In this document: piece after piece, positions 1 to 64,000 of the stretch
Layout: each line of letters begins with the position of its first letter
Position numbering within the stretch: position 1 is the stretch's first letter
NCBI GenBank assembly: GCA_024280835.1
Contig: JAJRPJ010000018.1
Location: 5,390 to 69,389 of the forward strand
Direction of reading: 5' to 3'
DNA length: 64,000 nt
Origin: Candidatus Zixiibacteriota bacterium
GTDB lineage: Bacteria; Zixibacteria; MSB-5A5; GN15; JACZUZ01
Position numbers and translations under genes: made by a program
The notes under the pieces: generated by a model
The model's input: only the letters and a program-made list of their open reading frames with translations
Database searches by the model: none
Told to the model about the DNA's origin: nothing

Positions 1-580
1 CCAGCGGTTGGGTATAGACTGAAAGAGCATGCGAATAGTATTCTGGCGCAAAGACTGTGATAAGTGTCACTAGCGCAGCTAGAGCCAGCGATGGTTTCCA
101 AAAACGACTGACAGAATTGTAGTCTAGCGATTTGTTTAGCTCGATGGTTTCTGTGATTTCGAGTGTTTGGCGGGCTGTGAGGTCAACCAATTCAGGACTG
201 GTTCCCGCTGGTAAGGCTGATGGGTCACGTTGAAATTGCACAGCGGCTATCAAGCGACCTTTGAGCTGTGAGAAACGTTTCTCTAAACGTGTGGCTACGG
301 CATCGACATCACCACGACTTAGAGGAGCCAAAGAATATCGCCAAGTGACAATTGCCAAAACTGAGATAGACAGAATCAAAAGCGAAACTTTGAACCAAAC
401 AGGCAATGTTGTTAGCGCTGCAACTAGCGCTAGGACTGTCCAAATTCCTCCGAGAATAGCCACAGCCAAGACGGCGCCAGCGACCGCGCCAATTAGTCTT
501 TGAGTCCAAAGCAACGAACGCAATCGTTTGACTAGTTGCTCAATATTATTCCACTGACGTTTTTTATTTGCGTTTTCCAT
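1..580 (-). CDS. membrane protein, N-terminal 193 codons only (gene continues past the left window edge)
   Basis: Absent from the ORF track because no stop lies in the window. I checked the minus-strand frame codon by codon from ATG 580-578 down to position 2 and found no stop. Translation begins MENANKKRQWNNIEQLVKRLRSLLWTQRLIGAVAGAVLAVAILGG... and includes hydrophobic helices. It is co-directional with the DUF4159 gene and 167 bp downstream of it. Track ORFs 261..503(+) and 309..509(-) are shadows inside it. Confidence 0.5.
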   Translation of the reverse strand, partial: MENANKKRQWNNIEQLVKRLRSLLWTQRLIGAVAGAVLAVAILGGIWTVLALVAALTTLPVWFKVSLLILSISVLAIVTWRYSLAPLSRGDVDAVATRLEKRFSQLKGRLIAAVQFQRDPSALPAGTSPELVDLTARQTLEITETIELNKSLDYNSVSRFWKPSLALAALVTLITVFAPEYYSHALSVYTQPL

Positions 581-746
581 TGGGGGCGACCTCTTTATTA
601 TTCCTTAAGACGAAAACAAACTCGAATCAACAGTCTTTTTGAATCAATAATCTTTGTTAGTAACTCGGGCAAACATGTCGTAAGCCGGCTCTAGTCCTAT
701 AACCTATATCGACAGCTAGAGGTTCACGACTTTATGCTTTTGAACA

Positions 747-1466
747 TTATTCTGTTAGGGCGTAGGCCAGTAAATTGACGCCCATTTTTAGCGCCGCAAG
801 ACGTTTTTCCTGCGGATCATGATGCACTTGTGGATCTTCCCAGCCATCGCCAATATCTGATTCGATGAGAAAATAGACCGCTACTCGTCCGTCGAGCAAA
901 ATCGCAAATCCCTGTGCTGGGCGATTGTCGTGCTCATGGATTTTCGGTGGACCATCTGAGAATTCATAATATGAATGATAGATCGGATGTGAAAACGGTA
1001 ATTCTACTAATTCTCTATCTGGGTATAGATGCTGTAGTTCGTCTTTGACACCAGCGGCCATGCCGTAGGAGTCATTGATAAACAGGGTCCCTCCCGCGGC
1101 AAGATAGGAGCGTAGGCGCTCTCGGTCGGTTTCACTGAATCGCATTTTGCCGTGACCTGTAGCAAACAAAAACGGATAGTCAAACAATTCTGCATCAGAG
1201 ATCGCCACACGGCCCTCGATCGTATCTACTGGCCAATTGGTATTGTCACGAACAAAACGTAGGAAATTAGGCAGGGCCGAAGAACCCCAATACCAATCAC
1301 CACCGCCCGTATAATGTAACCTCGCCACCGAAACCGCTGCTGGAGCTGAATCAGTCCCATTTTTCCCCTGAGCAACAGTCTGAATCGGGCTGGCCAGAGA
1401 CAATGCCAAGGACAATGCCAGAGAGAAGTAGAGCGTGCTTGAAAGAATGGCAAAACGAGTTTTCAT
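747..1466 (-). CDS. DUF4159 domain-containing secreted protein (Bat/aerotolerance-neighbourhood family)
   Basis: Track ORF 747..1553. The core LHYTGGGDWYWGSSALPNFLRFV...YPFLFATGHGKMRFSETDRERLRSYLAAGGTLFINDSYG matches my memory of DUF4159. I prefer the internal ATG at 1466 (MKTRFAILSSTLYFSLALSLALSLASP), which gives a clean signal peptide. Confidence 0.75.
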   Translation of the reverse strand: MKTRFAILSSTLYFSLALSLALSLASPIQTVAQGKNGTDSAPAAVSVARLHYTGGGDWYWGSSALPNFLRFVRDNTNWPVDTIEGRVAISDAELFDYPFLFATGHGKMRFSETDRERLRSYLAAGGTLFINDSYGMAAGVKDELQHLYPDRELVELPFSHPIYHSYYEFSDGPPKIHEHDNRPAQGFAILLDGRVAVYFLIESDIGDGWEDPQVHHDPQEKRLAALKMGVNLLAYALTE

Positions 1467-2026
1467 ACTATTTTCCAAAAGTTGATATTCCAAATGCTGG
1501 TTCTGTAACTGGTTTCGTATCAGAGACAAACATACACTATAATATACTATCAAAATCGGAAAATGGACTGGATTTTTTGCAGGTTCACCTAAGATTCTCG
1601 ATAAAACTTGAAAAGGTCTTTAGATAGAGTTTAGTAGCGCAACTCTGACCATTTCAGCCCCCATGACATTACGAGCGCCCAGAAACGCGAAAACACTGTT
1701 TCAATTTGGAATCACCCATACCTATGGGGCGTTCCCTGTACTTTTTTCGCACATCGCCAGATAATCATTGCCAGTGGTCCAGGGATCAACCGCATATCCG
1801 CGCCACAAATCAATTGGCGGCTCAGCAGTAAGCGCTTGTCGAACAACGCATTAACAGAGCTTGCAGCTTTGCTATGTGTTTTTGTTAGTAACTTTTGGCT
1901 TATTCTGTGATTTGGGCAGTCGAATTGACACGTTGTAAAGCAGGTAATGATGAGAACTGGGCTATTTGCTCTTTCACAGAATAATTCTTTCAGAATATAA
2001 TTCGTTTAGAAGATGAGGTCAGCCGC

Positions 2027-2467
2027 ATGAAACGAACAGAGACGCTTCCCGAGAGCGAATCACCACTCAGCGCCATGCATCAAAAAGCCCATTGCCAAAA
2101 GGGTGTCACGATGCTGGAGGTAATGATCAGCATTTTGATTCTGACCATTGGTATTCTTGGCTTGGCTCCACTGATTGGAATCGCTGTACACAATAATTCA
2201 TATGCAAATGAATTGACTGTCGCTAATGCCTTGGCCCAAAAAGAAATTGAATCTTTAGTGGCTCAACCAAACTATGGCTCGTTACCAATGACCGATACTC
2301 GCGATTCAGTTTCGGGTGTCTTTCGTGTGAGTCGTCGAGTTGATGACAATAGTGTACTTGGATCTATTCCATCTGGCATATACAAACTCAGCGTGAAGAT
2401 TGAATGGGTCGACGCAAAACAAAAGAGTCGTTCACTAGACTATTCAATTTTCAAACCTAAGTCATAG
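2027..2467 (+). CDS. pilV: type IV pilus minor pilin, PilV-like (prepilin-type N-terminal cleavage/methylation domain)
   Basis: Class III signal QKG|VTMLEVMISILILTIGILGL, with Gly at -1 and Glu at +5. GAGG sits 8 nt upstream of the ATG. First gene of a three-gene pilin operon. Confidence 0.75.
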   Translation: MKRTETLPESESPLSAMHQKAHCQKGVTMLEVMISILILTIGILGLAPLIGIAVHNNSYANELTVANALAQKEIESLVAQPNYGSLPMTDTRDSVSGVFRVSRRVDDNSVLGSIPSGIYKLSVKIEWVDAKQKSRSLDYSIFKPKS

Positions 2468-2475
2468 GGGAAAAT

Positions 2476-3339
2476 ATGATGATGAATATGCAAACGAGAA
2501 AAAAGATAGTTGGAAATAGTGAGGGTGGCTTCACTATTGTCGAAGTTCTATTAGCGACGTTCCTAACCAGCATAATTGGAATCGCTGCGCTCAATTTTTA
2601 TGCTGCCGAGCATAACTCCCTGATAACGCAACAGAATGTTTCGGATATGCAGCAGAATCTTCGCGCTAGTATCGACGAAGTAACTCGTCACTTACGCAAC
2701 GCTGGCGCTAATCTGCCAGATGGCATTCAGGCGTTGGAAATGAGTGACACTAATCCAGACACTTTGACAGTACGATATGCGCCATTTGGAGGCGCTCTGA
2801 GTGTCGGCGACCACACTCAGAAGAAGCAAGCGGCTCCTATTCATGTAGCCAAGGGCTCAGACCTGAGCATGTTTGAAGTAGGTATGAAAGTACAATTGTG
2901 GCATGTCGGCAGTAGTACGCCAGAGTGGTTCACAATCACAAAAATTTCTACCAATAACGGTGTTGGTTGGGAAGAGATTCATCACCAAGGACAAGCGTTT
3001 CTGGAAGATCCACAAGTCGGCGACAAAATACTTATACTCAACGAATTGAAGTACTTTATCAATAATGCGGATACAGCCAATCCGCTCTTTATGCAGCAGC
3101 GCAATGGGGCAACACCAGAAGTTTATGCGGACAACATTAGCGACTTCCAGATGAGTTTCTTGCGTACCCTCTTAGACACAGTGACAACTTTGACTCCAGC
3201 GGATACTGCCATCATTGGATTTGTCTCGATGTCCGCACATACGGCGCAAATCGACCACGATATGAAAGATCTGGGCAATGACGGACGCCGTCATCGTTCG
3301 CTCAATTCAGAAGTTACAATTAGGAATCACATTCAATAG
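2476..3339 (+). CDS. pilW: type IV pilus minor pilin, PilW-like
   Basis: SEGG|FTIVEVLLATFLTSIIGIAAL prepilin motif with Glu at +5. Size (287 aa) and position after the PilV-like gene fit PilW. Confidence 0.75.
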   Translation: MMMNMQTRKKIVGNSEGGFTIVEVLLATFLTSIIGIAALNFYAAEHNSLITQQNVSDMQQNLRASIDEVTRHLRNAGANLPDGIQALEMSDTNPDTLTVRYAPFGGALSVGDHTQKKQAAPIHVAKGSDLSMFEVGMKVQLWHVGSSTPEWFTITKISTNNGVGWEEIHHQGQAFLEDPQVGDKILILNELKYFINNADTANPLFMQQRNGATPEVYADNISDFQMSFLRTLLDTVTTLTPADTAIIGFVSMSAHTAQIDHDMKDLGNDGRRHRSLNSEVTIRNHIQ

Positions 3340-3390
3340 GTATAGCATTTAAGACATTCGGAAGTATAACGGTATTAGGAGGCGATAACT

Positions 3391-5496
3391 ATGTTACATG
3401 AACGAATACACAGTAGGATTCGCAAGCTATTGCAGAATGAGAACGGAAGCGCACTGATTGTTTCAATCTCTGTGTTACTTATGGCTTCAATTGTCGCCAT
3501 GCAGATGTTCGCTGTCTCTAGTGATGATATGAACATTTCATTTAATAATCAGGATGCCACACGCGCATTGTACTCCGCCGAGTCTGGAGTGGCTTTGGCT
3601 CATTCGCAATTGTGGAATGACTATTTGAACTGGACATCGACGAGTCCACCAAAAACCGCTGGACAAGCAGGTAATAAGTCCACCTATGAAAAGTTTTTGA
3701 CTACACTAAATCTTCCAGATAGTGGTAAAATCTTGTTGGCCTCGGCTATGGATCTTAGCGCACATGACAGAATTGACTCGGTCTATGTTGAGCGCCGTGA
3801 TGAAAACGGTGGTATCAACTTGTTGGTCACTTCTGTCGGCGGTTCAAACGAACATGGACAACAGGTGATTAAATCTATGTTGCGTGTTCAGGGTGGCGCT
3901 TTTAAGGGCTTTGAGTTTGCAGTTTTAGCAAACAATATCAATTGCATCATGTGTCACGCAACATTTGACAATGTTGACCGTGTCTACAACACAGATGTTG
4001 GACAGCAGGGAACTTATGATAGGGTTAAAATCGCTTCTCTTGAGTCCATGCTCTTGCGCGCCGGCAAGGCAGATTCCAAAATTGCTGGAACGCTATACAC
4101 TCGTGGAATAGTGACTGACAAGGCGGGTAATCCGATAACTGATCTCTCCCCCACTGGCATGGGTTTAGATGGGTTTGACTTCAACAGCACTGATGGAAAA
4201 ATTGTTGAGCCAATGACCGCAGTGAAACTGAGCGATGCAACAGGATCACCACTGCCAACATTCGGAAACCTCTACATGAACTACCCGACTGATGCGGCAG
4301 ATATGACCGATGGAAACTTGCCAGACAAGTTCCCACCGCCTTTCCCAGATATCAACGGTAACAAATATGTTGATGACGCCGAGTATGACGATGTAGCCGC
4401 TGCGTCCACTGGTATGATAACTGGAGGTGTCATTTATGGTGTCTCAGGTGGCTCTACATATTCTGGAAGTGGTCTGCCAGGAGCTGGAAACATAGCCAGT
4501 GTTAGTGGAAGCTACAACGGCAATCTAATTCTGGTCGGTACTGACGCAAACCCGATCAATCTCAACAGTGTAATCGCGGTCGATGGAGATGTTATTATCC
4601 AAGGCAAAGTCGAAGGAACTGGTCAAATCATCGCTCGAGGAAATGTCTATATCACTGGGGATCTGACATACAATGACGGCAACATTGCAGGCGCTCGTAC
4701 ATTTGGAAAACAGCAAAGCGGCGCTACCAATACTATCTCCATAGCCGCTGGAAATAACATTCTCGTTGGAGATTATCTAACACCCAAGAAGGGTGACATT
4801 CTGGATAACAGTGTAATCGATCCAGGAAACCTCTCTGGCGGCGAACAGTTTTCATTTGCCATGTCTGAGGTCACGCTCTTCAACAGAGGTGAATGGGCCA
4901 AGACACAAGCAACGCTACCAGATGTCAATGGCTCGATGCAATCAAACCCAACATTCGAGCCATCATATCAACCACGTTATTATGTCATGAATCCTGGTGA
5001 CCCTGTCTATATGTTTAACAAGAGCTACCAGGATTCTAAGGGTAAAGAAAAGGGAACATATTTTGATCCAGTAACAATGAGCTGGAAGGGTAAAGAGCAC
5101 ACAAGTAGTTACGATCTTAATACACTAACTATGCTCAACCCTGGAGATCCACAATTGACTGGCGCAACTATTAACGCTCTCAGTTCATCGAACAATTGGA
5201 TATCACCAACTCAACTTAAGGATATGTGGATTGCCGATGAAGCCACACGGCCTTCAGGGACACCATTCCAAATCGATGGCCTAATGTATACGAACAATTC
5301 CATCTTTGCGTTGTCACGCAAAGCGTCGAATACTACAGGCAAGATGATAGTCAATGGCTCAATCGTCGCGGCGGACATTGGTATGCTGGTGGGTAACGGA
5401 TTGAACCTGAATTATGACCAACGTTTGAAGAATTTCATGAAATTGCAGGATGATAGCGAAATCGGAATCGCTCAAGTGAGCTGGTACGCTCAATAA
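3391..5496 (+). CDS. large PilX-N-terminal-domain pilus protein (701 aa) with beta-helix-like G/N/D-rich region and a single CXXCH motif
   Basis: AGGAGG lies 8 nt upstream of the ATG. The N-terminus NENGSALIVSISVLLMASIVAMQMF is the PilX_N type (no Glu at +5). Repetitive segments such as VIAVDGDVIIQGKVEGTGQIIARGNVYITGDLTYNDG suggest a beta-helix. NNINCIMCHATF at nt 3943-3957 contains the only two Cys in the protein. Confidence 0.65.
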   Translation: MLHERIHSRIRKLLQNENGSALIVSISVLLMASIVAMQMFAVSSDDMNISFNNQDATRALYSAESGVALAHSQLWNDYLNWTSTSPPKTAGQAGNKSTYEKFLTTLNLPDSGKILLASAMDLSAHDRIDSVYVERRDENGGINLLVTSVGGSNEHGQQVIKSMLRVQGGAFKGFEFAVLANNINCIMCHATFDNVDRVYNTDVGQQGTYDRVKIASLESMLLRAGKADSKIAGTLYTRGIVTDKAGNPITDLSPTGMGLDGFDFNSTDGKIVEPMTAVKLSDATGSPLPTFGNLYMNYPTDAADMTDGNLPDKFPPPFPDINGNKYVDDAEYDDVAAASTGMITGGVIYGVSGGSTYSGSGLPGAGNIASVSGSYNGNLILVGTDANPINLNSVIAVDGDVIIQGKVEGTGQIIARGNVYITGDLTYNDGNIAGARTFGKQQSGATNTISIAAGNNILVGDYLTPKKGDILDNSVIDPGNLSGGEQFSFAMSEVTLFNRGEWAKTQATLPDVNGSMQSNPTFEPSYQPRYYVMNPGDPVYMFNKSYQDSKGKEKGTYFDPVTMSWKGKEHTSSYDLNTLTMLNPGDPQLTGATINALSSSNNWISPTQLKDMWIADEATRPSGTPFQIDGLMYTNNSIFALSRKASNTTGKMIVNGSIVAADIGMLVGNGLNLNYDQRLKNFMKLQDDSEIGIAQVSWYAQ

Positions 5497-5539
5497 TTCT
5501 CGAAACACTACATATTTTTTGACACAGAGAGAGTCACTG

Positions 5540-5577
5540 AATCCCTCCAAAAGCAATTTTGGAGGGATTTTTGTTTG
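5540..5577 (+). terminator. rho-independent terminator of the pilin operon
   Basis: aatccctccaaaa (5540-5552) pairs with ttttggagggatt (5557-5569) around a gcaa loop, followed by tttgtttg. Confidence 0.7.
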
Positions 5578-5596
5578 TAGTTTGTTACGACTCAGC

Positions 5597-5624
5597 TTGA
5601 CAAGGACTCTGATGTGTCTAATCA
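5597..5624 (+). promoter_or_regulatory. candidate sigma70-like promoter for vsr-dcm
   Basis: TTGACA (5597-5602), 16-nt spacer, TAATCA (5619-5624), about 40 nt upstream of the vsr ATG. Pattern match only. Confidence 0.3.
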
Positions 5625-5664
5625 TATTCGTTGAAGATGGCGCTGAAAGAATCTCTGTAAGAAA

Positions 5665-6135
5665 ATGAAACCCTGCCTTGAGACAAAGACATCAAGAGTA
5701 TCCAAGCGACGGTCAATAGAAACTGTTCGTAAGGCTATGCGCGCAGTGCGCAGCAAAAACACAGCCCCAGAGCTGGCGCTTCGCAAAGCTCTCTGGAGCC
5801 GAGGGTTTCGATATCGCCTACACAAGAAAACTCTTCCAGGGAAACCTGATTTAGTGTTTCCCTCAAAGCGGATTGCATTGTTTATTGATGGAGACTATTG
5901 GCATGGGCGCCAATGGGAAAAGCGTGGCTTTGTTTCTTTGGAAGCGCAAATGAGTCGGGTCAATAATTCCGCTTACTGGATTAAGAAAATCAGCGGTAAT
6001 ATCATTCGCGACAAGAGAAACAATTGTGAACTACGCTTGTTAGGTTGGACAGTTATTCGGATTTGGGAAAGTGATCTCAAAACAAATCACGAGAAAGTTG
6101 TTGAAAAAGTAATCACCAAACTGGAATCTTCATGA
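5665..6135 (+). CDS. vsr: very short patch repair endonuclease (T/G mismatch-specific)
   Basis: RSKNTAPELALRKALWSRGFRYRLHKKTLPGKPDLVFPSKRIALFIDGDYWHG is the canonical Vsr core. The stop overlaps the dcm start (ATGA at 6132-6135). Confidence 0.9.
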   Translation: MKPCLETKTSRVSKRRSIETVRKAMRAVRSKNTAPELALRKALWSRGFRYRLHKKTLPGKPDLVFPSKRIALFIDGDYWHGRQWEKRGFVSLEAQMSRVNNSAYWIKKISGNIIRDKRNNCELRLLGWTVIRIWESDLKTNHEKVVEKVITKLESS

Positions 6136-7154
6136 ACATGTTACAAGACGCCTCCACAATTGCTTGTAGCACGAACATAGCGCCAAGCGATCAAGCAAAA
6201 GATACAATTCGCATTATTGATCTTTTTTGTGGTATCGGTGGTTTTCATTTGGGCGTCACTAACGCCGCCTCAGAGTTTGACAAAAATGTCGAGTGCGTCT
6301 GGGCTTGTGATATTGACCGCTGGGCTCGTGAGACATATCAAGCTAATTTTGGCGTTGAACCTCATGGTGATATTACTCAAGTCACAGCAGAGGATATTCC
6401 TGACCACGACTTGCTTTGCGCTGGATTTCCTTGTCAGTCGTTTAGTGTCTTCGGTAAGATGCGCGGCTTTGACGATACGCGCGGTACTTTGTTCTTTGAC
6501 ATTGCTCGCATTCTTGAAGCTAAACGCCCCGCTTTGTTTATTTTGGAAAACGTCAAACAATTAGTGACGCATCATGGTGGCAAAACTATCTCTGTGATCT
6601 TGGACACCCTGCGTTCTTTGGATTATTCTGTGGAGTTTCGTGCACTCGATGCACGTGATTTTGGATTACCACAAAAGCGTGAGCGGGTAATTTTTGTTGG
6701 CAGGCGTAATGACTTATTTTCTGACAACGCCACTGCGTTTCAGTGGCCTGAAAAGAAAATTCCAATGCAACCATTGGCTACTATCTTGGAAGAGGGTGTC
6801 GCCGAGAAATATTATACTAGTGAACGAATCCGCGCTTCTCGCAAAGCTAGCGTCAATAGCGCTTCAGTAGCAGATAGCTCACCCAAAATTTACCATGAAA
6901 ACAAATCAGGGCATGTTTCGGCCTATCCTTTTGCCTGTGCGCTACGTTCAGGCTCCAGCCATAATTATTTATTGGTTAATGGCGAGCGACGTTTGACAGA
7001 GCGTGAGTTGTTGCGTTTGCAGGGCTTTCCTGATTCATTCCAAGTTACAGCCAGTTATACACAAACTCGCCGTCAAACTGGGAATGCAGTCCCAGCTCCG
7101 ATGATTGAAGCTGTCGCCAGAGAATTGTTGCGCAGTTTTCCTCCATCCACTTAG
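6132..7154 (+). CDS. dcm: DNA (cytosine-5)-methyltransferase
   Basis: C5-MTase motifs occur in the expected order: I DLFCGIGGF, IV GFPCQSFS, VI FILENV, VIII QKRERVIFVG, X TGNAVPAPM. Confidence 0.92.
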   Translation: MNMLQDASTIACSTNIAPSDQAKDTIRIIDLFCGIGGFHLGVTNAASEFDKNVECVWACDIDRWARETYQANFGVEPHGDITQVTAEDIPDHDLLCAGFPCQSFSVFGKMRGFDDTRGTLFFDIARILEAKRPALFILENVKQLVTHHGGKTISVILDTLRSLDYSVEFRALDARDFGLPQKRERVIFVGRRNDLFSDNATAFQWPEKKIPMQPLATILEEGVAEKYYTSERIRASRKASVNSASVADSSPKIYHENKSGHVSAYPFACALRSGSSHNYLLVNGERRLTERELLRLQGFPDSFQVTASYTQTRRQTGNAVPAPMIEAVARELLRSFPPST

Positions 7155-7184
7155 TGCGTCAAAGAAACCCACAAGCAAAAATGA

Positions 7185-7219
7185 CTGAGGCGCAATGCAA
7201 TGATTGCATTACGCCTCAG
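7185..7219. terminator. bidirectional hairpin terminator between convergent dcm and cusA
   Basis: ctgaggcgcaatgcaat / attgcattacgcctcag is a near-perfect 17-nt inverted repeat. It has aaaaa upstream and atttatt downstream. Confidence 0.65.
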
Positions 7220-7256
7220 ATTTATTCACAACGAATTAGGTTCTCACCTTGAATAT

Positions 7257-10200
7257 TTATTGACTCAAGGCTAGCCGTCGTTTGAGTTTGCGCTCTTCGA
7301 TTATTGAATACAAAACTGGAACGGTGAAAATTGTTAGTAGCGCCACTGTCATGCCACCGAATGACGGGATGGCCATCGGAATCATAATATCTGACCCACG
7401 TCCAGTTGAGGTTAGGATTGGCAGAAGCGCCAACAAGGTTGTGGCGGTGGTCATCAACGCCGGTCTTATTCTGCGCTGCGACCCTTCGACAACGCTGTGG
7501 CGAACTTCTTTGATTGTCTTCGGTTTGTTGCGTGCGAAACTTTGATCTAGGAAAGCTGAAATGACAACTCCATTGTCTGTGGCGATTCCAAAAAGCGCCA
7601 AGAAACCCACCCAAACAGCAACAGACAGATTAATCTGATGCATGTTGAACAGTTCTCGCATGTTTTCGCCAAAAAAACTGAAATTCATAAACCAGCCCTG
7701 ACCATAGAGCCAGATCATGATGAAACCACCCGACCAAGCAACAAAGACGCCAGCAAAAACAAGTAGTGTCGTCAAAATTGATTTGAATTGTAGATACAGA
7801 ATGAACATGATTACCAAGAGCGCAATCGGAACCACAAGAGATAGGGTTTTCATTGCGCGGATTTGATTTTCATAGGAACCAGCGAATTTATAGTTTACTC
7901 CATTGGGAATTATCAATTCCCCGTCGTCTATTTTCAATTGCAAGTATGCCTGTGCCTCTTCAACAACATCCACCTCGGCATGGCCAGGTTTCTTGTCAAA
8001 AAGCACATAGCCAGTTAGGAATGTGTCCTCGCTCTTGATGTTTTGTGGACCACTAACATAATTGATGGTCGCAAGTTGTTCAAGTGGTATTTGAGCGCCA
8101 TCTTTGGTCGGAACCAGAATGCGTCCCAAGCTCTCTAAGTCATCACGCAACTCACGCAAGTATCGCACACGAACAGGATAACGTTCACGACCTTCGACCG
8201 TCATCGTGATGGGCTTGCCGCCCACAGCCACTTCAATGACCGACAGAGCATCATCGAGTTTGATACCATAACGGGCAATGGCCTCACGGTCAATTTCGAT
8301 TTCTAGATACGGCTTGCCAATTATTCTATCTGCGAAGACAGAGGGTGGATTGACTGATGGAACTTCTTTGAGAAAGCGCTCCATTTGGACACCGACATCT
8401 TCAATGACCTTCAAATTGGGACCTTTGACCTTAATCCCCATCGGGGCGCGCATTCCACTTTGGAGCATCACCAAACGCGCGGCTATCGGCTCCAAAAATG
8501 GCGCTGATGTCACACCCGGAAGTTCTGTGACTCCTATCAAAGCATCCCAAATGTCACGGCTACTCGTGATACCCGCCCATGCCTCTCGGTCATCATTGAG
8601 CGTTGGGTCGAGAGCTTTGCGCCAGAGGCGGAATGGGAATCCGTCTTCATCTGGGATTAGCCTACCCGATGCATCACGCAAGAACTTTCCACGCACTAAG
8701 TACGGCTCCCCATCTGGGGCGGAAACAGGTTCGCCTTTGAGGTTTCGAAAGAGATCCTTGTCGTCTTCATCGTATTTGAAAAGCGCATTACCCGCAGAAT
8801 CCGTGTAATACTCCTTATGATAGTTCACAACTGTTTCAAACATAGAAACTGGCGCAGGGTCTAATGGACTTTCTGTTCGTCCAAGTTTTCCGACGACCGT
8901 AGTAACTTCTGGGATTGAAGCAATCATGGCATCTTGTATTGAGAGCATGTCCTTGGCCTCACCTATTCCAGCGTGTGGCATTGTCGTCGGCATGAAAAGG
9001 AACGATCCTTCTTCAAGCGGCGGCATGAACTCTTTGCCAAGACCTGGGAAGGCATGCGCGATTGAACTTATGCCTGGCGCGGTCTTCACTGCGCGCGGCA
9101 TCCAGCCGAAGACTCCATCAAATCCAATCCAAACCATAACTCCCATTAACACCAAGGCGCTTGTTGCGCTAAGGAACAATGGTCTGTGGTTGAGTACCCA
9201 GTTTAGCATCGCAACATAGTAACGCTTTAACAAATCGAACGCATAGAGCAATGTACCCATTAGGAAAAGAACAAAAGCAAAATTGATAATCTGTCCGCCT
9301 TCAATACCCAGAGGAGACCACTCTTTCGCTAACAAGCCCATGGCAATCGCAGCTGCCACTCCATTGGCGAACCAAGGCGTGTATTTCACCACTTTCGCTG
9401 GGAGACGATGAGATACTATTCTCCAGACGCCGACGACTACTAAGATTAACGCTGCCCACAACATGCCGTAAATGGCAAGCCCTATACCAACAATGACAAA
9501 CAAAGCTGGCATTGTGAATCTGACTCGCGATGAGACTTGCTTTCCTTGTGCTTTCTTGCGTATAACCAGCAGCGCTTGGGCAAATGCAGGAATGACAGTC
9601 AAAGCCACTACTACAGACGCGATGAGCGCGAATGTTTTTGTGTAAGCCAAAGGTTTGAAGAGCTTGCCTTCAGATGCAACCATTGTAAAGACAGGCAAGA
9701 AACTCACAACCGTTGTTGCGACTGCTGTTAGAACCGCGCTGCCCACTTCGTTGGCTGCTTCATAAATAACTTTGCGCATATCGGCGCCAGCTGGAGCGCG
9801 CGAGATGCCACTAATTATGTTTTCGGACATGACAATCCCCATGTCCACCATCGTTCCTATAGCAATCGCGATTCCTGATAGAGCGACAATGTTAGCGTCA
9901 ATGGCAAAGACTTTCATTGCTGCAAATGACATCAAGACGGCAATCGGCAAGAGTCCTGAAACAAGCAACGAGCTGCGCAAACTCATCAATGAAATAATGA
10001 CCACTATTATGGTCACCAAAATCTCTAGTGTCAGCGCTTCATCCAGAGTCTCCAGTGTCTCGTGAATCAATTCTGAACGATCATAGAATGGCACGATTTT
10101 TAATTGACTGACTCTTCCATCGGACAATGTTTTCGTCGGCAAACCTGGCGATATTTCGGCTATCTTTTGTTTTAGATTTTTGATAGCCGCCAACGGATTT

Positions 10201-11189
10201 GCTCCATAGCGCACAACGGCGACACCGCCGACTGCCTCGGCTCCACCTTTATCAAGAGCGCCACGTCTTGGCTGAGGCCCAAAGACAACTTGAGCTACAT
10301 TTTTGACATAGATTGGCGTTGTGCCTTCGACTCGAATCACAGCGTTTTCTATATCCGAGAGGTTCTTGATAAATCCTAAACCCCGAATGATATATTCAAC
10401 GCCATTGACTTCGATTGTCCGTGCACCGACGTCATTGTTGGCCATTTTGACGGCATGGAAGACATCACTGAGTTTCACACCATAGGCGCGCATGGCATCC
10501 GGGTCGACGTCAATTTGATATTCGCGCACATAGCCACCAACTGAGGCCACTTCACTGATACCATCGACTGCTTGTAGCCCATAGCGGACATAGAAATCCT
10601 GTGTTGAACGAAGTTCATCAAGATTCCAGCCACCAGTTTGCTCGCCAGTTTCGACATCAAACCCTTCCAGTGTATACCAATATACTTGTCCAAGACCTGT
10701 GGCATCAGGGCCTAGAGCTGGTGACACGCCAGGCGGTAGTGTATTCGACGGAAGACTGTTAAGTTTTTCAAGTATCCTCGAACGTGACCAATAGAAATCT
10801 ACATTTTCTTTGAAAATAACATAGATCGATGAAAATCCGAACATTGAAAAACTACGGACAGTTTTTACATCCGGCAGACCTAGCAATGAAACCGTCAGCG
10901 GATACGAAACTTGATCTTCAATATCCTGCGGCGAATGACCTGGCCAATTAGTGAAAACAATTTGCTGGTTTTCGCCAATATCCGGAATTGCATCCACAGG
11001 GACAGGATCACGAGGCAAGCCACCGACATCCCAATCGAATGGCGCTACCATCACTCCCCAAAGCATCAACGCAGCTGTCAAAGCGCCAACAATGAACTTA
11101 TTGTCAATGCAAAACAGGATGAGTTTGCCGATCAAACCCTTGGGAACAATCTCCTCAACAGGGTTTGCGTTATTGTTTGGTTCAGCCAT
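7257..11189 (-). CDS. cusA: CusA/CzcA-family heavy-metal efflux RND permease, long form (1310 aa)
   Basis: Typical RND N-terminus (LIGKLILFCIDNKFIVGALTAALMLWG), periplasmic porter domains and TM bundles. Last gene of an operon with TolC-like and CusB-like genes. It is longer than the roughly 1040-aa canonical form I remember. Confidence 0.9.
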   Translation of the reverse strand: MAEPNNNANPVEEIVPKGLIGKLILFCIDNKFIVGALTAALMLWGVMVAPFDWDVGGLPRDPVPVDAIPDIGENQQIVFTNWPGHSPQDIEDQVSYPLTVSLLGLPDVKTVRSFSMFGFSSIYVIFKENVDFYWSRSRILEKLNSLPSNTLPPGVSPALGPDATGLGQVYWYTLEGFDVETGEQTGGWNLDELRSTQDFYVRYGLQAVDGISEVASVGGYVREYQIDVDPDAMRAYGVKLSDVFHAVKMANNDVGARTIEVNGVEYIIRGLGFIKNLSDIENAVIRVEGTTPIYVKNVAQVVFGPQPRRGALDKGGAEAVGGVAVVRYGANPLAAIKNLKQKIAEISPGLPTKTLSDGRVSQLKIVPFYDRSELIHETLETLDEALTLEILVTIIVVIISLMSLRSSLLVSGLLPIAVLMSFAAMKVFAIDANIVALSGIAIAIGTMVDMGIVMSENIISGISRAPAGADMRKVIYEAANEVGSAVLTAVATTVVSFLPVFTMVASEGKLFKPLAYTKTFALIASVVVALTVIPAFAQALLVIRKKAQGKQVSSRVRFTMPALFVIVGIGLAIYGMLWAALILVVVGVWRIVSHRLPAKVVKYTPWFANGVAAAIAMGLLAKEWSPLGIEGGQIINFAFVLFLMGTLLYAFDLLKRYYVAMLNWVLNHRPLFLSATSALVLMGVMVWIGFDGVFGWMPRAVKTAPGISSIAHAFPGLGKEFMPPLEEGSFLFMPTTMPHAGIGEAKDMLSIQDAMIASIPEVTTVVGKLGRTESPLDPAPVSMFETVVNYHKEYYTDSAGNALFKYDEDDKDLFRNLKGEPVSAPDGEPYLVRGKFLRDASGRLIPDEDGFPFRLWRKALDPTLNDDREAWAGITSSRDIWDALIGVTELPGVTSAPFLEPIAARLVMLQSGMRAPMGIKVKGPNLKVIEDVGVQMERFLKEVPSVNPPSVFADRIIGKPYLEIEIDREAIARYGIKLDDALSVIEVAVGGKPITMTVEGRERYPVRVRYLRELRDDLESLGRILVPTKDGAQIPLEQLATINYVSGPQNIKSEDTFLTGYVLFDKKPGHAEVDVVEEAQAYLQLKIDDGELIIPNGVNYKFAGSYENQIRAMKTLSLVVPIALLVIMFILYLQFKSILTTLLVFAGVFVAWSGGFIMIWLYGQGWFMNFSFFGENMRELFNMHQINLSVAVWVGFLALFGIATDNGVVISAFLDQSFARNKPKTIKEVRHSVVEGSQRRIRPALMTTATTLLALLPILTSTGRGSDIMIPMAIPSFGGMTVALLTIFTVPVLYSIIEERKLKRRLALSQ

Positions 11190-11190
11190 A

Positions 11191-11592
11191 CTAGTGATCC
11201 TTGTGCTCTTGACCAGTTACTTTGTTGTCTGTTGCTTTGGTGTTTGATTCTTTTGTGCCTTTGAAGACTCTCTTGGAAATACCGCACTTCAACATTTTGG
11301 TCCCATAGTATGGGTTCTGCGAATTACTGTCTCTCTGGAGCCATAGAGCGCCTTCGCCATCAAACGCCATTGGGCAGAAGAATTGATAGACAGAATTGTC
11401 ACCTACACCGTAGTTGTCCGCATAGGCAGTGATAGACATGGTCACGTGTTCAAAGTTCACCCGCGTTGAGCTAAGATCCTTTGAGCCAGCTACCAATTTT
11501 GAGGCTCTGAGGGCTTGGTTGGTGAGAGAGTCGAAGGTTGAATTGCCTTGGGCGGCTGAGCGGTCAACGGTAAAATCCATTAACACTTTCAT
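11191..11592 (-). CDS. DUF3347-type putative metal-binding protein (C-terminal part of the domain)
   Basis: YQFFCPMAFDGEGALWLQRDSNSQNPYYGTKMLKCG matches the CPM...WL...NPY.G..ML.CG signature I recall for DUF3347. The track start at 11595 is TTG. An ATG at 11592-11590 shares one base with the cusB TGA stop (TGATG). Confidence 0.7.
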   Translation of the reverse strand: MKVLMDFTVDRSAAQGNSTFDSLTNQALRASKLVAGSKDLSSTRVNFEHVTMSITAYADNYGVGDNSVYQFFCPMAFDGEGALWLQRDSNSQNPYYGTKMLKCGISKRVFKGTKESNTKATDNKVTGQEHKDH

Positions 11593-13142
11593 CAACTTCC
11601 ATTGGAGGATTGTGCCGCCTCAAAATCGTCAGAACGTAGAGCTTCTTGTAAGTCAAAATAGTTTTCAAAGGCTGGACTCAAGTCCTTCGGCGCTTTCATC
11701 GACTTCATTGATTTCATCGAAGTTTTCTTCGACGCTTTGTTAGACTTCCGACTGGCAGTTGAATCACTCATTTTCATACTGCTGTTGCTGCCCATACTAC
11801 CATGGTCATGCCCACTTTTAGGCCCGCCGCCAGAGGCGTACATCATGCTTGGCTTGGCTTGAATCTGCATAGCCGCATCAATCTTGAATGCGCCTTTAGT
11901 GACAATCAGCTCACCTTCTTCAAGTCCTTCTTTGACTATATACATGTTCGCGCTACGCGCTCCGAGAACCACTTCACGTCCACTGAATGACGACGGCTTA
12001 TTTGCATCTTGCACATAGACAAGCGCTCGTTTGCCAGTTATTAACGGCGCACTCGCAGGAATCACTAGTGGTATACCCGATTCTGCAGTTTCGATGTCCG
12101 AATAGGCGATAGCATGGGCGAACATACCAGGCTTGAGACGACCGTTTTCATTGTTGACTTCGACACGCGCTCGTACAGTTCGTGATTTAGGATTCAATGT
12201 TGGATCGATAAAAGTAATCTGGCCTACGAATGTTTCTCCAGGATAAGTATTGGTGGTGAAAGTTACTTCTTGCTTGAGACGCAGATGATTTAAGTCTGAT
12301 TCATAGGCGTCAAGCGATAGCCAAACAGTTGATAAATCAGCCAGAGTAAATATTCTCGTTCCTGATTTAACATAATCGCCTTCGGTTCTATTGCGAGTAA
12401 TCACTACACCTTCGAGTGGGGAGTAGATTGTTATACTCTCACGAATTACACCAGTCTTCTCTAGTTTGGCGATTTGCTTTTTTGTGATACCCCACAAACG
12501 CAATTTATCTCTGGCAGCGGCGATTGTAGTTTCTGCGCTCTCACGCACTACGGCGAGACGACTGGCACGTAGCTCATCGCGTGACACTAGAGCCTGAAGG
12601 AGTTCCTCTTGGGCTGAGATCAATTCAGGGCTGTAGATTTCCGTCATTGGCTCGCCCTTTTTAACAGTCACACCTGTGAAATTCACAAATAACTTTTCGA
12701 TTCTACCTGGGAACCAAGCATTGATATTTCTTTGTTTGGTTTCGTCATATTCAACTAAGCCGACCATACGCACTTCTCGAGTGACAACGTGACGCTCAAC
12801 TGGCGTAACTTGAACGCTTGCCAACCGACGGGCGTTTTCTCCGAGAACAATTGAGCGTTCGCCGCCGTCATCAACGCTAACAGTCGCTGGTATCAAATCC
12901 ATGCCACATATCGGACAGGCGCCAGCCTCTGGCATACGAATTTGGGGGTGCATTGAACATGTCCAAACTGTCGCTTGCTCAGCGCCATTGTCGGCCAGCA
13001 TTGTAGTGTTAGATTTTGATTGGGTATCGTTGTCACTTGAACTGCATGCGCTCAAGGAGACTGTTAGACCGATAGCGGCAATCAATGCTAAAACCCTTAT
13101 CGCGCTGTGAGCGCGTCCTGTCTGTTTCATAATTCTCTTCAT
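11592..13142 (-). CDS. cusB: efflux RND periplasmic adaptor, CusB-like, with N-terminal heavy-metal-binding domain
   Basis: WTCSMHPQIRMPEAGACPICGMDLIP is the metal-binding motif common in CusB proteins. It is followed by HlyD-type lipoyl/beta-barrel sequence, and an S/K/M-rich tail. Confidence 0.85.
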   Translation of the reverse strand: MKRIMKQTGRAHSAIRVLALIAAIGLTVSLSACSSSDNDTQSKSNTTMLADNGAEQATVWTCSMHPQIRMPEAGACPICGMDLIPATVSVDDGGERSIVLGENARRLASVQVTPVERHVVTREVRMVGLVEYDETKQRNINAWFPGRIEKLFVNFTGVTVKKGEPMTEIYSPELISAQEELLQALVSRDELRASRLAVVRESAETTIAAARDKLRLWGITKKQIAKLEKTGVIRESITIYSPLEGVVITRNRTEGDYVKSGTRIFTLADLSTVWLSLDAYESDLNHLRLKQEVTFTTNTYPGETFVGQITFIDPTLNPKSRTVRARVEVNNENGRLKPGMFAHAIAYSDIETAESGIPLVIPASAPLITGKRALVYVQDANKPSSFSGREVVLGARSANMYIVKEGLEEGELIVTKGAFKIDAAMQIQAKPSMMYASGGGPKSGHDHGSMGSNSSMKMSDSTASRKSNKASKKTSMKSMKSMKAPKDLSPAFENYFDLQEALRSDDFEAAQSSNGS

Positions 13143-13196
13143 CTTAATATTTCTTTCTTGTATTTCGTAAAACTATCAGATTACCAAACGTTTCTA

Positions 13197-14570
13197 TTAA
13201 TTGGTTAGCTTGGCTCCAACAAGCGCCTCAATATTGGCGAGACTTTGTCTATGGATTGTCAATGAGCGTTCTAATGCTAGTAAATAGCCGAACAGCTCTC
13301 TTTGCAATTCTATTAGATTACGAAAATCCGTTTTTCCCGTCTGAAACTCTCGCTGGGTAACTGTCAGCGCTTGAGTCGCTCGGGGAATCATGGCATTCTC
13401 GTAAAGATCAATTTTTCGCAAAGCATTGCGATACATAAATAGCTTGGCGGAAAGCTCTGCAGAGAGCATGTTCTCTGTTTCTCTCCGAGATTCAAGCGCC
13501 GAGCGATTACGCGACTTGGCTTCGCGCTTTTCAGCTTTGTATTTCCCAAACCAAATTGGCAAACTCAAGCCGACTTTTGCAATAATCGGATCTTTGCCAC
13601 TTTCAAAAACACTTGAATTCAGAGCGTCATTGGTTTGAATGTAATCGACACCAAAAGTCAGATTTGGCGCCGCTCCACGATTGGCCAATTTCATGCCAGC
13701 GATTGTAGCGAGAACTAACTTGTCGCGCTCATGTAATACTGGGCTGCGTTCAACCGCCAGTTCCAATACCGCATCATCACTAATTGTCATCGACCTAACT
13801 ATTGGCTCGGTGTTCAACGCTACAATTGCATTGGGCTGACGATCTAGAACAGAATTGAATGCCACCAAGAGAGTGGCATACCGTTCCTTCTGGGTTTGCA
13901 AATCATCCGATAGACGCGCTTGCTCAATTTGCACTTGCGCCAATTTCCCTTGTGAGAGCAGGGCCGAACTATACTTCGCTAGGGCCACATTTTCCCATTC
14001 GTTGACTAGTGACAAGTGGTCTTGAACAATCGCAATTGATTTATCGATATAATAAAGCTCAAAATATATATTTGTAACCTGAGCTTCTAATTGCAATTTA
14101 CGAGCAATATATCTCTGCTCAGCGGCATTGGCTTTTTCGAGAGCGACTGATTTTCGCAATCCAAGTTTTCCAAACCAAGGCATTGACTGACTCAGAGAAA
14201 ATTTGCGCTGCTGCGCTCCAACCCGAGTTTCTACAGACTCAAATTGCTCAGCAAAGCCAATCTTCGGGTCTGGCAAAGCGCCCACTTGGGGCGCACGCGC
14301 CAATTCCGCTTGCCAGCGATGGAAAGCTGCGCTGATAGCGGGAGAATTCTCATCTGCATAGGACAAATAATCCGACAATGTCGATTCTTCACTCAGGGCT
14401 ATCGAACCTTCGTCTAAACGCTGCGCATTTGCAATTCCATAGACAAACGGAATCAGCATCAATCCGAGAACAATCGCACTTCGCAAATAGTATTTCAAAC
14501 AATTTTCGGTTTTGACTTTTGTGATAAACACAGTCACTTCTTTCCTCTCCATGATGCGGCATTGCATCAC
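13197..14570 (-). CDS. TolC-family outer membrane efflux protein (CusC-like)
   Basis: Two-repeat coiled-coil outer membrane efflux protein pattern, located immediately upstream of cusB. The true start may be an internal Met (MERKEV...). Confidence 0.8.
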   Translation of the reverse strand: MMQCRIMERKEVTVFITKVKTENCLKYYLRSAIVLGLMLIPFVYGIANAQRLDEGSIALSEESTLSDYLSYADENSPAISAAFHRWQAELARAPQVGALPDPKIGFAEQFESVETRVGAQQRKFSLSQSMPWFGKLGLRKSVALEKANAAEQRYIARKLQLEAQVTNIYFELYYIDKSIAIVQDHLSLVNEWENVALAKYSSALLSQGKLAQVQIEQARLSDDLQTQKERYATLLVAFNSVLDRQPNAIVALNTEPIVRSMTISDDAVLELAVERSPVLHERDKLVLATIAGMKLANRGAAPNLTFGVDYIQTNDALNSSVFESGKDPIIAKVGLSLPIWFGKYKAEKREAKSRNRSALESRRETENMLSAELSAKLFMYRNALRKIDLYENAMIPRATQALTVTQREFQTGKTDFRNLIELQRELFGYLLALERSLTIHRQSLANIEALVGAKLTN

Positions 14571-14710
14571 ACTGTTAATCTCGCCACCACAATCATCAGT
14601 GAATGATGTTATGGATACGTGTGTTTCCCAACAAATTGAAAAACATCTCGTGTCCCCATTCGCAATAATAGTTACACAAGAAAGAACAACCAGTTAAATA
14701 TGGAAAAGGA

Positions 14711-15337
14711 TCAGCAACGAAGCATTTGTGAACCGATACCCGAGAGAATAGATGGTTCAGCTGGAAGGATCGAGAAAGTCCACTTGGAATCTCTTACAGA
14801 GAATGAAGCGTCGGCCAAAGTAGAATAAACTTGGACGGTTGAGATCGTATTGTTCTGCCGCTCCTGCTCAAGACTACGTGGCGGAGGTGGTGGAATTGAT
14901 TTTGTATCATTCTGCAATTGCGAAGCACATGAGCCGAAATGGTCGCAGGATGCTTGTTTGGTATTTGTAGTTGCCGGCAAGCCTAGAATTGGGGAGATGG
15001 GGTCGGCATCAGATATCCGCAATTGCGCTGTTTCAGCTTCGCCAGTTGAGCAGCATGATGATTTTGATGTTTTGACTTTTTGTACTTCGACTTTTTTAGT
15101 TTCTTGGGAAGAATTCGAGCAACAACAAGAAGAACGCTCTGTATCGAACGCTCTATTAGATTGAGACATAGGGCATGAGCCACTATTACTAGTTACTTCT
15201 ACGACAGGGGCGTCGAGAGAACAACCGCCGCATGAACCAGCTACAATCGACGAAGCGGTTAAAGCAACGAGAGCTATAGTTGAGAACACGCGCAGTAGCG
15301 TCGAAGTTCTTAAATATGTGAAGATACTCTTGTTCAT
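14711..15337 (-). CDS. secreted/membrane-anchored cysteine-cluster protein, first gene of the cus operon
   Basis: Signal anchor LLRVFSTIALVALTASSIVAG, then SCGGCS, GSCPM, SSCCCS, SSCCS and SCDHFGSC clusters plus a PPPPP stretch. Co-directional with the TolC-like gene and 140 bp upstream of it. I recognise no family. Confidence 0.55.
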   Translation of the reverse strand: MNKSIFTYLRTSTLLRVFSTIALVALTASSIVAGSCGGCSLDAPVVEVTSNSGSCPMSQSNRAFDTERSSCCCSNSSQETKKVEVQKVKTSKSSCCSTGEAETAQLRISDADPISPILGLPATTNTKQASCDHFGSCASQLQNDTKSIPPPPPRSLEQERQNNTISTVQVYSTLADASFSVRDSKWTFSILPAEPSILSGIGSQMLRC

Positions 15338-15592
15338 CTTATGTTTTCTTGCGTGTCTCTTAACAACTTTTACACTGTCATAAACTCCGGCGCGAAATTC
15401 ACTTTCACACCGCTATCGTATATATCGGCAATCGGAGCGCTTTTGGCAACCTAATTCAATGCCATACCTTAACACCGACTAATTATATACATGAAATAGG
15501 AGTGATCGGTTCCATCTCCGACGAGTCATAATTTGGACAGATTTATTATGCACTCCCATTCATTGCCCTCTACACCTTACGTCTAAATAAGC

Positions 15593-15661
15593 AATTACTT
15601 GGCCAACGCTATGTCCAATAACAACTTAAATCTGGCCAACTTAATCTAATTACTTGACCAA
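15593..15661. promoter_or_regulatory. three copies of an AATTACTTGGCCAA-like motif (palindromic TTGGCCAA core)
   Basis: aattacttggccaa at 15593-15606, a partial copy (atctggccaa) ending at 15639, and aattacttgaccaa at 15648-15661. They lie between the dockerin-protein stop and the cus operon start. Confidence 0.25.
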
Positions 15662-15686
15662 TTTGAGTAAGTAGTTAGAAGAAATC

Positions 15687-16187
15687 TCAGAAAATCACAT
15701 CGATAAGACAAACCACATCGCTTATCTCTATGCGGCCGTTGCTGTTACAATCGCCCTGCTCGAGGCATTCAATGGCCTCCCCGCCTAGGAAGATATAGCT
15801 TATCAGAGCCACGATATCTGAGACATTTATGCGGCCATCATTGTTGACGTCATTTTGAACAGAACTACATAACGTAGAGCAACCTTCAGTTATCGTGTTT
15901 TGCCTTATACAACGACTCGAACAACCGCAAAAATAATTTGAGTCATGCCGACCAGTCACGTGCACTCGATCGCCTGCGCCAAAGCCAAAGTAATTATCGA
16001 GCGAGTAGATTCCTGGGTGATGATCTGGTGCAAAAACAAGACAGCCATCATTGGTTAGTCGCAATGACCCGCAATCATCAAAATTACCAGCCGCCCATAA
16101 GCTACTTGCACTGAACATCAGAGCCAGAGAAATGGCCCCAACGCTTGAAATCATTCTTGTAAGAAGTGTCTGTTTGTGAATCATCAT
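15687..16187 (-). CDS. small Cys-rich secreted protein with C-terminal dockerin-like module
   Basis: Signal peptide ISLALMFSASSLWAAG. The C-terminus carries duplicated EF-hand-like loops: DVNNDGRINVSDIVALISYIF and GDCNSNGRIEISDVVCLIDVIF. Confidence 0.6.
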   Translation of the reverse strand: MMIHKQTLLTRMISSVGAISLALMFSASSLWAAGNFDDCGSLRLTNDGCLVFAPDHHPGIYSLDNYFGFGAGDRVHVTGRHDSNYFCGCSSRCIRQNTITEGCSTLCSSVQNDVNNDGRINVSDIVALISYIFLGGEAIECLEQGDCNSNGRIEISDVVCLIDVIF

Positions 16188-16451
16188 AATTTGAATTGGT
16201 CGAAGAATGTCTTTAGAAGGAGCAATCAGCTCCGCTCGAAAACAATGATATTGAGCGCCGTAATCGGTAAGTTCTTGTGAAGAAGTGTTTCTGTGAGGAA
16301 AATTATCCTGAGACCGGAGTGACTCAGAATTACAGCAAACAATTAGTATTCAGACAGGTCTAAGACTTCTCTGCCGTCAAATTATACTCAACGCCCCGTA
16401 AAAGGTCAAATACATTTTTCCCAGCTCGTCGACTGGCCCATAGGCTCACAT

Positions 16452-16494
16452 ACAAGAAATCAAGAAGAGCAGGGTCAGTTTCCTAACCCTGCTC
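16452..16494 (-). terminator. rho-independent terminator of the 963-aa gene
   Basis: gagcagggt (16467-16475) pairs with accctgctc (16486-16494). On the minus strand the hairpin is followed by ttcttgatttctt. Confidence 0.6.
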
Positions 16495-16519
16495 TCGCAA
16501 TCAAATTCTGAAAACTTCA

Positions 16520-19411
16520 TCAAGTACCGGTCGTGCCACACACTGGAGCAGCTCCACCAGCAAATATGCGGGCTATACCAGCGGTTACATCGGCGATATT
16601 GAAAGTATTATCGCTATTGAAGTCGGCCTCATCCTGACAAAATGGAGCAGCGCCTCCACCAAAGATACGCGCTATCCCTGCTGTTACATCAGCGATATTA
16701 AAAGCTCCATCATGATTGAAGTCGCCTGGAGTAACGCAGCAGCCCGTTGCGCAAGCAGGATCTGCTGCGTCAATTAAGCTATTGCAATCATCGTCAATTC
16801 CATTACCACAGTCTTCAGTAGCCGAAGGATTGACCGCAGGATCTGAATCATCGCAATCAACACTGTTGGCGACAAAGCCAGTTGGTGGACCTGAGCAGGT
16901 TGAGGTAGCCAAAGCTGAGGCATCACCGAAACCGTCACCATCTGAATCAGGCCAATAGTCTGTGAAGAGAAGACCCTCGTCAATCAAGGAATTGCAATTA
17001 TTGTCTAGACCATCACAGGTTTCTATCGCGCCAGGGAAAACAGATGGATCGGAATCATCACAGTCGGTGTTATTAGTCGAGCTACTCGGAGGAGCGCTAC
17101 ACAAACAACCCAGCGGACTACTTGGATCACCAAATCCGTCACCGTCTGCGTCAGTGAAATACGGCGTACAGCCTACAGCGCCAACATTGTCAATAATAGC
17201 GTCACAGTCATTGTCCAGACCATCACAGATTTCAATCGCTCCAGGGAAGACACTCGGATCAGCGTCATCACAGTCACCAGCGCAGGTTGTAAAACCGTCA
17301 CTGTCTGCGTCGAATCCTTCGTCAATTAGTGAGTTACAGTTATTGTCTACTCCATCACAGACCTCCGTGCCCCCAGGAAAGACAGTTGGATCGGAATCAT
17401 CACAGTCACCAGCGCAAACACTAACACCGTCACCATCAGCATCAACATCATCTAGTGTAGCAGGGTCGCAATCATTGTCAATGCCATCGCACATAATCTC
17501 TGGAGCGCCTGGGAAAACAGATGGATCACCATCGTCGCAGTCACCTGCGCAGGTTGTAAACCCATCACCGTCAACGTCAAAACCTTCATCGACAACTAAA
17601 TCACAGTTATTGTCGATGCCATCACAGACTTCAACAGCTCCAGGGAATATTGTTGGGTCGGTATCATCACAGTCAATTGAACTCGGGAACCCATCGCAAT
17701 CGAAGTCTATATCTTTGACTGTCTCAAAGATTACATCTTGGTCAGCGCCATTGCGAGCATCGTTGAATGAAAAAGCTGGGGGTGTCATAAAAGTAAACCC
17801 AAAATCAGCTCCTAAGTAATCACCAGCCCATCCAGCGCCCGCTGGTCCTGGAGGACCTGCGAAAGTAGTCAGAGCTGGAACCGAACCCATATCGGAGACC
17901 AGCCCATCAACCCAAGTGACTCCACAGTCTCTCGAAGTTGAGGCCCAGACTTCCACGCCTGCGCCAGGGGCGCTGCGTTGATCATTATAGAGGATGCAAA
18001 TATCTCCCGTGTTGGGATCTTGCACCATCTTTGGCGCCCATTGCATAGCGCCAGTACCAGTTGGGTCACAGTTTACTCGGACTGGAGGCTTCCATGTCAA
18101 TCCACCGTCGGCTGATGAGCTGAACCAAATGTCTCCATCGCCAAGTGTCATGTCCGCCCAGCAAATGTAAACGCTTCCTGGGCAGGGTCCGAACTTATCA
18201 ACGACAAGTCCGACACCGCTGGTCGCCAAAATCGGTGGACCAGCTGGAATCACAGGAGGAATTGGAGGGCCTATGGGAACTGCTATCGGACCGGCGGGTA
18301 GCACGGCGAATGGCGCGCCAGCGCCTGGCGCTGGTGATGCATGCAAGAATATTCCCCCTGCAAGCGGGCTAAAGTGCGCCACATAGAGACCACCAGCGGG
18401 AACCAGAGGCGTTCCGCCTGGTCCAGCAAAGTCCACAGCGGGACGATGGTCTTGCGGAACTGGAGCGTTTATCGGTAGTATCGGAGATATTGGAACCGCT
18501 AGAGAAACGGCTGGAAAGAGAATAGCCCCAGCGAGCGTGTTTGAATACGCATACATTATTTCATAAGTATCTGCAGGATCATCAAATGGATTGCCATCTC
18601 CGTCGGGATCTCCGTCGCCATCAAAGTAATGCACCCAAGCCATGTGTGCTGTACCAAACTCTGGAGCCGGTGATGCAGGGTCGTCATTGACGACCATAAA
18701 TGGGTAATCCACCCAATCGGTACCAGGGCCAACTCCACCAGCAGCCATCATGATCGGAGGGCCAATCGGAGGTGGAAAAGGCGCTCCCCCACCAACGTTG
18801 GCGTTGATTTGAATCCCACTGGCTCCCAATTGGACAGGTGGCGCCACTAGCAAGGCGACACTGACTGACATGAATCCACCAAACGGATGAGCCGAAATTG
18901 TAGCATTGTATTCAAGCGGAAAGAAAGCTGGTGGCACGGGACCAAGATTTATCCAAGAACCAGGCACACCACCTGCAGCTGAGAACGCATGCCCAACTGA
19001 TATTGCCGCTGGGCCTGGCCCTGCCAGCTCGTTAAAGGTGGTGTAAACTTCGCCAGCGATTGTCTCACTCCATGAAACACTTGAGTTGTTATTCTCACCT
19101 GCAGGCGAAGGAGGCGCTCCGTGCACCAAGGCGTTTGGGCCCGCTGCCGTTATGGATTGATTTTGGGTATCGCCTTGAACTATTGGATCGACTTTCTCTG
19201 CTTGTGACTCAGCGGCACGTTGTTTCCAAAGAGCCACTAATTCGTCTATCGGCATTGCCTGCTTGCTTTTTTGTGTTACTGCTTCCGCCACCAGATTTAC
19301 TGACCCTAGAGCCATCCCCAGTAACAGTGACCACACTACAAAATACTTAGCTGTTTTCACCCTGCTCATCTCCTTTGTGATTGTCCGTACTAAAACGGTA
19401 CCAGCAATCAT
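16520..19411 (-). CDS. large secreted protein: P/G/A-rich N-half with BNR (SxDxGxTW) motifs, six MopE-type Cys/Asp repeats, C-terminal duplicated dockerin-like module
   Basis: BNR motifs SSSADGGLTW and STSRDCGVTW. Six copies of DCDDxDPxxxPGAxExCDGxDNxC. The tail is GDFNHDGAFNIADVTAGIARIF and DFNSDNTFNIADVTAGIARIF. The likely true start is GVG-type: a GTG at 19360 lies 9 nt after AAGGAG and gives the signal peptide (M)KTAKYFVVWSLLLGMALGSVNLVAEA. Confidence 0.75.
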   Translation of the reverse strand: MIAGTVLVRTITKEMSRVKTAKYFVVWSLLLGMALGSVNLVAEAVTQKSKQAMPIDELVALWKQRAAESQAEKVDPIVQGDTQNQSITAAGPNALVHGAPPSPAGENNNSSVSWSETIAGEVYTTFNELAGPGPAAISVGHAFSAAGGVPGSWINLGPVPPAFFPLEYNATISAHPFGGFMSVSVALLVAPPVQLGASGIQINANVGGGAPFPPPIGPPIMMAAGGVGPGTDWVDYPFMVVNDDPASPAPEFGTAHMAWVHYFDGDGDPDGDGNPFDDPADTYEIMYAYSNTLAGAILFPAVSLAVPISPILPINAPVPQDHRPAVDFAGPGGTPLVPAGGLYVAHFSPLAGGIFLHASPAPGAGAPFAVLPAGPIAVPIGPPIPPVIPAGPPILATSGVGLVVDKFGPCPGSVYICWADMTLGDGDIWFSSSADGGLTWKPPVRVNCDPTGTGAMQWAPKMVQDPNTGDICILYNDQRSAPGAGVEVWASTSRDCGVTWVDGLVSDMGSVPALTTFAGPPGPAGAGWAGDYLGADFGFTFMTPPAFSFNDARNGADQDVIFETVKDIDFDCDGFPSSIDCDDTDPTIFPGAVEVCDGIDNNCDLVVDEGFDVDGDGFTTCAGDCDDGDPSVFPGAPEIMCDGIDNDCDPATLDDVDADGDGVSVCAGDCDDSDPTVFPGGTEVCDGVDNNCNSLIDEGFDADSDGFTTCAGDCDDADPSVFPGAIEICDGLDNDCDAIIDNVGAVGCTPYFTDADGDGFGDPSSPLGCLCSAPPSSSTNNTDCDDSDPSVFPGAIETCDGLDNNCNSLIDEGLLFTDYWPDSDGDGFGDASALATSTCSGPPTGFVANSVDCDDSDPAVNPSATEDCGNGIDDDCNSLIDAADPACATGCCVTPGDFNHDGAFNIADVTAGIARIFGGGAAPFCQDEADFNSDNTFNIADVTAGIARIFAGGAAPVCGTTGT
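16751..17713 (-). repeat. in-frame coding tandem repeats (six MopE-type putative metal-binding motifs)
   Basis: A 321-aa segment of the 963-aa protein. The repeat periodicity is also visible at DNA level, and it generates the long antisense ORF 16962..17819. Confidence 0.7.
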
Positions 19412-19851
19412 TTCAACAAATCAATTATTTTCTCACTAAATTGACTAAATAGTGACTGAGCGGAATTGCCCCCAATTTGCTCAACCTTGGGTTCATCTTA
19501 TTTGCTTTTAACTACATCAAATTAGCGAATTGCAAACTATAGTCACAGTTCACACAACAAGTGTAGTATTGACGGTGCAAAAACGTGCAAATGTAGGTAT
19601 GTGTGAGCCAAGAGCTCACTGTTGTAATCCTATATTCAATATGCGGATTGGACTCTGAGGGTCAAGCATTTTCTGCAGGTTACCACACTCAAGCCTACCA
19701 CCCCGCGAAGCGCCAATCTCATGTCCTGCAGCAAGTTACCGGAGGACCCTAAAACAGCTTCTCAAAAAAGCCACATGATAAGTGTCTATTTGACCAATAT
19801 TGCTGGGTATTTTACCAAGAAATTGGCATTCGGGCTGTATGGCAGATAGTA

Positions 19852-20859
19852 CTATGCGCCTGGCTTGTGGACTGTCCAGATGGAGTCAGTGAAGAAACGC
19901 CGTGAATCGAAAAGCATTTTGTTCACTCGAAAACCAGTTTCGGCAGCAAGAACCTTGACTTCAGACTCAAGATATTTGTAGGAATATTCAGTGTGAATAG
20001 GCTCCCATTCGCGGAAACTAAAAGAACGTCCGATTGTCTCTATATAGACATCCTGATCTTCCATACTGACTAAGAAACTTTCCATCGCGCCATTGAAGAC
20101 ATTATAGGTTCCATAGTGTCGGAACTTATTCAAATCAAATGTTCCACCAAGTTCACGGTTGATCCTGACAAGCAAATTCAAATTGAATTGCGCAGTGACA
20201 CCAGCTACGTCATTATAGGCTAGTAGTAGCGCTTCAATATCTTTCTTCAAATCGAAACCAGTTAGGAGACAATCTTCGTGATTCAATGAGTTCCAAACAT
20301 TGCGCAAGAATGTTCGGGCGCCCGCATGGTTAAAGTTCCCGATGCTTGAGCCAAGGAACAAGACGAAATTGCGTCGTTCATTGCGATTGTTGAGCCATTT
20401 GATACCATTGAAATATTCTGAAACTAGGCCATTGGTCTCTACTTCAGGCATTGTCTCTTTTAGGTCACTGACCAACTCTATCATGGCTCCCTCAGAGATA
20501 TCTATTGGGACGTATTGAAATTCAAGGTCAAGTTCGGTGAACCTCTTCAAGAGTATTTTTGTCTTTTCGCCAATGCCAGCGCCGAGTTCAACCAAATTGA
20601 AAGCTACACCGTTGAATTGTTGGGCGATCTCGTCTGCGTACTTGACCAGAATCTCTCGCTCACAATCTGTCGGATAGTAATCTGGCGACTTAGTGATGGC
20701 AGTAAACAATTCACTTCCAGCGCTATCATACAAATATTTTGATGATAGAGATTTATGAGTTTCAGACAAACCGACTAAGACATCAAGCGCAAAAGCTTGA
20801 TTGGCGTCGAATGAGTCCTCAAAATCTTTTGGGTCTAGTTTCTTATATGTTATAGACAT
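19852..20859 (-). CDS. egtD: L-histidine N-alpha-methyltransferase (ergothioneine biosynthesis)
   Basis: SSKYLYDSAGSELFTAITKSPDYYPTDCEREIL matches the EgtD signature (K.FYD..GS.LF..I...PEYY.TR.E..IL). Length is 335 aa, and it lies directly downstream of the EgtB-like gene. Confidence 0.85.
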   Translation of the reverse strand: MSITYKKLDPKDFEDSFDANQAFALDVLVGLSETHKSLSSKYLYDSAGSELFTAITKSPDYYPTDCEREILVKYADEIAQQFNGVAFNLVELGAGIGEKTKILLKRFTELDLEFQYVPIDISEGAMIELVSDLKETMPEVETNGLVSEYFNGIKWLNNRNERRNFVLFLGSSIGNFNHAGARTFLRNVWNSLNHEDCLLTGFDLKKDIEALLLAYNDVAGVTAQFNLNLLVRINRELGGTFDLNKFRHYGTYNVFNGAMESFLVSMEDQDVYIETIGRSFSFREWEPIHTEYSYKYLESEVKVLAAETGFRVNKMLFDSRRFFTDSIWTVHKPGA

Positions 20860-20993
20860 GTGCCGTTACTTATTCTCTTGAGTGTGATTTGTGAGTTTGG
20901 GCGGGATTTGAGATGACTCAATCAGATGTATATTGTTTTGAAATTTCAGATTGAGCCAAGTTTGAACTGAGCCTTAATTAAATTGAATCTTCC

Positions 20994-22397
20994 TTAAACA
21001 TTGTCTGCCAAGCGAATTCCAGTCATCTGCCAGCGTTTGTCACATTGGAAAAAGCTTCTATATGTTGTGCGCACGTGTGACTTAGGTGTCAGACATGACC
21101 CACCGCGAAGAACCATCTGGTCGGACATAAACTTGCCATTATACTCACCCAATGGTCCAGCTTCTTGCTTGTAACCAGGATATGCTAAGTAAGAACTAGC
21201 AGTCCACTCCCAAACATCACCAAACATTTGACTAAGTGACATATCGTTTTTTCCGCAAACTGGATTATCGGCTGTCGGATGTAAGATGCTTTTTTCAACA
21301 AAATTGCCATCACGTTGGATTTCATCAAGAGTCTCGGCGGCGAATTCCCACTCCATTTCTGTTGGTAGGCGTTTTCCAGCCCAACGGGCGAAAGCCCAGC
21401 TTTCGTAGTAACTAACATGACAGACTGGCTCAGCGAGGTTCAATGGCCGCGTTCCCGAAAGTGTATTGATTGTCCAACCTGATTCTGTCTTTTCCCAATA
21501 CATCGGATGGCGCCATATCTTGCTCGGTACCCTCCCCCAAGCATCGGCAAGCCAGAGACTAGGGTTATCGTATCCGCCATCATTGATAAACTCAAGAAAC
21601 TCCCCACAGGTGACTAGGCGAGGCAATAGCTTGAAGTCCTCAAGATATACTTTGTGACGTGGCGATTCATTGTCGTAGGTAAACTTTGCTCCGCTGGAGT
21701 CTGCGTTATCGGCTCCGACTTCGACTAGGCCGCCTTTGAAGGTCAGATAATGATTACGAAGGAAAGGTGTCTTATCATTTGAAGTTGACGCAACAGGCTC
21801 TAAGTAAGCTGGCTGTAGGGGATTTGAAGCGAAGACATGCTTGATATCACTCAGTAACAATTCTTGATGCTGCTGCTCGTGATTAAAACCAATTTTGAAT
21901 AGAGAATATATTTCGTTCCATGACTTTTCAGCAACGGTTGCAATAAATTTCTCTACTCGCTCATCTATCGCCGCACGGTATTCCATTATTTCTGGAACAG
22001 TTGGACGCGACAATGTTCCACGCAGGGGACGATCCGCCTGTTGGCCAAGCGAATTATAATAAGAATTGAAGATGTAATAATATTTCTCGTTAAAGGGGCG
22101 GTAATTGGGGCTGAACTGCTGGAGTATTACTCGCTCGAAGAACCACGTTACATGCGCCAAGTGCCATTTAGCGGGGCTCGTATCGTCCATTGACTGGACA
22201 ACACAATCCTCTGGTTGCAGGGGCGCGGCCAGCTTCTTGGTTTGCGCCCTGACAGCCTTGAACTCTTCTAATAGTTCTTTGCGGCACTGGTCGATAGATT
22301 CAATTGCTTGCGACATGTCATTTACCTGTTCTGTATACCTGGTTTCCCAGCAATCCTTCTGCTTTTGTATATTGGTAAAATAAATTTCATCAGTCAA
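20994..22397 (-). CDS. egtB: ergothioneine biosynthesis sulfoxide synthase EgtB (DinB_2 + FGE-sulfatase domains)
   Basis: SPAKWHLAHVTWFFERVIL is the DinB-type iron site. GDVWEWTASSYLAYPGYK...VLRGGSCLTPKSHVRTTYRSFF is the FGE-like domain. At 467 aa with no fused methyltransferase domain, it is EgtB rather than OvoA. Confidence 0.85.
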   Translation of the reverse strand: MTDEIYFTNIQKQKDCWETRYTEQVNDMSQAIESIDQCRKELLEEFKAVRAQTKKLAAPLQPEDCVVQSMDDTSPAKWHLAHVTWFFERVILQQFSPNYRPFNEKYYYIFNSYYNSLGQQADRPLRGTLSRPTVPEIMEYRAAIDERVEKFIATVAEKSWNEIYSLFKIGFNHEQQHQELLLSDIKHVFASNPLQPAYLEPVASTSNDKTPFLRNHYLTFKGGLVEVGADNADSSGAKFTYDNESPRHKVYLEDFKLLPRLVTCGEFLEFINDGGYDNPSLWLADAWGRVPSKIWRHPMYWEKTESGWTINTLSGTRPLNLAEPVCHVSYYESWAFARWAGKRLPTEMEWEFAAETLDEIQRDGNFVEKSILHPTADNPVCGKNDMSLSQMFGDVWEWTASSYLAYPGYKQEAGPLGEYNGKFMSDQMVLRGGSCLTPKSHVRTTYRSFFQCDKRWQMTGIRLADNV

Positions 22398-22505
22398 GCG
22401 CTCTCAGACAATCATTCTTCAAAAAATCGTTCCCGCGAAAATAATACTTTGGAAAAGCCAAATGGTGAGCGCTGGCAATCACTTTTGCTTCACAATCTTG
22501 AGAGT

Positions 22506-24020
22506 CTATTGACTGAAAATCGCGCGGCGTAATTGTTTAGCGCTTTCACTGACAGAGCGGTTATCGAGGTCAACGGCCTTGTTTGCTGAGCGCATTTCTT
22601 CAGCGGTAATTTTTCCGATGATGACATTCAGGGCTTCAATCAATCGTTGATTACTCGATGCTCGCGGTGAAAGCAACAGAGTTGCGTCATATGGGGGTAG
22701 GGCCTGCTGTGGATCGGTGAGGGTTACTAAATCAAAGGCGGCGATGCTGCCATCGGTTGAATAGGCGGCGATAACATTGACGGCATCTTCATTTATTGCG
22801 GCATACATTAGGCTGTGATCCATGCTGACTAAGTCAGTAAAATTGAGACGATAGGTATCACGCAACGACACCCATTCTGGTCGGCCAAAGAATTCATAGT
22901 CACTGCCCATTTTCATATTTCGTGAATAGGAGCTCAAATCCGAGACACTTACAATTTTGTTATTCTCAGCGAATTCTCGCGGAATAGCCAAAGCGTATGT
23001 ATTCTCAAAGCCCAAAGCTCCAAGACAAAGGACTTGATGCTGATCCATCAGCCATTTGGTTAGCTCCACGAGTACGGTGTCACCTTTGGGAACGCTTTTT
23101 CTCTGCATGTAGTTGGCCCAAATCGTACCAGAATAGTCTACATAACAATCGACTTCATTATTGGTTAGCGCTTCGAATAAAATCGTTGAGCCCATTCCCG
23201 AGCGAACCTCGATTTCAAAACCAGCGTCGGTCAGAATTTCGCTCATCATTTCAGAGAGTACATATTGTTCGGTGAAAGTTTTGGCGCCAATAACTATACG
23301 CTCTGCGCCAGTGTTGCTATTGTATCGCTCATATAGTGGAGACATCCCCAGCAAAGCCAATAGAAGCAGGCCGACACTGGTGCCGATAGCTAGAGTTTTT
23401 TTTCGTTGGCTGGCTGCGTATTCAATCAGGTGAATAAATTGATCTAGGATAATCGCCAAAGCCGCAGCGCTGGCGCTGCCGACAATCACTGCTGTGTAAT
23501 TTTGTGTTTGCAGGCCACTGAAAATGTAGTTGCCTAAAGAAGTCGCTCCGACAGGTGTCGCCAAGGTTGCTGTGCCGACTATCCAGACTGCAGAAGTGCG
23601 AATTCCTGCTATGATAACTGGCGCGGCAAGTGGTAATTCTACGAGTCGCAGTATTTGCATTGAGGTCATGCCTGACCCACGCGCCGCTTCTGTTAGAGAG
23701 GAATCAATATCAAGAATACCAGTCACTGTGTTTCTAATCATCGGTAGCATACTATAGAGAACTAAAGCTATCAGTGCAGGCAAAGCCCCAATTTGTCCGA
23801 GCAATGGCACCATCAAAGCTAACATGGCAATGCCTGGTATGGTTTGCAGAATGCTGGCGATAGTCATCACTGGCCATTGCAAGGCTTTGACACGTGTAAC
23901 TAGCGCCGCCAGTGGCAAGCAGATGATTATTCCAATCGCTAGCGCTGTTAGTGTCAGTGCGATATGATGCGAGAGGTAGTTTGGTAATAACGCCAACTGT
24001 TCGGCAAGACGTTCGCTCAT
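22506..24020 (-). CDS. ABC transporter, fused permease + OpuAC-type substrate-binding domain (quaternary-amine / EgtU-like architecture)
   Basis: The N-terminal half is a BPD-type permease (ASILQTIPGIAMLALMVPL...). The C-terminal half, RIVIGAKTFTEQYVLSEMMSEIL...DCYVDYSGTIWANYM, resembles OpuBC/OpuCC-type binding domains. Confidence 0.85.
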   Translation of the reverse strand: MSERLAEQLALLPNYLSHHIALTLTALAIGIIICLPLAALVTRVKALQWPVMTIASILQTIPGIAMLALMVPLLGQIGALPALIALVLYSMLPMIRNTVTGILDIDSSLTEAARGSGMTSMQILRLVELPLAAPVIIAGIRTSAVWIVGTATLATPVGATSLGNYIFSGLQTQNYTAVIVGSASAAALAIILDQFIHLIEYAASQRKKTLAIGTSVGLLLLALLGMSPLYERYNSNTGAERIVIGAKTFTEQYVLSEMMSEILTDAGFEIEVRSGMGSTILFEALTNNEVDCYVDYSGTIWANYMQRKSVPKGDTVLVELTKWLMDQHQVLCLGALGFENTYALAIPREFAENNKIVSVSDLSSYSRNMKMGSDYEFFGRPEWVSLRDTYRLNFTDLVSMDHSLMYAAINEDAVNVIAAYSTDGSIAAFDLVTLTDPQQALPPYDATLLLSPRASSNQRLIEALNVIIGKITAEEMRSANKAVDLDNRSVSESAKQLRRAIFSQ

Positions 24021-24802
24021 TGACTATCTGCGCTTTCGGATTGTTGCAGAAGTTTAGTAAGGGCATTCATTTGATTGACAGGAGTCTCAAGGAGGCGCTG
24101 TGCATAGGGATGCCCAGGATTTTGCAAAATATTTGCTGGTGTGTCGAGACGCACTATTTTGCCTTTCTCCATAACTGCGATTCTATCGGCAAGTGTCAGC
24201 GCTTCGCTCATATCGTGCGTCACCAAGATAATTGTCATTGACATTAGCTTGTGAAGTCGAGTTAACTCTTTCTGGAGTCCTGAGCGTGTCAATGGATCCA
24301 ACGCCCCGAATGGTTCATCCATGAGCATCACCGATGGAGCAACCGCCAAAGCCCGAGCGACACCAATTCTCTGCTGCTGTCCACCAGAGAGTTCACGCGG
24401 AAACCTATTGCGCAGCCCATCAGGGTTTAGCTCAACCATTTGCAGAAGCTCTGTCACCCGTGAGTGCATTCTCTCAGCGCTCCAGCCCAACAAACGTGGA
24501 GTAATCGATATATTCTCAGCGACTGTCATATGTGGAAACAAACCGATTTCCTGAAAGACATAGCCGATACGTCGCCTGAGAGTCACAGGATCAAGAGCGA
24601 GTATGTTTTCGCCATCGATTTCGATTGACCCTGCGCTAGGCTCAATCAACCGATTAATCATTTTCAAGGTTGTGGTTTTACCACAACCAGATTCACCAAC
24701 AAGAGCCAGTAGTTCACCACTCTTGATTTCAAGATCGATACTGTCGACAGCGAATGTTGCCTCGTCATCATATGATTTGGATATGTTCTTTAGATTGATC
24801 AT
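24017..24802 (-). CDS. ABC transporter ATP-binding protein (short OpuCA/ProV-like, no CBS tail)
   Basis: Walker A GESGCGKTT, signature LSGGQQQRIGVARAL, Walker B LLMDEPFGALD. A 4-nt overlap (24017-24020) links it to the permease gene. Confidence 0.9.
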   Translation of the reverse strand: MINLKNISKSYDDEATFAVDSIDLEIKSGELLALVGESGCGKTTTLKMINRLIEPSAGSIEIDGENILALDPVTLRRRIGYVFQEIGLFPHMTVAENISITPRLLGWSAERMHSRVTELLQMVELNPDGLRNRFPRELSGGQQQRIGVARALAVAPSVMLMDEPFGALDPLTRSGLQKELTRLHKLMSMTIILVTHDMSEALTLADRIAVMEKGKIVRLDTPANILQNPGHPYAQRLLETPVNQMNALTKLLQQSESADSQ

Positions 24803-25002
24803 GTTTACCGACTGTTAGTTTCTTCTCTGAAAGCTGCATCGTTATGCCCTTCTAAGGTAATCAACAACAAGACGTTTGGCCACTCTCTCTTAGAGCCTAC
24901 AAGCACGGCGGCCATATCCTACTTGTCAACTATGGAAAATGTATTACCTTATTCTAACGTACCGTCAGTTGCCCAACGCTCTATTCGTAGAGGTTCTCGA
25001 CT

Positions 25003-26580
25003 ATGAAGCATGTTATCTATTCCAAGATTGTCACAACGTTCCTTGCGGCGGTAGGCGTATTGGCCCTTACAACCTGCTCGACATCCCCCATTGGTAGAGA
25101 CACTTTCAACCCAACAGAAGTTTCCCAAGAAGGTTGGCAGTATCAGAACCCAACAACAACTGGAAGAAATCTCACTGGCGTTCAATTCGTTACAGAGACT
25201 CTGGTGTGGGCGGTTGGCGCTAGGGGTGTTGCTGTAAAGTCTATTGACGGAGGAACTACTTGGAGAAAGATTGACATTGACGTTAATCTCTCTTTAAGCG
25301 ATGTCTATTTTATTGATTCAGAAGATGGCTGGATTGTCGGAGATAATGGCACAATCATGAGGACTACTGACGGGGGTATTTCATGGCAGACACAGACCTC
25401 GGAAACAACACGCGCACTGAACTCTGTCAAATTCACAGATAGAGAGCATGGTTGCGCTGTTGGTGACGCTGGAACAATCCTAGTTACTGACAATGGGGGG
25501 CTGACTTGGAAATACACGTACAATTCATACAGCGCCTTACACTCCGTCGAATTTGCAGATTCCAAGATCGGATACGCAGTAGGCGAACGAAGTACCGTCC
25601 TGAAGACTACCAACGGGGGCCATAGCTGGGAGCGACTACCTACTGGGGTAACTGATTTTTGGGATGGCTTCTTCCGAGACATAGTCGTCACAGATAGCTT
25701 ACATGTAAGTGTTATTGGTTGGGGCAACATCCTCGTTAGAACCGATGACGGCGGGATTAGCTGGGACATTCTTAGGCCTCCAATGCCATCTCGGAGTTTT
25801 GGATTGGAGTCTTCACCTGACGGTGTTCTGTACCTCGTTGGGTGGGCTGGAGTTTGGGAGTCAAAAGATAGCGGCTCTTCTTGGTCGCTAGCTACAGCAA
25901 GACAGCAAAACCTTGACGCTCTTGCAATATCTCCAAGTGGAGCTTTGTGCGCTGTCGGAAGGAACGGTCACATATTTGTGCGAGGCGCTAATTCGAAGAC
26001 TTGGTCTAGACCAAATAGAGTTACTTTCTATGACCTATCAGACGTGTTTTTTGTTAATCGTTTTGAGGGTTGGGTTGTCGGAGCATTGGGAGAGATACTC
26101 ACAACAAGCGACAAAGGAAAAACTTGGCTCACACAAGAGAGTGGTACTGATGAGTTTCTTCACTCTGTACATTTCATAAACCGATCGCATGGCTGGTGCG
26201 CAGGGTCCAACGGAACAGTGCTGAGAACTACCAATGGTGGCCTTGTATGGTCAGAGTACCAAATCATTGGCGCTCCCAATATCGTTCAAATATTTTTTGT
26301 CGATGAGAAACGCGGCTGGGCAGTCGGCAGGTTCAAAGGAGTTTATTCAACAATAGATGGAGGGGAATCATGGACTTTGTCTGAGAGCACGCCCCAAGTG
26401 TATCTAAACTCCGTGTACTTCATCGATGAATTCCATGGGACAACGGTAGGCGGTAGTGGGGAGATTATGCGGACAACTGACGGCGGAAGAACTTGGATGT
26501 TGATTGAAAACCCCGACCCAGGCCAAAGCTTCACTAGCGTAACATTCGTCGATTCACGCCACGGTTGGATAGCAGGCTGA
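25003..26580 (+). CDS. BNR/Ycf48-like beta-propeller repeat lipoprotein, N-terminal 525 codons up to an in-frame TGA
   Basis: Signal sequence with Cys (AAVGVLALTTCS). About nine repeats of G(W)xVGxxGxIxxTxDGGxSW. Confidence 0.8.
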   Translation: MKHVIYSKIVTTFLAAVGVLALTTCSTSPIGRDTFNPTEVSQEGWQYQNPTTTGRNLTGVQFVTETLVWAVGARGVAVKSIDGGTTWRKIDIDVNLSLSDVYFIDSEDGWIVGDNGTIMRTTDGGISWQTQTSETTRALNSVKFTDREHGCAVGDAGTILVTDNGGLTWKYTYNSYSALHSVEFADSKIGYAVGERSTVLKTTNGGHSWERLPTGVTDFWDGFFRDIVVTDSLHVSVIGWGNILVRTDDGGISWDILRPPMPSRSFGLESSPDGVLYLVGWAGVWESKDSGSSWSLATARQQNLDALAISPSGALCAVGRNGHIFVRGANSKTWSRPNRVTFYDLSDVFFVNRFEGWVVGALGEILTTSDKGKTWLTQESGTDEFLHSVHFINRSHGWCAGSNGTVLRTTNGGLVWSEYQIIGAPNIVQIFFVDEKRGWAVGRFKGVYSTIDGGESWTLSESTPQVYLNSVYFIDEFHGTTVGGSGEIMRTTDGGRTWMLIENPDPGQSFTSVTFVDSRHGWIAG

Positions 26581-26625
26581 GGCAATACTGTACTAAGAAC
26601 AGAGGATGGGGGAGCATCTTGGAGT

Positions 26626-26913
26626 GTGGCCTCTGGCGCTTATGGAATCACTGGCGATTGGCCGCTCATAAGCGATATAAGTTTCACTGACTCATTGCAT
26701 GGCTGGATGGTTGTAACTCCTGGAGGTGGAGACTGGGTCTTCAAAAAGACCATTGATGGCGGTCTGACATGGACTGGAGACAGTTATGGTGTTGGCCCGC
26801 TCCATGCTATTCATTTCATTGACAACAACAATGGCTGGGCCGTGGGATGGAATGGCAATATACTTCATACTCCTGATGGTGGAACAAGCCTCGACGGAAT
26901 CAGACCTCGTTAA
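26626..26913 (+). CDS. continuation of the BNR/Ycf48-like propeller (same frame as 25003..26580)
   Basis: Both ORFs are in frame 1. The 45 nt between them translate GNTVLRTEDGGASWS, which completes the interrupted repeat. The track start here is a GTG. Confidence 0.6.
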   Translation: MASGAYGITGDWPLISDISFTDSLHGWMVVTPGGGDWVFKKTIDGGLTWTGDSYGVGPLHAIHFIDNNNGWAVGWNGNILHTPDGGTSLDGIRPR

Positions 26914-27443
26914 GTTATATTCTTCAGTAATCTCTTCATCACTGCTATCTGGCCTTTGTGATGCGCTTCATGCTCTAAAACATGATAGAGTATCCATTCA
27001 ATCGTAAAACGTTTTTTGGCGTTTGTGTCGTCACCAGGGTCGAGCGGAATTATTTCTCTTTGCAAGTCAGCATCGGTTAGTTTCGCAAGGATTGTTTTGC
27101 TTTCGGCGCGCGTCTTTTTGAGAATGTTCAAGAAGTACGGCAGGTCTTTGCCAGAAATTTGCGGAAGTTTAAACCTGAGTGCAAATGCAGGCATCCATTC
27201 TTCACCCATGGGCTTTCGTCCAATGTCTTCACCAATCCATGAGCGTTCGACACCTGCTATGTGTAGCAACAATGTCCCAATTGATTCACAGTCTTGATTC
27301 GGATACCACGCTAATTGCTGGTCAACCATTCCTGAAACATACTTTTCGATACGCTCACTGACATCATCCATCATCGTCAAATAAGCTCCGATACGAGGAG
27401 AAAATCCAGCCAGTGGTTTTACATTGTAGAGTTCTGGTCCCAT
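26910..27443 (-). CDS. DinB-family (four-helix bundle, putative metal-dependent) protein
   Basis: IGTLLLHIAGVERSW ... ILYHVLEHEAHHKGQI has the His pattern typical of the DinB/YfiT superfamily. Confidence 0.75.
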   Translation of the reverse strand: MGPELYNVKPLAGFSPRIGAYLTMMDDVSERIEKYVSGMVDQQLAWYPNQDCESIGTLLLHIAGVERSWIGEDIGRKPMGEEWMPAFALRFKLPQISGKDLPYFLNILKKTRAESKTILAKLTDADLQREIIPLDPGDDTNAKKRFTIEWILYHVLEHEAHHKGQIAVMKRLLKNIT

Positions 27444-27455
27444 ATCGCCACTTCC

Positions 27456-28208
27456 TCAAGCCTCATCACTGCCTCCATGTTTGTCTTTGAGTTCGCGTAA
27501 TTTTACTTCACCAAGTGGCTCTGCATGCTTAATACGTACACTTTCAGAAAGTTCTTTGCGGAAATCACGATTATAGCGAACATTGAACCAAGCTACAACA
27601 AGCACAGTTACCAAAGCGCCAAGTGTCGCCAGGCCCATATCTTTGTGTGCATCCCAAACATCACCTTGTGAACCCAAGAACGCCATGCCCAAGTCACCGC
27701 CAACAGTCTCTGCGGCCGCCCACTCGACAAGTTCATAGATCATAGAGAGCGACATCACCCACTCAAGCGGAAAATAATAACTCCAAGCCCCACGAGTATC
27801 AGCGACACGGGCAAAAATTTCTAGGACAGGATAGGCTAGCAACAATCCAAAAGAGAAATGCACTACTCTGTCAAAATTGTTGCGTGTGAAACCAAAGATG
27901 TCGTTGAGAGAAAACCCTAAAGTCGCTGTCCATTGTTCGTAGGGCACTTCGGCGTATGTATAATGCGAACCGATTGCATGCAGGCAAAGAAAGATGAGCA
28001 TGAGAGTATAGGAAATATTACTGAAGCGAAATTTTTTACGTGTCCAAATTAGCGCTGGTACAAAGAGAACAGGCAGAATGTTCTCAAGTATCCAGTCAGG
28101 CATATCCCATGGCTGATAGGCCCAAAGCGCCCACCAAAGGACATAGAAGATTAACAACTTCGTGCGGTATTCAATTCGTTGTCTAGACATCGCTTTTAGG
28201 ATACACAA
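27456..28208 (-). CDS. DUF2238 (YjdF-like) membrane protein
   Basis: A multi-TM protein with LHAIGSHYTYAEVPYEQW...FTRNNFDRVVHFSFGLLL, which matches my memory of the YjdF/DUF2238 core. The start may be the internal MSRQRIEY. Confidence 0.6.
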   Translation of the reverse strand: MCILKAMSRQRIEYRTKLLIFYVLWWALWAYQPWDMPDWILENILPVLFVPALIWTRKKFRFSNISYTLMLIFLCLHAIGSHYTYAEVPYEQWTATLGFSLNDIFGFTRNNFDRVVHFSFGLLLAYPVLEIFARVADTRGAWSYYFPLEWVMSLSMIYELVEWAAAETVGGDLGMAFLGSQGDVWDAHKDMGLATLGALVTVLVVAWFNVRYNRDFRKELSESVRIKHAEPLGEVKLRELKDKHGGSDEA

Positions 28209-28257
28209 TCAGAGCGCCGTGAGCAAGAATTAACGCTCTGACAAATCACCAACACAG

Positions 28258-29364
28258 CTAATACAGTTCCGCAAGTAGCGATTTATCAAATGGTTTTAGA
28301 TTTCGCCAACTCGAGTCCCGCACAGTTTTGACCCAATCTGGGTTGGCAATTAATGCTCTGCCAACCGCTATTAGATCCGCTTCACCAGATTCGAGTAATT
28401 CAAAAGCAGATGACGGGTCTGTGACCGTGTCAGCTTCTTCGCCGTAAGCTTGGTCCATTGTCAGAGTTACTGAAACTTTACCAACAGCTATCACAGGTAA
28501 ATCACAAACTCGTTTGCTCCAACCAGCCAGAGTCAAAGAGCTATCTTCATTTGGAAATCCAACATCTGTTGCCGAACGAGCGCTGACATGCAGTATGCTG
28601 GCGCCAGCCTCTTTTAAAGCGCTGGTCCAAACTTTGAGCTGGGCTGAATCGGCGAATTTTATCTCTGAGAAATCATCTACTTTCCATTGGCTGAAACGAT
28701 AAATAATCGGATAGTCAGGACCAACTGCTCTTCTAACTGCCGCCAACACTTCGCAAGGGAAACGCATGCGGTTTTCAAGTGATCCGCCATACTTATCTGT
28801 GCGCTGATTATTCACTGGACTAACAAATGAATCCAATAAGTAGCCATGAGCGCCGTGCAATTCTATAGCATCACAACCAATCTGTTTTGCCGAAAGCGCC
28901 GCATTTACAAATGCTTCAGTCACTTGCTGAAAATCGGTACTATCCATTTCTCGCACTGGTGAACGAGTTGTTCCATCAGCTCGGGGAGGAAGAGTGACCG
29001 CTGAAGGACCGATCGGGTCGGCTCCCATTCGTCCTGTATGCCATAGTTGCGGCGCAAAAGCTCCTCCCTCGTCATGCACAGCGTCGACAACACGTTTCCA
29101 AGCAGATATTTGCTCATCTGTTTCAAAACGGGGGACAGTCAATGTATCGTAGGCGTGGAGCGAATCCACGGGAGTTCCTTCACTGATAATCAGTCCAACC
29201 TCCCCAGCGGCTCTCCGTCGATAGTAAGCGACAATTTCCTTGGTCGGAATGCCATCGTCCTGAGCCATCCGCCTTGTCATCGGAGCCATGACGATACGAT
29301 TGCGCAGATGCAATGAACCAAATTGTGCGGGCTGAAAAACTTGTGTGGTTGATTTTGTTGTCAT
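28258..29364 (-). CDS. NADH:flavin oxidoreductase, Old Yellow Enzyme family
   Basis: LHLRNRIVMAPMTRRMA...QLWHTGR...ELHGAHGYLLDSFVSPVNNQRTDKYGGSLENRMRF are classic OYE motifs. Confidence 0.85.
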   Translation of the reverse strand: MTTKSTTQVFQPAQFGSLHLRNRIVMAPMTRRMAQDDGIPTKEIVAYYRRRAAGEVGLIISEGTPVDSLHAYDTLTVPRFETDEQISAWKRVVDAVHDEGGAFAPQLWHTGRMGADPIGPSAVTLPPRADGTTRSPVREMDSTDFQQVTEAFVNAALSAKQIGCDAIELHGAHGYLLDSFVSPVNNQRTDKYGGSLENRMRFPCEVLAAVRRAVGPDYPIIYRFSQWKVDDFSEIKFADSAQLKVWTSALKEAGASILHVSARSATDVGFPNEDSSLTLAGWSKRVCDLPVIAVGKVSVTLTMDQAYGEEADTVTDPSSAFELLESGEADLIAVGRALIANPDWVKTVRDSSWRNLKPFDKSLLAELY

Positions 29365-29712
29365 TGTTTCTGGACTCTGTGTTTCTGTGTGGTTATTCCG
29401 TGCAATCAGCGCTCTTATCTCAGCAAATCATGGGGCTGATTCAGGTAGAGATTATAGCACATGGGGGCGACGATGTGAACAAACTCTCAAAGTTGGCTCA
29501 CAGGTCGGTGTTATTTGGAGTTGCCAGTCCAACGAGCGATAGGACGCAGGTTGAACCCACCTAGCCACGACAACTTTTGTAGAGGAATTGCTCAAAAGTC
29601 ACCATTCACATAACGTATTGTATCACAATTAGTTACGTAAACGTCGCTTTATTCGCTTGCCAGTTAGCATTCAAGAGACTATTATTCGGACAACGGAGTC
29701 TTAAATCCGATT

Positions 29713-30147
29713 ATGGCAGACCTACTTTCAAAATCTTCGATCTACGCTCTCAGGGCCTCCCTGTATATGGCAACACTTCCGCCGGACGAATATGTGCCAG
29801 TTCACGATATAGCTGAGAGACTTAATATCTCATTTCATTTCTTGGCAAAAATTCTCCAGTCGCTTACTCATCGTGGTATTCTGAAATCATTCCGTGGGCC
29901 ACATGGCGGTGTGGCGTTGGCTCGTGACGCTGATGATATTTCTCTGGACGAACTGATTGAAGCCGTTGACGGGCCACGTAGTTTTGAAGGGTGCCTGATG
30001 GGACTGCCTGGTTGTGGCGTGGAAAAACCCTGCCCACTGCACGAGCAATGGGAGAAAACCCAAAAGGCAATTTCCAGCATCTTTACTTGTTCAACACTAG
30101 GTGAGCAAGCGCGCAGAATTAAAGAACTGGACTTGAGGCTTTACTAG
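29713..30147 (+). CDS. Rrf2-family transcriptional regulator (three-Cys cluster type)
   Basis: The N-terminal wHTH SSIYALRASLYMA...VHDIAERLNISFHFLAKILQSLTHRGILKSFRGPHGG, plus CLMGLPGCGVEKPCPLH. Divergent from the OYE gene. Confidence 0.85.
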   Translation: MADLLSKSSIYALRASLYMATLPPDEYVPVHDIAERLNISFHFLAKILQSLTHRGILKSFRGPHGGVALARDADDISLDELIEAVDGPRSFEGCLMGLPGCGVEKPCPLHEQWEKTQKAISSIFTCSTLGEQARRIKELDLRLY

Positions 30148-30195
30148 AGACAATTGTGAGCAGATAGCATTCAACTCTGAACTAGAATAATGAAC

Positions 30196-30239
30196 AAAAA
30201 GGGAGCGTCATCAATCTTTGATGACGCTCCCCTTTTTTT
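30196..30239. terminator. bidirectional rho-independent terminator between convergent Rrf2 and secF genes
   Basis: gggagcgtcatca (30201-30213) pairs with tgatgacgctccc (30219-30231). It is flanked by aaaaa on the left and ttttttt on the right. Confidence 0.75.
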
Positions 30240-30303
30240 ATACGTAATTTAATACACTTACATTTTAGACATGACCGTTGTTAGGCGTGAATGTCTTTGA
30301 AAA

Positions 30304-31230
30304 CTATTTGAAACGCTTCGGGAAACGTGACTCCCAAATTGCGATGACTGGGCTAGCTACAAACACCGAGCTATAAGTACCGATTATCACACCCAATATC
30401 AAAGCTAGTGAAAAGTCATGAAGCACTTCTCCACCAAAGAAGAAGAGCACAGTGACAACTGAAAGAGTTGTCAATGATGTAATCAATGTCCTCGAAAGAG
30501 TTTCATTAATCGACAAATCAATAGCAGGAACAAACTCTGCCTTCTTGCGGAATTTCTTTAAGTTCTCACGGATTCTATCGTAAATGACTACTGTGTCTGT
30601 TAGTGAGTAACCTGCAATAGTTAGCAGGGCTGTCACTATCAACAATGTGATTTCGATATCGAGAATATAAAAAACTCCCAAGACTGCCAATACATCATGG
30701 AAGGTCGCAATCGTTGCAGCAACACCTCCGCGGAAGTCAAAGCGAATCGCGATATAAAAGAGGATGCCGAGCACCGAAGCAATAATCGCCCAAAAGGCAT
30801 CTTTGCGCAGTGTCTCACCAACTGAAGGTCCGATAGTATGTTCGGAGTCCTTACGGAAAGTGTTGTCGGAGAACCCTTCGACGATAGCGCTCTGGAGTCG
30901 TTTCGAGGCAATGACGCCGTCGACTTTTTCAGTTTGCTTGATTCTAATCAAGAAGGTATTCCGTGTATCCCGAGATTGAAGTTGCTGTATCGTTGCGCCG
31001 CCAAAGCCAGCGCCTTCAACAACAGACCGAAGCCTATCAATCGTTACATCCTTTTCAAAAGTTCCTTGGATCATTGTTCCGCCAGTAAAATCGATTCCCA
31101 TATTGGCCTTGTTAAGCCCAACCATGACAAAGGCATAAATGCCAAGAGCAATAAAGACCGAGGAAATCGCAAAAGTAATTTTGCGAGACCCAATGAAGTC
31201 TATATCTGTTTTTCCAATTATTCTAAACAT
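30304..31230 (-). CDS. secF: protein translocase subunit SecF
   Basis: IDFIGSRKITFAISSVFIALGI...GIDFTGGT...IVIYDRIRENL is a typical SecF layout, and the gene follows secD. Confidence 0.9.
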   Translation of the reverse strand: MFRIIGKTDIDFIGSRKITFAISSVFIALGIYAFVMVGLNKANMGIDFTGGTMIQGTFEKDVTIDRLRSVVEGAGFGGATIQQLQSRDTRNTFLIRIKQTEKVDGVIASKRLQSAIVEGFSDNTFRKDSEHTIGPSVGETLRKDAFWAIIASVLGILFYIAIRFDFRGGVAATIATFHDVLAVLGVFYILDIEITLLIVTALLTIAGYSLTDTVVIYDRIRENLKKFRKKAEFVPAIDLSINETLSRTLITSLTTLSVVTVLFFFGGEVLHDFSLALILGVIIGTYSSVFVASPVIAIWESRFPKRFK

Positions 31231-31340
31231 GTTTTGTTATCCGTTTCTTAATCCTTTGAGTATGCAACTTTAACAAACGCACTCTTTAGGCGCATGTGGC
31301 TTTCTTTGTTCTGCTCTAACTCTCAGTTACCTAGAAGACG

Positions 31341-33053
31341 CTAGATGCTGAGTGTCTTGTAATTCTTGCGTAGAGCAAAGAACATTCTAGTAATGAACCA
31401 TGCTGTTATCAGAGAAATACCAACACCCAAGAACAGTGTCACTGCGAATCCTCGAACTGCTCCAGAACCAAAGATGTACAACATCGCAGCCGTTATCATT
31501 GTTGTCACATGCGAATCAACAATCGCTAGGAATGCTCTTTCGTATCCTGCATCAATTGCAGAGCGAACATTTTTTCCAGCGCGTAACTCTTCTCGAATAC
31601 GCTCAAAGATCAGAACATTGGCATCGACCGCTATACCTAATGTCAAAATAATTCCCGCAATACCCGGCATAGTCAAGGTAGCGCCTAGGCCAGCCATGAA
31701 AGCCAACAAGAAGAAAAGGTTGAACAATAGCGCAATACCAGCAATCACCCCTGAGAGTCGATAGTAGATTCCAATAAATGCGATAACAACCAATAACCCC
31801 CAAAGTGAGCTTTCGTAGCCCTTTTTAATTGAATCCGAACCTAATGTTGGTCCGATCAAGTTCTTCTCAATGATTTCAACATCGACTGGCAGTGCGCCAG
31901 CTTTTAGTACAGTCTCAAGATCTTTGGCGTCCTTTGCGCTTGCCGTACCACCGAGCGTAATCTGTCCACGTGTGCGAATACGTCCATTGATAAACGGAGC
32001 GCTTTCAACTTTGTCATCAAGAACAATTGCAAATGGTTTGTCGATATTATTGCTGGTCAAACTGGCAAACTTATTTGCCGCACGACCTGATAGTTCAAAA
32101 TTAACAACTGAACCACCTGTTTGATCACGGTTGGCGCGAATGTTTTCAAGGTCTTCACCATGAAAACGCACTTCGTCTTTGAGGAAGTAAATCTTGAATA
32201 CTTCCAAATTATTCTCGACTGCATCACGAGTTGAAAATAGGACGACTGTGCCTTTGGTAATTACTTTCTGCACTTCAGGCATTTTCAAAATGCGCTGTAT
32301 CTCTTTCTTCTCGCTTACAGGAATAGTGATTGTCGGCCAAGGAACATTCAAACGACTAACACTACTGCCATATAAGAAAGTCGAACTAAATGGTTTCTCC
32401 TCTTCAGGAGTTGTTTCATCTGCAAACGGATCAACAGTTGTATCAGCTTGGTCACCAATCAATTCTGAAAGTAATTCTTTGTTGTCTGCGGCATCAGCTT
32501 TGTCTGCGGTCTCTGAAGATTCTCCCACAGCTTCACTTGAAGCCTCGTCAGATCCTGATCTATCACGAACAGCAGCTACCACACTATCGATTCTTCTGAT
32601 AATTTGGGTAGCGGTTTCCATGGTTTCAACCATTTTGAATTCGAGACGCGCAGTTCCACCAATCAGTTTTTCTGCGCGTTCTTCATCTTTCCAGCCAGGC
32701 AAATCTACAATAATTCGATCGACACCCTGTGTTTGGATAATTGGTTCATATACTCCCTCAGGGTCAACACGGTTACGAATGATTTCTTTGACACGATTAA
32801 CAGCATCGGCGCGTTCATTCTCAGGAAGATTCTCAATTTTGGCGCGGACAACGGTATGAATCCCGCCTTGTAAATCTAAGCCAAGGCGCATAGAGCCCGC
32901 CACCAAACTTTTGTATTCATCTGGATCAGTTTGAATTAACGTCTGGCGCGCACTGTCGTCCATCGACCAGAGCATAAAAGTTTTTCTAAAAGCGATAAGA
33001 CTGATGATTATCATCAAGACAGTCACTATCACTCCCACTTTTTGCTTACCCAT
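31341..33053 (-). CDS. secD: protein translocase subunit SecD
   Basis: LGLDLQGGIHTVV...LEFKMV...PTLGSDSIKKG...IAVDANVLIFERIREEL. It contains an acidic low-complexity insert (SDEASSEAVGESSETADKADAADN). Confidence 0.9.
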   Translation of the reverse strand: MGKQKVGVIVTVLMIIISLIAFRKTFMLWSMDDSARQTLIQTDPDEYKSLVAGSMRLGLDLQGGIHTVVRAKIENLPENERADAVNRVKEIIRNRVDPEGVYEPIIQTQGVDRIIVDLPGWKDEERAEKLIGGTARLEFKMVETMETATQIIRRIDSVVAAVRDRSGSDEASSEAVGESSETADKADAADNKELLSELIGDQADTTVDPFADETTPEEEKPFSSTFLYGSSVSRLNVPWPTITIPVSEKKEIQRILKMPEVQKVITKGTVVLFSTRDAVENNLEVFKIYFLKDEVRFHGEDLENIRANRDQTGGSVVNFELSGRAANKFASLTSNNIDKPFAIVLDDKVESAPFINGRIRTRGQITLGGTASAKDAKDLETVLKAGALPVDVEIIEKNLIGPTLGSDSIKKGYESSLWGLLVVIAFIGIYYRLSGVIAGIALLFNLFFLLAFMAGLGATLTMPGIAGIILTLGIAVDANVLIFERIREELRAGKNVRSAIDAGYERAFLAIVDSHVTTMITAAMLYIFGSGAVRGFAVTLFLGVGISLITAWFITRMFFALRKNYKTLSI

Positions 33054-33313
33054 ATGGATAATTCCCTTTCTTTTGTGCCATGACGAGAATTTACTCGCAT
33101 GGCGCTAAGTCATTAGTCGTTAGTAAAAATTCTTACTTGTTCTCTTCAAGACCAATTAACTGAAACTGTTGCAAGCCACAGTTTCACCGCTAGCCTTGTA
33201 AGAGTTGTTCTATTTGTTCTTCGGAAAAAATTCGATGCTATTCAATGCACACACAGGCTCATGTGAATTTGGAGCGCTGAATTGCAGGCCGAATAGCAAG
33301 AGGATAATAATTA

Positions 33314-33835
33314 CTAGCTGACACCAGATGGTTTTTGTCCGACTAGGGTTGCGGCAAAGCGCTTGGTCGGATGTTCAGCAGTAATTGGAGTGGCGGTGAA
33401 TACGCCAGTCGCTGAATGTTGATTTTGAATATCAGCTATAGTCGATAGGTGGGAAGTTCGAATTACTTTCGTTGAATTAGAAGAGGAGATAGTTAAGCTG
33501 GCGCCAGCGCTAACTAACCAAAGAACAACTGGCGAACCGACTGGCTCATTGTGAGTCATGCCTCCGTCACTATCAAAAAGACCGTTTGGCGAGTCGACAA
33601 CAAAAGGATTATATGTCAGACGAAGAGCTACAGCTCCTCGCTGATTCTCTGATCCATTTTCAATCTGATTTCCAGTTACGGAGTCGGTTTGAGACTCTGC
33701 TACAGCGGAACTTGAACTGGAAGTTGAGACATAATATAGCGGAGAGACACCAACAGTTGCCAACGACAATATCCAGACTGCAATAATAGCAATTCGCAGT
33801 GGCGCATAGTTAGTATGTAGTTTATGGCGGAGCAT
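33314..33835 (-). CDS. hypothetical membrane-anchored/secreted protein
   Basis: An N-terminal hydrophobic anchor (LRIAIIAVWILSLATVGV) followed by an S/T-rich region. I recognise no family; coding status rests on ORF length only. Confidence 0.4.
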   Translation of the reverse strand: MLRHKLHTNYAPLRIAIIAVWILSLATVGVSPLYYVSTSSSSSAVAESQTDSVTGNQIENGSENQRGAVALRLTYNPFVVDSPNGLFDSDGGMTHNEPVGSPVVLWLVSAGASLTISSSNSTKVIRTSHLSTIADIQNQHSATGVFTATPITAEHPTKRFAATLVGQKPSGVS

Positions 33836-34063
33836 GAGTATTATTGTAGTTCAGTTGTTCAAGAATTTTCTTGTAGATGGTTTTTGCCAACTGTGGCTTT
33901 TTAGGCCGTACAGCCAATATAGAGAACGCCTTCAACCTGTCAACCAGTGACTTGAATTATCGATTTTCCCTCAAACTCGGGAACCCAGCTAAACATTGAG
34001 CAAAATGCAAGCCAGATTTTAGCCATGCACCCAGATTGTAAATGATGAATTTGACTTCTCTTG

Positions 34064-34972
34064 TTATCCGCGTAAGATCATATTGACTATGTCTTTACGG
34101 TGCAAGACACCTATCGGCTTATTGTCCGCATCGACAACAAACACACGTCTCAAATCGCTTTTTATCATAGCCGCAGCGACAGTCACAATATTGTCGGTTG
34201 GAGTCACAATTTCATGATCGACTTGAAAAATCTGCGAAATAGGGATTTTGTCAGCCTTTTTGAGCAGCTCTTCAAAGGGCTCTTCTGGTAAATCGTGATC
34301 TGGAGCAGTGGCCAGAGATTTATAATCGGGTAAAGCGGCGGTCAGCAAATCTCTGTCAGAAATCTGACCAATAAGTTTTCCCGCATCATCGACAACTGGA
34401 AGAGCCGAGAGTCGATAACGAAAGAGATCATTGGCCGCCTGTCTGAGCGATAGGGATTCAGCGATTGTAATGGGGTTGTACCTCATCAAATCCGCAACAG
34501 TAATCTCCCTATTGACCATAACTCCAGACTGCCAAATGACATCCAACATTTCATAGGGAGTGCGAGCTTCCTTGAGTTGATTGATATTCTCTTTTGAACG
34601 CGCAAAGTTTGCCAATGCTGACAAGGTCTGTAAATAGAGACGTGAAATATTTGAGGGAGTCAATAACAAGCAGACAACTTCAAGCTGGCTACCATCGTGG
34701 CACTTTTCAACCCCTCTATGTGAGACCCCCATTGCGAGATACATTTTTGAAACGGCCTCTGTACGCGCATGAGGAAAGGCAAAATTGTGCGCATAAGAAG
34801 TATCCTCTATCATTTCGCGTTCAAGAACCTTCTTCATAACTTCATCGGTGTCGATGGTTGGATCGTGATCAGATATTTTCTCCAAGAGCTGATTTATCGC
34901 CTCGACTTTTCCACAACCAGTCAAATCTGGAATCAAAAACTCTGGATTCAGAAGTGTCGCTAGGCGCATCAT
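34064..34972 (-). CDS. PTS EIIA(Ntr)-like domain fused to a CBS pair
   Basis: The N-terminal LLNPEFLIPDL...FAFPHARTEAV is PTS_EIIA_2-like with an active-site His context. The C-terminal LMRYNPITI...LSALPVVDDAGKLIGQISDRDLL and RRVFVVDADNKPIGVLHRKDIV are CBS motifs. Confidence 0.7.
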   Translation of the reverse strand: MMRLATLLNPEFLIPDLTGCGKVEAINQLLEKISDHDPTIDTDEVMKKVLEREMIEDTSYAHNFAFPHARTEAVSKMYLAMGVSHRGVEKCHDGSQLEVVCLLLTPSNISRLYLQTLSALANFARSKENINQLKEARTPYEMLDVIWQSGVMVNREITVADLMRYNPITIAESLSLRQAANDLFRYRLSALPVVDDAGKLIGQISDRDLLTAALPDYKSLATAPDHDLPEEPFEELLKKADKIPISQIFQVDHEIVTPTDNIVTVAAAMIKSDLRRVFVVDADNKPIGVLHRKDIVNMILRG

Positions 34973-35691
34973 AATGTCGACTCCTTTACACCATCACCAC
35001 CATTGTCTGTATTGGCTGATTCACTGGACACTTCTGATTGTAAGTCGGAACCAGATTTCGAGTCAACTGTAGCCAGTAAGCTACCATTCAATGACTGGGG
35101 GGATGCAATACCACCCGAAACTAGAAATCTGAATCCTTCCTCAATTGTCATATCTAACAATACAACATCTTCCGCCGGAGCCAAAATCACCATACCAGAA
35201 ACAGGAGTGGGAGTCGAAGGAACAAACAAACAGACCATTGGGCTTGAGTTTCCATCAATTACTAGCTCTGGTCGTTTCACAGAAAATGCTAACGCGTAAA
35301 CGCCACGTCTTGGATACTCCACCAAGACCACTTGCTTGAAGGCTTGCTTGTTTGGTAAACTGACCCCTTCGACTAGCTGCTTTGCGGCGCCATAGATAGT
35401 CCTCACACCAGGGAAATTATTGAGGAATGCTTCTCCCCAGCGAAGTAATCTTGAGCCAACGAGATTCCGAGTCAGAATACCAACTAGTAGTATTAGCAGG
35501 CCTGTGGTTATCAGACCCAGGCCAGGGATACTGTAGCCGACAAGGTGTGTTACCAAGGGGGCTAGGATACCGTCGATTGATTCGAAGAGAAATTTTAGTA
35601 GAATGAAAGTAAGGATTAGTGGCGCAACCACCAACGCCCCAGAAATGAAGTTCCGTTTGAGGACGACTCTAATTCGGTAAAATAATGGCAC
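34969..35691 (-). CDS. DUF502 family membrane protein
   Basis: LKRNFISGALVVAPLILTFILLKFLFESIDGIL...PGLGLITTGLLILLVGIL...VPSTPTPVSG fits DUF502. A 4-nt overlap links it to the downstream EIIA-CBS gene. Confidence 0.7.
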   Translation of the reverse strand: MPLFYRIRVVLKRNFISGALVVAPLILTFILLKFLFESIDGILAPLVTHLVGYSIPGLGLITTGLLILLVGILTRNLVGSRLLRWGEAFLNNFPGVRTIYGAAKQLVEGVSLPNKQAFKQVVLVEYPRRGVYALAFSVKRPELVIDGNSSPMVCLFVPSTPTPVSGMVILAPAEDVVLLDMTIEEGFRFLVSGGIASPQSLNGSLLATVDSKSGSDLQSEVSSESANTDNGGDGVKESTL

Positions 35692-35838
35692 AAGCTCTCC
35701 AGATAACTAATGCAACACGAAATGAATACTTAGTTAGATATGCGTAACAACAATTCATCCAACGGTCGACTTAGCGGCGACTGGATGACACCTAACATTA
35801 TTCAAAAATTCCTGAGCCTCTGTCAAGCGCTAGATATT

Positions 35839-37446
35839 CTATAACCCAAAAACGCTGACAGCCTGCACAGTAAGAACCTCAACAACAGATGGAGCAACTC
35901 CAGCATAGATTAGGATTGCGCAGGTTATCGCCGCCGCTAGTCTCATTGACATGGTTAAACCTGGCTCAGAATGTTTCTCTGCAAATTCAGTTTTTTGGAA
36001 TAAGCTCCAAACCAACCGCCCGATTGAGAACAGTATTACTAATGAAACCACAACTATCAGTGAAAACGCCCACCACTGTTGAGAGTCAAGCGCAGATTCA
36101 GCCAGTCCCAGTCTGGCGACGAATCCGCCAGTAAATGGCGCCGCCGCCAGTGAAGCCAAACCCAAAGTCAAAACCCCAGCTATCAACGGAGAGCGACGAG
36201 CGAGACCTCTAAGGTCTGATAGCTCAACCTCGGCGATTCGTCCACTTGACTGCCAATCTCCAAAGCCAACTGGCGCCATCCTCTCTATCAACGGCAAAAG
36301 CATGGACAGTGACAAAACAGTAAACATTGTTTGTATCAATGCTCCCGAGAGACCCGCTGAATTGGCGCTGATAACCCCAATCATAACAAACCCACCTTGA
36401 GCCAAAGCAATCCATAGCAACATTCGCCGCACAGAGCGTTCGCGCAAAATTGCGGCTACAGTTAGGAACATTGAAATTGTGAGTATGATTGTTAGCGCAG
36501 GGGCCCAATCCAAGGGGGCCATGACATCGCCAGAAAATGCGATCAAGACATTGTCGAAGACTCTCAAGAAAGTAATCGACCCAGTCAATATGCCTGTGAG
36601 TATCGCCAGCGGTAGAGCGCCACTCCTTCTGGAGGCATGAAACTCTCCCATCCATAAGTGAAATGGCGCGAGGCCCATTTTTGCCGCTAGCCCAGCGCTC
36701 AGTAGAGCCACAGCCAAGATCATTGAAGGGCCGATTTTCTTGTAGGTCAAAAAGACGATTGAAATGTTCACACGTAGTTGGAGCAAATTTGTTTCGCCAC
36801 CAATGCCATAGAGGACTGCCAATCCAAAGAGAAAAATCAAGGAACTGAAAATTCCATAGCCGAAGAAACGCAAAAATTTATCTCGAAGTCCATTGGCGAT
36901 TTCCAAATTGGCGCCTGTATCGCCGTGCGATGCTTCTGTTTCTGCTATGTGAGTGATTCCTCTGAAATAGAGATACAGTGGAATCGCGCACAATTCCACT
37001 CCTATAAACAAAGTCACTAGGTCATAGGCCTCCGCTAAGAAGAAAACTCCACCGACGCTTAGAAGTAGGATTGGATAAATTAGTTCTAAAACGCGCTGTT
37101 GCAAGCGAGGGGTTTTGACATTGTCCGCAGAGGCGGGCAAGAAAATCGCTAAGAGCGTAAAACCACTAACTGCCACTAGTCGGAAAAATCTGCTAAACGG
37201 ATCATGCAACAAAATGGCGCCCATTTGCGATGAGAACTGTGTCTGCAATTCAATCCAGCCTGCTATTAACAAAATAGTGATGGTCCACATGCGTGAAATG
37301 TGCGAACGTTTCGAATCACCCACAAATCGCATCAATACGAAGCTCAGGCCCGCTCCACAAAAAAGAAACAATGTCGGAGCCATGACACTCAAACTCGCAA
37401 GCGATGGCCAGACCAATAAACTTGATGTTGCGTCCACAGGGTTCAT
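35839..37446 (-). CDS. NuoN/NuoM/NuoL-family antiporter-like subunit (Proton_antipo_M type)
   Basis: FIGVELCAIPLYLYF (TM5 Glu context) and AAKMGLAPFHLWMGEF (the K...PFH.W motif) are typical of complex I subunit N/2. The protein is polytopic and 535 aa long. Confidence 0.7.
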   Translation of the reverse strand: MNPVDATSSLLVWPSLASLSVMAPTLFLFCGAGLSFVLMRFVGDSKRSHISRMWTITILLIAGWIELQTQFSSQMGAILLHDPFSRFFRLVAVSGFTLLAIFLPASADNVKTPRLQQRVLELIYPILLLSVGGVFFLAEAYDLVTLFIGVELCAIPLYLYFRGITHIAETEASHGDTGANLEIANGLRDKFLRFFGYGIFSSLIFLFGLAVLYGIGGETNLLQLRVNISIVFLTYKKIGPSMILAVALLSAGLAAKMGLAPFHLWMGEFHASRRSGALPLAILTGILTGSITFLRVFDNVLIAFSGDVMAPLDWAPALTIILTISMFLTVAAILRERSVRRMLLWIALAQGGFVMIGVISANSAGLSGALIQTMFTVLSLSMLLPLIERMAPVGFGDWQSSGRIAEVELSDLRGLARRSPLIAGVLTLGLASLAAAPFTGGFVARLGLAESALDSQQWWAFSLIVVVSLVILFSIGRLVWSLFQKTEFAEKHSEPGLTMSMRLAAAITCAILIYAGVAPSVVEVLTVQAVSVFGL

Positions 37447-38042
37447 ATTTTACTCACCGACGCTTGCATTGTCGTTTGAAGGTTGGCCGTTGATTGTTTT
37501 TTGAGTTGTTCCTCTCGTCTTCGGCGATACAAAATGTGAGTCAATATCCCAACACCAACAACAAACGCCAACGCCGCTACCATAGAAAGTTTCATCAATA
37601 CGTAACCCACAACAAAGACCATCATCACCGAGACTTGAAATGCAAAACTATCAGTGAATGACACGACGCCGACAAAACCTTCACCTCGTCGCCGAGTATG
37701 TCCGATTTGCGTTGTAACCTTGGCGGAATTACGATTCAAATTCTCTGAGTCAGTTTCTTCTCTCTTTGAAGCTTCCACTATTCTCTGACTGTCCTGACGG
37801 ACAAATTGAGCTGCGAAAACACCATAGGCTATCGACAATACCAGAACAACCAGTGCAAAGAAGTATCCGCTCGTTTCAGTTGGCTGTATTAAACGATTGA
37901 ATGTCACAAAAGCCAGAGCTATCGCTCCAGCCGAAATAGACAGAGACATCAGGGCGCCAGCAAAAGAACGCCTAGTGAGGGCCCCATAGACACCAATAGA
38001 AAAGAGCACTCCAGAGAGAGCCATGTAACGCACGATCTCCAT
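37443..38042 (-). CDS. NuoK-like small membrane subunit with a ~100-aa C-terminal extension
   Basis: The first ~95 aa align by eye to NuoK (LSGVLFSIGVYGALTRRSFAGALMSLSISAGAIALAFV versus E. coli [36 protein letters not shown]). A charged linker and two extra hydrophobic helices follow. Confidence 0.5.
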   Translation of the reverse strand: MEIVRYMALSGVLFSIGVYGALTRRSFAGALMSLSISAGAIALAFVTFNRLIQPTETSGYFFALVVLVLSIAYGVFAAQFVRQDSQRIVEASKREETDSENLNRNSAKVTTQIGHTRRRGEGFVGVVSFTDSFAFQVSVMMVFVVGYVLMKLSMVAALAFVVGVGILTHILYRRRREEQLKKQSTANLQTTMQASVSKI

Positions 38043-38575
38043 TAGCCTTGGCGCTCCTTTTCAACTACAGAGCTACTTTCTAGTATAGAAACTTTCGAAC
38101 GCCTAACTTGAAAAGCAAAAAGCGCCACCATTGACAAGAGCGCCAAGCAACCAATCAAGGCTGGGAAATAATGAGCGCCGAGTTTTTCAAGAAGAGCTAT
38201 GTCGATTGATGCTGGAGCTTCACCTGTGTGCGAACTCCAAATGCTATAAATCCAGACAGGCGTAACTGTCATCAAGAAACACAGTAAGACAAACACAGCT
38301 ACAGTCTGATTTGGACTTGTCAGCATGCTCACCTTGTCATCAGCCCGCTCCCCACTACGTTTGAATTTCTTTTGATAGATTACTAGCGCAATCATTCCGA
38401 TAACACCTAGCGCCACTGTTAATGAAATAATCGAAAGCCAGTAGAACATTCCACCCAAAGCCAAACAAAACAGAGAAAATGCAAAGACAGCGCCTTTCGG
38501 AGATTTGATGGTCACCGCACTTAGCGCTGCGCTTACAACTAGAGTTGCAAGAAGATAGAACACCATGTCTGTCAT
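38042..38575 (-). CDS. NuoJ-like membrane subunit (divergent)
   Basis: Size (177 aa), helix layout, N-terminus MVFYLLATLVVSAALSAVTIKSP, and position directly upstream of the NuoK-like gene. Similarity is weak. Confidence 0.45.
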   Translation of the reverse strand: MTDMVFYLLATLVVSAALSAVTIKSPKGAVFAFSLFCLALGGMFYWLSIISLTVALGVIGMIALVIYQKKFKRSGERADDKVSMLTSPNQTVAVFVLLCFLMTVTPVWIYSIWSSHTGEAPASIDIALLEKLGAHYFPALIGCLALLSMVALFAFQVRRSKVSILESSSVVEKERQG

Positions 38576-38803
38576 CTATAGATTATCCTAATACTGAACA
38601 TTCAAGTATGGACTGCTAAAACACTGAATCAAGCTGGAAATGTTTCTAATTGAAACAGTCTTGTCTCCAGTGATAATTGCTTCAGGAGATTTCCAATTGC
38701 GCTCTAACTCCTTCAGCGTCCTTATCTTTATCGGTCATCATTGACACTGGCGCCACTCAGAACGCGCTTTTTCCTGAGAGAAACACTCGTGTCGTTATAC
38801 GTT

Positions 38804-39193
38804 TTATCCACTAATTGCAACTGCATCAATTTCGACAAGAACGTCCTTAGGCAAACGTGCCACTTCAACAGTCGCTCGTGCGGGGTATGGCTCTACAAAA
38901 AACGATCCATAGACCTCATTGACAGCGGCAAAATCATCCATTGATTTGACATAAATAGTTGTCTTGACCACATCAGTTAGACTTGCGCCTGCAGCGACTA
39001 TCACGGCCGAAAGGTTCTTGAGAACTTGCTTGGTTTGTTCAGTCGCATTATCGCCGATAATTTTTCCAGTGGCTGGGTCAAGTGGTATTTGGCCTGAACA
39101 AAACAGCATTTGTCCTCCAGCGCTTTGTACCGCCTGTGAATAGGGACCAATTGCCGATGGGGCTTCGTTTGTCTTTATGATTGTCTTGGACAT
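38804..39193 (-). CDS. ridA: RidA family reactive-intermediate/imine deaminase
   Basis: APSAIGPYSQAV...LFCSGQIPLDPATG...QTKQVLKNL...VVKTTIYVKSMDDFAAVNEVY...PARATVEVARLPKDVLVEIDAVA is near-textbook YjgF/RidA. Confidence 0.9.
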   Translation of the reverse strand: MSKTIIKTNEAPSAIGPYSQAVQSAGGQMLFCSGQIPLDPATGKIIGDNATEQTKQVLKNLSAVIVAAGASLTDVVKTTIYVKSMDDFAAVNEVYGSFFVEPYPARATVEVARLPKDVLVEIDAVAISG

Positions 39194-39409
39194 GGTTTGT
39201 AACCCTCAATTTTGTTCAGTCTCATTTTGCTGATTTTATTGATTCCTCAGAATAGTTGATTGTCGAATAAGTAAATATTCAAATCAACACAACAACAAAG
39301 AAGTCCTGTTGCCGAAACAATGTCAACTTCGAGTTAATTATCTGATGTATGTGTGTATACGGGTATCTAGGGAGTGGCAATCTGAGCGTTGTGCATCAGA
39401 AATTGAAAT

Positions 39410-40480
39410 TCAACAAGCCTCATCGTTGGAGACACCAAAAGTGTCACTGACAATCTCTATGTCTTGCTCTGGCTCAGATTTTGGAGAGTTTTGATCACTA
39501 TCGGGACCGAGCAAAACTGTAAAACTTCGTAAGAGGTTTGGATCATACGCATCAGTTTCGGCGTACATGACTCTCAGCGCATCGAAAGGACTCATGGCAG
39601 CCTGATAAACACGGTCGGAAGTCATGGCATCGAAGCTATCGACAATAGCTACAATACGACTGAAGATGTGCGTTGCTGAAAAATCGAGACTATGAGGATA
39701 GCCGCGACGATTACCGCGCTCATGATGCTGTAAAACAGGGAAATAGCTTTCCTCGGTGATTTCATTGCTAGAGCGTAGGATATCTATGCCCCATTCAGGA
39801 TGGCGTTTGACGATTTCAAACTCTTTCAATGAGAGGCGAGATGTTTTGCTGAGAATCCTATCGGAGACTTTGGACTTTCCGACATCATGCAATAGCGCTC
39901 CCACGCCTAAGTCGTAGATAAACTTTGGATCTGTATACCCCGCTTGATTGGCCAGCGCCAGCGCCAACGTACAAACATTGACTGAGTGACTATATGTCGA
40001 ATAATTGACATTGGTGATTTTCAGCAAATTGATAAATGCGTCTCGGCCCTGTACTAAGTATGAAATCGTGGAACTAACAAGGTCTTTGCTGCGGCGAATG
40101 TTTTCGCCATAGGTTGGATTGGCAAACACTTCTTCTACTAAAGCCTTGCTGGACTCATAGAGAATTCCTGCCTTCTTGGAGGCAGGTAAGTCTGGACTTG
40201 CCAAAATGACATCAAGATTTTTTTCGAGATAGCGCTGAAAAGCTCCGCTAGCGGCCCCAGCTATAAAAAGAACATCAACACCATTTTCGAGTAGTTTGCG
40301 CTGGGTCTGTTCCGTAAAAGGTAGGTCAGCGCCACGATAGAGTGTCATTTGACGATCCCGTTTGACATACAAATCAAAATCAAGAACCGCATCTAGCCGT
40401 AGTGTTTCCAAGTGAATTGGAACAAACGGAAGTTGTTTCGATTTAGAAGAACTGGAGAATCTGGCCTGTAGAGTCGTCAT
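39410..40480 (-). CDS. HD-GYP domain protein (putative c-di-GMP phosphodiesterase)
   Basis: HSVNVCTLALALA...GALLHDVGKSKV...HHERGNRRGYPH...DSFDAMTSDRVY. Confidence 0.85.
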   Translation of the reverse strand: MTTLQARFSSSSKSKQLPFVPIHLETLRLDAVLDFDLYVKRDRQMTLYRGADLPFTEQTQRKLLENGVDVLFIAGAASGAFQRYLEKNLDVILASPDLPASKKAGILYESSKALVEEVFANPTYGENIRRSKDLVSSTISYLVQGRDAFINLLKITNVNYSTYSHSVNVCTLALALANQAGYTDPKFIYDLGVGALLHDVGKSKVSDRILSKTSRLSLKEFEIVKRHPEWGIDILRSSNEITEESYFPVLQHHERGNRRGYPHSLDFSATHIFSRIVAIVDSFDAMTSDRVYQAAMSPFDALRVMYAETDAYDPNLLRSFTVLLGPDSDQNSPKSEPEQDIEIVSDTFGVSNDEAC

Positions 40481-40620
40481 TAGTCACACTAATATTGCAT
40501 TACTTTTTCTGCTGAAGAAGAAGCCTATCTATAAGTAATAATATCGTCAACAATCACTCTGCGGTCCTGCCCAAATTGTGCACAATTGTTCGTCGCCTAT
40601 GAGAAGGTAAATAGCTAGGT

Positions 40621-40668
40621 TTTTGGGAAAGAAAAAGCCGAACTCCGGGGAGAAGTCGGAGTTCGGCT
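40621..40668 (-). terminator. rho-independent terminator of the 209-aa gene
   Basis: agccgaactccg (40636-40647) pairs with cggagttcggct (40657-40668). On the minus strand it is followed by tttttctttccc. Confidence 0.65.
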
Positions 40669-40777
40669 TGACTACAGAGAAGGGAAGGGAGAAAAAAACT
40701 TTTACCAATCGATACGGTGTCGCACAAAAAATGTAGAATTGCTGTAATAACATTACTGCAATATTGGGCGCCATTAG

Positions 40778-41407
40778 TTATGGCTGATAGTTCTTGATAC
40801 GCATTAGTACTGTCTCTAAGGATTCATTGATGCTGCCAAGCGCTTTGGCGTAGCGTCTCAACAGTTCGCTATATTGCCAGCGCATTTTGAAAGCTTGGTC
40901 TGGGAAATCAAATAGTCCAAGCAGTGTGGCTTTGCAAATCTCATCGATGTATTTGATAACATAGTAAGGATAGTCTGGGACTAGATCGTCACGTGTCTCT
41001 CCGCGTCCGAGTCTCTCGCGGTAGACTTCAATTTTTTCAAGAGTAACAGTTCCAAAACACCAAGGTGTCATGATTACACCGAAGTTTGAATTGTCTGTGT
41101 AGAAGTTTAGCGCAGCCTTGCGAACAATATTAAGGATTATCATTCTAGCCCGAAAATAGGCTAGCGACTCTGCGTTTTCTGTCGGAGTTAATTCAATTTT
41201 CTGCTCTACAACACTCATTTGTTCAGAACAATTTTCATAGACTTTTTCGAGGAAACAGTAATAGTCATCAAAATAGACTTTCACGTCCTCTGAGAGAGTT
41301 TGGACATAGAATCCACCCTCATCTTCACGTACACGCGGTTCGACAACCCGAGTTAGCCTTTCGTTGGTGAATCCGCGCTGATGTCTTCCGTCAATCATAG
41401 TAGTCAT
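40778..41407 (-). CDS. hypothetical cytoplasmic protein (209 aa), no recognisable family
   Basis: A clean ORF bounded by terminator hairpins on both sides, with no TM segment or signal peptide. I recognise no motifs. Confidence 0.5.
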   Translation of the reverse strand: MTTMIDGRHQRGFTNERLTRVVEPRVREDEGGFYVQTLSEDVKVYFDDYYCFLEKVYENCSEQMSVVEQKIELTPTENAESLAYFRARMIILNIVRKAALNFYTDNSNFGVIMTPWCFGTVTLEKIEVYRERLGRGETRDDLVPDYPYYVIKYIDEICKATLLGLFDFPDQAFKMRWQYSELLRRYAKALGSINESLETVLMRIKNYQP

Positions 41408-41625
41408 TCTCCTTTTGCGTATCTCTTCCCGTTAACCAAACGATCTAAATGCAAAGAGAGCGCCCTGATACTCCAGAAAGCCTGTTTCAAGAATGACTAC
41501 TAGCGACAATGACGTAAGCTGTTGTTACGACGCAAGATAGCGCTGAGAGTGGTAGTGAGAACTACACAACGGAAACAAGTGGGCCAAATATTGCAACCCT
41601 GCAAATATGATTCAATAATCGCAAT

Positions 41626-41666
41626 AAAAAGACATATGCGCAGAGGATTGCGCATATGTCTTTATT
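41626..41666 (-). terminator. rho-independent terminator downstream of the TolB-like gene
   Basis: gacatatgcgca (41631-41642) pairs with tgcgcatatgtc (41649-41660). An A5 run on the plus strand gives T5 after the hairpin on the minus strand. Confidence 0.6.
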
Positions 41667-41764
41667 CAATAAGAACAATATTCACCAAAAACAATATTCA
41701 CTAAAAGAAGTATTGGCGAAGAGAAGTAGAGATTGAAATCAAATCCTAAAATACGAATTGATAA

Positions 41765-42898
41765 TCAGTGTTTCCAGTCGCAAATGAAGACATTTGTTTC
41801 GCCGCGTCTACTATTATTGCGATTTGAAGAAAACACTAACTTTGTGCCATCATAGGAAAACATCGGAAATCCATCAAAAGTCTCATTGAATGTAATTTGT
41901 TCGATTTCTTTGGTAGTGACATCAACAGTGTAGAGATCAAAGTTGCGACCTCTAGGGGCATTCATATTTGAGGCAAAAATAATGTACTCCCCCGAAGGAT
42001 GCCAATAGGGGCCAAAATTCGCCTTACCATTATCAGTGAGTCGCACCACATCTGTACCGTCAGCATTGGCTATATATATGTCCAACTTGCTTGGCCGGAT
42101 AAGCCCTTCTTTTAGTAAAGCCTGATAATCTTCAAGTTCTTCACCTTCAGGACGTGAGGCTCGCCAAACTATTTTCTTGCTGTCACGAGAGCAAAACGCG
42201 CCGCCGTCATAGCCAAGCGTATGTGTCAATCTGGTCTGTTCGGAGCCATCGGGATTCATTGTGTACAATTCCAAATCACCGTCACGCACTGAAGTGAAAA
42301 TAATCTTGCTTCCATCAGGGGAGATAACTCCCTCGGCGTCATAACCTGCAGTGTTGGTCAATTGCCTGATATTTGACCCATCAGGATCTGCGGCAAAGAT
42401 ATCATAGCTCGAATAAATCGGCCACACATAACCACGACTATGGTCTGGCTTAGGTGGGCAATCGTCGCCTGCGAGATGCGTGGAAGCGTAGATAATTGAT
42501 TTTCCATTGGGAGCGATGAAAGCGCAAGTGGTGACACCGTTACCTGTGGAAATCTGACTAACATTATCGCCATCAGCATCCATTCGGAAAATCACATCAC
42601 ATTTGAGACTATCGCGAGTGGTTTGAAAAATTAGCTCGGAACCATCGAAAGAAAAATAGGCTTCGGCGTTTTCGCCGCCGAAAGTTAATTGCCTCATGTT
42701 GGAAAAGCGTTTTTCTTTTTTCAAAATGTGATTTGTGGTGGTTGTCGTGAGCGCAATTGTCGAGTCAGGATTATGGTCAAGACTTTGGGCGTGAACTGCC
42801 CCTGCGGTTGCCAGACATAGTAAGGTGAGAAAAACAAATATCCTGAGTTCAAAATTTCTAATCATCCTTGACTTCACTCCCATTGAATAGTTTGACAT
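41765..42898 (-). CDS. TolB-like / PD40 beta-propeller repeat periplasmic protein
   Basis: Repeated PD40-type blades (FSFDGSELIF, ISPDGSKIIFTSVRDG, YTMNPDGSEQTRLT, WHPSGEYIIFASN, FSYDGTKLVFSSNR). The signal peptide starts at the internal MIRNFELRIFVFLTLLCLATAGAVHA. Confidence 0.75.
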   Translation of the reverse strand: MSNYSMGVKSRMIRNFELRIFVFLTLLCLATAGAVHAQSLDHNPDSTIALTTTTTNHILKKEKRFSNMRQLTFGGENAEAYFSFDGSELIFQTTRDSLKCDVIFRMDADGDNVSQISTGNGVTTCAFIAPNGKSIIYASTHLAGDDCPPKPDHSRGYVWPIYSSYDIFAADPDGSNIRQLTNTAGYDAEGVISPDGSKIIFTSVRDGDLELYTMNPDGSEQTRLTHTLGYDGGAFCSRDSKKIVWRASRPEGEELEDYQALLKEGLIRPSKLDIYIANADGTDVVRLTDNGKANFGPYWHPSGEYIIFASNMNAPRGRNFDLYTVDVTTKEIEQITFNETFDGFPMFSYDGTKLVFSSNRNNSRRGETNVFICDWKH

Positions 42899-42960
42899 AT
42901 ATCACAGGGCTAGATGTAGCTATCTCATGACTCGCGGTTGTCATGGTTGTGTCACGCCGT

Positions 42961-45900
42961 CTAATTATCTTTTCCTACTTTTTCCAATTCAAGCCGCAAA
43001 TGATGCAAACGATCGTCTTCTGAAACTGCGCGATGGTCTATTACAATTTTTGCATGCGGCGAGAATGAAAACTCCATGTGCTCTTCAATCGCTTGGCGCA
43101 GACGTTCAATATCCGACCTGCCGAGCGCTTTGGTAGCTTCAAAATGTAATTCAACTTTTCCGGATTTGACCCTAACTTTTTCAACACCTAGCTCGGCTAC
43201 TAGGATTTTGACTGAAGTCGCTTCAATCAAATTTTCCGCTGGCTGTGGCGGACGGCCATAGCGGTCAATCATTTCGTCACGGATTCTCCAGACTTGAGTT
43301 AGATTCTTCGCTTGCGCTAGACGACGATAAATATCAACCTTGTGCTGCTTGACATCTATATATGTTATTGGCAGATGTAATTCATAATCAGTTTCTAGTG
43401 TCACCTCCGGCAGTGCGCTTGAGGCCTCACCACGTAACTCAGCCACCGCTTCTTCGAGCAATTTCGTATACATGTCAAAACCGATTTCATCAATGAAACC
43501 CGACTGTCTGGCTCCGAGCATATTTCCTGCGCCTCGGATTTCAAGATCGCGCATCGCCAGTGCGAAACCGCTACCAAGTTCGGTGTGTGACTCAATGGCC
43601 TTGAGGCGTCTGCGTGCGTCTTCGGTCATTCGCCTATAGCCAGGTGTCAGTAAGTATGAATAGGCCTGCTCTGAGGAGCGACCGACACGGCCACGCAATT
43701 GATACAATTGCGCCATGCCGAATCTGTCGGCTCGGTCTAGAATGATAGTATTGACATTGGGAATATCTAAACCCGATTCAATAATCGAAGTGCACAATAA
43801 CATCTGGGCTTTCTTATCCACAAAGTCCATCATCACCTTTTCAAGCTGACGCTCAGGCATTTGGCCGTGACCAACTAACATCGAAACTTGCGGTAGCAGG
43901 CGTTTCAAATATTCCTGCACAGCGGGCATCGTTTGCACACGATTATGGACAAAGAACACTTGTCCGTCGCGATCAATTTCCCGCAGAACCGCCTCAACAA
44001 TAATTTCCGCAGTAAACTCACTAACCACTGTCGTAATTGGCAGGCGTCCTTTGGGTGAACTGGAAATCAATGACATATCACGAGCGCCAGAGAGCGACAT
44101 TTGTAGTGTGCGAGGAATAGGAGTGGCAGTAAGTGTAATCGTATCTACGTTCGCTCGAAACTCACGTAGACGCTCTTTGTGTTTGACACCAAAGCGTTGC
44201 TCTTCATCAACTACTAATAATCCCAAATCACGGAACACTACTTTCTTATTGAGAATTCGTTGCGTCCCAATTAGTACATCCACCTTTCCTGACTTCACAC
44301 CTTCTTCGGAGATTTTCATCTCTTTGGCAGTGCGGAAACGGCTCATCATATCGATGCGTAATGGAAAAGACTTTAGTCGCTCTTTGAAAGTATTGTAGTG
44401 CTGTTGGGCGAGGATTGTCGTCGGGACTAGGACGGCCACTTGTTTGCCGTCCTCAATACATTTGAGCGCCGCACGCACGGCAACTTCGGTTTTGCCAAAA
44501 CCAACATCACCGCAAATCAAGCGATCCATGGGTGACTCTTTTTCCATGTCCTTTTTGACCATCACAATCGCTTTGAGCTGGCCTTCGGTTTCTTCATAAG
44601 GAAATGATGCTTCAAGTTCGCGCATCCAAGTTGTGTCTGGACCAAAGGCGTGCCCTGGATTTGCTTTTCGTTCGGCGTACAGACGCACCAAACGCTCGGC
44701 CATCTCTTCGATACTCTTCTTGGCGCGGTTCTTGAGTTTCTCCCAGCCTTGGGCGCCAAGAATTGATAGCGAGGGAGCGGCGTCTTTTCCGCCGTACTTA
44801 CTGACACGATTGAATTCTTCAATCGGCACAAAGAGTTTGTCGGATTTGGCGTATTGTAGTGACAAGCAATCACGATGACGGCCATCAAGAGTAATCGTCT
44901 CCAACCCCAAATAACGCGCAACACCATACTCCGTGTGGACAACATAGTCACGTGGTTCAAGATTAGTGTAACTGCTGATAGTCACACCCTCTTTGAAATA
45001 TTTGCGTTTGCGACGTCGGTATGCGCTTTTGAATATTTGATGATCTGTTAGAATTGAAAACTTTGCGTCAGGTAGGAAAAATCCACCCTGTAATAGCGCC
45101 ACAACAACCTGCGGATCCTCGCCAGGGACATTGTCACGAATCAAATCGGTGAGACGCTCTGACTGTCCAAGATTATCGGCGCAAATGACATAGGTGATTC
45201 CTGCGACACGATAAGCCGAAACAACTTCCGCCAGCTTTTCCATTTTAGCGACAATTGGTGGTGGCTCTTGACAACCCAGATCTATGACATCAGACGCAGC
45301 GCCACGAAACAAGCGAATATCAATTTTGGAGCGGCTTTCGGATTGAGCTAGAAGCTCTTCTGGAATACTATAGAACGGCTTCAAGCCTGACAACGACGGC
45401 AACGAGATTTCCATACGCTCTTGACGCTTCACACCATCCTGAAAAATCTCTTTGGCTTCTTCTTTCAAGGCTTCCAAGTTGTCAGTGACAATAATTCCAT
45501 TTTGGGGAAAATGCTCAAGAGCCGAAGCCTGTGATCCTCCAAATGCGGAAGAGAGCCACTCAAGGCCTGGCGCTTCAGGATCATTGACGAACCGTGAGCG
45601 TAGTATTTCATCCTCATCTGGAGAAACAGACTCAAGGAATGTCTCGACTTTTTCAGTCGGATAGAAACATTCTCGGCGGGGCAAGAGATGACATTCCTGC
45701 AAGCGATCACGAGTGCGTTGATCGCCAACATCGAAAGTGCGTATCGAGTCCACCGTATCGCCGAAGAACTCCACTCGCAATGGCGAGGTTGACCCAGGAG
45801 AGAAGAAATCAATCAAACCACCACGCAGAGAAAAGTCACCGACTTCCTCAACATTAGCCGCACGCCTGAAACCCAGCCCGACAAGAAACTCAGCCAATTC

Positions 45901-46455
45901 GTCGAGCCCGTAGTCGGAACCAACTTTCAAATGTGCCGATTGTCGCGACAATTCCTTTGGCGAGATTGTCGGCTCCAGCATGGCCTTCAGCGAAGCGATG
46001 TACACTCCCGCTGATTTGTTTTTCATCGCCGCCAGCGCTGAGATACGACGACCAAGCATTTCTCCTGACGGAGCGGAAAAGTCATAGGGATGAACACCGA
46101 GAGATGGAAAATGGTGTGTTTCTTTGGCACAGGGTAAGAACTCAAGGTCTTGTGCTAGAGAAAATCCATCCTCTGGTTGCGCGCAGATGTAGAGCAGGGG
46201 CTTGTTTAGTTCACTAAGAAACGAATTGAGTAAGAATGCTCTAGCCGAACCTACCAGACCACTGACTGATAGCGTAAAGCGTCCAGCGCCCTCAGAGGCT
46301 CGGGCGCGACTGACCAGTTGCTGCACATTGACTGAGTTCGTAAAACGCTCTGCAAAGGCATCCAAGCCTGGATCACCTGCCTTGCGAGTTTGAAAAGTCA
46401 TCGATATTTGAGTGTCGGTCATAGAAAACAATTTATCGTAAGTGGGCGCTTTCAA
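42961..46455 (-). CDS. mfd: transcription-repair coupling factor
   Basis: 1164 aa. It has a CarD/RID region (HTEYGVARYLGL), SF2 helicase motifs (GDVGFGKTEVA, DEEQRFGV, TATPIPRT, QLRGRVGRS) and a TRG-like region. Confidence 0.95.
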   Translation of the reverse strand: MKAPTYDKLFSMTDTQISMTFQTRKAGDPGLDAFAERFTNSVNVQQLVSRARASEGAGRFTLSVSGLVGSARAFLLNSFLSELNKPLLYICAQPEDGFSLAQDLEFLPCAKETHHFPSLGVHPYDFSAPSGEMLGRRISALAAMKNKSAGVYIASLKAMLEPTISPKELSRQSAHLKVGSDYGLDELAEFLVGLGFRRAANVEEVGDFSLRGGLIDFFSPGSTSPLRVEFFGDTVDSIRTFDVGDQRTRDRLQECHLLPRRECFYPTEKVETFLESVSPDEDEILRSRFVNDPEAPGLEWLSSAFGGSQASALEHFPQNGIIVTDNLEALKEEAKEIFQDGVKRQERMEISLPSLSGLKPFYSIPEELLAQSESRSKIDIRLFRGAASDVIDLGCQEPPPIVAKMEKLAEVVSAYRVAGITYVICADNLGQSERLTDLIRDNVPGEDPQVVVALLQGGFFLPDAKFSILTDHQIFKSAYRRRKRKYFKEGVTISSYTNLEPRDYVVHTEYGVARYLGLETITLDGRHRDCLSLQYAKSDKLFVPIEEFNRVSKYGGKDAAPSLSILGAQGWEKLKNRAKKSIEEMAERLVRLYAERKANPGHAFGPDTTWMRELEASFPYEETEGQLKAIVMVKKDMEKESPMDRLICGDVGFGKTEVAVRAALKCIEDGKQVAVLVPTTILAQQHYNTFKERLKSFPLRIDMMSRFRTAKEMKISEEGVKSGKVDVLIGTQRILNKKVVFRDLGLLVVDEEQRFGVKHKERLREFRANVDTITLTATPIPRTLQMSLSGARDMSLISSSPKGRLPITTVVSEFTAEIIVEAVLREIDRDGQVFFVHNRVQTMPAVQEYLKRLLPQVSMLVGHGQMPERQLEKVMMDFVDKKAQMLLCTSIIESGLDIPNVNTIILDRADRFGMAQLYQLRGRVGRSSEQAYSYLLTPGYRRMTEDARRRLKAIESHTELGSGFALAMRDLEIRGAGNMLGARQSGFIDEIGFDMYTKLLEEAVAELRGEASSALPEVTLETDYELHLPITYIDVKQHKVDIYRRLAQAKNLTQVWRIRDEMIDRYGRPPQPAENLIEATSVKILVAELGVEKVRVKSGKVELHFEATKALGRSDIERLRQAIEEHMEFSFSPHAKIVIDHRAVSEDDRLHHLRLELEKVGKDN

Positions 46456-46748
46456 CTCCTATCTGCCCAAAATGCAATTACCTAACATTAGGAGGGCAGA
46501 CTCTGATTGTCGACCAGAAACTACTCCACAAAACCACTATGTCAAGCTCTGGAGGTTTCGACAGTCTTTCTGCTGGATTGACGCTTGCGATTGCAATGTT
46601 TCGGATATAGATTTGGCTCCAGAAGGCTTGGCAAGTGTACAATCCCATGTCGCCAGAGTCTTTTGAAGACCATACAGTCTTTTGACGACTACAAAGAAAG
46701 TCTATTGAAAATAAACTCCCTAAATCTCTCAACAGAAATCAAATTTCA

Positions 46749-48155
46749 ATGAAATTACTTAGTCAGAGCAATAACGGAAACGGTCCTATGAGATTCTTCT
46801 CAGGCAAGCGAGCGCTAGCGGTGTTTGGGGGCTTGATATTCTATCTGACTTTCTCGACTATGGAGGCCTACGGGTCTGGGGGCGAACAGGCCGAACAGGT
46901 AACCCAAACTCTACTGGGGTTGGTAGTCATCCTTCTGGCCGCCAAGCTGGGTGGTGATTTGTTTGAACGCCTGAATCAACCTGCTGTCCTTGGCGAACTA
47001 ATTATTGGAATTTTTCTTGGCAATTTATCTTTGCTTGGTATTGATGGTGTTGAGCCGCTCAAACACTCTTTGCCTCTGGAAGTCCTTGCAGAAATCGGTA
47101 TTATTATACTGCTTTTCCAGGTTGGACTTGAATCATCTATCAAAGAAATGCTCTCAGTCGGCGCGACATCCTTCATGGTTGCCTTAGCTGGTGTCCTAGC
47201 GCCATTTTTCCTCGGCTGGGGAGTCTCGGTTTACTTCTACCCTGAAAGTGATTTGCTGATTCACCTCTTTATCGGCGCAACATTGACAGCAACATCAGTC
47301 GGAATAACCGCGCGTGTACTCAAAGATTTACACAAGAGCACCACCAAAGAAGCCAAAGTAATTTTGGGCGCCGCTGTTATCGATGACATCATGGGACTCA
47401 TAATTCTTGCAGTCATACAGGGCGTTATCCTAGCCAAAAACCAAGGCGGCGAATTGGCCTCTTCGGAAATCTTGATTATTTGTCTCAAGGCAGTCGGGTT
47501 TATCGTCGGCGCTCTGGCCATCGGCCACTATCTCTCACCAAAGATATTTTTTGTAGTCAAGGGCATGAGAGTCTCTGGCGTTCTGCTCTCAGTAGCTTTG
47601 TTCATTTGTTTCGGCTTGGCGTGGGTAGCGGCCATAATAGGTCTGGCTCCGATTGTCGGAGCGTTTGCAGCTGGACTGATTCTCGATGAAGTTCATTATC
47701 AAGTCCATCCAACTTTCAAAGACTTCTCTATAGACAAACTGATAGACCCGATTGCAGTTTTTCTTGTGCCGATATTCTTTGTGCGGATGGGCATGATGGT
47801 CGATGTCACACATTTCGGCAAGATGGAGGTCTTGGCTTTCGCTGGTGCTTTGACTCTTGTCGCTTTCATCGGTAAACAAGTCTGTGGGGTGGTTATTCGA
47901 GATAAGTCAATTAGCAAAATGTCTGTCGGTTTGGGCATGGTTCCCAGAGGCGAAGTCGGGCTCATATTCGCTGGAATCGGAGCCACCTTGGTTCTTGCGG
48001 GTGAAAGTGTGATTTCCCCTGAAGTCTATTCGGCAGTTGTGATTATGGTTATGGTCACAACCTTGGTCACGCCCCCAGCCTTGAAATGGAGCTTGATGAA
48101 ATCCGAAGACAAAAAAGTAACCACCGAAACTCAGACTGAGACACCTTCAAGCTAA
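46749..48155 (+). CDS. cation:proton antiporter (CPA2 / Kef-type Na_H_Exchanger family)
   Basis: LLAAKLGGDLFERLNQPAVLGELIIGIFLG is the hallmark N-terminal motif, and the protein is polytopic throughout. Confidence 0.85.
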   Translation: MKLLSQSNNGNGPMRFFSGKRALAVFGGLIFYLTFSTMEAYGSGGEQAEQVTQTLLGLVVILLAAKLGGDLFERLNQPAVLGELIIGIFLGNLSLLGIDGVEPLKHSLPLEVLAEIGIIILLFQVGLESSIKEMLSVGATSFMVALAGVLAPFFLGWGVSVYFYPESDLLIHLFIGATLTATSVGITARVLKDLHKSTTKEAKVILGAAVIDDIMGLIILAVIQGVILAKNQGGELASSEILIICLKAVGFIVGALAIGHYLSPKIFFVVKGMRVSGVLLSVALFICFGLAWVAAIIGLAPIVGAFAAGLILDEVHYQVHPTFKDFSIDKLIDPIAVFLVPIFFVRMGMMVDVTHFGKMEVLAFAGALTLVAFIGKQVCGVVIRDKSISKMSVGLGMVPRGEVGLIFAGIGATLVLAGESVISPEVYSAVVIMVMVTTLVTPPALKWSLMKSEDKKVTTETQTETPSS

Positions 48156-48291
48156 AGGGGCTTGCAGTAATTGAGCTTGACATACCTCAAGAGAGTGACT
48201 TTAAGAAGAGTGGCTCCAGTGAGCGTTGTTTCAAAGAGAGTGGCTATGTATTGCGAAAGTTCTTGAAAAGTAATATTGATCGTCAGAACAA

Positions 48292-48320
48292 TTGACATCT
48301 CAATATTGGCGACGTATGTT
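48292..48320 (+). promoter_or_regulatory. candidate promoter of the tRNA gene
   Basis: TTGACA (48292-48297), 17-nt spacer, TATGTT (48315-48320). The tRNA 5' end lies 13 nt downstream. Confidence 0.4.
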
Positions 48321-48332
48321 TGTCGCCCTGAT

Positions 48333-48409
<77 letters not shown>

Positions 48410-48774
48410 ATAATGATTCTATTTAGATAATTCCTAAACATCTCAAATTGAGTTCAGTGGCAGATAACCAGCTTTTGGGTCTAGGGTGATAATCTTGACC
48501 ACATATAGCTAACTGTCCTCAGGCTCTTCCAATAACAATTACTCTGAAACTTGTTGCATTTCCCCAGTCTAGGTCCAGTCGAGTAACTGTGTATTTGCGG
48601 CGCTCAGGACCACCCTACTGTCTTGACTTGATTTTGACGCACGAAAAGGGTTTCATCTCTTTAGCAAGATGATCAATCTTCGATATTTCGAATATCTATC
48701 GAATGGCAATTGATTGTTGTACGACATTGGTAATTTGAAAAGACTATTAGACTCATAATTCGACCCACTACATC

Positions 48775-49899
48775 ATGGATACCGAACGCCCAAACCCACT
48801 ACAAACCTCTGTCGATTCCCAAGGGAAGTTGCAACTCATCAAGAAGCTTTTCTATCTCTCGGGAGTTTTGTATCTATTTATTCTGGCTATTACGCTCTTA
48901 GGCGCCTCGTTCAAACTGATGGGCGCCGATGTTGTCCATTCTCTTTTCAGCGCTGCTGAAAACCCGATGGTTGGACTAGCAATTGGAATCTTCGCTACCG
49001 CAGTTATTCAGTCCTCATCGACCACTACGGCAATAGTAGTTGGTTTGGTTGGCTCTGGGGGGTTAGGCTTTGTTACAGCAATCCCAATTATCATGGGAGC
49101 TAACGCTGGTACTTCGGTTACTAACACAATTGTCTCACTGGCAAGTATCAATCGCGGAGAGGATTTCAAGAGAGCGTTCGCTGGCTCAACGGTTCATGAT
49201 TTCTTTAATTTTTGCTCCATCACCTTGCTCCTTCCACTGGAAATTCAATTCGGCCTCATTTCTAAATCCGCGAAATTCATTGAACCCTTTGTGGCTGGTT
49301 CAGGTGGTCTGTCTTTCAAATCTCCATTGAAGATGATTACAAAGCCAGTTGTCGCACAGGTTATTGACGTCATCGGAAACACGGGCTGGCTGGCGGCCTT
49401 GATAGCGCTTGTGCTTCTATTCTTTTCATTACAATATCTGACCAAGATTATGCGTTCAATGATTATGTCCAATATTGAACAATTCTTTGAGCGCGTTATC
49501 TTCCGCAATGCCGCGCTGGGTTTTACACTCGGTATCATCCTGACAGTCCTAGTGCAGTCATCATCAATCACAACATCCTTGGTCGTGCCTTTGTTAGCCG
49601 CTGGAATCATTACGCTCCAACAAATCTATCCCTATGTCTTGGGAGCTAATATAGGAACAACCGTAACTGCCTTTCTAGCGGCTATAGCCACTGGTTCTCA
49701 TGCGGCCGTTGGTGTGGCCTTTGCGCATTTCCTATTTAATGTCTATGGCACAGCTGTTTTTTGGCCCTTGAAGCGAATACCTATTTTCTTAGCCGAACGA
49801 CTAGCGGAATACTCCCAGAAGTCACGAGTTATTCCGATACTATATATTTTGATTCTATTTTTTGTTCTTCCTGGAACATTAATTTCTATGACGAGGTAA
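48775..49899 (+). CDS. Na/Pi cotransporter family protein (NptA/YjbB-like, transporter domain only)
   Basis: The duplicated signature AVIQSSSTTTAIVVGLV and LVQSSSITTSLVVPLL is typical of Na_Pi_cotrans. Confidence 0.85.
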   Translation: MDTERPNPLQTSVDSQGKLQLIKKLFYLSGVLYLFILAITLLGASFKLMGADVVHSLFSAAENPMVGLAIGIFATAVIQSSSTTTAIVVGLVGSGGLGFVTAIPIIMGANAGTSVTNTIVSLASINRGEDFKRAFAGSTVHDFFNFCSITLLLPLEIQFGLISKSAKFIEPFVAGSGGLSFKSPLKMITKPVVAQVIDVIGNTGWLAALIALVLLFFSLQYLTKIMRSMIMSNIEQFFERVIFRNAALGFTLGIILTVLVQSSSITTSLVVPLLAAGIITLQQIYPYVLGANIGTTVTAFLAAIATGSHAAVGVAFAHFLFNVYGTAVFWPLKRIPIFLAERLAEYSQKSRVIPILYILILFFVLPGTLISMTR

Positions 49900-49908
49900 C
49901 AAGAGATC

Positions 49909-50580
49909 ATGCTGGAAAAATATACTGAGCTGTTCCATAAACATAACCTACTTGATGAAGCTGTTGGCTTGACCCTTAAGATGCTGGAGATTGATGCCAA
50001 GATGTATCATATTGCGCAAGAAAGTTTGCGAGATTCAGACACAGCAGAACTGCAGGACGATCTCAAAAAAATGGATCGGCGAGTCAATAAGCATCTCAGA
50101 GATGTTCGCCGCAAAGTCTTAACTCATCTAACTGTCGCTGGTACGGCCAATTTGGTGCCTGGGCTAGTCCTGGCCTCAATCGTGATTGATGTTGAGCGTA
50201 TTGGGGACTATGCCAAGAACATAGTTGGCTTGGCGCGCCAACATCCCAAACGTCTAAAGGGACAAAAATACGAAAGTGACTTGAAGAAAATCGAAGATTT
50301 CATATCTCCGAACTTTGAGCGTGTGGCGCTGACACTTTCCGAGAAGGATATTTCCATTGGGCGGGAAGTTATGAAGGCCGAGGTAGAGATCGGAAACCTT
50401 TGTGACAAGATTGTCGACCAATTGTTGACTGATCCGTCAGAAGATTTATCAAGAACAAATGTTGTCGCTATCGCTTTGTATGTGCGCTTCCTAAAACGCA
50501 TAAACTCGCATTTGACAAATGTTGCCAGCGCTATTGTTAACCCTTTTCCGAGAATTAGTTTTAGAGAAAAAGAGAAATAG
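49909..50580 (+). CDS. PhoU-domain protein associated with the Na/Pi cotransporter
   Basis: VIDVERIGDYAKNIVGLA and FLKRINSHLTNVASAI are PhoU-like repeat helices. The gene starts 9 nt after the cotransporter gene. Confidence 0.8.
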   Translation: MLEKYTELFHKHNLLDEAVGLTLKMLEIDAKMYHIAQESLRDSDTAELQDDLKKMDRRVNKHLRDVRRKVLTHLTVAGTANLVPGLVLASIVIDVERIGDYAKNIVGLARQHPKRLKGQKYESDLKKIEDFISPNFERVALTLSEKDISIGREVMKAEVEIGNLCDKIVDQLLTDPSEDLSRTNVVAIALYVRFLKRINSHLTNVASAIVNPFPRISFREKEK

Positions 50581-50824
50581 CCGTTGCATTGTCAAGCTCT
50601 CGATGAAGTCTGGCCACATGTATACTTCATTTCACTAATAGAGATACACTTGATACGCAATAATTACTGTCTGTAGCACAAGCGTGCTTACTGCTGTTTT
50701 GTATCATTCTAAACACAAACTTTCTATCCTCTTCAAACTGCAGTCTCTTCAACAATATAGTCTTGCATCACTTTCTTGCCCTATTTGATGATTTCAACAT
50801 TCGGGGATGGTCGTGACACCTCTC

Positions 50825-50853
50825 TTGACATAATTGACGCGGGCGCCTAATAT
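50825..50853 (+). promoter_or_regulatory. candidate sigma70-like promoter upstream of the methyltransferase gene
   Basis: TTGACA (50825-50830), 17-nt spacer, TAATAT (50848-50853). This would imply a ~160-nt leader. Pattern match only. Confidence 0.3.
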
Positions 50854-51018
50854 GGACTGTCTGACTCGATGGAATTGACTGTCATTAGATGAGCTTGCTA
50901 TTAAGAAAGAGCAACTATTTTCATGTACATTTATTCTAACCATGACAAATTGTAATTAGCGCAAAACACTGTTCCTACCACTACTATCCTATTTCTCAAA
51001 CCTTGAAAGGCCTCAACC

Positions 51019-52119
51019 ATGTCAGAGAATTCAACCGCCCCGCTCAACGCTGCAACGAATCCAAATGATATCAATATGGACAAGCTCCAAGAGTTCATGG
51101 GTAAACTAGTAGTAGATTATGGAGCGGCCGTAACGGGCACTATGGTAGTCCTTGGTGACAAACTTGGCTTGTATAAGAAACTTTCAATCGATGGTCCTCT
51201 TGATTCAAAGGAGCTTGCCCAAAAGACAGGCACCCATGAGCGCTATATTCGTGAATGGCTTGCCAATCAAGCTGCCTCTGGATACATCACTTATGACGGC
51301 GACAGCGAAAAGTTTTTTATGACACCTGAGCAATCTTGGGGATTGGCCAATGAGGATAGCCCTGTATTTCTCGCGGGAGGTTTTCACAGTCTCATTTCCT
51401 TATATGCCGACGAGGCAAATATCACTGAGGCCTACAAATCAGGCGAAGGTGTTGACTGGGGCGCACACAATGGTTGCTTGTTCTGTGGTACAGAAAAATT
51501 ATTTAAGACTTCATACAAAGCGCATTTGACCGAGGAGTGGCTGCCATCGCTCAATGGTGTAATTGACAAACTCACTAACGGGGGAAAAGTCGCGGATGTC
51601 GGCTGTGGCTATGGCGCCTCGACTATCATCATGGCGACGAAATTTCCCAAGTCGACATTTGTGGGTATTGATCTGCATGGCCCGTCAATCGATGCGGCGC
51701 GTGAACGCGCTAAAGAGGCAGGTGTAACGAATGTTAGTTTTGAAGTCAGCTCGGCTCAAGAATACAAAGCTGACGGTCTTGATTTGGTTTGTTTCTTTGA
51801 TTGCCTGCATGATATGGGAGACCCTGTTGGCGCAGTTGCGAATGTGAAGCGCTCACTCAATGATGACGGAACTTTGATGGTGGTTGAACCATTTGCACAG
51901 GATGATCTTGCGGGCAATCTCAATCCGCTGGGACGCTTGTACTATGGCTTCTCAGCGCAGGTTTGTGTGCCTTGTTCGCTTTCACAGGATGTCGGCTTGG
52001 GGCTCGGAGCGCAGGCGGGCGAGAAACGAATCGGTGAAGTCATCAACGAAGGCGGACTTTCAAAATTCCGTCGTGCCACTGAGACACCTTTGAATTTGAT
52101 TTTCGAAGCCAGAAAATAG
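51019..52119 (+). CDS. class I SAM-dependent methyltransferase with N-terminal winged-helix/dimerisation domain (Rv2258c-like)
   Basis: Motif I VADVGCGYGASTIIMA, post-I VGIDLH, DLVCFFDCLHDMGDP. Confidence 0.8.
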   Translation: MSENSTAPLNAATNPNDINMDKLQEFMGKLVVDYGAAVTGTMVVLGDKLGLYKKLSIDGPLDSKELAQKTGTHERYIREWLANQAASGYITYDGDSEKFFMTPEQSWGLANEDSPVFLAGGFHSLISLYADEANITEAYKSGEGVDWGAHNGCLFCGTEKLFKTSYKAHLTEEWLPSLNGVIDKLTNGGKVADVGCGYGASTIIMATKFPKSTFVGIDLHGPSIDAARERAKEAGVTNVSFEVSSAQEYKADGLDLVCFFDCLHDMGDPVGAVANVKRSLNDDGTLMVVEPFAQDDLAGNLNPLGRLYYGFSAQVCVPCSLSQDVGLGLGAQAGEKRIGEVINEGGLSKFRRATETPLNLIFEARK

Positions 52120-52152
52120 ACGCTTTACGTTTACTGCAAATAAATATAGATC

Positions 52153-52210
52153 GGCGCACCTTATCGATTTAGATGGTTCAATCTAAATCGATAGATGCGC
52201 CGTTTTTTTT
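52153..52210 (+). terminator. rho-independent terminator of the methyltransferase gene
   Basis: A long imperfect hairpin, ggcgcaccttatcgatttagat / atctaaatcgatagatgcgcc (52153-52201), followed by T8. Confidence 0.75.
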
Positions 52211-52232
52211 GTTACGCAATAATCCAGTCTAC

Positions 52233-52396
52233 AGGGCTTATTGATAAAGCCCGAAACCGTTGCGTTGGGTCTTGCGACGGCGCTTTTTGCCGTTGTGTGA
52301 CCCGACGCTTTCCCTATGGAGACGTGTCGGGTCACAATTTTCAAAAAGCGAAAATCAAGACCCAACACAACAAATTGGACTTTATCAACAAGCCCT
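52233..52396. repeat. ~164-bp nested imperfect inverted repeat (four co-linear helices)
   Basis: Four arm pairs: agggcttattgataaa (52233-48) with tttatcaacaagccct (52381-96); gttgggtcttg (52264-74) with caagacccaac (52356-66); cgctttttg (52281-89) with caaaaagcg (52342-50); gtgacccgac (52297-306) with gtcgggtcac (52326-35). Confidence 0.6.
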
Positions 52397-52423
52397 ACTG
52401 GCGAGGACTAGGAAAGGAACAAT

Positions 52424-53089
52424 TTATGGCGCGTGCCATGTGTGGCCGAAGTCTTCAGTGGTCCAGCAAGAATCAAAGCTTTTCACCCCAGGCGGGAATA
52501 GGAAACCGCTACCTCTTTCATCAAGAATAACACCATCAATGACTAGGGCTTCTTTGGTTAAAGTATCATGTACGACTGAGATATTCCATGAGTAGCCACC
52601 ATTGGTAGTGATTGCGTAAAGAGTATCATAAAGCGCAAAGGCGATTTCTGCTGTGACAAATTCGGCATAGGTCTCATCAAGTAACTCTGGCTTCAGCGCT
52701 ATGACCTCAAAAACCGTAATCCATTCAGCATTTGACGTGGCTTGTGATGAAACCCGCAGACGTGGCGGACCGCCTGGAAGCTGATTGAATTCGGAACTAA
52801 TTTGCGCGCGTATAGGAAAGTCTCCTACAAATTCTTTGGAAACATCAACCTTCTCAATCACAAATGCGCTTTTCAGCCAATAGGCGAAGACAGTCAAGAG
52901 CAACGGAATACTGAAGCCAAAGACGATCACCGCCAGTCTGCGCAGTTGATAACGGCGTCTGGTATTGCTCATTTTGCGAAAAGAGTCAACCAAACGCACT
53001 GTGGCGCTTCGGTTGTCAGCGGGAGCGGCTAGGTCATGCTCGCGCAATTGCTCCTCAAGGGCTCTTATCGGATCTTGCTCTTCTGACAT
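52424..53089 (-). CDS. hypothetical single-pass membrane protein with BNR-like C-terminal motifs
   Basis: A charged N-terminus, the TM segment LAVIVFGFSIPLLLTVFAYWL, then TNGGYSW and EDFGHTW motifs. Confidence 0.5.
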   Translation of the reverse strand: MSEEQDPIRALEEQLREHDLAAPADNRSATVRLVDSFRKMSNTRRRYQLRRLAVIVFGFSIPLLLTVFAYWLKSAFVIEKVDVSKEFVGDFPIRAQISSEFNQLPGGPPRLRVSSQATSNAEWITVFEVIALKPELLDETYAEFVTAEIAFALYDTLYAITTNGGYSWNISVVHDTLTKEALVIDGVILDERGSGFLFPPGVKSFDSCWTTEDFGHTWHAP

Positions 53090-53604
53090 ATTCTTACTCG
53101 TTGAGTTTCTGTGGGCCCGAATCTATTCATAAACTCTGATCTCATTTTGAGTTATCAAACGACTCCACGAGAAAGTTCAATATCTCATCTTCTGAGGTCT
53201 CTGGAAAGAATAATCTATCATTGGGCTGTTTATTGCACTCCCCAAACTGGAACTTTGTTATGCCCCGAAACGTTAAAAAACTCATATCTGGCTCGAAATT
53301 CGAGGAATTGAGCTAGGCCAAACATGCTAGGAGCCAATTGCTCGCCTCTTTCTCTAGGGGAGTCTCAGAATAAGACGGTCAAATTGCCCAAACCTGTATT
53401 GCCTGAAATCATGGATAAGCGTATATTTACAAACGAGAACGGTACTCGTCTCTCGCAAAAAATTAAACAATGTCAGCGAAATAACTGAGATAACGACAAA
53501 GAGAACTTTGCGTAGCGTTGTTTTGTTGTTGTCTTCAAGATTGAATTAGCTGGCTGAGCGCCAATCGTAGTAACAGAATTGACAAGAAGGATACTGATAA
53601 CCAT

Positions 53605-54087
53605 ATGAGCCGCGAACCGATATACCTCTCAAAAAACGGCCGCATCAAACTCGAAACCGAACTGAAACGACTCAAATCTGTTGAGCGTCGCAGAATTGTC
53701 GGGGAGATTGAACGTGCAGCGAATATGGGCGATCTCAAAGAGAACGCCGAATATCATGCCGCCAAGGAAGAGCAAAAGCATGTTGAACGCAAGATCGGTG
53801 AGCTCGAAGATAAACTCTCGCGAGTGCGCTCTATTGACCTCGACAAAATACCCACTGACAAGGCCTACTTGTTTGCCAAAGTCAAAGTCCGTGATCTCGA
53901 CCGCAAAGAAGACATCACTTACTATCTAAAACCCGCCGAAGAAACTGATGTCGACAATGATGAGATTTCGGTAAAATCTCCAATCGGCGCTGGCCTGCTT
54001 GGCAAAGGTGTCGGCGATGAAGTTGAAATCATAATCCCTATCGGGAAGTTGCATTACAAGATTCTGGAGATTAGCCGCGACGAGTAG
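53605..54087 (+). CDS. greA: transcription elongation factor GreA
   Basis: LSKNGRIKLETELKRLK...EIERAANMGDLKENAEYHAAKEEQ...ISVKSPIGAGLLGKGVGDEVEI is the canonical GreA sequence. Length is 160 aa. Confidence 0.93.
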   Translation: MSREPIYLSKNGRIKLETELKRLKSVERRRIVGEIERAANMGDLKENAEYHAAKEEQKHVERKIGELEDKLSRVRSIDLDKIPTDKAYLFAKVKVRDLDRKEDITYYLKPAEETDVDNDEISVKSPIGAGLLGKGVGDEVEIIIPIGKLHYKILEISRDE

Positions 54088-54302
54088 GTAGCAGTAACAA
54101 TGCGCCGAAGGATATTCTTCTAGTTTGATAGTCATGATGATTGTACCAGTTTTCTGACTGTTTTATCAACTTTGCCCACTGCTCAACTGTAGACTACATA
54201 AGCGCCGTTTGCTTTTGCTGAAGCTTTTTAGAGGCCCAAGGCGAAGCATTTATCTATTGCGGAAGACAAAATATTAGCTATTGTATAGACGGAAGTTATC
54301 TG

Positions 54303-55325
54303 ATGGAAACAACAAAACAAGCACAAGTAATAGAAGATAAATCAATGATATATTTTAACGATATATGCGGCGCGATTGGTGACACACCGTTGGTGAAGAT
54401 TCGCAATCTCACCGCCGAGGCAGGTATCTCCTGTACCGTTTTGGCAAAACTTGAATTCATGAACCCAGGCGGTTCGGTCAAAGACCGTATGGCTGTATTT
54501 GTGATTGAAGATGCAATTGCCAATGGGTCACTGAAACCAGGCGGAACAATAATAGAAGCCACCTCGGGCAATACAGGGGCCGCTGTGGCGATGTTCGCTG
54601 CGGCGCATGGCTACAAAGCGCTTCTCACTGCTCCTGATAAAACATCACCAGAGAAACTCAATACATTGCGCGCATTCGGCGCCGAGGTAGTTGTTTGCAA
54701 AACTGATGTGCCTTCTGATTCACCTGATAATTACTATGAAACCGCAAAACGTTTGCATAGAGAACAGCCAGGGAGTTTTTTCCTTGAGCAATATCAGAAC
54801 GTCAAGAATATTGACGCGCACTATGAAACCACTGGCCCAGAAATCTGGAGACAAACTGAAGGCAAAATGACCTGCTTTGTTGGTGGCATCGGCACTGGCG
54901 GTACAGTTAGTGGTTGCGCTCGGTATTTCAAAGAGCAGGACCCGAATGTAGAAGTTGTCGCAGCAGATCCATTTGGCTCGATCTATTATCAATTTCACAA
55001 AGACGGTTCAGTCATTGAGCCAAGTACCTATTTGGTTGAGGGTATTGGCGAGGACATGATTTGTAAGTCGATGGACATGTCGACAATTGATAAGATTTAT
55101 CAGGTGACTGACCAAGAGTGCTTTGACGCCGCGCGCGCGATGACACGTAAAGAAGGTATCTTTGCAGGTGGTAGCTCTGGAGCGGCGATGAAAGTTGCTC
55201 TTGAACACGCCAAAACACTTCCAGCCGAGGCTGTGATGGTTGTTATACTGCCTGATAGCGGGGTTAAATATGTCAGTAAGATGTATAGCGACGATTGGAT
55301 GACCGAGAAAGGACTAAAATTTTGA
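54303..55325 (+). CDS. PLP-dependent cysteine synthase / cystathionine beta-synthase family enzyme (no CBS tail)
   Basis: TPLVKIRNL...KLEFMNPGGSVKDRMA...EATSGNTGAAVA...GGIGTGGT. Confidence 0.85.
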   Translation: METTKQAQVIEDKSMIYFNDICGAIGDTPLVKIRNLTAEAGISCTVLAKLEFMNPGGSVKDRMAVFVIEDAIANGSLKPGGTIIEATSGNTGAAVAMFAAAHGYKALLTAPDKTSPEKLNTLRAFGAEVVVCKTDVPSDSPDNYYETAKRLHREQPGSFFLEQYQNVKNIDAHYETTGPEIWRQTEGKMTCFVGGIGTGGTVSGCARYFKEQDPNVEVVAADPFGSIYYQFHKDGSVIEPSTYLVEGIGEDMICKSMDMSTIDKIYQVTDQECFDAARAMTRKEGIFAGGSSGAAMKVALEHAKTLPAEAVMVVILPDSGVKYVSKMYSDDWMTEKGLKF

Positions 55326-56527
55326 GCGACTCAAAACCATTAGACACTACCAAGTTACACATCGAGACAAAAGCTGTGCATTGTCATCCATCTGATCCTG
55401 CAACTGGCGCTGTTTCGGCTCCTATTTATCAGACTGCGACATTCAAACTTCCAGCTCCTGGTGATGAATCGGGATATGTCTATACTCGTAGCGCTAATCC
55501 AACTCGTGACTTATTGCAGGATGCGCTCGCCAAACTTGAAAACGGCTCGCAGGGACTGACCTTCGCCAGCGGTTTGGCGGCGACAAACACAATTATGAAT
55601 CTACTCCGACATGGCGACCATTTGGTTGCTGGTGATGATTTGTATGGTGGTTCTGTTCGTCAATTTGAAAATGTCCACAAGCCCAATTCTGGGATTTCAT
55701 TTTCCTATGTTGATGGTCGTGACCCAAACAACATCGAACAGGCGCTGACCGAAAAGACAAAGATAATTTGGATTGAGACACCGACAAATCCGCTTTTGAA
55801 AACTTACGATATTGCCGCTATCTCGAAGATAGCCATCAAACACAAAATATTGTTGGTGGTGGACAATACATTTGCTTCGCCATACTTGCAGCAACCTCTG
55901 GATTTGGGTGCAGACATCGTTTTGCATTCTCTGACAAAATATCTTTGTGGACATTCTGACACTGTCGGCGGAGCGTTGGTTGTTAAAGATAAAGCTCTCG
56001 GAGAAAAGTTGGCCTACTATCAGAATGCAGTTGGAGCTGTCATGGCGCCATTTGATTGCTGGTTGGCTTTGCGTGGTATCAAGACTCTGGCTGTGCGCCT
56101 AGACCGTCAATGCGCTAATGCGCAAGAGATTGTGAAGTTCTTGCAGGGAGCTTCATCGGTGACTAGTGTCCTCTATCCTGGCATAGATGGCTCACCGTTG
56201 CTCAATGGCATGAAATCTGGCGGAGCGATGGTTTCTTTCAATCTCGATGGAGACTTTGAGCAAGTTAAACGCTTTGTGATGGCGACCAAAATCTTCACGC
56301 TTGCGGAATCTTTGGGAGGAGTCGAGTCTCTAGTTAATCACCCAGCTTCCATGACCCACGCATCTATCCCACGTGAAACTCGTTTGAAATTTGGTATTGA
56401 TGATGGTTTGGTACGTCTCTCTGTTGGAGTTGAGCACGTCTCAGATTTGGTAAATGATTTGAAACAAGCGCTTGCAGTTTATCAAAGTGCAAACAAGTCT
56501 GCCCAATCAGAAGTCGCTTCCGCCTAA
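55295..56527 (+). CDS. cystathionine gamma-lyase/gamma-synthase family PLP enzyme
   Basis: ATGAVSAPIYQTATF...YTRSANPTR...VVDNTFASPYLQQPL..GADIVLHSLTKYLCGHSD (Lys in TKY)...LAESLGGVESL. An alternative TTG start at 55322 would overlap the upstream stop (TTGA). Confidence 0.85.
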   Translation: MDDRERTKILSDSKPLDTTKLHIETKAVHCHPSDPATGAVSAPIYQTATFKLPAPGDESGYVYTRSANPTRDLLQDALAKLENGSQGLTFASGLAATNTIMNLLRHGDHLVAGDDLYGGSVRQFENVHKPNSGISFSYVDGRDPNNIEQALTEKTKIIWIETPTNPLLKTYDIAAISKIAIKHKILLVVDNTFASPYLQQPLDLGADIVLHSLTKYLCGHSDTVGGALVVKDKALGEKLAYYQNAVGAVMAPFDCWLALRGIKTLAVRLDRQCANAQEIVKFLQGASSVTSVLYPGIDGSPLLNGMKSGGAMVSFNLDGDFEQVKRFVMATKIFTLAESLGGVESLVNHPASMTHASIPRETRLKFGIDDGLVRLSVGVEHVSDLVNDLKQALAVYQSANKSAQSEVASA

Positions 56528-56549
56528 TAAACCGAAGTTTAACAAACGA

Positions 56550-56587
56550 AGCCGAGAGTAGATATTTCTACTCTCGGCTTTCTTGTT
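56550..56587 (+). terminator. rho-independent terminator
   Basis: agccgagagtag (56550-61) pairs with ctactctcggct (56568-79), followed by ttcttgtt. Confidence 0.75.
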
Positions 56588-56638
56588 ATCAATCAGGTTC
56601 AAGAGTCAAAAACTTACAGTCATGAATAGCGCGTTGAT

Positions 56639-57436
56639 TTAGTATCCAGCGTCATGTTCGCGGTTGCTTGTTCTCTTACCGCTGTTGATACTGTGTCTAC
56701 TAAGAACAGTGTCTTTGACTTTTGCAAGGTCCATCATATTATCAATCATCAGCGGCTCAAATGAATAATACCCTTGAGCATATTTACAGCGCCCCATCTG
56801 TCCGTAAGTGCGCGCCATTGTTTCCATATAGTGCATATAGTCACCCTGTTTATCAGGGTTTTGGAACTGCGAGGCATGAGCTTTAAGAGCCTTCATCCAA
56901 GTCTCAAAATAATCAGTAATATCGACGACAAAAGACGGAGCCAGTGAGTAGGGCAAGAAATAGTGAAACGTCCGGTCAGTATGGTGTGGCGCCAGACCAC
57001 ATTCAAACTTGGCCAGTCGCGCCAATCCAGCGGCGTTGATAGTTATCTGCCCTGTGGCGATATGGTCAGGGTGGCACTGCGCTCGGCCATTGGTGTTTAT
57101 GGGGTAAGGGCAAAGGATAATAGTCGGTTTGACTTTGCGAATGAGTTCAGCCACTTTTTGGCGCTTGTCATAAGTATCAATCAATTGAGTGTCACCAAAG
57201 TCGAAGACTTCAATTAGGTCTGCGCCTAGAATTTTTGCAGCTGATTCGGTTTCTTTTTCACGTATCTCTACTGTACCGCCTGTGCCCATTTCACCTTTGG
57301 TGAAGACTGCAATAGCTACAGAATAGCCCTGCTCAACTAATTTTGGAATCAATCCACCACAGCCAACTTCTACATCATCGGGATGCGCCCCAATCGCAAG
57401 CACATCATAACTATTTGCTACATCTTTATTCGGCAT
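56639..57436 (-). CDS. PIG-L/LmbE-family N-acetylglucosaminyl deacetylase (BshB-like)
   Basis: VLAIGAHPDDVEVGCGGLI ... HPDH are the zinc-site motifs of the PIG-L family. Confidence 0.85.
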   Translation of the reverse strand: MPNKDVANSYDVLAIGAHPDDVEVGCGGLIPKLVEQGYSVAIAVFTKGEMGTGGTVEIREKETESAAKILGADLIEVFDFGDTQLIDTYDKRQKVAELIRKVKPTIILCPYPINTNGRAQCHPDHIATGQITINAAGLARLAKFECGLAPHHTDRTFHYFLPYSLAPSFVVDITDYFETWMKALKAHASQFQNPDKQGDYMHYMETMARTYGQMGRCKYAQGYYSFEPLMIDNMMDLAKVKDTVLSRHSINSGKRTSNREHDAGY

Positions 57437-57619
57437 AAATTTTTGACTTCCTTTTGCAGAGACTATTGCAGTCAGGCAATTTTAGGTTCCACCCATTCGA
57501 TAGCAATATAGATACTACTCCGTAGCGAAAAAGTTTTTTCTTCAACTACAGAACCTAATATTCCAATAGTATCACGCTCCTCGCGATTTAGAACTCATAC
57601 AATAGTGTCTTTTTATCAC

Positions 57620-57650
57620 AAAAAAAGCCGAACGGGGAATCCCGTTCGGC
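57620..57650 (-). terminator. rho-independent terminator of the FadL/esterase-like operon
   Basis: gccgaacggg (57627-36) pairs with cccgttcggc (57641-50). An A7 run on the plus strand gives T7 after the hairpin on the minus strand. Confidence 0.7.
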
Positions 57651-57689
57651 CATAAGCATTTCTCTTAGCTAACAATCAGTATTGTTCGT

Positions 57690-58199
57690 TTAGTACTTGG
57701 CTTTGTAGTTCTTTACCTGCAAATCAGCTGGAACAAACGGGTGCATTCTATCAGAATGGAATTTGAGGATTGAAGGCAAGACTTCGAATATGTAATGCGA
57801 GCCACCCTCGTCAGCGAATCCATCATAACCCGAATACTCTTCAAAGATAGTCGTTACTGGAGTTGGCAATGACTGCAACTTATTGACGAACATCGTGTCT
57901 TGGTCAAAGTGATTGAACTTTGCATCCTGCGTGGCCATAATCATGACATTACCAGAGAGCTCACTGAGCATAGTCGAACCGAGTGAATCGACAACGTTCG
58001 CCATATCATGACGTTTCCAAAGGTCCCATATTAAATTGTAGGGAGCTCCAGTTGAGTCAAACGGCAGGAACATACGCAATGTGGCGTCTTCGCCTGTTAC
58101 AATGTTCGGGAATGCTGGAAAAGTTATATCTGTAGGTGGATTGTATGCGAATGTCGTCTCTGGTGGCGCAACTGTTGTATTGATGTTTGTATCAATCAC
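57690..58199 (-). CDS. C-terminal part of the esterase-like lipoprotein (same frame as 58440..59129)
   Basis: The track start is a GTG. My translation of 58439->58200 is open and in the same frame: AISAPLYFSDNTYGFPRIFTQALGEWGSYSEIDSSSFAPATSFLIAAAIGFSPEDTAYSFGVDGAGKPVVDSINKIYDST. Confidence 0.55.
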   Translation of the reverse strand: MIDTNINTTVAPPETTFAYNPPTDITFPAFPNIVTGEDATLRMFLPFDSTGAPYNLIWDLWKRHDMANVVDSLGSTMLSELSGNVMIMATQDAKFNHFDQDTMFVNKLQSLPTPVTTIFEEYSGYDGFADEGGSHYIFEVLPSILKFHSDRMHPFVPADLQVKNYKAKY

Positions 58200-58439
58200 A
58201 GTGCTGTCGTAAATCTTGTTAATCGAATCGACTACAGGTTTCCCAGCCCCATCAACACCGAAGCTATAGGCAGTATCCTCAGGGGAAAATCCGATAGCGG
58301 CGGCTATGAGAAAACTAGTTGCTGGAGCAAAGGAAGATGAATCAATCTCGCTATAAGAACCCCATTCACCCAGCGCTTGCGTGAAGATTCGAGGGAAACC
58401 ATAGGTATTATCACTAAAGTACAGTGGCGCCGAGATTGC

Positions 58440-59129
58440 CTAAACCGAACCAAAATTCGTAGCGCCAGCGCTAGCTGTAAATGGGTCAGGCGCAATCATC
58501 GCGCGGATAGCGCCGTAGCCAGCCATTTCATAACCAGAAACGGCTCTCAGGTTCTTGCGCTCAAGCGGGTCACTGGTCACAGTTCCAAAAGTATTGAACT
58601 GCGTGTCGATGAAAGCAACTAACGACTGGGAAATAAGATTCTCCCAAAGTCCATTGGTGACGTAATTGCTATAGAAAGATCCACCGAAAGGATTACTAGT
58701 GCCGTTGACAGTTACAACTATCATAGGTTCGATTTCGCCACTCTCAATCATTCTGTTCATTACAGTTTGCAAATTATTGTGCAAGTAGAAGAATTGATCT
58801 CCTCTAAAAGGACTCAACATAAACAATGTCGGATAGGGACGGTTGAATCCTTTGTCGTCATATCCTGGTGGAGTATAGATATTTAGGCTAGTAGTTACCA
58901 AATCGGAAAACTGGGAGAACCCTGTTTCTATGAAAAAGTGATTCCTAGTCCAAGTAGAAATACCCTCTGGTGGCTCTGCCCTAAATGTTGGATTGCCGCG
59001 GTCTGTACAACTGGCAATAAGTGACCCAAAGACAGCGACACCGACCAACATCAAGAGAGCGGCGCTTCTTTTCAATCTGCTATTCATATTTTGTGTCATA
59101 AAACGATGTGTCGTAATTTTGTTTTTCAT
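58440..59129 (-). CDS. N-terminal part of a PF00756-type (putative esterase) lipoprotein, ends at an in-frame TAG
   Basis: Lipobox GSLIASC. PYPTLFMLSPFRGD...MIVVTVNG...GGSFYSNY...RAVSGYEMAGYGAIR follows the esterase-D-like layout, but the nucleophile position (GxSxG) reads GYEMAG. Confidence 0.7.
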   Translation of the reverse strand: MKNKITTHRFMTQNMNSRLKRSAALLMLVGVAVFGSLIASCTDRGNPTFRAEPPEGISTWTRNHFFIETGFSQFSDLVTTSLNIYTPPGYDDKGFNRPYPTLFMLSPFRGDQFFYLHNNLQTVMNRMIESGEIEPMIVVTVNGTSNPFGGSFYSNYVTNGLWENLISQSLVAFIDTQFNTFGTVTSDPLERKNLRAVSGYEMAGYGAIRAMIAPDPFTASAGATNFGSV

Positions 59130-59178
59130 ATTACTCTTCTAATCGACTGAATGTTGTCTCCAACTCTACAATTTATCA

Positions 59179-60657
59179 CTAGAAGTGATAGACAATGCCA
59201 AATACTGATTGGTACTTATTCCCACTGATAGTAGCGGGCAGATTATCGTTTATGCTATCTCCGTTTACATCGGCAGCCTCGGTAAAGGTCAAGTCAGATT
59301 GACTCGTAACGCTTGCTGCGGCTTGAATAGTCCAACGCTCAACGTCAATCGAGATACCCAAGCTTGAGGTGTAAGAAGTGCCGTTGTTCAAGAACTGTGG
59401 AACAGTTGTACGAGTGTCTGAAGTTATGGCTTGGTCAACTCTAAACCCACCCATGAAAGTAGTAGCCGCGCTAGCTTTGAACTGCAAGCCGAGCATGCCA
59501 CTGCCAGCATCATCCCACACTGCGGGGCTTGATAAATCGGTTCTAACTAAACCATTGAGCAGCGGGAACGGATTTGCCACCCCTTGCGGAATGGTAATAT
59601 TCAAACTGTCGAATGTACCGAAAGCTAAGTTAATACCTTCATATTGTGACCAAAGTGTGTATTCGCCGTCAATTGAAACTGTCAGTTTTTTTGAAATGTC
59701 GATAGCCACACCAACACCAAACTTAGCTGGCGCTACAATCTTTGTAGTGAAATCTGAGGTCGCCTGAAGAGTGAAACCAGAGGTCAAGAAAAACTCGTCA
59801 GTGCCACGCAAGAACCCCTCAGATCTTTGTAGTTGACTGTCGGCTGGCAAGAAGATTTCGAAGGCTGTTCTGCCGTCCACCGTAATAGTTGTTTTCGGTA
59901 CAAAGGTAGCGCCAAAACTAATTTTTTCGGAGGCCTGCCAAAGTAGTCCAATACGACCACCCAGCGCCCAACCGTTACCATCAGAGCTTGTCAACTCAGG
60001 AATCTTTTCATACGGTCTGTCCACCAGAGCAGGATCAAGTGGATTGTTGCGTAAGACCAGATTGTTATAATTCAAATCTGCTCGTACAAGAGCAATACCA
60101 ATTCCGACTGACAGTTTGTCTTCAATAAATTCGCGGGCAAATGTTGCCTGAAAGTTTACAATATCAAGATTGATAGAGAACTGTTTTTGATCAACTGGGA
60201 ATTGTACTGAACTGTAACCTTGAATACCCTCAAATAGCGTCCAAGACAGGTTCTGATCTCCTGATTCGTAAATCGAGAATCCGACAACAGTTTCGCCCCA
60301 AAAAGGCGTGCGAATAACTATGCTACCTTCGGGAGTGGAGATAGTCTCATTGCGATTCGGAATATCGGTTCCTGTGGCAAAGCCTGTTTCGAAGTTGGTT
60401 CCGAATTCATAGTTAGAGTTGTATGTATAGCGATTGTGCATGAACGTATTTGCAAATCCGAATTGGTTATCTTGGAGTTTTGCATAGCCAGCGGGGTTGT
60501 AGGCGGCCGCAGACCAATCATCAGCAATCCCCCTAAAGGCGCCACCAAGCGCTCGGGCCTTGATCCCTGTGCCATAGTCGTATCCTGCTGCCAAGACACT
60601 TCCAGTTCCACAGAGCGCTAACCCTAAGGCAATGATATATAATCGAGCTTTATTCAT
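59179..60657 (-). CDS. FadL/OmpP1/TodX-family outer membrane transport protein
   Basis: GIKARALGGAFRGIADDWSAAAYNPAGYA is the family's N-terminal signature, followed by a beta-barrel pattern ending in F. I chose the ATG at 60657 (MNKARLYIIALGLALCGTGSVLA), which has GAGG 6 nt upstream, rather than the 92-codon-longer track start. Confidence 0.75.
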   Translation of the reverse strand: MNKARLYIIALGLALCGTGSVLAAGYDYGTGIKARALGGAFRGIADDWSAAAYNPAGYAKLQDNQFGFANTFMHNRYTYNSNYEFGTNFETGFATGTDIPNRNETISTPEGSIVIRTPFWGETVVGFSIYESGDQNLSWTLFEGIQGYSSVQFPVDQKQFSINLDIVNFQATFAREFIEDKLSVGIGIALVRADLNYNNLVLRNNPLDPALVDRPYEKIPELTSSDGNGWALGGRIGLLWQASEKISFGATFVPKTTITVDGRTAFEIFLPADSQLQRSEGFLRGTDEFFLTSGFTLQATSDFTTKIVAPAKFGVGVAIDISKKLTVSIDGEYTLWSQYEGINLAFGTFDSLNITIPQGVANPFPLLNGLVRTDLSSPAVWDDAGSGMLGLQFKASAATTFMGGFRVDQAITSDTRTTVPQFLNNGTSYTSSLGISIDVERWTIQAAASVTSQSDLTFTEAADVNGDSINDNLPATISGNKYQSVFGIVYHF

Positions 60658-61420
60658 TGAAAACCTCATTGCCGATGACTTTGTTCTCGGCTGTTTACTT
60701 CTAACGATACTTGTCATTTGTTCAGTAATCCTGTGCAAGTCCACGACCTTCAATCTATGTTTCACAAAAACTCTATTTATCTCACAAAAAACTACTACAA
60801 AAAGAACTTCTCCGCAGAATACTTTAGAGTTAACAATATCTTCTGCATTCAAAACTTTCACTTCAAAAAAACGCAATGGAAAAAACACAACGGGGAGTGA
60901 GGCGCGACAACGAGAGGAACAGTAGACAACCACAACAGCGCTATTCAGATTGTCTTAATCGAATCAGCTTTGACACATATCCAGAAAGAAATGAAACCGA
61001 CGCTTATTCAAATATGCTGATCACATATCTAGACGCTGGATTGCTAAATTGTCACTTTGAATTCCGGTAAATCCCTGGTGAATTTCCTGATGCCGAGTCC
61101 TCCCCGGAAGAGGCCATTGTCGCTGCTAGCAACAAAGAACCACACGCTACCCTCTCAAAGAACTTCTCTTGCCGAGATTTGCTAAACTCCCTTACTTCTC
61201 TTTAATACCTGTTTTTGAATCAAACCTCTTCATGGCGGTAGGGTCGCGATTCGACTGCCAAAAGTAGCGCCCTACCAGACAAATGTCAAGACACAGACAT
61301 TACGCTAAAGCATTGACTTTACTGTGTTTGTCAAGCCAATCGGGATGGAAGGCGGAACGTATTAAGCTGCTATGTGACAGTTAGTTACGACAATAAGAGC
61401 TATGTATTTATTGGGTCGCC

Positions 61421-62431
61421 TTAACATCCAAGTCTTAGAGATGGATCAGAATCCTCGGAGAGAGCCGATGAACCGATTCTGTGATACTGAAAATGTCCAG
61501 CGGCGGCTATCATAGCGGCATTGTCAGTGCAGAGATTCAGACTGGGGTAGAAAAAGTTGATACCTCTTTGCTCCAGTTTTTCTCCCAATAACTCCCTAAG
61601 CCGACTATTAGCGGCAACCCCGCCCGATAGTGTTACTGAGCGGACCTGAAGTCTTTCAGCTGCGGCGACTGTCTTACGCGCTAGTATATCCACCGCCGCT
61701 TCCTGAAATGAAGCCACAATATCAGCTAGGCTGGCTTTTCGCTGTTCCTCGGTGATTGACTTCCAGTACAAAGCCACCGCAGTTTTCAGCCCAGAGAATG
61801 AAAAGTCAAAATCTCCACTGTGAGCCATCGGCCGCGGAAATTTGATAGCCTGCGGATTGCCTTCTTTGGAAAGTGCATCAATTTTGGCTCCGCCAGGATA
61901 ACCAAGCCCCACTAATTTGGCCACTTTATCAAAGGCCTCTCCAACTGCGTCATCGCGGGTTTGACCGAGAACAACATAATTGCCAAAACCTTTGGTTTCC
62001 ACCAACAGTGTATGACCACCAGAAATCAACAATGTCAGGTGATGTGGATCAAGTTCAGGATAAGCTAGAAAATTTGCGGCGATGTGTCCTTCAAGATGAT
62101 TGACGGCGGCAAAGGCTTTTCCAGACGCCAACGACAAACCGCGTGCAAAATTTAATCCAACTAACAGACAGCCGATTAGTCCAGGGCCTTTAGTAGCTGC
62201 GATAAGATCAATGTCAGCTAGTGAGACATTCGCCTCTGATAAGGCGCGTTTGTAAATTGGGCCAACAGCGCTGACATGTTTGCGACTGGCAATCTCTGGA
62301 ACTACTCCACCAAAGATTGCATGCTCGGCTTGGCTGAGGATAATATTTGAAAGCGTTTTTGTGCCTTCAGCAACCACAGCCACTGCAGTTTCGTCGCAGG
62401 AGGTTTCAATACCAAGAGTTAGAAATGACAT
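61421..62431 (-). CDS. tsaD: tRNA N6-adenosine threonylcarbamoyltransferase
   Basis: LTLGIETSCDETAVAVV...GVVPEIASRKH...NHLEGH...SGGHT...SGGVAAN. The start at the internal MSFLTLG avoids overlap with the upstream gene. Confidence 0.92.
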   Translation of the reverse strand: MSFLTLGIETSCDETAVAVVAEGTKTLSNIILSQAEHAIFGGVVPEIASRKHVSAVGPIYKRALSEANVSLADIDLIAATKGPGLIGCLLVGLNFARGLSLASGKAFAAVNHLEGHIAANFLAYPELDPHHLTLLISGGHTLLVETKGFGNYVVLGQTRDDAVGEAFDKVAKLVGLGYPGGAKIDALSKEGNPQAIKFPRPMAHSGDFDFSFSGLKTAVALYWKSITEEQRKASLADIVASFQEAAVDILARKTVAAAERLQVRSVTLSGGVAANSRLRELLGEKLEQRGINFFYPSLNLCTDNAAMIAAAGHFQYHRIGSSALSEDSDPSLRLGC

Positions 62432-62444
62432 CGCAAAGTAATCC

Positions 62445-63347
62445 TCAAGGGATAGAGACACGAGTGAACGAATCGGACATCGATACAAGAGTTAGCCGTG
62501 GAGAAAGAGAGACATTTATAGGCGCAAAGCCGTTTAAGTCACGTTGAAGGAAATCAACGGTGACACTAACATCCACAGCGCTCAGGGCTTGAACTTCATC
62601 AATAGCGCCAGAAATGATTAGGTTGACTTTATTGGGCCTCAAACTAGCGGCCTCAACAGGAGCGTTCAACAAAGCTATCGACACATCCGACAGAGCTTTT
62701 TGGCGCACAGCAGTAACATTGACCCGATAGTTTATCTGCTTTGGCAGGAAACGGACACCGTAGGACTCTGGCGCATCTAGTGTTACTCGCATTTCAAAAT
62801 CATTGCTGATGTTTTGTTCAATGCGACTCTCTGTGGTTGCGAACATCAACCTTTGAATTGCGCTCTTAGGTCCGATAGCCAACGCAACAGCGGGGTCAAG
62901 AGAATCAACAGGCCCAACGACAAATCCAGCCGAAGGAATAACGGTGATTCGGCTCTTGATGGGTAAGGTCACACTATCGAGGACATCCAGATTGAAGCGA
63001 TAGTTTCGTGGAGACAACACGCTTTGTAGTGTCACGCCCGCTCCATCAGTAATTGTAACATTTTCAGTTGTCAGTTCCAATTCACGGCGACCTATTCTGG
63101 TCTCGCTTATCCGAATGGAAACGCCTTTTTCCTGCCATCCGCCACGCAAAAATGCTTTGCCAGTAGCCGAAACAAGCGCCTTTAACGAATCGGGTGGAGC
63201 TTCGGCGAGCGCCCTACTCTCGGAAGTTATTACTTCACTAACCGGAAATGTTCGCTCAACTTCATAGACTTTATCGGTAACAACATGCAGCCAAAGTATG
63301 ACTGCCAGAGCTGTCGCCAGAGCTTTTAGTGGTAGATTTGCAAGCAT
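62445..63347 (-). CDS. YbbR-like repeat domain protein
   Basis: N-terminal anchor LKALATALAVILWLHVV, then repeated beta-rich modules with the V.V.GP...L pattern typical of YbbR/CdaR-type proteins. This is a by-eye assignment. Confidence 0.55.
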   Translation of the reverse strand: MLANLPLKALATALAVILWLHVVTDKVYEVERTFPVSEVITSESRALAEAPPDSLKALVSATGKAFLRGGWQEKGVSIRISETRIGRRELELTTENVTITDGAGVTLQSVLSPRNYRFNLDVLDSVTLPIKSRITVIPSAGFVVGPVDSLDPAVALAIGPKSAIQRLMFATTESRIEQNISNDFEMRVTLDAPESYGVRFLPKQINYRVNVTAVRQKALSDVSIALLNAPVEAASLRPNKVNLIISGAIDEVQALSAVDVSVTVDFLQRDLNGFAPINVSLSPRLTLVSMSDSFTRVSIP

Positions 63348-63370
63348 GACTATTGTGGTGACTCAGGACT

Positions 63371-64000
63371 CTATGACGAGCTTCGAGTTACTAAAGTCCA
63401 GACTCCGTTAATTTTGCCTATGTTTTTCTTTTCTATGATCAAATCCATTTTGCCGTCGCGGTTTAGTTCGCGAGTAATAATGCTAGCGGCGTCTGGAATT
63501 GTGACTTCTATTACATTTGTTTTCTCAAGGTAGTCTGCTCGAGAACCGTAGTATATCTCTAAGTGATCGGCGCCATCAGTGTAGACTAAATCAGTTATAC
63601 CGTCATTGTTAAAATCAGCTGACCAGTCAAAAATAACTTCCCTATCAGGACTCTCGGCTGCATAATCCAATGTGAAAGGGAATTTTTTTCTGGCGGAAAA
63701 TTCATCTGATGGTATACCGTTTTCCAAGTCATAGATGAGCAAATCGAGGGCGCCTTTTTTTTGCATCATCATTTTGATCGTCGCTACAGCGCCGAGTTCA
63801 ATAGCTGGCAAAACCAACTCAGGAGTTCCATCTCCCTTAATGTCTGTAAGCATTATTGAGCTGCGCGCCTGTGAAAGATAAAGCGTCTTGCTGGGTGTCA
63901 GACTTAAGTAGCCTGATGCATCGCTCAAGTAAACATCAACCATACATTCAGGCGCTGTGACTCCACCGCGCATTCGCAAAGCAACCAAATCAGGACGACC
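63371..64000 (-). CDS. FG-GAP/VCBS-repeat protein, C-terminal part (gene starts beyond the right window edge)
   Basis: DFNNDGITDLVY, LNRDGKMDLII, KGDGTPELVL. The track start (63988) is a TTG, and the frame stays open to position 64000 (GRPDLVAL, another FG-GAP motif). Confidence 0.6.
   Translation of the reverse strand, partial: GRPDLVALRMRGGVTAPECMVDVYLSDASGYLSLTPSKTLYLSQARSSIMLTDIKGDGTPELVLPAIELGAVATIKMMMQKKGALDLLIYDLENGIPSDEFSARKKFPFTLDYAAESPDREVIFDWSADFNNDGITDLVYTDGADHLEIYYGSRADYLEKTNVIEVTIPDAASIITRELNRDGKMDLIIEKKNIGKINGVWTLVTRSSS

Follow-up and report, generated by a model that had tools for sequence, protein, structure and literature searches.

A large GspK/PilX-type minor pilin with a conserved C-x-x-C-H motif, a putative haem c site, in Zixibacteria and other uncultured phyla

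Minor pilins and haem proteins of known systems

Minor-pilin tip complexes determine what a type IV filament binds and the timing of its assembly. To our knowledge, these complexes rely on calcium, disulfides or accessory proteins, and we know of none described with a prosthetic group. Fused monohaem cytochrome-porins of the Cyc2 type carry one C-x-x-C-H motif on a large, beta-rich, non-cytochrome scaffold that reaches the cell surface. The Cyc2 scaffold is an outer-membrane beta-barrel, the motif is near the mature N-terminus, and the function is iron oxidation.

The competence-pilus minor pilin ComZ of Thermus thermophilus has been argued to fit nowhere but at the filament tip; no haem or metal was reported for it, and its DNA binding was assigned to two lysines (PMC6561018). 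The GspK insert is alpha-helical, comprises ~100-150 residues and is found between strands 3 and 4 (PMC6561018). TfcP of Myxococcus xanthus is a non-canonical cytochrome c that belongs to a minor-pilin/PilY1 cluster, and its haem is needed for protein stability, not for respiration. TfcP is a small protein of the periplasm, soluble and not built into the pilus; its signal peptide is of type I, its cytochrome c domain is recognisable and Cys serves as its distal ligand (PMC8833165). This precedent indicates that haem proteins can serve pilus tip-complex formation.

The protein described here, termed the K subunit, is encoded near one end of a 64-kb window, the whole stretch of DNA that was analysed. 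It resembles GspK and PilX, the K-type tip subunits of the GspI-J-K and PilV-W-X sets, in having a leader with a conserved Gly, a helix without Glu5, an extra domain in the pilin sheet and the last place in the I-J-K order. Unlike that of GspK, its insert consists of ~500 residues of beta-solenoid. K and ComZ share a pilin-like domain of GspK type, and in both a very large beta-solenoid interrupts the pilin fold at a late point; both are missed by standard pilin predictors, and their genes adjoin those of small minor pilins. DNA binding, however, is a ComZ feature, and nothing in the K analysis indicates it. Like TfcP, K has one C-x-x-C-H and a genetic link to a set of minor pilins. It differs from TfcP in that the motif is within the pilin subunit, the leader is prepilin-type, and there is no cytochrome domain, third conserved Cys or conserved distal ligand. 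The likeness to Cyc2 is by description alone; the scaffold is different and no sequence or fold relationship is claimed.

The I-J-K operon

Three genes in tandem encode proteins at the positions of the I, J and K minor pilins, bracketed by candidate transcription signals:

1973..2001, + strand: promoter-like site, TTCACA-17-TATAAT, 11/12 matches (a consensus match only), upstream of the three genes
2027..2467, + strand: small minor pilin in the GspI/PilV position (I subunit), 146 aa, prepilin site G/VTMLEV (GVTMLE)
2476..3339, + strand: medium minor pilin in the GspJ/PilW position (J subunit), 287 aa, prepilin site G/FTIVEV (GFTIVE)
3391..5496, + strand: large tip-type minor pilin in the GspK/PilX/ComZ position (K subunit), 701 aa, with C-x-x-C-H
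5539..5570, + strand: strong intrinsic-terminator-like hairpin at the operon end, with a 14-pair stem and then a T-rich tail, 43 nt past the stop codon

The I subunit matches Pfam N_methyl (E 2e-6) and, slightly below the cut-off, the NCBIfam model type_IV_pilV (E 5.4e-13). Its homologues occupy the equivalent position in related loci, and in these the Gly and Glu5 are invariant. For the J subunit there is a weak N_methyl match, together with a match to a prepilin peptidase-dependent protein model (E 6e-7) and one to GspJ, both under the cut-off; in related loci the J gene is directly upstream of the large K gene, and Glu5 is again invariant. The I-J-K order recurs in three individual loci (L001, L003 and L005) and in clustered loci, and I and J genes with Glu5 are found upstream across phyla. 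An earlier note, made from the sequence of this window, had placed K as the last gene of a pilV/pilW/pilX-like operon, and the prepilin signals of I and J and the bracketing promoter-like site and terminator bear this out. No gene for an H-type (FimU/GspH) pilin, PilE or PilY1 is present within the operon, and neither pilus machinery nor a prepilin peptidase is found among the annotated open reading frames of the 64-kb window.

Leader and fold of the K subunit

The K protein can be divided into the following parts:

3391..3447, + strand: basic leader ending in Gly19, putative prepilin peptidase site NG/SALIV, no Glu at +5
3442..3900, + strand: pilin-like domain, a long helix (residues 18-80) and four beta-strands (113-170), from AlphaFold secondary structure
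3901..5445, + strand: inserted beta-strand-rich (solenoid) domain, residues ~171-685, with regular rungs at ~342-460, from AlphaFold strands and a Foldseek match to ComZ
5446..5490, + strand: final beta-strand (residues 686-700), probably corresponding to the strand that closes the pilin fold in ComZ-type topology, from the order of the model's secondary-structure elements compared with the ComZ description (PMC6561018)

The leader, MLHERIHSRIRKLLQNENG/SALIVSISVLLMASIVAMQMFA, is short and basic and ends in Gly before a hydrophobic stretch. G19 is present in 107 of 108 homologues, and the +5 column of K has V, F, L or A, in contrast to the invariant Glu5 of the I and J partners. Cleavage of K by a prepilin peptidase at this site is putative. 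The basic leader, the invariant Gly and the hydrophobic helix of 21-22 residues without Glu5 point to an N-in, C-out membrane orientation, and the motif is accordingly predicted to be outside the cytoplasm. Membrane-anchored c-type cytochromes have this same orientation.

At the level of profiles, the matches of this protein to known pilins are weak. The curated models Pfam PilX_N and NCBIfam T2SS_GspK give no above-cut-off match to the K protein (PilX_N: E 0.0064, 16.9 bits against a Pfam cut-off of 25.5; T2SS_GspK: E 0.003, 17.1 against a cut-off of 130). PilX_N does match 19 of 65 K-family members, with a best E of 1.9e-11. The top PDB profile match is ComZ (6qvi), restricted to the pilin-like N-terminal part (E 0.015), and MinC_C/FapA-type solenoid matches are found at residues 393-426.

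At the level of predicted structure, the AlphaFold model (pLDDT 93, pTM 0.86) starts at the N-terminus with a long helix, followed by a sheet of four strands and an extended body rich in beta-strands. It has a pilin fold with a large domain inserted in the sheet, the topology being read from the order of the elements. ComZ (6qvi) is the only significant Foldseek PDB match to this model (E 5.5e-7, probability 1.0), with TM-scores of 0.19-0.29, which are global and low, and an identity of 9-10%. The PilX_N-type helix and beta-helix-like body described in the earlier note therefore both hold, the former through a weak match that recurs in the family and the latter through the strands of the model. 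There is good support for placing K at the GspK/PilX position of a conserved module of three minor-pilin genes: the leader is GspK-type, the model is ComZ-like and the operon is conserved. The same evidence upholds the earlier suggestion of a minor-pilin or tip subunit.

The C-x-x-C-H motif and its conservation

The 701-aa open reading frame at 3391..5496 (+) has exactly two Cys residues, C185 and C188, and as previously noted both are in a C-x-x-C-H motif (C185, C188 and H189), at precisely the nucleotides given below. The motif and the block that encompasses it are:

3943..3957, + strand: C185-I-M-C188-H189, putative covalent haem c site, CIMCH within NNINCIMCHATF, the single C-x-x-C-H of the protein
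3901..3960, + strand: most conserved 20-residue block, residues 171-190, FKGFEFAVLANNINCIMCHA, 3.40 bits per column (protein mean 2.26), the top-ranked window of this size

The motif that marks c-type cytochromes is thus present as CIMCH at residues 185-189, inside the best-conserved block of the protein, and is kept across the K family. In the AlphaFold model, strands 178-184 and 190-194 flank CIMCH, which forms a short helical turn. Among open reading frames of at least 100 aa in the window, C-x-x-C-H is found only in K. The only other instance in the window is CAKCH, encoded at 22153 in a 93-codon open frame inside the span of a minus-strand EgtB-like gene.

C-x-x-C-H is found once, at the same site, in 119 of 120 database homologues (30-86% identity), and the sole exception is a truncated gene call. 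In 109-120 homologues with a mean column identity of 28%, the residues C185, C188 and H189 do not vary. The motif is found at each of the 83 genomic loci examined; 78 of these come from a scan of species-representative genomes, and genes miscalled via a stop codon or a run of N are included. An exhaustive profile search extended the family to more distant cluster representatives, of which 130 of 133 have the motif. The three divergent representatives without the site have lost both Cys together, and two of the three have also lost the His, but all keep a full-length match to the family profile. Joint loss is what is expected if the residues form one cofactor site, and the retained profile match indicates that the site is probably dispensable for folding. 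Conservation in orthologues was the check that the earlier note had proposed for its motif, and C185, C188 and H189 prove invariant wherever the site is covered, save for these three homologues.

The K family comprises at least 295 clusters at 50% identity and is present in several uncultured phyla: Zixibacteria, Hydrogenedentota, Planctomycetota and Methylomirabilales. Genomes of 229 species carry the family, and the relatives come from metagenome bins of sediment, groundwater and vents.

A long protein can acquire a single C-x-x-C-H randomly, and the motif might in principle be a functionless chance occurrence. The expected count is, however, 5.7e-5 with the protein's own composition and 1.5e-3 with a generic composition, and the motif persists at 30-86% identity over several phyla in the best-conserved block. 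By its conservation the motif is not a chance occurrence, and we give that reading practically no credence.

Haem, metal ion or disulfide

Haem c attachment would best explain an invariant C-x-x-C-H that is predicted to be exported. Short exported peptides with C-x-x-C-H are substrates for haem attachment by the Ccm system, and an accessible periplasmic motif is therefore expected to be modified. A capacity for maturation in the clade is suggested by genes for cytochromes c. Family members share contigs with a CCP_MauG dihaem peroxidase (L015, where the K protein is 53% identical), with a multihaem protein (L057) and with a borderline Cytochrom_C match (L074, E 4e-4). In the reference Zixibacteria genome, too, there are genes for cytochromes with one haem and with several (PMC3903129).

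The K protein is not a cytochrome in fold. No cytochrome c Pfam family is found in it or in any of 65 family members at E <= 0.01, no cytochrome fold is present among the Foldseek PDB matches of the model, and a phmmer search of the motif region (residues 160-252) against the PDB gave no matches. One marginal 'cytochrome c' profile match (E 0.95) was set aside as noise. No conserved distal ligand (His or Met) is found in K, which has no other invariant His, Met or Cys, and none was found to be supplied by the I or J partner. The candidate columns vary: that of H570 has His in only 23 of ~99 wider relatives, that of M305 has Met or Gln, and that of M652 has Met, Leu or Ile. Genes of ccm or ccs type are absent from the annotated open reading frames of the window, every frame of which also lacks a W-rich motif of CcsA/CcmF type, and no locus has such genes beside the operon.

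The absence of both a cytochrome fold and a distal ligand is also consistent with a metal site (Zn, Cu or Fe) of structural or regulatory function, in which C185, C188 and H189, possibly with Asp662 on the exit strand, would tie the entry of the solenoid to its exit. In other pilins and pseudopilins, Ca2+ or a C-terminal disulfide does such tying. The model suggests that entry and exit of the inserted domain must adjoin. In addition, D662, invariant across the 120-sequence set, is substituted in each of the three sequences without the Cys pair, which also have substitutions at F489 and L666. On the other hand, Asn is found at 662 in five motif-bearing relatives, and the Asp is thus not an obligatory ligand. 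Neighbouring residues, here Cys188 and His189, seldom bind one ion, and Cys-based Zn sites are uncommon among exported proteins. Furthermore, an exported C-x-x-C-H would be a substrate of the maturation system present in related genomes. We consider a metal site unlikely.

A C-x-x-C disulfide or redox switch, with no cofactor, might instead control assembly of the tip complex, and the His would then tune reactivity. Pilins commonly depend on a disulfide, and C185 and C188 are the sole Cys residues in 56 of 120 homologues. But this leaves unexplained the invariant His that directly follows the second Cys in over 300 sequences. The model has no thioredoxin-like unit of strand, CxxC and long helix, there is no thioredoxin family match, and a C-x-x-C loop, unlike the D-region disulfide of pilins, is unable to join distant segments. 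A disulfide role is accordingly quite improbable.

The conserved ANN[IV]NCxxCH block of K did not align to ComZ, a further difference between the two proteins.

Proposed role of the K subunit

With haem c attachment as the preferred reading, we propose that the three genes form a tip/priming operon whose K subunit carries one haem c, as a structural staple, as a ligand or redox sensor, or as both. We hold this to be probable, with modest confidence. What the analysis shows is the motif and its conservation, the pilin-type leader, the operon and the fold class; export topology, tip position, haem attachment and the role of the haem are inferred. The genes at 2027-5496 form an operon of their own, which would provide the core tip/priming trimer of I-, J- and K-type minor pilins. 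The filament that the trimer serves may be a type IV pilus or a pseudopilus like that of type II secretion. The prepilin-type helix would anchor K in the inner membrane, leaving the remainder in the periplasm. Since a large beta-solenoid is inserted in the pilin fold, as in Thermus ComZ, only the filament tip would fit as its place.

The invariant C-x-x-C-H is located, by chain order, where the inserted domain starts, and there the chains that enter and leave the insert would necessarily be side by side. Most likely, a periplasmic cytochrome c maturation system would attach one haem c to K prior to assembly of the subunit. His189 would be the proximal ligand, and the sixth ligand would not be fixed. 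Perhaps the haem staples the junction of pilin domain and solenoid, senses a ligand or redox state, or does both; it would not serve as an electron wire.

A bolder extension is that a tip K subunit with covalent haem has an open coordination site, and that extension and retraction expose a ligand-binding or redox-active haem outside the cell. This is speculative and, in our estimation, unlikely. If true, it would be a new route for a cytochrome to the surface, with a possible role in sensing O2, NO, sulfide or redox state, or in exchanging electrons on contact with minerals or with partner cells, among uncultured phyla of sediments.

A full-text literature search found no description of a haem-bearing pilin. 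If biochemistry confirms the haem, K would be the first haem-carrying pilus subunit that we have found described. A haem in a tip subunit, kept across several uncultured phyla, would be a new cofactor for pilus biology. It would also bear on the long-running debate of pili versus cytochromes in extracellular electron transfer, with both in one polypeptide. Should the site bind a metal instead, it would still represent a new way of stapling an inserted domain into a pilin fold.

Electron transfer and the genomic neighbourhood

The haem may be real and yet serve extracellular electron transfer, as a pilus tip cytochrome offered to minerals or partner cells; such a role was suggested in the earlier note. 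The habitats of the metagenome bins are compatible with this, as is the multihaem gene near a family member in L057, and Zixibacteria have Mtr-like and multihaem systems (PMC3903129). There would, however, be a single haem per subunit, which the chain order places at the junction of pilin domain and solenoid and not at the solenoid's distal end. Related loci have no conserved multihaem partner nearby, and no electron route along the filament is evident. Solved conductive filaments are polymers of cytochromes, not pili, and the lack of a conserved sixth ligand is atypical of electron-transfer haems. We favour a structural or sensory haem over an electron conduit and regard the electron-transfer role as highly improbable. 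Thus the earlier reading stands in part: motif conservation and the minor-pilin or tip subunit are supported, and the extracellular electron transfer role is not.

Around related loci, no conserved neighbours for pilus machinery, cytochrome maturation or a redox partner were found. Genes related to copper (Cus efflux, MopE-like repeats) follow downstream in the window; they are not kept beside the family elsewhere, and no link to the motif is therefore drawn. Apart from I and J, the sole neighbour kept across related loci is a HEAT-repeat gene, and this in two phyla. A DUF4159 neighbour is present in four loci, too few to count.

The I-J-K operon of the window

The K protein (GspK/PilX/ComZ position) is encoded by the last gene of a minor-pilin operon in the window. 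The features of the operon are as follows.

1973-2001, promoter-like site, bracketing the I-J-K genes on the 5′ side
2027-2467 (+), I gene (GspI/PilV position); prepilin site G↓VTMLEV, matches to the N_methyl and PilV models
2476-3339 (+), J gene (GspJ/PilW position); G↓FTIVEV, matches to GspJ-like prepilin-peptidase-dependent models
3391-5496 (+), K gene; basic leader, NG↓SALIV, ∼21-residue hydrophobic helix without Glu at +5
5539-5570, 14-pair terminator, bracketing the genes on the 3′ side

The GspK and PilX_N matches of the K protein are weak and lie below the curated score cut-offs of both models; despite these scores, the protein has the structural and genomic features of the PilX_N/GspK class. 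The three genes have the same GC content as the window, and thus show no sign of recent import.

As the earlier note had counted, the open reading frame translates into 701 residues with exactly two cysteines, C185 and C188, both within the sequence CIMCH (C185, C188, H189; nt 3943-3957, inside NNINCIMCHATF). The number of C-x-x-C-H motifs expected in a protein of this composition is 5.7e-5. No other window open reading frame of at least 100 aa has the motif; its sole further occurrence is in a 93-codon open frame inside the span of a minus-strand EgtB-like gene.

Conservation and loss of the motif

Among 5.8 billion proteins searched, 141 matched, and the 120 best matches were analysed (30-100% identity; the bins of origin carry the labels Zixibacteria, Methylomirabilales, Planctomycetota and Hydrogenedentes). 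In 119 of them a single C-x-x-C-H is present, in the homologous position. The lone exception, protein P0030, is a truncated gene call starting 'MCHAT', and its locus, L012, encodes the full ANNVNCIMCHAT behind an in-frame stop codon, which accounts for the truncation. This stop lies early in the large gene of a Zixibacteria bin (KNMT-stop-SFYSS, about position 10140) and may be a sequencing error or mark a pseudogene. C185, C188 and H189 show no variation in two alignments, one of 120 and one of 109 sequences, whose columns average 28% identity, and residues 171-190 form the most conserved 20-residue stretch of the K protein (3.40 bits vs a mean of 2.26). The cysteine pair is the only one in 56 of the 120 homologues.

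When 185,579 species were scanned, each through one genome and with two search patterns of which one lacked the motif, 229 relatives emerged; the motif is present once per gene copy in all 78 loci kept and in five from other look-ups. In an exhaustive search with a profile, 1366 of 1.84 billion cluster representatives proved to be relatives, 295 with E <= 1e-30; of the best 150, 133 span the site and 130 of those retain the motif. The earlier note had asked for the conservation of this column in homologues, and it is found in nearly all of the proteins and representatives and in all 83 loci. Such conservation across relatives shows strong selection on the motif. Given this and the small expected number, chance occurrence is a very remote prospect. 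In some Planctomycetota bins (L022, L028, L066) the large gene occurs as two or three adjacent paralogues, each with its own C-x-x-C-H.

The motif is gone from three divergent full-length proteins, P0239 (R..VR), P0249 (R..TN) and P0251 (S..DH), which align with the family profile over the full length even without it. Both cysteines are absent from all three and the histidine from two; the motif is thus lost as a unit. P0251 (L084, 9114-11216), the only one with a usable contig, has no I or J genes upstream. F489, D662 and L666 are replaced alongside the cysteines in all three, and R223, F314, L381, G454, F497 and Y633 in two of three. The co-replaced residues are candidates for the same site, with weak statistics from three divergent sequences. 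Hydrophobic pocket residues together with an Arg would be suitable for haem. Asp662 would suit a metal, and a Cys2-His(-Asp) metal site is an unlikely but appreciable alternative.

Fold of the K protein

A confident AlphaFold model built on 109 sequences (pLDDT 93, pTM 0.86) shows, from N- to C-terminus, the following elements.

Residues 18-80, long N-terminal helix
Residues 113-170, four strands
About 500 residues, mostly beta, with regular rungs around 342-460
Residues 686-700, final strand

Between strands 178-184 and 190-194 the motif forms a short turn of helix, which puts it right where the inserted domain begins. A Foldseek search of the PDB gives one significant match, the Thermus thermophilus tip pilin ComZ (all three chains, E 5.5e-7 to 7e-6, probability 1.0, at low global TM-scores of 0.19-0.29). 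ComZ is also top in a profile search of PDB sequences, via the N-terminal pilin-like part. Among 65 family members, 19 match PilX_N, 19 match the solenoid model MinC_C and three match FapA; none matches a cytochrome family, and by fold the K protein falls outside the cytochromes c.

ComZ has a GspK-like pilin domain with a ∼380-residue beta-solenoid inserted before the last strand, and only the pilus tip is argued to be a possible position for it (PMC6561018). By inference, the argument would extend to the K protein. The proposal of a minor-pilin or tip-type subunit is upheld, as a prediction, by the prepilin-type leader, the ComZ-like model and the I-J-K operon.

A putative haem c site in a pilin

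On balance, the K protein is probably a tip subunit bearing haem c. The invariance of C-x-x-C-H, including the His, in the part predicted to be periplasmic argues in favour, as does the cysteine pair being the only one in many homologues and lost jointly in the three exceptions. Counting against haem, no cytochrome fold is detected in the K protein, and there is no conserved sixth-ligand His or Met in K, I or J. A C-x-x-C redox switch is improbable.

Membrane-anchored apocytochromes are normal substrates of the Ccm system, which requires little beyond the C-x-x-C-H motif. A CCP_MauG dihaem peroxidase gene is found 4.5 kb from the K gene in L015 (K protein 53% identical to that of the window), L057 encodes a multihaem protein, and the reference genome for Zixibacteria encodes cytochromes with one and with several haems (PMC3903129). 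Related genomes thus make c-type cytochromes and must possess a maturation system, a further point for haem.

The motif marks the chain's way into the inserted domain. Because an insert has to begin and end at neighbouring points, the cofactor would be placed at the pilin/solenoid junction, where a partner pilin binds in the ComZ docking model (PMC6561018). The haem may act as a structural staple, as a ligand or redox sensor, or both. These roles are in keeping with a lone haem at the junction that has no fixed sixth ligand; an electron conduit is less so, and the electron-transfer tip that the earlier note had also suggested is slightly less probable even than the redox switch.

Full-text searches of published literature found no haem-bearing pilin. 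The nearest described case is TfcP of Myxococcus xanthus, a cytochrome c that acts in tip-complex formation without electron transfer (PMC8833165), but TfcP is a separate soluble protein. The scaffold, a GspK/PilX-position minor pilin with a ComZ-type solenoid insert, is known; an invariant haem motif within the pilin subunit itself is not known.

Genomic context

The I-J-K order is kept in Zixibacteria-like, Planctomycetota-like and Hydrogenedentota-like loci. The Gly and Glu5 are always present in I and J proteins, and Glu5 is never found in K proteins. The annotated open reading frames of the 64-kb window include no genes for pilus machinery, prepilin peptidase or cytochrome maturation, and none are conserved near I-J-K in the loci examined.

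In 33 Hydrogenedentota/Planctomycetota loci, a gene for a ∼305-aa HEAT-repeat (HEAT_2) protein with a hydrophobic, signal-peptide-like N-terminus directly follows I-J-K on the same strand (L001, 12285-13190; L005, 12227-13132; L062, 6395-7321; about 30 further loci). Neither the Zixibacteria group nor the window has this gene. Its product may serve as a chaperone or as a fourth component, and is of interest because PBS-lyase-type HEAT-repeat proteins attach tetrapyrroles to cysteines. In Hydrogenedentota-like L074 (13478-14557), L076, L079 and L081, a ∼360-416-aa open reading frame comes after the HEAT gene in the same orientation, at a corresponding position in all four loci, and contains two C-x-x-C-H motifs; its Cytochrom_C match is borderline in L074 and there is none in L076.

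A DUF4159 protein (E 1.7e-57) is encoded beside the operon at 747-1553 (-), and also beside the module in distant Hydrogenedentota-like L001, at 13215-14069 (-). This neighbour is present in four loci only.

Other genes of the window

5665-7154 (+), directly past the operon terminator, gene for a Vsr very-short-patch repair endonuclease, overlapping the beginning of a C-5 cytosine DNA methylase gene
7257-14570 (-), genes of a CusCBA-type system for heavy-metal efflux: RND pump of 1310 aa, outer-membrane factor, and membrane-fusion protein carrying a heavy-metal-binding domain
15687-19411 (-), 963-aa protein containing six putative copper-binding repeats of the MopE type (E 4e-61), adjoining a 166-aa dockerin-domain protein
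19852-22397 (-), EgtD-like histidine methyltransferase gene adjoining an EgtB-like (DinB_2 and FGE-sulfatase) gene, a pair known as the signature of ergothioneine synthesis
26910-27443, mycothiol-S-transferase/DinB-like gene

Follow-up and report, generated by a model that had tools for sequence, protein, structure and literature searches.

A betaine-type ABC transporter linked to ergothioneine biosynthesis genes: a candidate importer for ergothioneine and/or hercynine

The gene cluster and its spacers

Four co-directional genes lie close together on the minus strand of a 64,000-nucleotide stretch of DNA from a Candidatus Zixiibacteriota bacterium, here termed the window. They encode the CBS-less ATPase of an ABC transporter (24017..24802; 261 amino acids), a fused permease and OpuAC-type binding protein (22506..24020; 504 amino acids), EgtB, a type II (cysteine-using) sulfoxide synthase (20994..22316; 440 amino acids from an ATG at 22316), and EgtD, the L-histidine N-alpha-methyltransferase that makes hercynine (19852..20859; 335 amino acids). 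An earlier note on this DNA had described these four open reading frames, and all are present, as is the 4 nt overlap between the ATPase and permease genes (24017-24020). The gaps of 108 and 134 nt that it gave hold for mechanically called reading frames, but the first gap is likelier to be 189 nt. The mechanical egtB reading frame spans 20994..22397 (467 amino acids), and its TTG start, probably false, lies within a CTTGAC box. The ATG at 22316 is the more likely start, since homologues are 433-446 amino acids in length.

At the protein level, the only real domain found in the ATPase by Pfam search is PF00005 (ABC_tran, 129 bits), and a CBS domain is absent. The best NCBIfam match is the proV subfamily model TIGR01186, at 305.6 bits over model positions 6-232 of 363 only. 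The permease-binding protein displays BPD_transp_1 at residues 37-199 and OpuAC at 241-496 (Pfam), a layout in which a TMD (residues ~1-215) is followed by a substrate-binding domain (~238-500). Thus, the EgtUV-like architecture proposed earlier, a fused TMD-SBD protein plus a CBS-less ATPase, is present; the fused architecture alone is common to transporters of other or unknown specificity (PMC9732360).

The identities of both biosynthetic enzymes stood up to profile search, with scores above the NCBIfam equivalog cutoffs. EgtB scores 540 bits with TIGR03440 (cutoff 360), and EgtD passes narrowly with TIGR03438 (302.1 bits, cutoff 290.9) and scores 324 bits with PF10017. EgtB has DinB_2 and FGE-sulfatase domains (Pfam). 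Its nearest solved relative is the EgtB of Chloracidobacterium thermophilum (6qki/8qf6), at 445 bits versus 96 bits for mycobacterial EgtB (4x8b), in keeping with the cysteine type that had been assigned. The FNSYY and HEQQHQE motifs align with C. thermophilum EgtB, and their Tyr-Tyr and His residues are presumably catalytic. As previously noted, no egtE is seen among the cluster genes. The open reading frame at 55295..56527 encodes a Cys_Met_Meta_PP enzyme adjoining a PALP enzyme (Pfam), and a dedicated EgtE in the window was rejected on the Pfam results.

A DinB/MST-family protein of 177 amino acids (26910..27443, minus strand; PF04978 MST 63 bits, DinB_2 57 bits in Pfam searches) is possibly associated with the cluster. 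At the locus of an 81% identical relative, genes for DUF2238, DinB and the ATPase follow one another, with a gap of 39 nt, and the DinB gene immediately precedes that of the ATPase in the same orientation. In the window, a plus-strand gene (25003..26580) intervenes between the DinB/MST and ATPase genes. The association is weak.

The spacers contain nothing terminator-like on the minus strand, in agreement with the lack of a hairpin terminator reported earlier. None of the three spacers folds better than shuffled controls, and no structured RNA or terminator is seen in them. A scan for sigma-70 promoters and terminators gave no minus-strand match in the spacers, and an Rfam scan of the whole window found only a tRNA; neither a riboswitch nor a leader was seen close to the four genes. 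Cross-locus comparison revealed a promoter-like element before egtB that had escaped the sigma-70 scan (22369..22398, minus strand). It consists of CTTGAC (22398..22393), with a -35-like TTGACT (22397..22392), a 17-nt spacer and CAATAT (22374..22369). CTTGAC is invariant in the egtB spacers of the window and of loci L002, L050 and L135, where the surrounding sequence has diverged, and TTGAC is also found in L054 and L073; within the window's subclade, five loci conserve the CTTGAC box ahead of egtB. This conservation suggests an internal promoter for egtB, and egtBD is probably transcribed from a promoter of its own as well. Because the conserved box precedes egtB, a single four-gene transcript is unproven and the single-operon argument for the window is weakened. 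Certain other loci have junctions of 13 nt or an overlap.

Linkage of transporter and ergothioneine genes across loci

The recurrence of the gene linkage was assessed at 86 loci whose transporters are 43-81% identical to that of the window, a locus being termed linked when EgtD and/or EgtB or the anaerobic synthase MES is encoded within the fetched flank. Linkage is found at 22 of the 86 loci, at 11 of 16 in the tier of at least 53% identity, and at seven of the 24 with flanks of 2.5 kb or more on each side. Approximately three quarters of the sampled loci in the 43-81% tier are not linked. A contig scan with a single protein, which returned mostly ~35% identical relatives and skipped the 45-65% tier, provided a negative control; ergothioneine genes are found within 10 kb at none of these 46 loci (22/86 versus 0/46, Fisher P = 3.8e-5). 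By chance, linkage would be expected at fewer than 0.5 of the 86 loci. The linked loci are from records labelled Zixibacteria, Acidobacteriota, Ignavibacteriales and Gemmatimonas, and range in GC content from 47 to 71%. The linkage is no local accident and recurs in relatives, in several gene orders.

These gene orders vary. The transporter genes are followed by egtB-egtD or by egtD-MES (L053, L056 and L139), and in L087 they follow egtB-egtD after a 13-nt gap. In L110, egtD overlaps the ATPase gene, and L134 has a convergent arrangement. MES, which replaces EgtB at three Zixibacteria loci, is a Molybdopterin/Aminotran_5 fusion of 1135-1139 amino acids in these related Zixibacteria, and in the L053 copy the cysteines are spaced as in CaMES (PMC9516567). 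At a further locus, L070, the sulfur-insertion enzyme is a distant EgtB-like protein. Thus, EgtD is the constant partner, and the variable one is type II EgtB, MES or the EgtB-like protein. With EgtD constant and the sulfur-insertion enzyme changing, hercynine or ergothioneine appears to be the common denominator. Functional coupling between transporter and pathway, as had been surmised from the window, is supported by linkage conserved across phyla, gene orders and sulfur-insertion enzymes.

Clustering of neighbouring genes points to the same partners. EgtD (18 loci) and EgtB (12 loci) lead, and no other real family is found at more than four loci; three large apparent families (neighbour clusters 3, 5 and 6) proved to be antisense reading-frame artefacts of high-GC DNA and were set aside. 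No Pfam family appears more than twice among 85 direct neighbours of unlinked transporters. Genes for betaine/choline catabolism, ergothionase or osmotic functions do not recur beside the unlinked members, and those for betaine/choline catabolism are not found there at all. In the reverse direction, the transporter was found starting from EgtD (L135) and from MES (L139), and was absent at three of four sampled EgtD loci and at the Scalindua MES locus.

The binding pocket and the candidate cargo

The nearest solved relative of the binding domain is ProX of A. fulgidus (AfProX, 1sw1), with 174 bits, versus 107-129 bits for EgtU domains. The window clade is monophyletic in 100/100 bootstraps and, among the included references, is sister to AfProX in 99/100. 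This grouping is at odds with the equation of the domain with EgtU that was implied earlier, as are the residues at the determinants of S. pneumoniae-type EgtU, with Phe249 for Gly244, Tyr296 for Phe293 and Phe338 for Tyr337. The pocket is made up of K247, T248, F249, Y296, T299, F338, E339, N340, Y342, E376, R380, H402, Y420 and Y444. Pocket columns are invariant or nearly so among 113 homologues and also among 87 loci, and at least 90% of the 113 have Phe at position 249. Residue 420 is Tyr in the window and Phe in many clade members, whose residue 248 also varies (T, P, S, G, N or A). Linked and unlinked members have one and the same pocket, and a search for binding-domain columns that separate the two found no pocket column that differs. 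Columns 276 and 281 and TMD positions were considered as linkage markers and rejected, as they follow one subclade and are confounded by phylogeny.

S. pneumoniae EgtU (SpEgtU) binds ergothioneine with a Kd of ~60 nM and discriminates against hercynine by about 10,000-fold; its affinity is lowered about 100-fold by G244F and about 10-fold by F293Y. H. pylori EgtU, with a Ka for ergothioneine of 5e5 per M, has the same Tyr/Phe pair as the window protein and Ser rather than Gly at the 244 position. The pocket states of the window protein are thus compatible with ergothioneine, since H. pylori EgtU binds it with the same pair and without Gly244. In addition, G244F costs SpEgtU only about 100-fold from ~60 nM, and ergothioneine binding is not excluded by a Phe at this position. 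The Y-to-F switch, Phe at position 293 together with Tyr at 337, is absent from H. pylori EgtU as well and so marks only the S. pneumoniae-type subcluster.

We propose, with a probability of about one half, that the transporter imports ergothioneine and/or hercynine into producers, in recapture or scavenging. The ATPase and the fused permease/binding protein would make up a type I, binding-protein-dependent ABC importer whose substrate is a quaternary-ammonium carboxylate, the direction being read from the fused extracytoplasmic binding domain. An aromatic cage is formed by Y296, Y342, Y420 and Y444, with N340 at the position of the SpEgtU cage base, and Lys247/Arg380/Thr299 make up a carboxylate clamp. 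The predicted cargo is a histidine betaine, ergothioneine and/or hercynine, the latter its desulfurised form and precursor; such a cargo is the most likely because the clade's only conserved genomic partners are ergothioneine biosynthesis genes. EgtD would convert His to hercynine, type II EgtB would form hercynylcysteine sulfoxide from hercynine, cysteine and O2, and an unlinked PLP C-S lyase would complete ergothioneine. The importer may then recapture leaked product or hercynine, or scavenge both from the community. Several observations count against this proposal. The pocket does not distinguish linked from unlinked members, most of the sampled loci are unlinked, and the transporter is missing from most of the EgtD loci sampled and from the Scalindua MES locus. 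AfProX, the nearest relative, is a glycine/proline-betaine binder, and Phe249 and Tyr296 correspond to the affinity-lowering G244F and F293Y of SpEgtU. Nor can histidine-betaine binding simply be assumed, because SpEgtU so strongly rejects hercynine.

The principal competing explanation, which we consider somewhat doubtful, is that of a generic AfProX-type osmoprotectant importer for glycine and/or proline betaine, co-located and perhaps co-regulated with the pathway in a stress module and never carrying ergothioneine or hercynine. The sister relationship to AfProX, the same four-Tyr cage and the Phe at the AfProX F15 position would be so explained, as would the identical pocket of many unlinked members, which stand alone as two-gene units in unrelated surroundings. 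At the linked locus L125, moreover, the transporter and an EgtD-like gene are paired with a divergent MscK-type mechanosensitive channel, a hint of osmotic function, and in engineered C. glutamicum the production of ergothioneine is modulated by osmotic pressure (PMC12689799). However, it is unexpected for such an importer to persist beside egtD down to ~45% identity, in several gene orders and after replacement of the sulfur-insertion enzyme, and at the sampled loci betaine synthesis or catabolism genes never accompany the clade. ATPases of ProU/OpuA-type osmoprotectant importers carry CBS domains, whereas that of the window has none.

Two other explanations are less probable. Adjacency might have no function, having arisen by ancestral chance juxtaposition followed by vertical inheritance and slow decay. 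Most clade members are unlinked, and identity to the window falls in parallel for transporter and EgtD (81/84, 65/70, 58/62, down to 47/38%), as it would for one ancient co-inherited block. Yet adjacency that is neutral rarely outlasts divergence to ~45% protein identity and GC contents that range from 47 to 71%; despite rearrangement the genes are still adjacent, with 13-nt junctions and an overlap, both EgtB and MES serve as partners inside one phylum, and flanking genes are otherwise not conserved. Chance juxtaposition is therefore regarded as improbable. It can also be asked whether ergothioneine leaves the producer through this system. Mycobacteria are among the producers that release the compound, and no organism is known to have a dedicated exporter for it (PMC12689799), which makes a producer-linked transporter a natural candidate. 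Export was rejected on architecture and is given very little credence: the permease joins a BPD_transp_1 type I importer domain and an extracytoplasmic binding domain in one protein, and the solved relatives (OpuA 7ahc, MetI and EgtU) are importers. In general, ABC transporters built in this way work as importers.

In bacteria, EgtU is so far the only ergothioneine transporter known. A literature search, whose coverage did not extend to the H. pylori Cell 2022 paper, found no report of an ABC importer linked to ergothioneine genes. The clade is a concrete and cheaply testable candidate for producer-side uptake or recycling, because its only conserved partner is ergothioneine biosynthesis, both aerobic (EgtB) and anaerobic (MES). 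If an ergothioneine importer, it would imply that the residue signatures of S. pneumoniae EgtU cannot serve to exclude ergothioneine transport. More tentatively, and at somewhat less than even odds, the AfProX-like clade may be a second family of importers for ergothioneine and/or hercynine, evolved independently in environmental producers (Zixibacteria, Acidobacteriota and others) and co-inherited with three sulfur-insertion chemistries. Ergothioneine recapture, or re-import of hercynine (an oxidation product) for re-sulfurisation, would then be integral to bacterial ergothioneine physiology, and the published EgtU signature would miss a large share of ergothioneine transporters. Should the transporter instead import osmoprotectants, several environmental phyla would have ergothioneine synthesis and betaine uptake organised together in a stress module.

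Comparison with known systems

The biosynthetic genes resemble known pathways. The window has the two-gene egtB-egtD pathway with a type II EgtB of the C. thermophilum kind, and the related Zixibacteria loci with egtD and MES resemble the anaerobic pathway of Caldithrix abyssi (PMC9516567). A linked ABC importer is not mentioned in the literature consulted for these two pathways. The OpuF-type fused TMD-SBD proteins of Bacillus and C. difficile and other subclusters of "SSN cluster 2" (Zhang et al., 2022), compared here by description, are likewise fused and without the G244 and Y-to-F determinants (PMC9732360). In that work they are described as unknown or relaxed in specificity and, unlike the window clade, have no reported link to ergothioneine genes (PMC9732360).

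AfProX (PDB 1sw1/1sw2) and the window domain share the aromatic cage, Y63, Y111, Y190 and Y214 of AfProX corresponding to Y296, Y342, Y420 and Y444. Lys13/Thr66/Arg149 likewise correspond to K247/T299/R380, and F15 to F249. AfProX differs in that it aligns only to window residues ~238-495, the window domain being fused to a permease. The window protein has Asn340, the EgtU state, for Asp109, and Glu339 for Arg108, and the genomic partners of its clade are ergothioneine genes.

EgtU/EgtUV systems (S. pneumoniae SPD_1642-1643, L. monocytogenes BilE and H. pylori) are likewise encoded by two genes, for a CBS-less ATPase and a fused TMD and OpuAC-type domain. K242, T296, N339, Y341, R379, Y419 and Y443 of SpEgtU are equivalent to K247, T299, N340, Y342, R380, Y420 and Y444 of the window protein, and H. 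pylori EgtU shares with it the Tyr and the Phe that stand for F293 and Y337 of SpEgtU. In contrast, the binding domains are only ~29-33% identical, and EgtU is not the nearest relative. Phe249 stands where EgtU of the S. pneumoniae type always has Gly and that of H. pylori has Ser, and the residue that contacts the thione sulfur is Ile or Pro in EgtU but variable at the equivalent position 248 in the window clade. In the EgtU literature consulted the transporter is framed as serving bacteria unable to synthesise ergothioneine, whereas the window clade is found in producers, beside the biosynthesis genes.

Importers by which producers recapture their own solutes include TeaABC (ectoine, Halomonas), GgtABCD (glucosylglycerol, Synechocystis) and OpuE (proline, B. 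subtilis). The transporter families and solutes differ from those considered here, and recapture by the window's system is proposed from gene context only. The likeness is that the producer of a solute would also run a high-affinity importer that recovers leakage.

The four-gene string and its surroundings

Four co-directional genes on the minus strand, described in the earlier note as an ABC ATPase, a fused permease-OpuAC protein, egtB and egtD, are present exactly as claimed, and Pfam and NCBIfam models agree on them. The ATPase (24017..24802, 261 aa) has ABC_tran as its sole Pfam domain; its match to the NCBIfam proV model covers only the first 232 of 363 positions, and thus it has no CBS tail. 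Its gene overlaps by 4 nt that of a 504 aa protein (22506..24020) in which a permease, BPD_transp_1 (residues 37-199), is fused to a substrate-binding domain, OpuAC (residues 241-496). EgtB (20994..22397, 467 aa as the longest ORF) and EgtD (19852..20859, 335 aa) hold under profile search, with 540 bits against an equivalog cutoff of 360 and 302 bits against 290.9, respectively. EgtB scores 445 bits to the Chloracidobacterium thermophilum enzyme vs 96 bits to its mycobacterial counterpart, and its FNSYY and HEQQH motifs align with those of the former; by sequence it is assigned to the type II, cysteine-using kind. As had been stated, the string contains no egtE-like C-S lyase gene. The nearest candidate for the missing lyase step, a 410 aa Cys_Met_Meta_PP enzyme (55295..56527), shows no tie to the egt genes. 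It is paired, with an overlap of ∼30 nt, with a 340 aa PALP enzyme, and the two (54303..56527) are a generic transsulfuration pair.

Since homologues measure 433-446 aa, egtB probably begins with the ATG at 22316. The gap of ∼108 nt previously given after the transporter is correct for the mechanical ORF, but with this start the spacer becomes 189 nt. A CTTGAC box in the spacer (22392..22398 region) is invariant in four loci whose surrounding sequence has diverged, and it is also found in L054, a relative's locus. It is followed by a 17-nt spacer and then an A/T-rich hexamer, and probably represents an internal promoter or operator. The TTG of the box acts as a false start codon for the 467 aa ORF; longest-ORF annotation would extend the N-terminus of EgtB by about 27 residues that do not belong to it. 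Terminator search and folding reveal no terminator-like site or stable hairpin between the four genes, as the earlier note had reported, and read-through from the transporter genes into egtBD is possible. An Rfam scan of the 64-kb window shows nothing near the cluster, its sole match being one tRNA gene (48333..48406).

Upstream of the ATPase gene are genes for a 177 aa DinB/MST-family (mycothiol-S-transferase-like) protein (26910..27443) and a DUF2238 membrane protein (27456..28208). In an 81% identical relative (L001), these two genes immediately precede the ATPase gene in the same orientation, with a gap of 39 nt. Both may be part of the transporter-egt unit, and a thiol transferase adjoining a thiol pathway is suggestive. 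Between the DinB and ATPase genes, the window has a plus-strand gene for a 525 aa Ycf48/BNR-repeat protein (25003..26580), followed by a plus-strand BNR-like ORF (26626..26913). Both are absent from the syntenic position in L001 and therefore look like an insertion or rearrangement. Downstream of egtD is a gene for a 963 aa MopE-type copper-binding repeat protein (16520..19411), and after it a CusCBA-like efflux set consisting of OEP, a CusB-like protein with a heavy-metal-binding domain, and ACR_tran (7257..19411 overall). MopE-type genes are found near egtD elsewhere, as the next gene in L135 (5511-8399) and about 3.9 kb downstream in L050 (10633-11229). Since ergothioneine chelates copper, a copper/oxidative-stress island is possible downstream of egtD.

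Linkage to ergothioneine genes in relatives

The main result is the conserved linkage of this transporter clade to egt genes, i.e., EgtD and/or EgtB or MES, the anaerobic metallopterin-dependent ergothioneine synthase. Relatives that carry a name place the window's genome close to Zixibacteria. Scanning metagenomes with an alignment of 113 sequences added 80 loci. In the neighbourhood survey, egt genes are found within the available flank at 22 of 86 clade loci, and EgtB or EgtD within 10 kb at none of 46 loci of ∼35% identical relatives (Acidobacteriaceae, Firmicutes EgtU-type and Thermotogae; Fisher P = 3.8e-5). The proportion is 7/24 where at least 2.5 kb is available on each side and 11/16 in the tier of at least 53% identity. 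Conversely, the transporter is present at one of four sampled EgtD loci and one of two MES loci, and is therefore a common, though optional, accessory.

The four-gene string is unchanged in the 81% relatives. In one of these, labelled Ignavibacteriales (L003:7626-9155), the permease-SBD match ends at residue 437 and frames overlap egtB; the frameshift means that the gene is a pseudogene or that the assembly is wrong there. At 55-66% identity, the ATPase, the permease-SBD fusion, EgtB and EgtD are all retained in P0009 and an Acidobacteriota MAG. A complete Zixibacteria genome has the ATPase, the fusion and EgtD, then a 1135 aa Molybdopterin + Aminotran_5 fusion whose cysteines 16/19/23/50, 155 and 1073/1096/1134 agree in spacing with conserved residues of the Caldithrix MES (PMC9516567). 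The transporter is unlinked in one Zixibacteria relative. Gene order varies: the transporter precedes egtBD or egtD-MES (L053, L056, L139), egtBD precedes the transporter with a 13-nt junction (L087), egtD overlaps the ATPase gene (L110), or the arrangement is convergent (L134). Linked loci range from 47 to 71% GC, and their record labels include Zixibacteria, Acidobacteriota, Ignavibacteriales and Gemmatimonas.

At L070 (3333-5644), egtD and, after it, the gene for a 512 aa DinB_2 + FGE-sulfatase protein precede a transporter of the same clade; only 25% identical to the window EgtB, this protein is by its sequence a sulfoxide synthase of another type. At L125 (2438-8004), an EgtD-like methyltransferase (Methyltransf_33, 297 bits; 31% identical to the window EgtD) immediately precedes the transporter pair, and EgtB and MES queries detect no sulfur-insertion enzyme in the fetched flanks. 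A divergent 1156 aa MscK-type mechanosensitive channel is also present, and the locus might have an osmotic role based on hercynine alone or on another amino-acid betaine. The Candidatus Scalindua locus L140 (2666-9393) has a CstA-family transporter, not the ABC importer, ahead of egtD-MES. Homologues of MES occur widely in anammox bacteria, Nitrospirota and Desulfobacteria.

When 643 neighbouring ORFs are clustered, EgtD (18 loci) and EgtB (12 loci) come out foremost; with antisense artefacts removed, every other family occurs at no more than four loci. The unlinked transporters have 85 immediate neighbours, and among these no Pfam family appears more than twice. A glutathione-reductase-like flavoprotein (∼461-464 aa, Pyr_redox_2 + Pyr_redox_dim) directly follows egtD in three independent loci (L054:11103-12497, L058 and L138:7060-8445), one of which lacks both EgtB and the transporter. 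The protein may be a reductase acting on ergothioneine disulfide or on some other low-molecular-weight thiol.

The binding domain

In comparisons with solved structures, the window binding domain scores 174 bits to Archaeoglobus fulgidus ProX (AfProX), a glycine/proline-betaine binder, 129 to Listeria BilEB (LmEgtU), 118 to Helicobacter pylori EgtU, 107 to Streptococcus pneumoniae EgtU and about 90 to OpuBC and OpuCC. By neighbour-joining, the window's clade is monophyletic (100/100 bootstraps), with AfProX as its sister among the included references (99/100). The EgtU papers report that Gly244 is invariant among S. pneumoniae-type EgtU proteins and that G244F lowers affinity ∼100-fold; F293Y, which alters the "Y-to-F switch" of Phe293 and Tyr337, lowers it ∼10-fold. 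Unlike these proteins, the window protein has no equivalents of Gly244, Phe293 and Tyr337, but displays the AfProX states Phe249, Tyr296 and Phe338. It does share with EgtU the Asn340 state and the universal Lys/Arg/Thr clamp. The signature of the window's clade reads K-x-F, Y296 and F-E-N-x-Y. Distantly related Firmicutes loci in the set carry the canonical EgtU signature (K-L-G, F, Y-x-N-x-Y), which indicates that the alignment reads the pocket positions correctly. Judged by alignment and phylogeny, then, the domain is not EgtU-like, and the equation with EgtU implied by the earlier note is not supported, although its gene calls and the coupling of transporter to egt genes are.

The sulfur-proximal residues differ between the two characterized EgtUs. 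H. pylori EgtU has the same Tyr/Phe pair and Ser for Gly and still binds ergothioneine (Ka 5e5 per M), and the specificity of subclusters without these determinants is stated to be unknown (PMC9732360). For both reasons ergothioneine is a possible ligand. Pocket columns have the same states in linked and unlinked clade members, and no binding-domain column separates the two once subclade structure is considered.

Function of the transporter

Homology of the binding domain points to a small-betaine binder, whereas gene context points to ergothioneine. The homology favours a generic importer of betaines, retained as part of a stress module together with ergothioneine synthesis, a possible but rather doubtful explanation; the clade's neighbours include no genes for making or breaking down betaine or choline. 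Context is given more weight because the egt association survived deep divergence, changes of gene order and the exchange of one sulfur-insertion enzyme for another, because nothing but egt genes gives a contextual signal for the clade, and because H. pylori EgtU binds ergothioneine without the S. pneumoniae-type determinants. An inherited adjacency devoid of meaning seems improbable, and export by this OpuAC-bearing transporter very improbable indeed.

EgtD is the constant partner, and therefore the metabolite in common is hercynine or ergothioneine. With a probability of about 0.5, the transporter would import ergothioneine and/or hercynine in producers, perhaps for recapture of leaked product or for scavenging. 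No description of an egt-linked ABC importer was found in the literature searched. The clade combines an AfProX-like binding domain with the architecture of EgtU, in an importer genomically coupled to ergothioneine biosynthesis.

Follow-up and report, generated by a model that had tools for sequence, protein, structure and literature searches.

A NuoJ-NuoK-NuoN-like gene trio in Zixibacteria, a probable remnant of a complex I operon

Described systems and the layout of the locus

NuoJ, NuoK and NuoN are adjacent in the membrane arm of complex I, and relatives of these subunits also occur in other membrane complexes. The Mrp core (MrpD, MrpC and the NuoJ-like part of MrpA/MrpB) and MbhH, MbhG and MbhD each combine an antiporter-like, a NuoK-like and a NuoJ-like subunit without a quinone module, as does the locus described here. 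In DabB/DabA and NdhD3/F3-CupA, an antiporter-like subunit of family PF00361 is likewise found outside full complex I, and these systems offer a precedent for re-using the fold. The evolution of complex I is usually told as the gain of modules. Degenerate or lost ndh/nuo genes are known from reduced genomes, an example being the loss of plastid ndh genes in some plants.

The window, which is the whole 64-kb stretch of DNA analyzed here, carries three overlapping ORFs on its minus strand (38575–35839) that encode a J-like, a K-like and an N-like protein. The first junction is TAATG, with a 1-nt overlap, and the second is ATGA, with a 4-nt overlap. The features of the locus are as follows.

38042..38575, minus strand: NuoJ-like gene, 177 aa with five predicted helices (ORF call)
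37443..38042, minus strand: K-like gene, whole, 199 aa
37797..38042, minus strand: NuoK-homologous three-helix part of the K-like gene, residues 1–82 (PF00420 and alignments)
37443..37796, minus strand: clade-specific addition to the K-like gene, a charged linker and a hydrophobic C-terminal part (alignments, hydropathy)
35839..37446, minus strand: NuoN-like gene, 535 aa (PF00361, alignments to solved NuoN chains)
36499..36558, minus strand: loop motif of the N-like protein, residues 297–316, FDNVLIAFSGDVMAPLDWAP (alignments, conservation split)
34969..35691, minus strand: gene for a DUF502 membrane protein, 147 nt downstream of N (PF04367 at 100 bits)
34064..34972, minus strand: gene for an EIIA(type 2)-CBS pair protein, with a 4-nt overlap with DUF502 (PF00359 and PF00571)
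38804..39193, minus strand: RidA gene, 228 nt upstream of J (PF01042 at 148 bits)

A preliminary description of this DNA had reported three translationally coupled membrane genes with overlaps of 1 and 4 nt, flanked by ridA and an HD-GYP gene on one side and by DUF502 and EIIA-CBS genes on the other, with no nuoA-I, nuoL or nuoM gene adjacent. The ORFs and junctions agree with this account, and the Pfam assignments of the neighbors are RidA, HD_5/HD, DUF502 and PTS_EIIA_2+CBS. Pfam scans of 19.8–56.5 kb of the window identified no nuo gene besides the trio, and a tblastn search of the full 64 kb with NuoA-N as queries gave matches only at the K and N loci. Hence none of NuoA, B, C, D, H, I, L and M is encoded with J, K and N in the window, and the missing genes of a split operon, which the preliminary description had named as a refuting possibility immediately outside the window, were not found inside it. 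The same holds for a related locus (L001), in which no further nuo gene lies within 10 kb on either side.

On the genes present and the best-scoring models, membership of the trio in the Mrp, Mbh, Hyf or Dab systems was rejected. The Pfam scans show no MrpA, B, E, F or G near the trio, the N-like protein is nearer to NuoN than to MrpD, and both Mrp and Mbh retain charged residues that the trio lacks. DabB/DabA and NdhD3/F3-CupA differ from the trio in having a carbonic-anhydrase-like partner, in keeping their ion-path residues and in having no J or K partners; no DabA- or CupA-type partner was detected among the neighbors of the trio scanned with Pfam.

The three proteins compared with NuoJ, NuoK and NuoN

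The J-like protein matches no Pfam family, PF00499 included. It is aligned by hhalign with canonical NuoJ at 95.8% probability over 58 columns (TM1–3), and the top PDB sequence match of its profile is MbhD (E = 0.003), the NuoJ-like subunit of Mbh. A profile of the trio J sequences reaches 36–62 bits against the NuoJ ORF in full-type operons, which are described below; that ORF matches PF00499 at 127–135 bits (two loci scanned), and one member of the trio J family has a precomputed PF00499 match. Judged by the hhalign probability and by its position, which is that of the PF00499-positive NuoJ in related operons, the J-like protein appears to be a NuoJ homologue, despite the missing Pfam match. 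In the alignment, its TM3 region is degenerate (TVALGVI---GMIAL) with a 3-residue deletion, and the tyrosine of canonical NuoJ (E. coli Y59, in the motif AQ..(I/V)YxGA) is aligned with G60. AF2 models of the J-like and K-like proteins were based on alignments of 5–6 sequences. The J-like model is of low confidence (pLDDT 59) and gave weak Foldseek matches (E ≥ 0.013, TM 0.3–0.43), nearly all of them to NuoJ/ND6; the K-like model has pLDDT 53.5 and pTM 0.22, and both models are too poor for arguments based on fold or packing.

The K-like protein matches PF00420 at 38.8 bits (cut-off 26.1) over residues 6–77 only, and the NCBIfam NuoK equivalog models all remain below their cut-offs (best 43 vs 57). 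The columns of the two NuoK glutamates were located by profile alignment to solved NdhE/NuoK chains and by MAFFT alignment with canonical and full-type NuoK. The TM2 glutamate (E. coli E36) corresponds to S35 (codon 37938–37940) and the TM3 glutamate (E. coli E72) to Y73 (codon 37824–37826), which confirms the by-eye placement of the two lost glutamates at SLSIS and LSIAYG in the preliminary description. Both are missing in all trio-type K sequences and kept in all full-type neighbors.

The K-like protein has 199 residues, compared to about 100 residues in three helices for NuoK. The extension consists of a charged linker (residues 83–120) followed by a hydrophobic stretch of about two helices (residues 126–173), so that alignments and hydropathy bear out the double length, charged linker and two extra helices noted previously. 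It contains the motif SFAFQVS..VF.VGY.LM.L, which is conserved in the closest clade, and it is missing from canonical NuoK and from the trios of a second clade, clade B, where K has 98–104 residues. The extension of another trio-type K, that of L014 (167 aa), has no detectable relation to the one in the window's clade. The possibility that the extension is a fused part of a lost neighbor was considered and rejected: an HMM of the extension gave no significant match among all 546 ORFs of full-type loci (best E about 0.5, 5 bits), with three of the best located at NuoL residues about 505–534.

The N-like protein matches PF00361 at 87 bits, over the cut-off. Its score with the NuoN model TIGR01770 is 143 bits, far under the 333-bit cut-off, and it remains far below the cut-offs of all NuoN equivalogs. 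Its nearest solved relatives are NuoN chains, and NuoN models outscore MrpD models. Residues were assigned from alignments to solved NuoN chains and from a column table across 60 sequences, with an E. coli NuoN residue map derived from the mutagenic primers in PMC13073174. The TM5 glutamate is retained as E151 (codon 36994–36996; E. coli E133) and the TM7 lysine as K256 (codon 36679–36681; E. coli K217); the GVEL and K..PFH.W motifs reported earlier are indeed in place, with E151, K256, H263 and W265 present. The losses in the same protein had gone unnoticed. The TM8 lysine (E. coli K247) is replaced by I286 (codon 36589–36591), the TM12 lysine (E. coli K395) is replaced by R445 (codon 36112–36114), and the motifs PD.Y.G.PTP and AYSS are gone. 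Mutations K247A and K395A nearly abolish the activity of E. coli complex I, while E133A and K217A have a mild effect (PMC13073174). By this alignment, the N-like protein of the window retains just the two dispensable residues of the four, the TM5 glutamate and the TM7 lysine. With the carboxylates of the E-channel lost, along with the two lysines essential in NuoN, the trio, to judge from its residues, cannot supply the J, K and N subunits of a complex I that pumps protons.

One region of the N-like protein is conserved in a different way. The loop motif of residues 297–316 (L..F....M.P.DW) includes a 6-residue insertion between TM8 and TM9. The motif has so far been found only in Zixibacteria, where full operons and trios alike have kept it, and NuoN of other lineages lacks it. 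Residues L301, F304, M309, P311 and D313 are held in trio and full forms and not in canonical NuoN. We know of no catalytic role for this loop. In the trios, conservation has been lost at 28 columns of N that full-type and canonical NuoN hold invariant.

Full operons and trios in related loci

Metagenome and MAG loci were treated as informative if they extend at least 400 nt upstream of the DUF502/EIIA-CBS genes. A nuoN-type gene is located directly upstream of these genes in every informative locus (56/56) and is followed by DUF502 in 54 of the 56. Among the loci that could be classified, 30 are full operons and 10, including the window, are trios, in which only RidA-J-K-N is left. One full-type locus (L021) encodes NuoH, I, J, K, L, M, N, DUF502 and EIIA-CBS in this order, and in another (L082) NuoD immediately precedes NuoH, both according to Pfam. 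The trio loci lack nuoL-M, as well as those genes that precede nuoJ in the full operons as far as seen (nuoD, H and I); RidA, the immediate upstream neighbor of J in each trio-type locus seen, abuts J, and K abuts N. In most relatives, secDF is found further on, past DUF502 and EIIA/CBS. The named related loci are from Zixibacteria in every case. The trio-type N family comprises 11 clusters among 1.84 billion representatives, and its named members are all from Zixibacteria as well.

The recurrence of the trio together with DUF502 and EIIA-CBS, which the preliminary description had proposed to check, is observed in related genomes with the same neighbors. Its suggestion that the trio is something other than a complex I fragment does not hold, since the trio sits where most relatives still have the nuo operon, seen as nuoH-I-J-K-L-M-N-DUF502-EIIA/CBS in L021 and reaching back to nuoD in L082. 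We consider it quite likely that the trio is what remains, in place, of the 11-subunit complex I operon of Zixibacteria, which lacks NuoEFG, and that the trio no longer pumps but is still retained. The trio shares with the J/K/N block of this enzyme its descent, position, gene order (J-K-...-N), profile-level folds and the indels of N. The N proteins of full-type and trio loci share indels that are absent from other NuoN, and full-type Zixibacterial N scores 175 bits against the N-like protein of the window, compared to 102 bits for an unrelated canonical N. The trio differs in the absence of NuoD/H/I (seen upstream of J) and NuoL/M, in the lost K glutamates, the J TM3 tyrosine region, the N TM8 lysine, the TM12 lysine (replaced by arginine) and the PD.Y.G.PTP and AYSS motifs, and, in the window's clade, in the 117-residue extension of K. 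Family scores are reduced relative to a full operon, with 39 vs 96 bits for K and 87 vs 246 bits for N.

These losses are distributed consistently. The catalytic residues are kept in every full-type J, K and N, and neither the TM8 lysine nor AYSS is kept in any trio-type N; clade-B N retains the TM12 lysine. The residue at the TM2 site of trio K is S, G, V, F or Q, and that at the TM8 site of trio N is I, L, V, A or T. The two former glutamate sites of K are occupied by S35 and Y73 in clade A and by Q and Q in L014.

Lineage-specific indels and the tree of the flanking genes indicate that the same J-K-N end state was arrived at independently at least twice, an argument built on a two-gene neighbor-joining tree and indels rather than on a genome phylogeny. 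A 10-residue insertion after TM12 of N and the K N-terminus MFYYLSLAA are both common to the clade-B trios and one full-operon group, and are not found in the window's clade. In the tree of DUF502 and EIIA-CBS, monophyly of the trios has 0% bootstrap support, compared to 100% for the split (A+F1)|(B+F2).

Selection and possible roles of the retained genes

Selection on the trio is purifying yet relaxed, 2–10 times weaker than in full operons. Values of dN/dS for J, K and N, obtained from few close pairs as dS was saturated for most, are 0.11, 0.15 and 0.12 in one trio pair (L002/L005) and 0.30, 0.25 and 0.18 in another (L045/L070), compared to 0.08–0.10, 0.02–0.06 and 0.04–0.12 in full operons. 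K is the most conserved subunit of the full operons, and its constraint is relaxed 5–10 fold in the trios. The trio has also changed faster than every neighboring gene, with 35–41% identity to the related locus L004, compared to 58–76% for the flanking genes.

This rapid change, the elevated dN/dS, the collapsed family scores (with no Pfam match left for J) and a yet more degenerate N in one relative (L050) would all be expected if the three genes were non-functional leftovers on the way to loss, whose ORFs persist through co-transcription with, or signals for, essential downstream genes and are selected only against toxic misfolding. We consider this improbable. No trio locus examined has a broken copy of any of the three ORFs, down to about 25–40% identity, and their dN/dS of 0.11–0.30 still reflects constraint. 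Moreover, deletion was evidently possible, as L, M and the genes upstream of J are gone, but on at least two occasions J, K and N were left in place, and the conserved K extension of clade A is a gain rather than decay. Reductive evolution of a complex I-type operon is common to the trio and to the loss of ndh/nuo genes in reduced genomes; the trio differs in that a three-gene subset is intact, has been selected over a long divergence, was repeatedly reached and includes no pseudogenes.

The preliminary description had suggested a stand-alone antiporter-like module or part of an undescribed membrane complex. As a minimal Mrp-like or antiporter-like transporter, J-K-N would carry an ion (H+, Na+ or another) along a path re-lined with polar residues (Ser, Tyr or Gln in K, Arg in TM12 of N), perhaps gated by EIIA-CBS. 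The antiporter-like fold and the TM5 Glu/TM7 Lys pair are retained, conserved polar residues occupy the former glutamate sites of K, transporter genes are close by in some loci (a Na/H exchanger in the window, by Pfam scan, and Na_Ca_ex in L014), and purifying selection persists, all of which would suit an ion transporter. However, the residues lost, namely the TM8 and TM12 lysines of N and both glutamates of K, are the proton-carrying residues of the family and are needed for ion transfer in each studied member. Their replacements vary by lineage at the TM2 and TM8 sites, as expected for relaxed constraint rather than redesign, and the 28 NuoN-invariant columns are unconserved. A transporter therefore seems as doubtful as functionless leftovers.

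A split complex I, in which NuoA-I, L and M would be encoded at another place in the genome while the trio went on serving the respiratory enzyme, is very improbable. Two sets of complex I genes have been reported for Zixibacteria RBG-1 (PMC3903129), so that other nuo genes may exist here, and a second complex I could still use the trio proteins somehow, but the trio is the only set of nuo genes in the 64 kb and within 10 kb on either side in L001, lacks residues essential for activity, shows the relaxed constraint on K, and a second operon would normally carry its own J, K and N.

To return to a retained but non-pumping remnant, J, K and N would most likely still form one membrane subcomplex, given that they are neighbors in the complex I membrane arm. 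In this subcomplex, pumping would have been lost and the proteins kept for a pump-independent role; the extra helices of clade-A K may cover surfaces bared by the loss of neighboring subunits. Our preferred guess, held tentatively, is that J-K-N acts as a membrane platform for the adjacent DUF502/EIIA-CBS pair, an idea that rests on gene adjacency and the conserved loop of N, with the reservation that the adjacency is inherited from the full operon and may reflect history rather than partnership. A more specific version, which is somewhat less likely still, is that J-K-N now forms a new membrane complex, one without a redox function, that works with DUF502 and an EIIA(PTS-Ntr-like)-CBS sensor, and that this role pre-existed as a side function of Zixibacterial complex I mediated by the N loop. 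If true, such a side function would account for the survival of the same three genes at each loss of the enzyme. The trio would then be the first case of a module from complex I being retained for something other than ion pumping, and would provide the first functional lead for DUF502; our literature search found no paper on an orphan nuoJKN set or on the function of DUF502. EIIA-CBS is the most conserved gene of the block, with a dN/dS of about 0.04 and a motif, FAFPHART (containing His68), that is invariant across six aligned loci.

As a probable remnant, the trio would illustrate the reverse of module gain, in which an 11-subunit enzyme is cut down to J-K-N. It can be read as a natural deletion experiment, in which the requirements of pumping show up as the 28 freed columns of N, both glutamates of K and the TM3 region of J, while the positions still held (the TM5 Glu/TM7 Lys pair and the phylum-specific loop) mark what is needed for folding, assembly or another role. 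The J-K-N block may have a second, pump-independent role, and it is genomically linked to the uncharacterized, highly conserved DUF502 and EIIA-CBS genes. Annotators who reconstruct the metabolism of Zixibacteria MAGs should not take the trio genes as a sign that complex I is present.

An Rfam search gave no match around the trio, and promoter and terminator scans nearby gave site counts no higher than expected by chance. With a consensus that may not be valid for this phylum, one strong sigma-70-like site was located at 35826–35797, just 3′ of N.

The trio and its surroundings

The three overlapping membrane genes of the preliminary description, and their neighbours, were confirmed as three open reading frames on the minus strand.

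38575..38042, minus strand, J-like gene, 177 aa
38042..37443, minus strand, K-like gene, 199 aa
37446..35839, minus strand, N-like gene, 535 aa

The J-like and K-like genes overlap by 1 nt (TAATG), and the K-like and N-like genes by 4 nt (ATGA). Pfam matches identify RidA and the supposed HD-GYP-type protein (HD_5/HD) upstream, and DUF502 and PTS_EIIA_2+CBS proteins downstream. The trio was also said to lack companion nuo genes, which holds for the window: Pfam scans of ORFs from 19.8 to 56.5 kb found no others, and tblastn of NuoA–N queries against all 64 kb matched only the K and N loci. A sigma-70-like site (35797-35826, minus strand; TTGACA, 18 nt spacer, AATAAT) lies 13 nt 3′ of the N stop codon and could drive DUF502-EIIA/CBS apart from the trio; it matches at 11 of 12 positions in a scan that was at chance level overall, and the sigma-70 consensus may not apply to this phylum.

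Relatives are few. A word-indexed search returned 5 K-like, 6 J-like and 9 N-like proteins, below which there is a steep fall to ordinary NuoN (identity ≤28%); more distant members emerged when 1.84 billion representatives were searched exhaustively with a profile, giving 11 clusters in total. All named members of the trio-type family are “candidate division Zixibacteria”. A genome-collection scan of 185,579 species yielded three loci, labeled by the MAG depositors as Zixibacteriota (2) and Ignavibacteriales (1). The order RidA-J-K-N-DUF502-EIIA/CBS is constant in trio loci, with secDF further on and variable genes upstream of RidA. A 209-aa protein without a Pfam match (40778-41407, minus strand), among the region's best conserved (85% identity to locus L001, 68% to L009), accompanies the HD-domain gene that precedes RidA in a number of Zixibacteria loci, the clade B locus L013 among them.

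Proton-path residues of the trio proteins

The N-like protein matches PF00361 (87 bits); among NCBIfam models, NuoN (TIGR01770) scores highest, though its 143 bits fall well short of the 333-bit cut-off. Its residues were mapped by alignment to solved NuoN chains and a 60-sequence column table, with E. coli NuoN contexts taken from mutagenic primers: LGI-E-LIS for E133, GF-K-LSLVP for K217, TAS-K-IAIF for K247 and FIG-K-FYV for K395 (PMC13073174). The GVEL and K..PFH.W motifs noted previously are indeed retained as E151 and K256, the columns of E133 and K217, while the TM8 and TM12 lysines are replaced by I286 and R445. As K247A and K395A nearly abolish activity in E. coli and E133A and K217A are mild (PMC13073174), the dispensable pair is present and the essential pair absent. 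Additionally, PD.Y.G.PTP has become GEFHASRRSG, and AYSS has become LWIA.

The K-like protein matches PF00420 over residues 6-77 only (38.8 bits, cut-off 26.1), and its family profile (residues 6-80) aligns with solved NdhE/NuoK chains. This alignment places S35 (TM2) and Y73 (TM3) in the columns of the two membrane glutamates, bearing out their reported loss. MAFFT alignment with canonical NuoK from real operons, together with E. coli NuoK, agrees. The long K is confined to the window's own clade (clade A); K proteins of the second trio clade (clade B: L013, L045, L070) have 98-104 residues. The K of L014 (L014:9495-9998; likewise L015 and L043) has 167 residues. Its C-terminal extension consists of two hydrophobic segments, has no detectable relation to the clade A extension, and may represent a second, independent elongation after operon shrinkage.

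The J-like protein has no match in Pfam or NCBIfam. Nevertheless, hhalign against four canonical NuoJ gave 95.8% probability over TM1-3, and its best solved sequence match is MbhD (E=0.003). The TM3 motif AQ..(I/V)YxGA is poorly preserved: three of its positions fall in a gap, and G60 occupies the Tyr column. Structure models of J and K were of poor quality.

Full nuo operons at the same site

With the conserved EIIA-CBS protein as query, a scan of metagenome contigs yielded 80 loci, annotated by HMMs from the trio loci. Each of the 56 loci that extend 400 nt or more upstream of DUF502/EIIA-CBS has an N-type ORF directly ahead of these genes, and most of these ORFs end a normal J-K-L-M-N series (30 loci are full, 10 are trios, and 8 are truncated by the contig end). 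In L021, Pfam identifies NuoH, NuoI, NuoJ (135 bits), NuoK (96 bits), NuoL, NuoM, NuoN (246 bits), DUF502 and EIIA-CBS in order. In L082, NuoD immediately precedes NuoH, which indicates the 11-subunit type without NuoEFG, like the complex I reported from Zixibacteria RBG-1 (PMC3903129). Since secD likewise lies downstream of the full-type loci, 4-7 kb further on, this is the same chromosomal site as that of the trio and not a paralogous copy.

The EIIA(type 2)-CBS gene (34064-34972, minus strand) has a FAFPHART motif, invariant in the six aligned loci, whose His68 is presumably the phospho-acceptor. It accompanies DUF502, the two genes overlapping by 4 nt or standing a short gap apart (window, L016-L095). 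L075 and L082 are the exceptions: neither has a detected DUF502 ORF between the N and EIIA-CBS genes.

All 30 full-type N proteins have the TM5 Glu, TM7 Lys, TM8 Lys (GSKAA), AYSS and TM12 Lys; all aligned full-type K proteins have both glutamates (SLELM, AAAEA), and all aligned full-type J proteins have AQVLIYVGA. Trio-type N never has the TM8 Lys or AYSS, and 28 columns invariant in full-type and canonical NuoN are unconserved in it. Two indels, a pre-TM7 insert and a 6-residue TM8-TM9 loop insertion (N.L.AF....M.P.DW), are common to full-type and trio N and set them apart from other NuoN. The loop residues L301, F304, M309, P311 and D313 are kept in both types and absent from the other NuoN compared. 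Loop 298-311 has two acidic residues and no Lys/Arg, and is predicted from the positive-inside pattern to lie on the membrane's outer face. In L050, an intact N-type ORF upstream of DUF502 (L050:163-1647; the contig ends 160 nt upstream) is more degenerate than trio N, with TM5 Glu replaced by Asn, TM7 Lys by Val, and PFH lost.

A 10-residue insertion after TM12 of N (D..-YHWLYWL) is common to the clade B trios, L014, L050 and full operons L035, L075, L044 and L053. The K N-terminus MFYYLSLAA is common to clade B and full operon L075, with one residue different in L044 and L037. Neither feature occurs in clade A or in the remaining group of full operons (L021, L033). In a two-gene neighbor-joining tree (concatenated DUF502+EIIA-CBS, 511 columns, 200 bootstraps), a single group of all trios received 0% and the split joining clade B to its full-operon relatives 100%. 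Because genes once lost are not regained in place, these sequence comparisons indicate at least two separate reductions to J-K-N. Contrary to the earlier suggestion that it may not be a respiratory complex I fragment, the trio is an intact remnant of a complex I operon, stripped of its proton-path residues and reached repeatedly.

Constraint and possible role

dN/dS of trio and full-operon genes
Trio pair L002/L005 (dS about 0.35-0.39): J 0.11, K 0.15, N 0.12; reference SecD 0.03, EIIA-CBS 0.04
Trio pair L045/L070: J 0.30, K 0.25, N 0.18
Full operons: J 0.08-0.10, K 0.02-0.06, N 0.04-0.12

Constraint on the trio is relaxed, most strongly in K, yet far from neutral. EIIA-CBS itself has a very low dN/dS (∼0.04). 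Compared with L004, trio proteins are 35-41% identical and flanking proteins 58-76%.

J, K and N are neighbours in the complex I membrane arm. The remnant proteins probably still form a membrane subcomplex, whose role would be something other than pumping. The only pointers to that role, the unbroken DUF502/EIIA-CBS link and the NuoN loop so far confined to Zixibacteria, which has outlasted the catalytic sites, favour docking or scaffolding, which we propose only tentatively. Trio K proteins have lost both glutamates throughout, with S, G, V, F or Q at the TM2 site and Y or Q at TM3; as replacements differ between lineages, an ion transporter with a re-lined path is unlikely. Plain decay is also unlikely, since the J, K and N ORFs survived long divergence despite deletion of neighbouring genes. 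The residues of the trio likewise make it improbable that it is part of a split complex I.

Ion transporters recur around the block, perhaps by chance: a Na+/H+ exchanger gene (46749-48155, plus strand) and a Na/Pi cotransporter gene with PhoU (48775-50580, plus strand) in the window and, between EIIA-CBS and secD, a Na/Pi-PhoU pair in L004 and a Na/Ca exchanger in L014. The single Rfam/ARAGORN match in the window is a tRNA-Met (CAT; 48333-48409, plus strand). An ergothioneine-type pair of EgtD-like (PF10017) and EgtB-like (FGE-sulfatase + DinB_2) genes (19852-24802, minus strand) adjoins an OpuA-type betaine ABC transporter made up of an ATPase and a permease fused to the binding protein.
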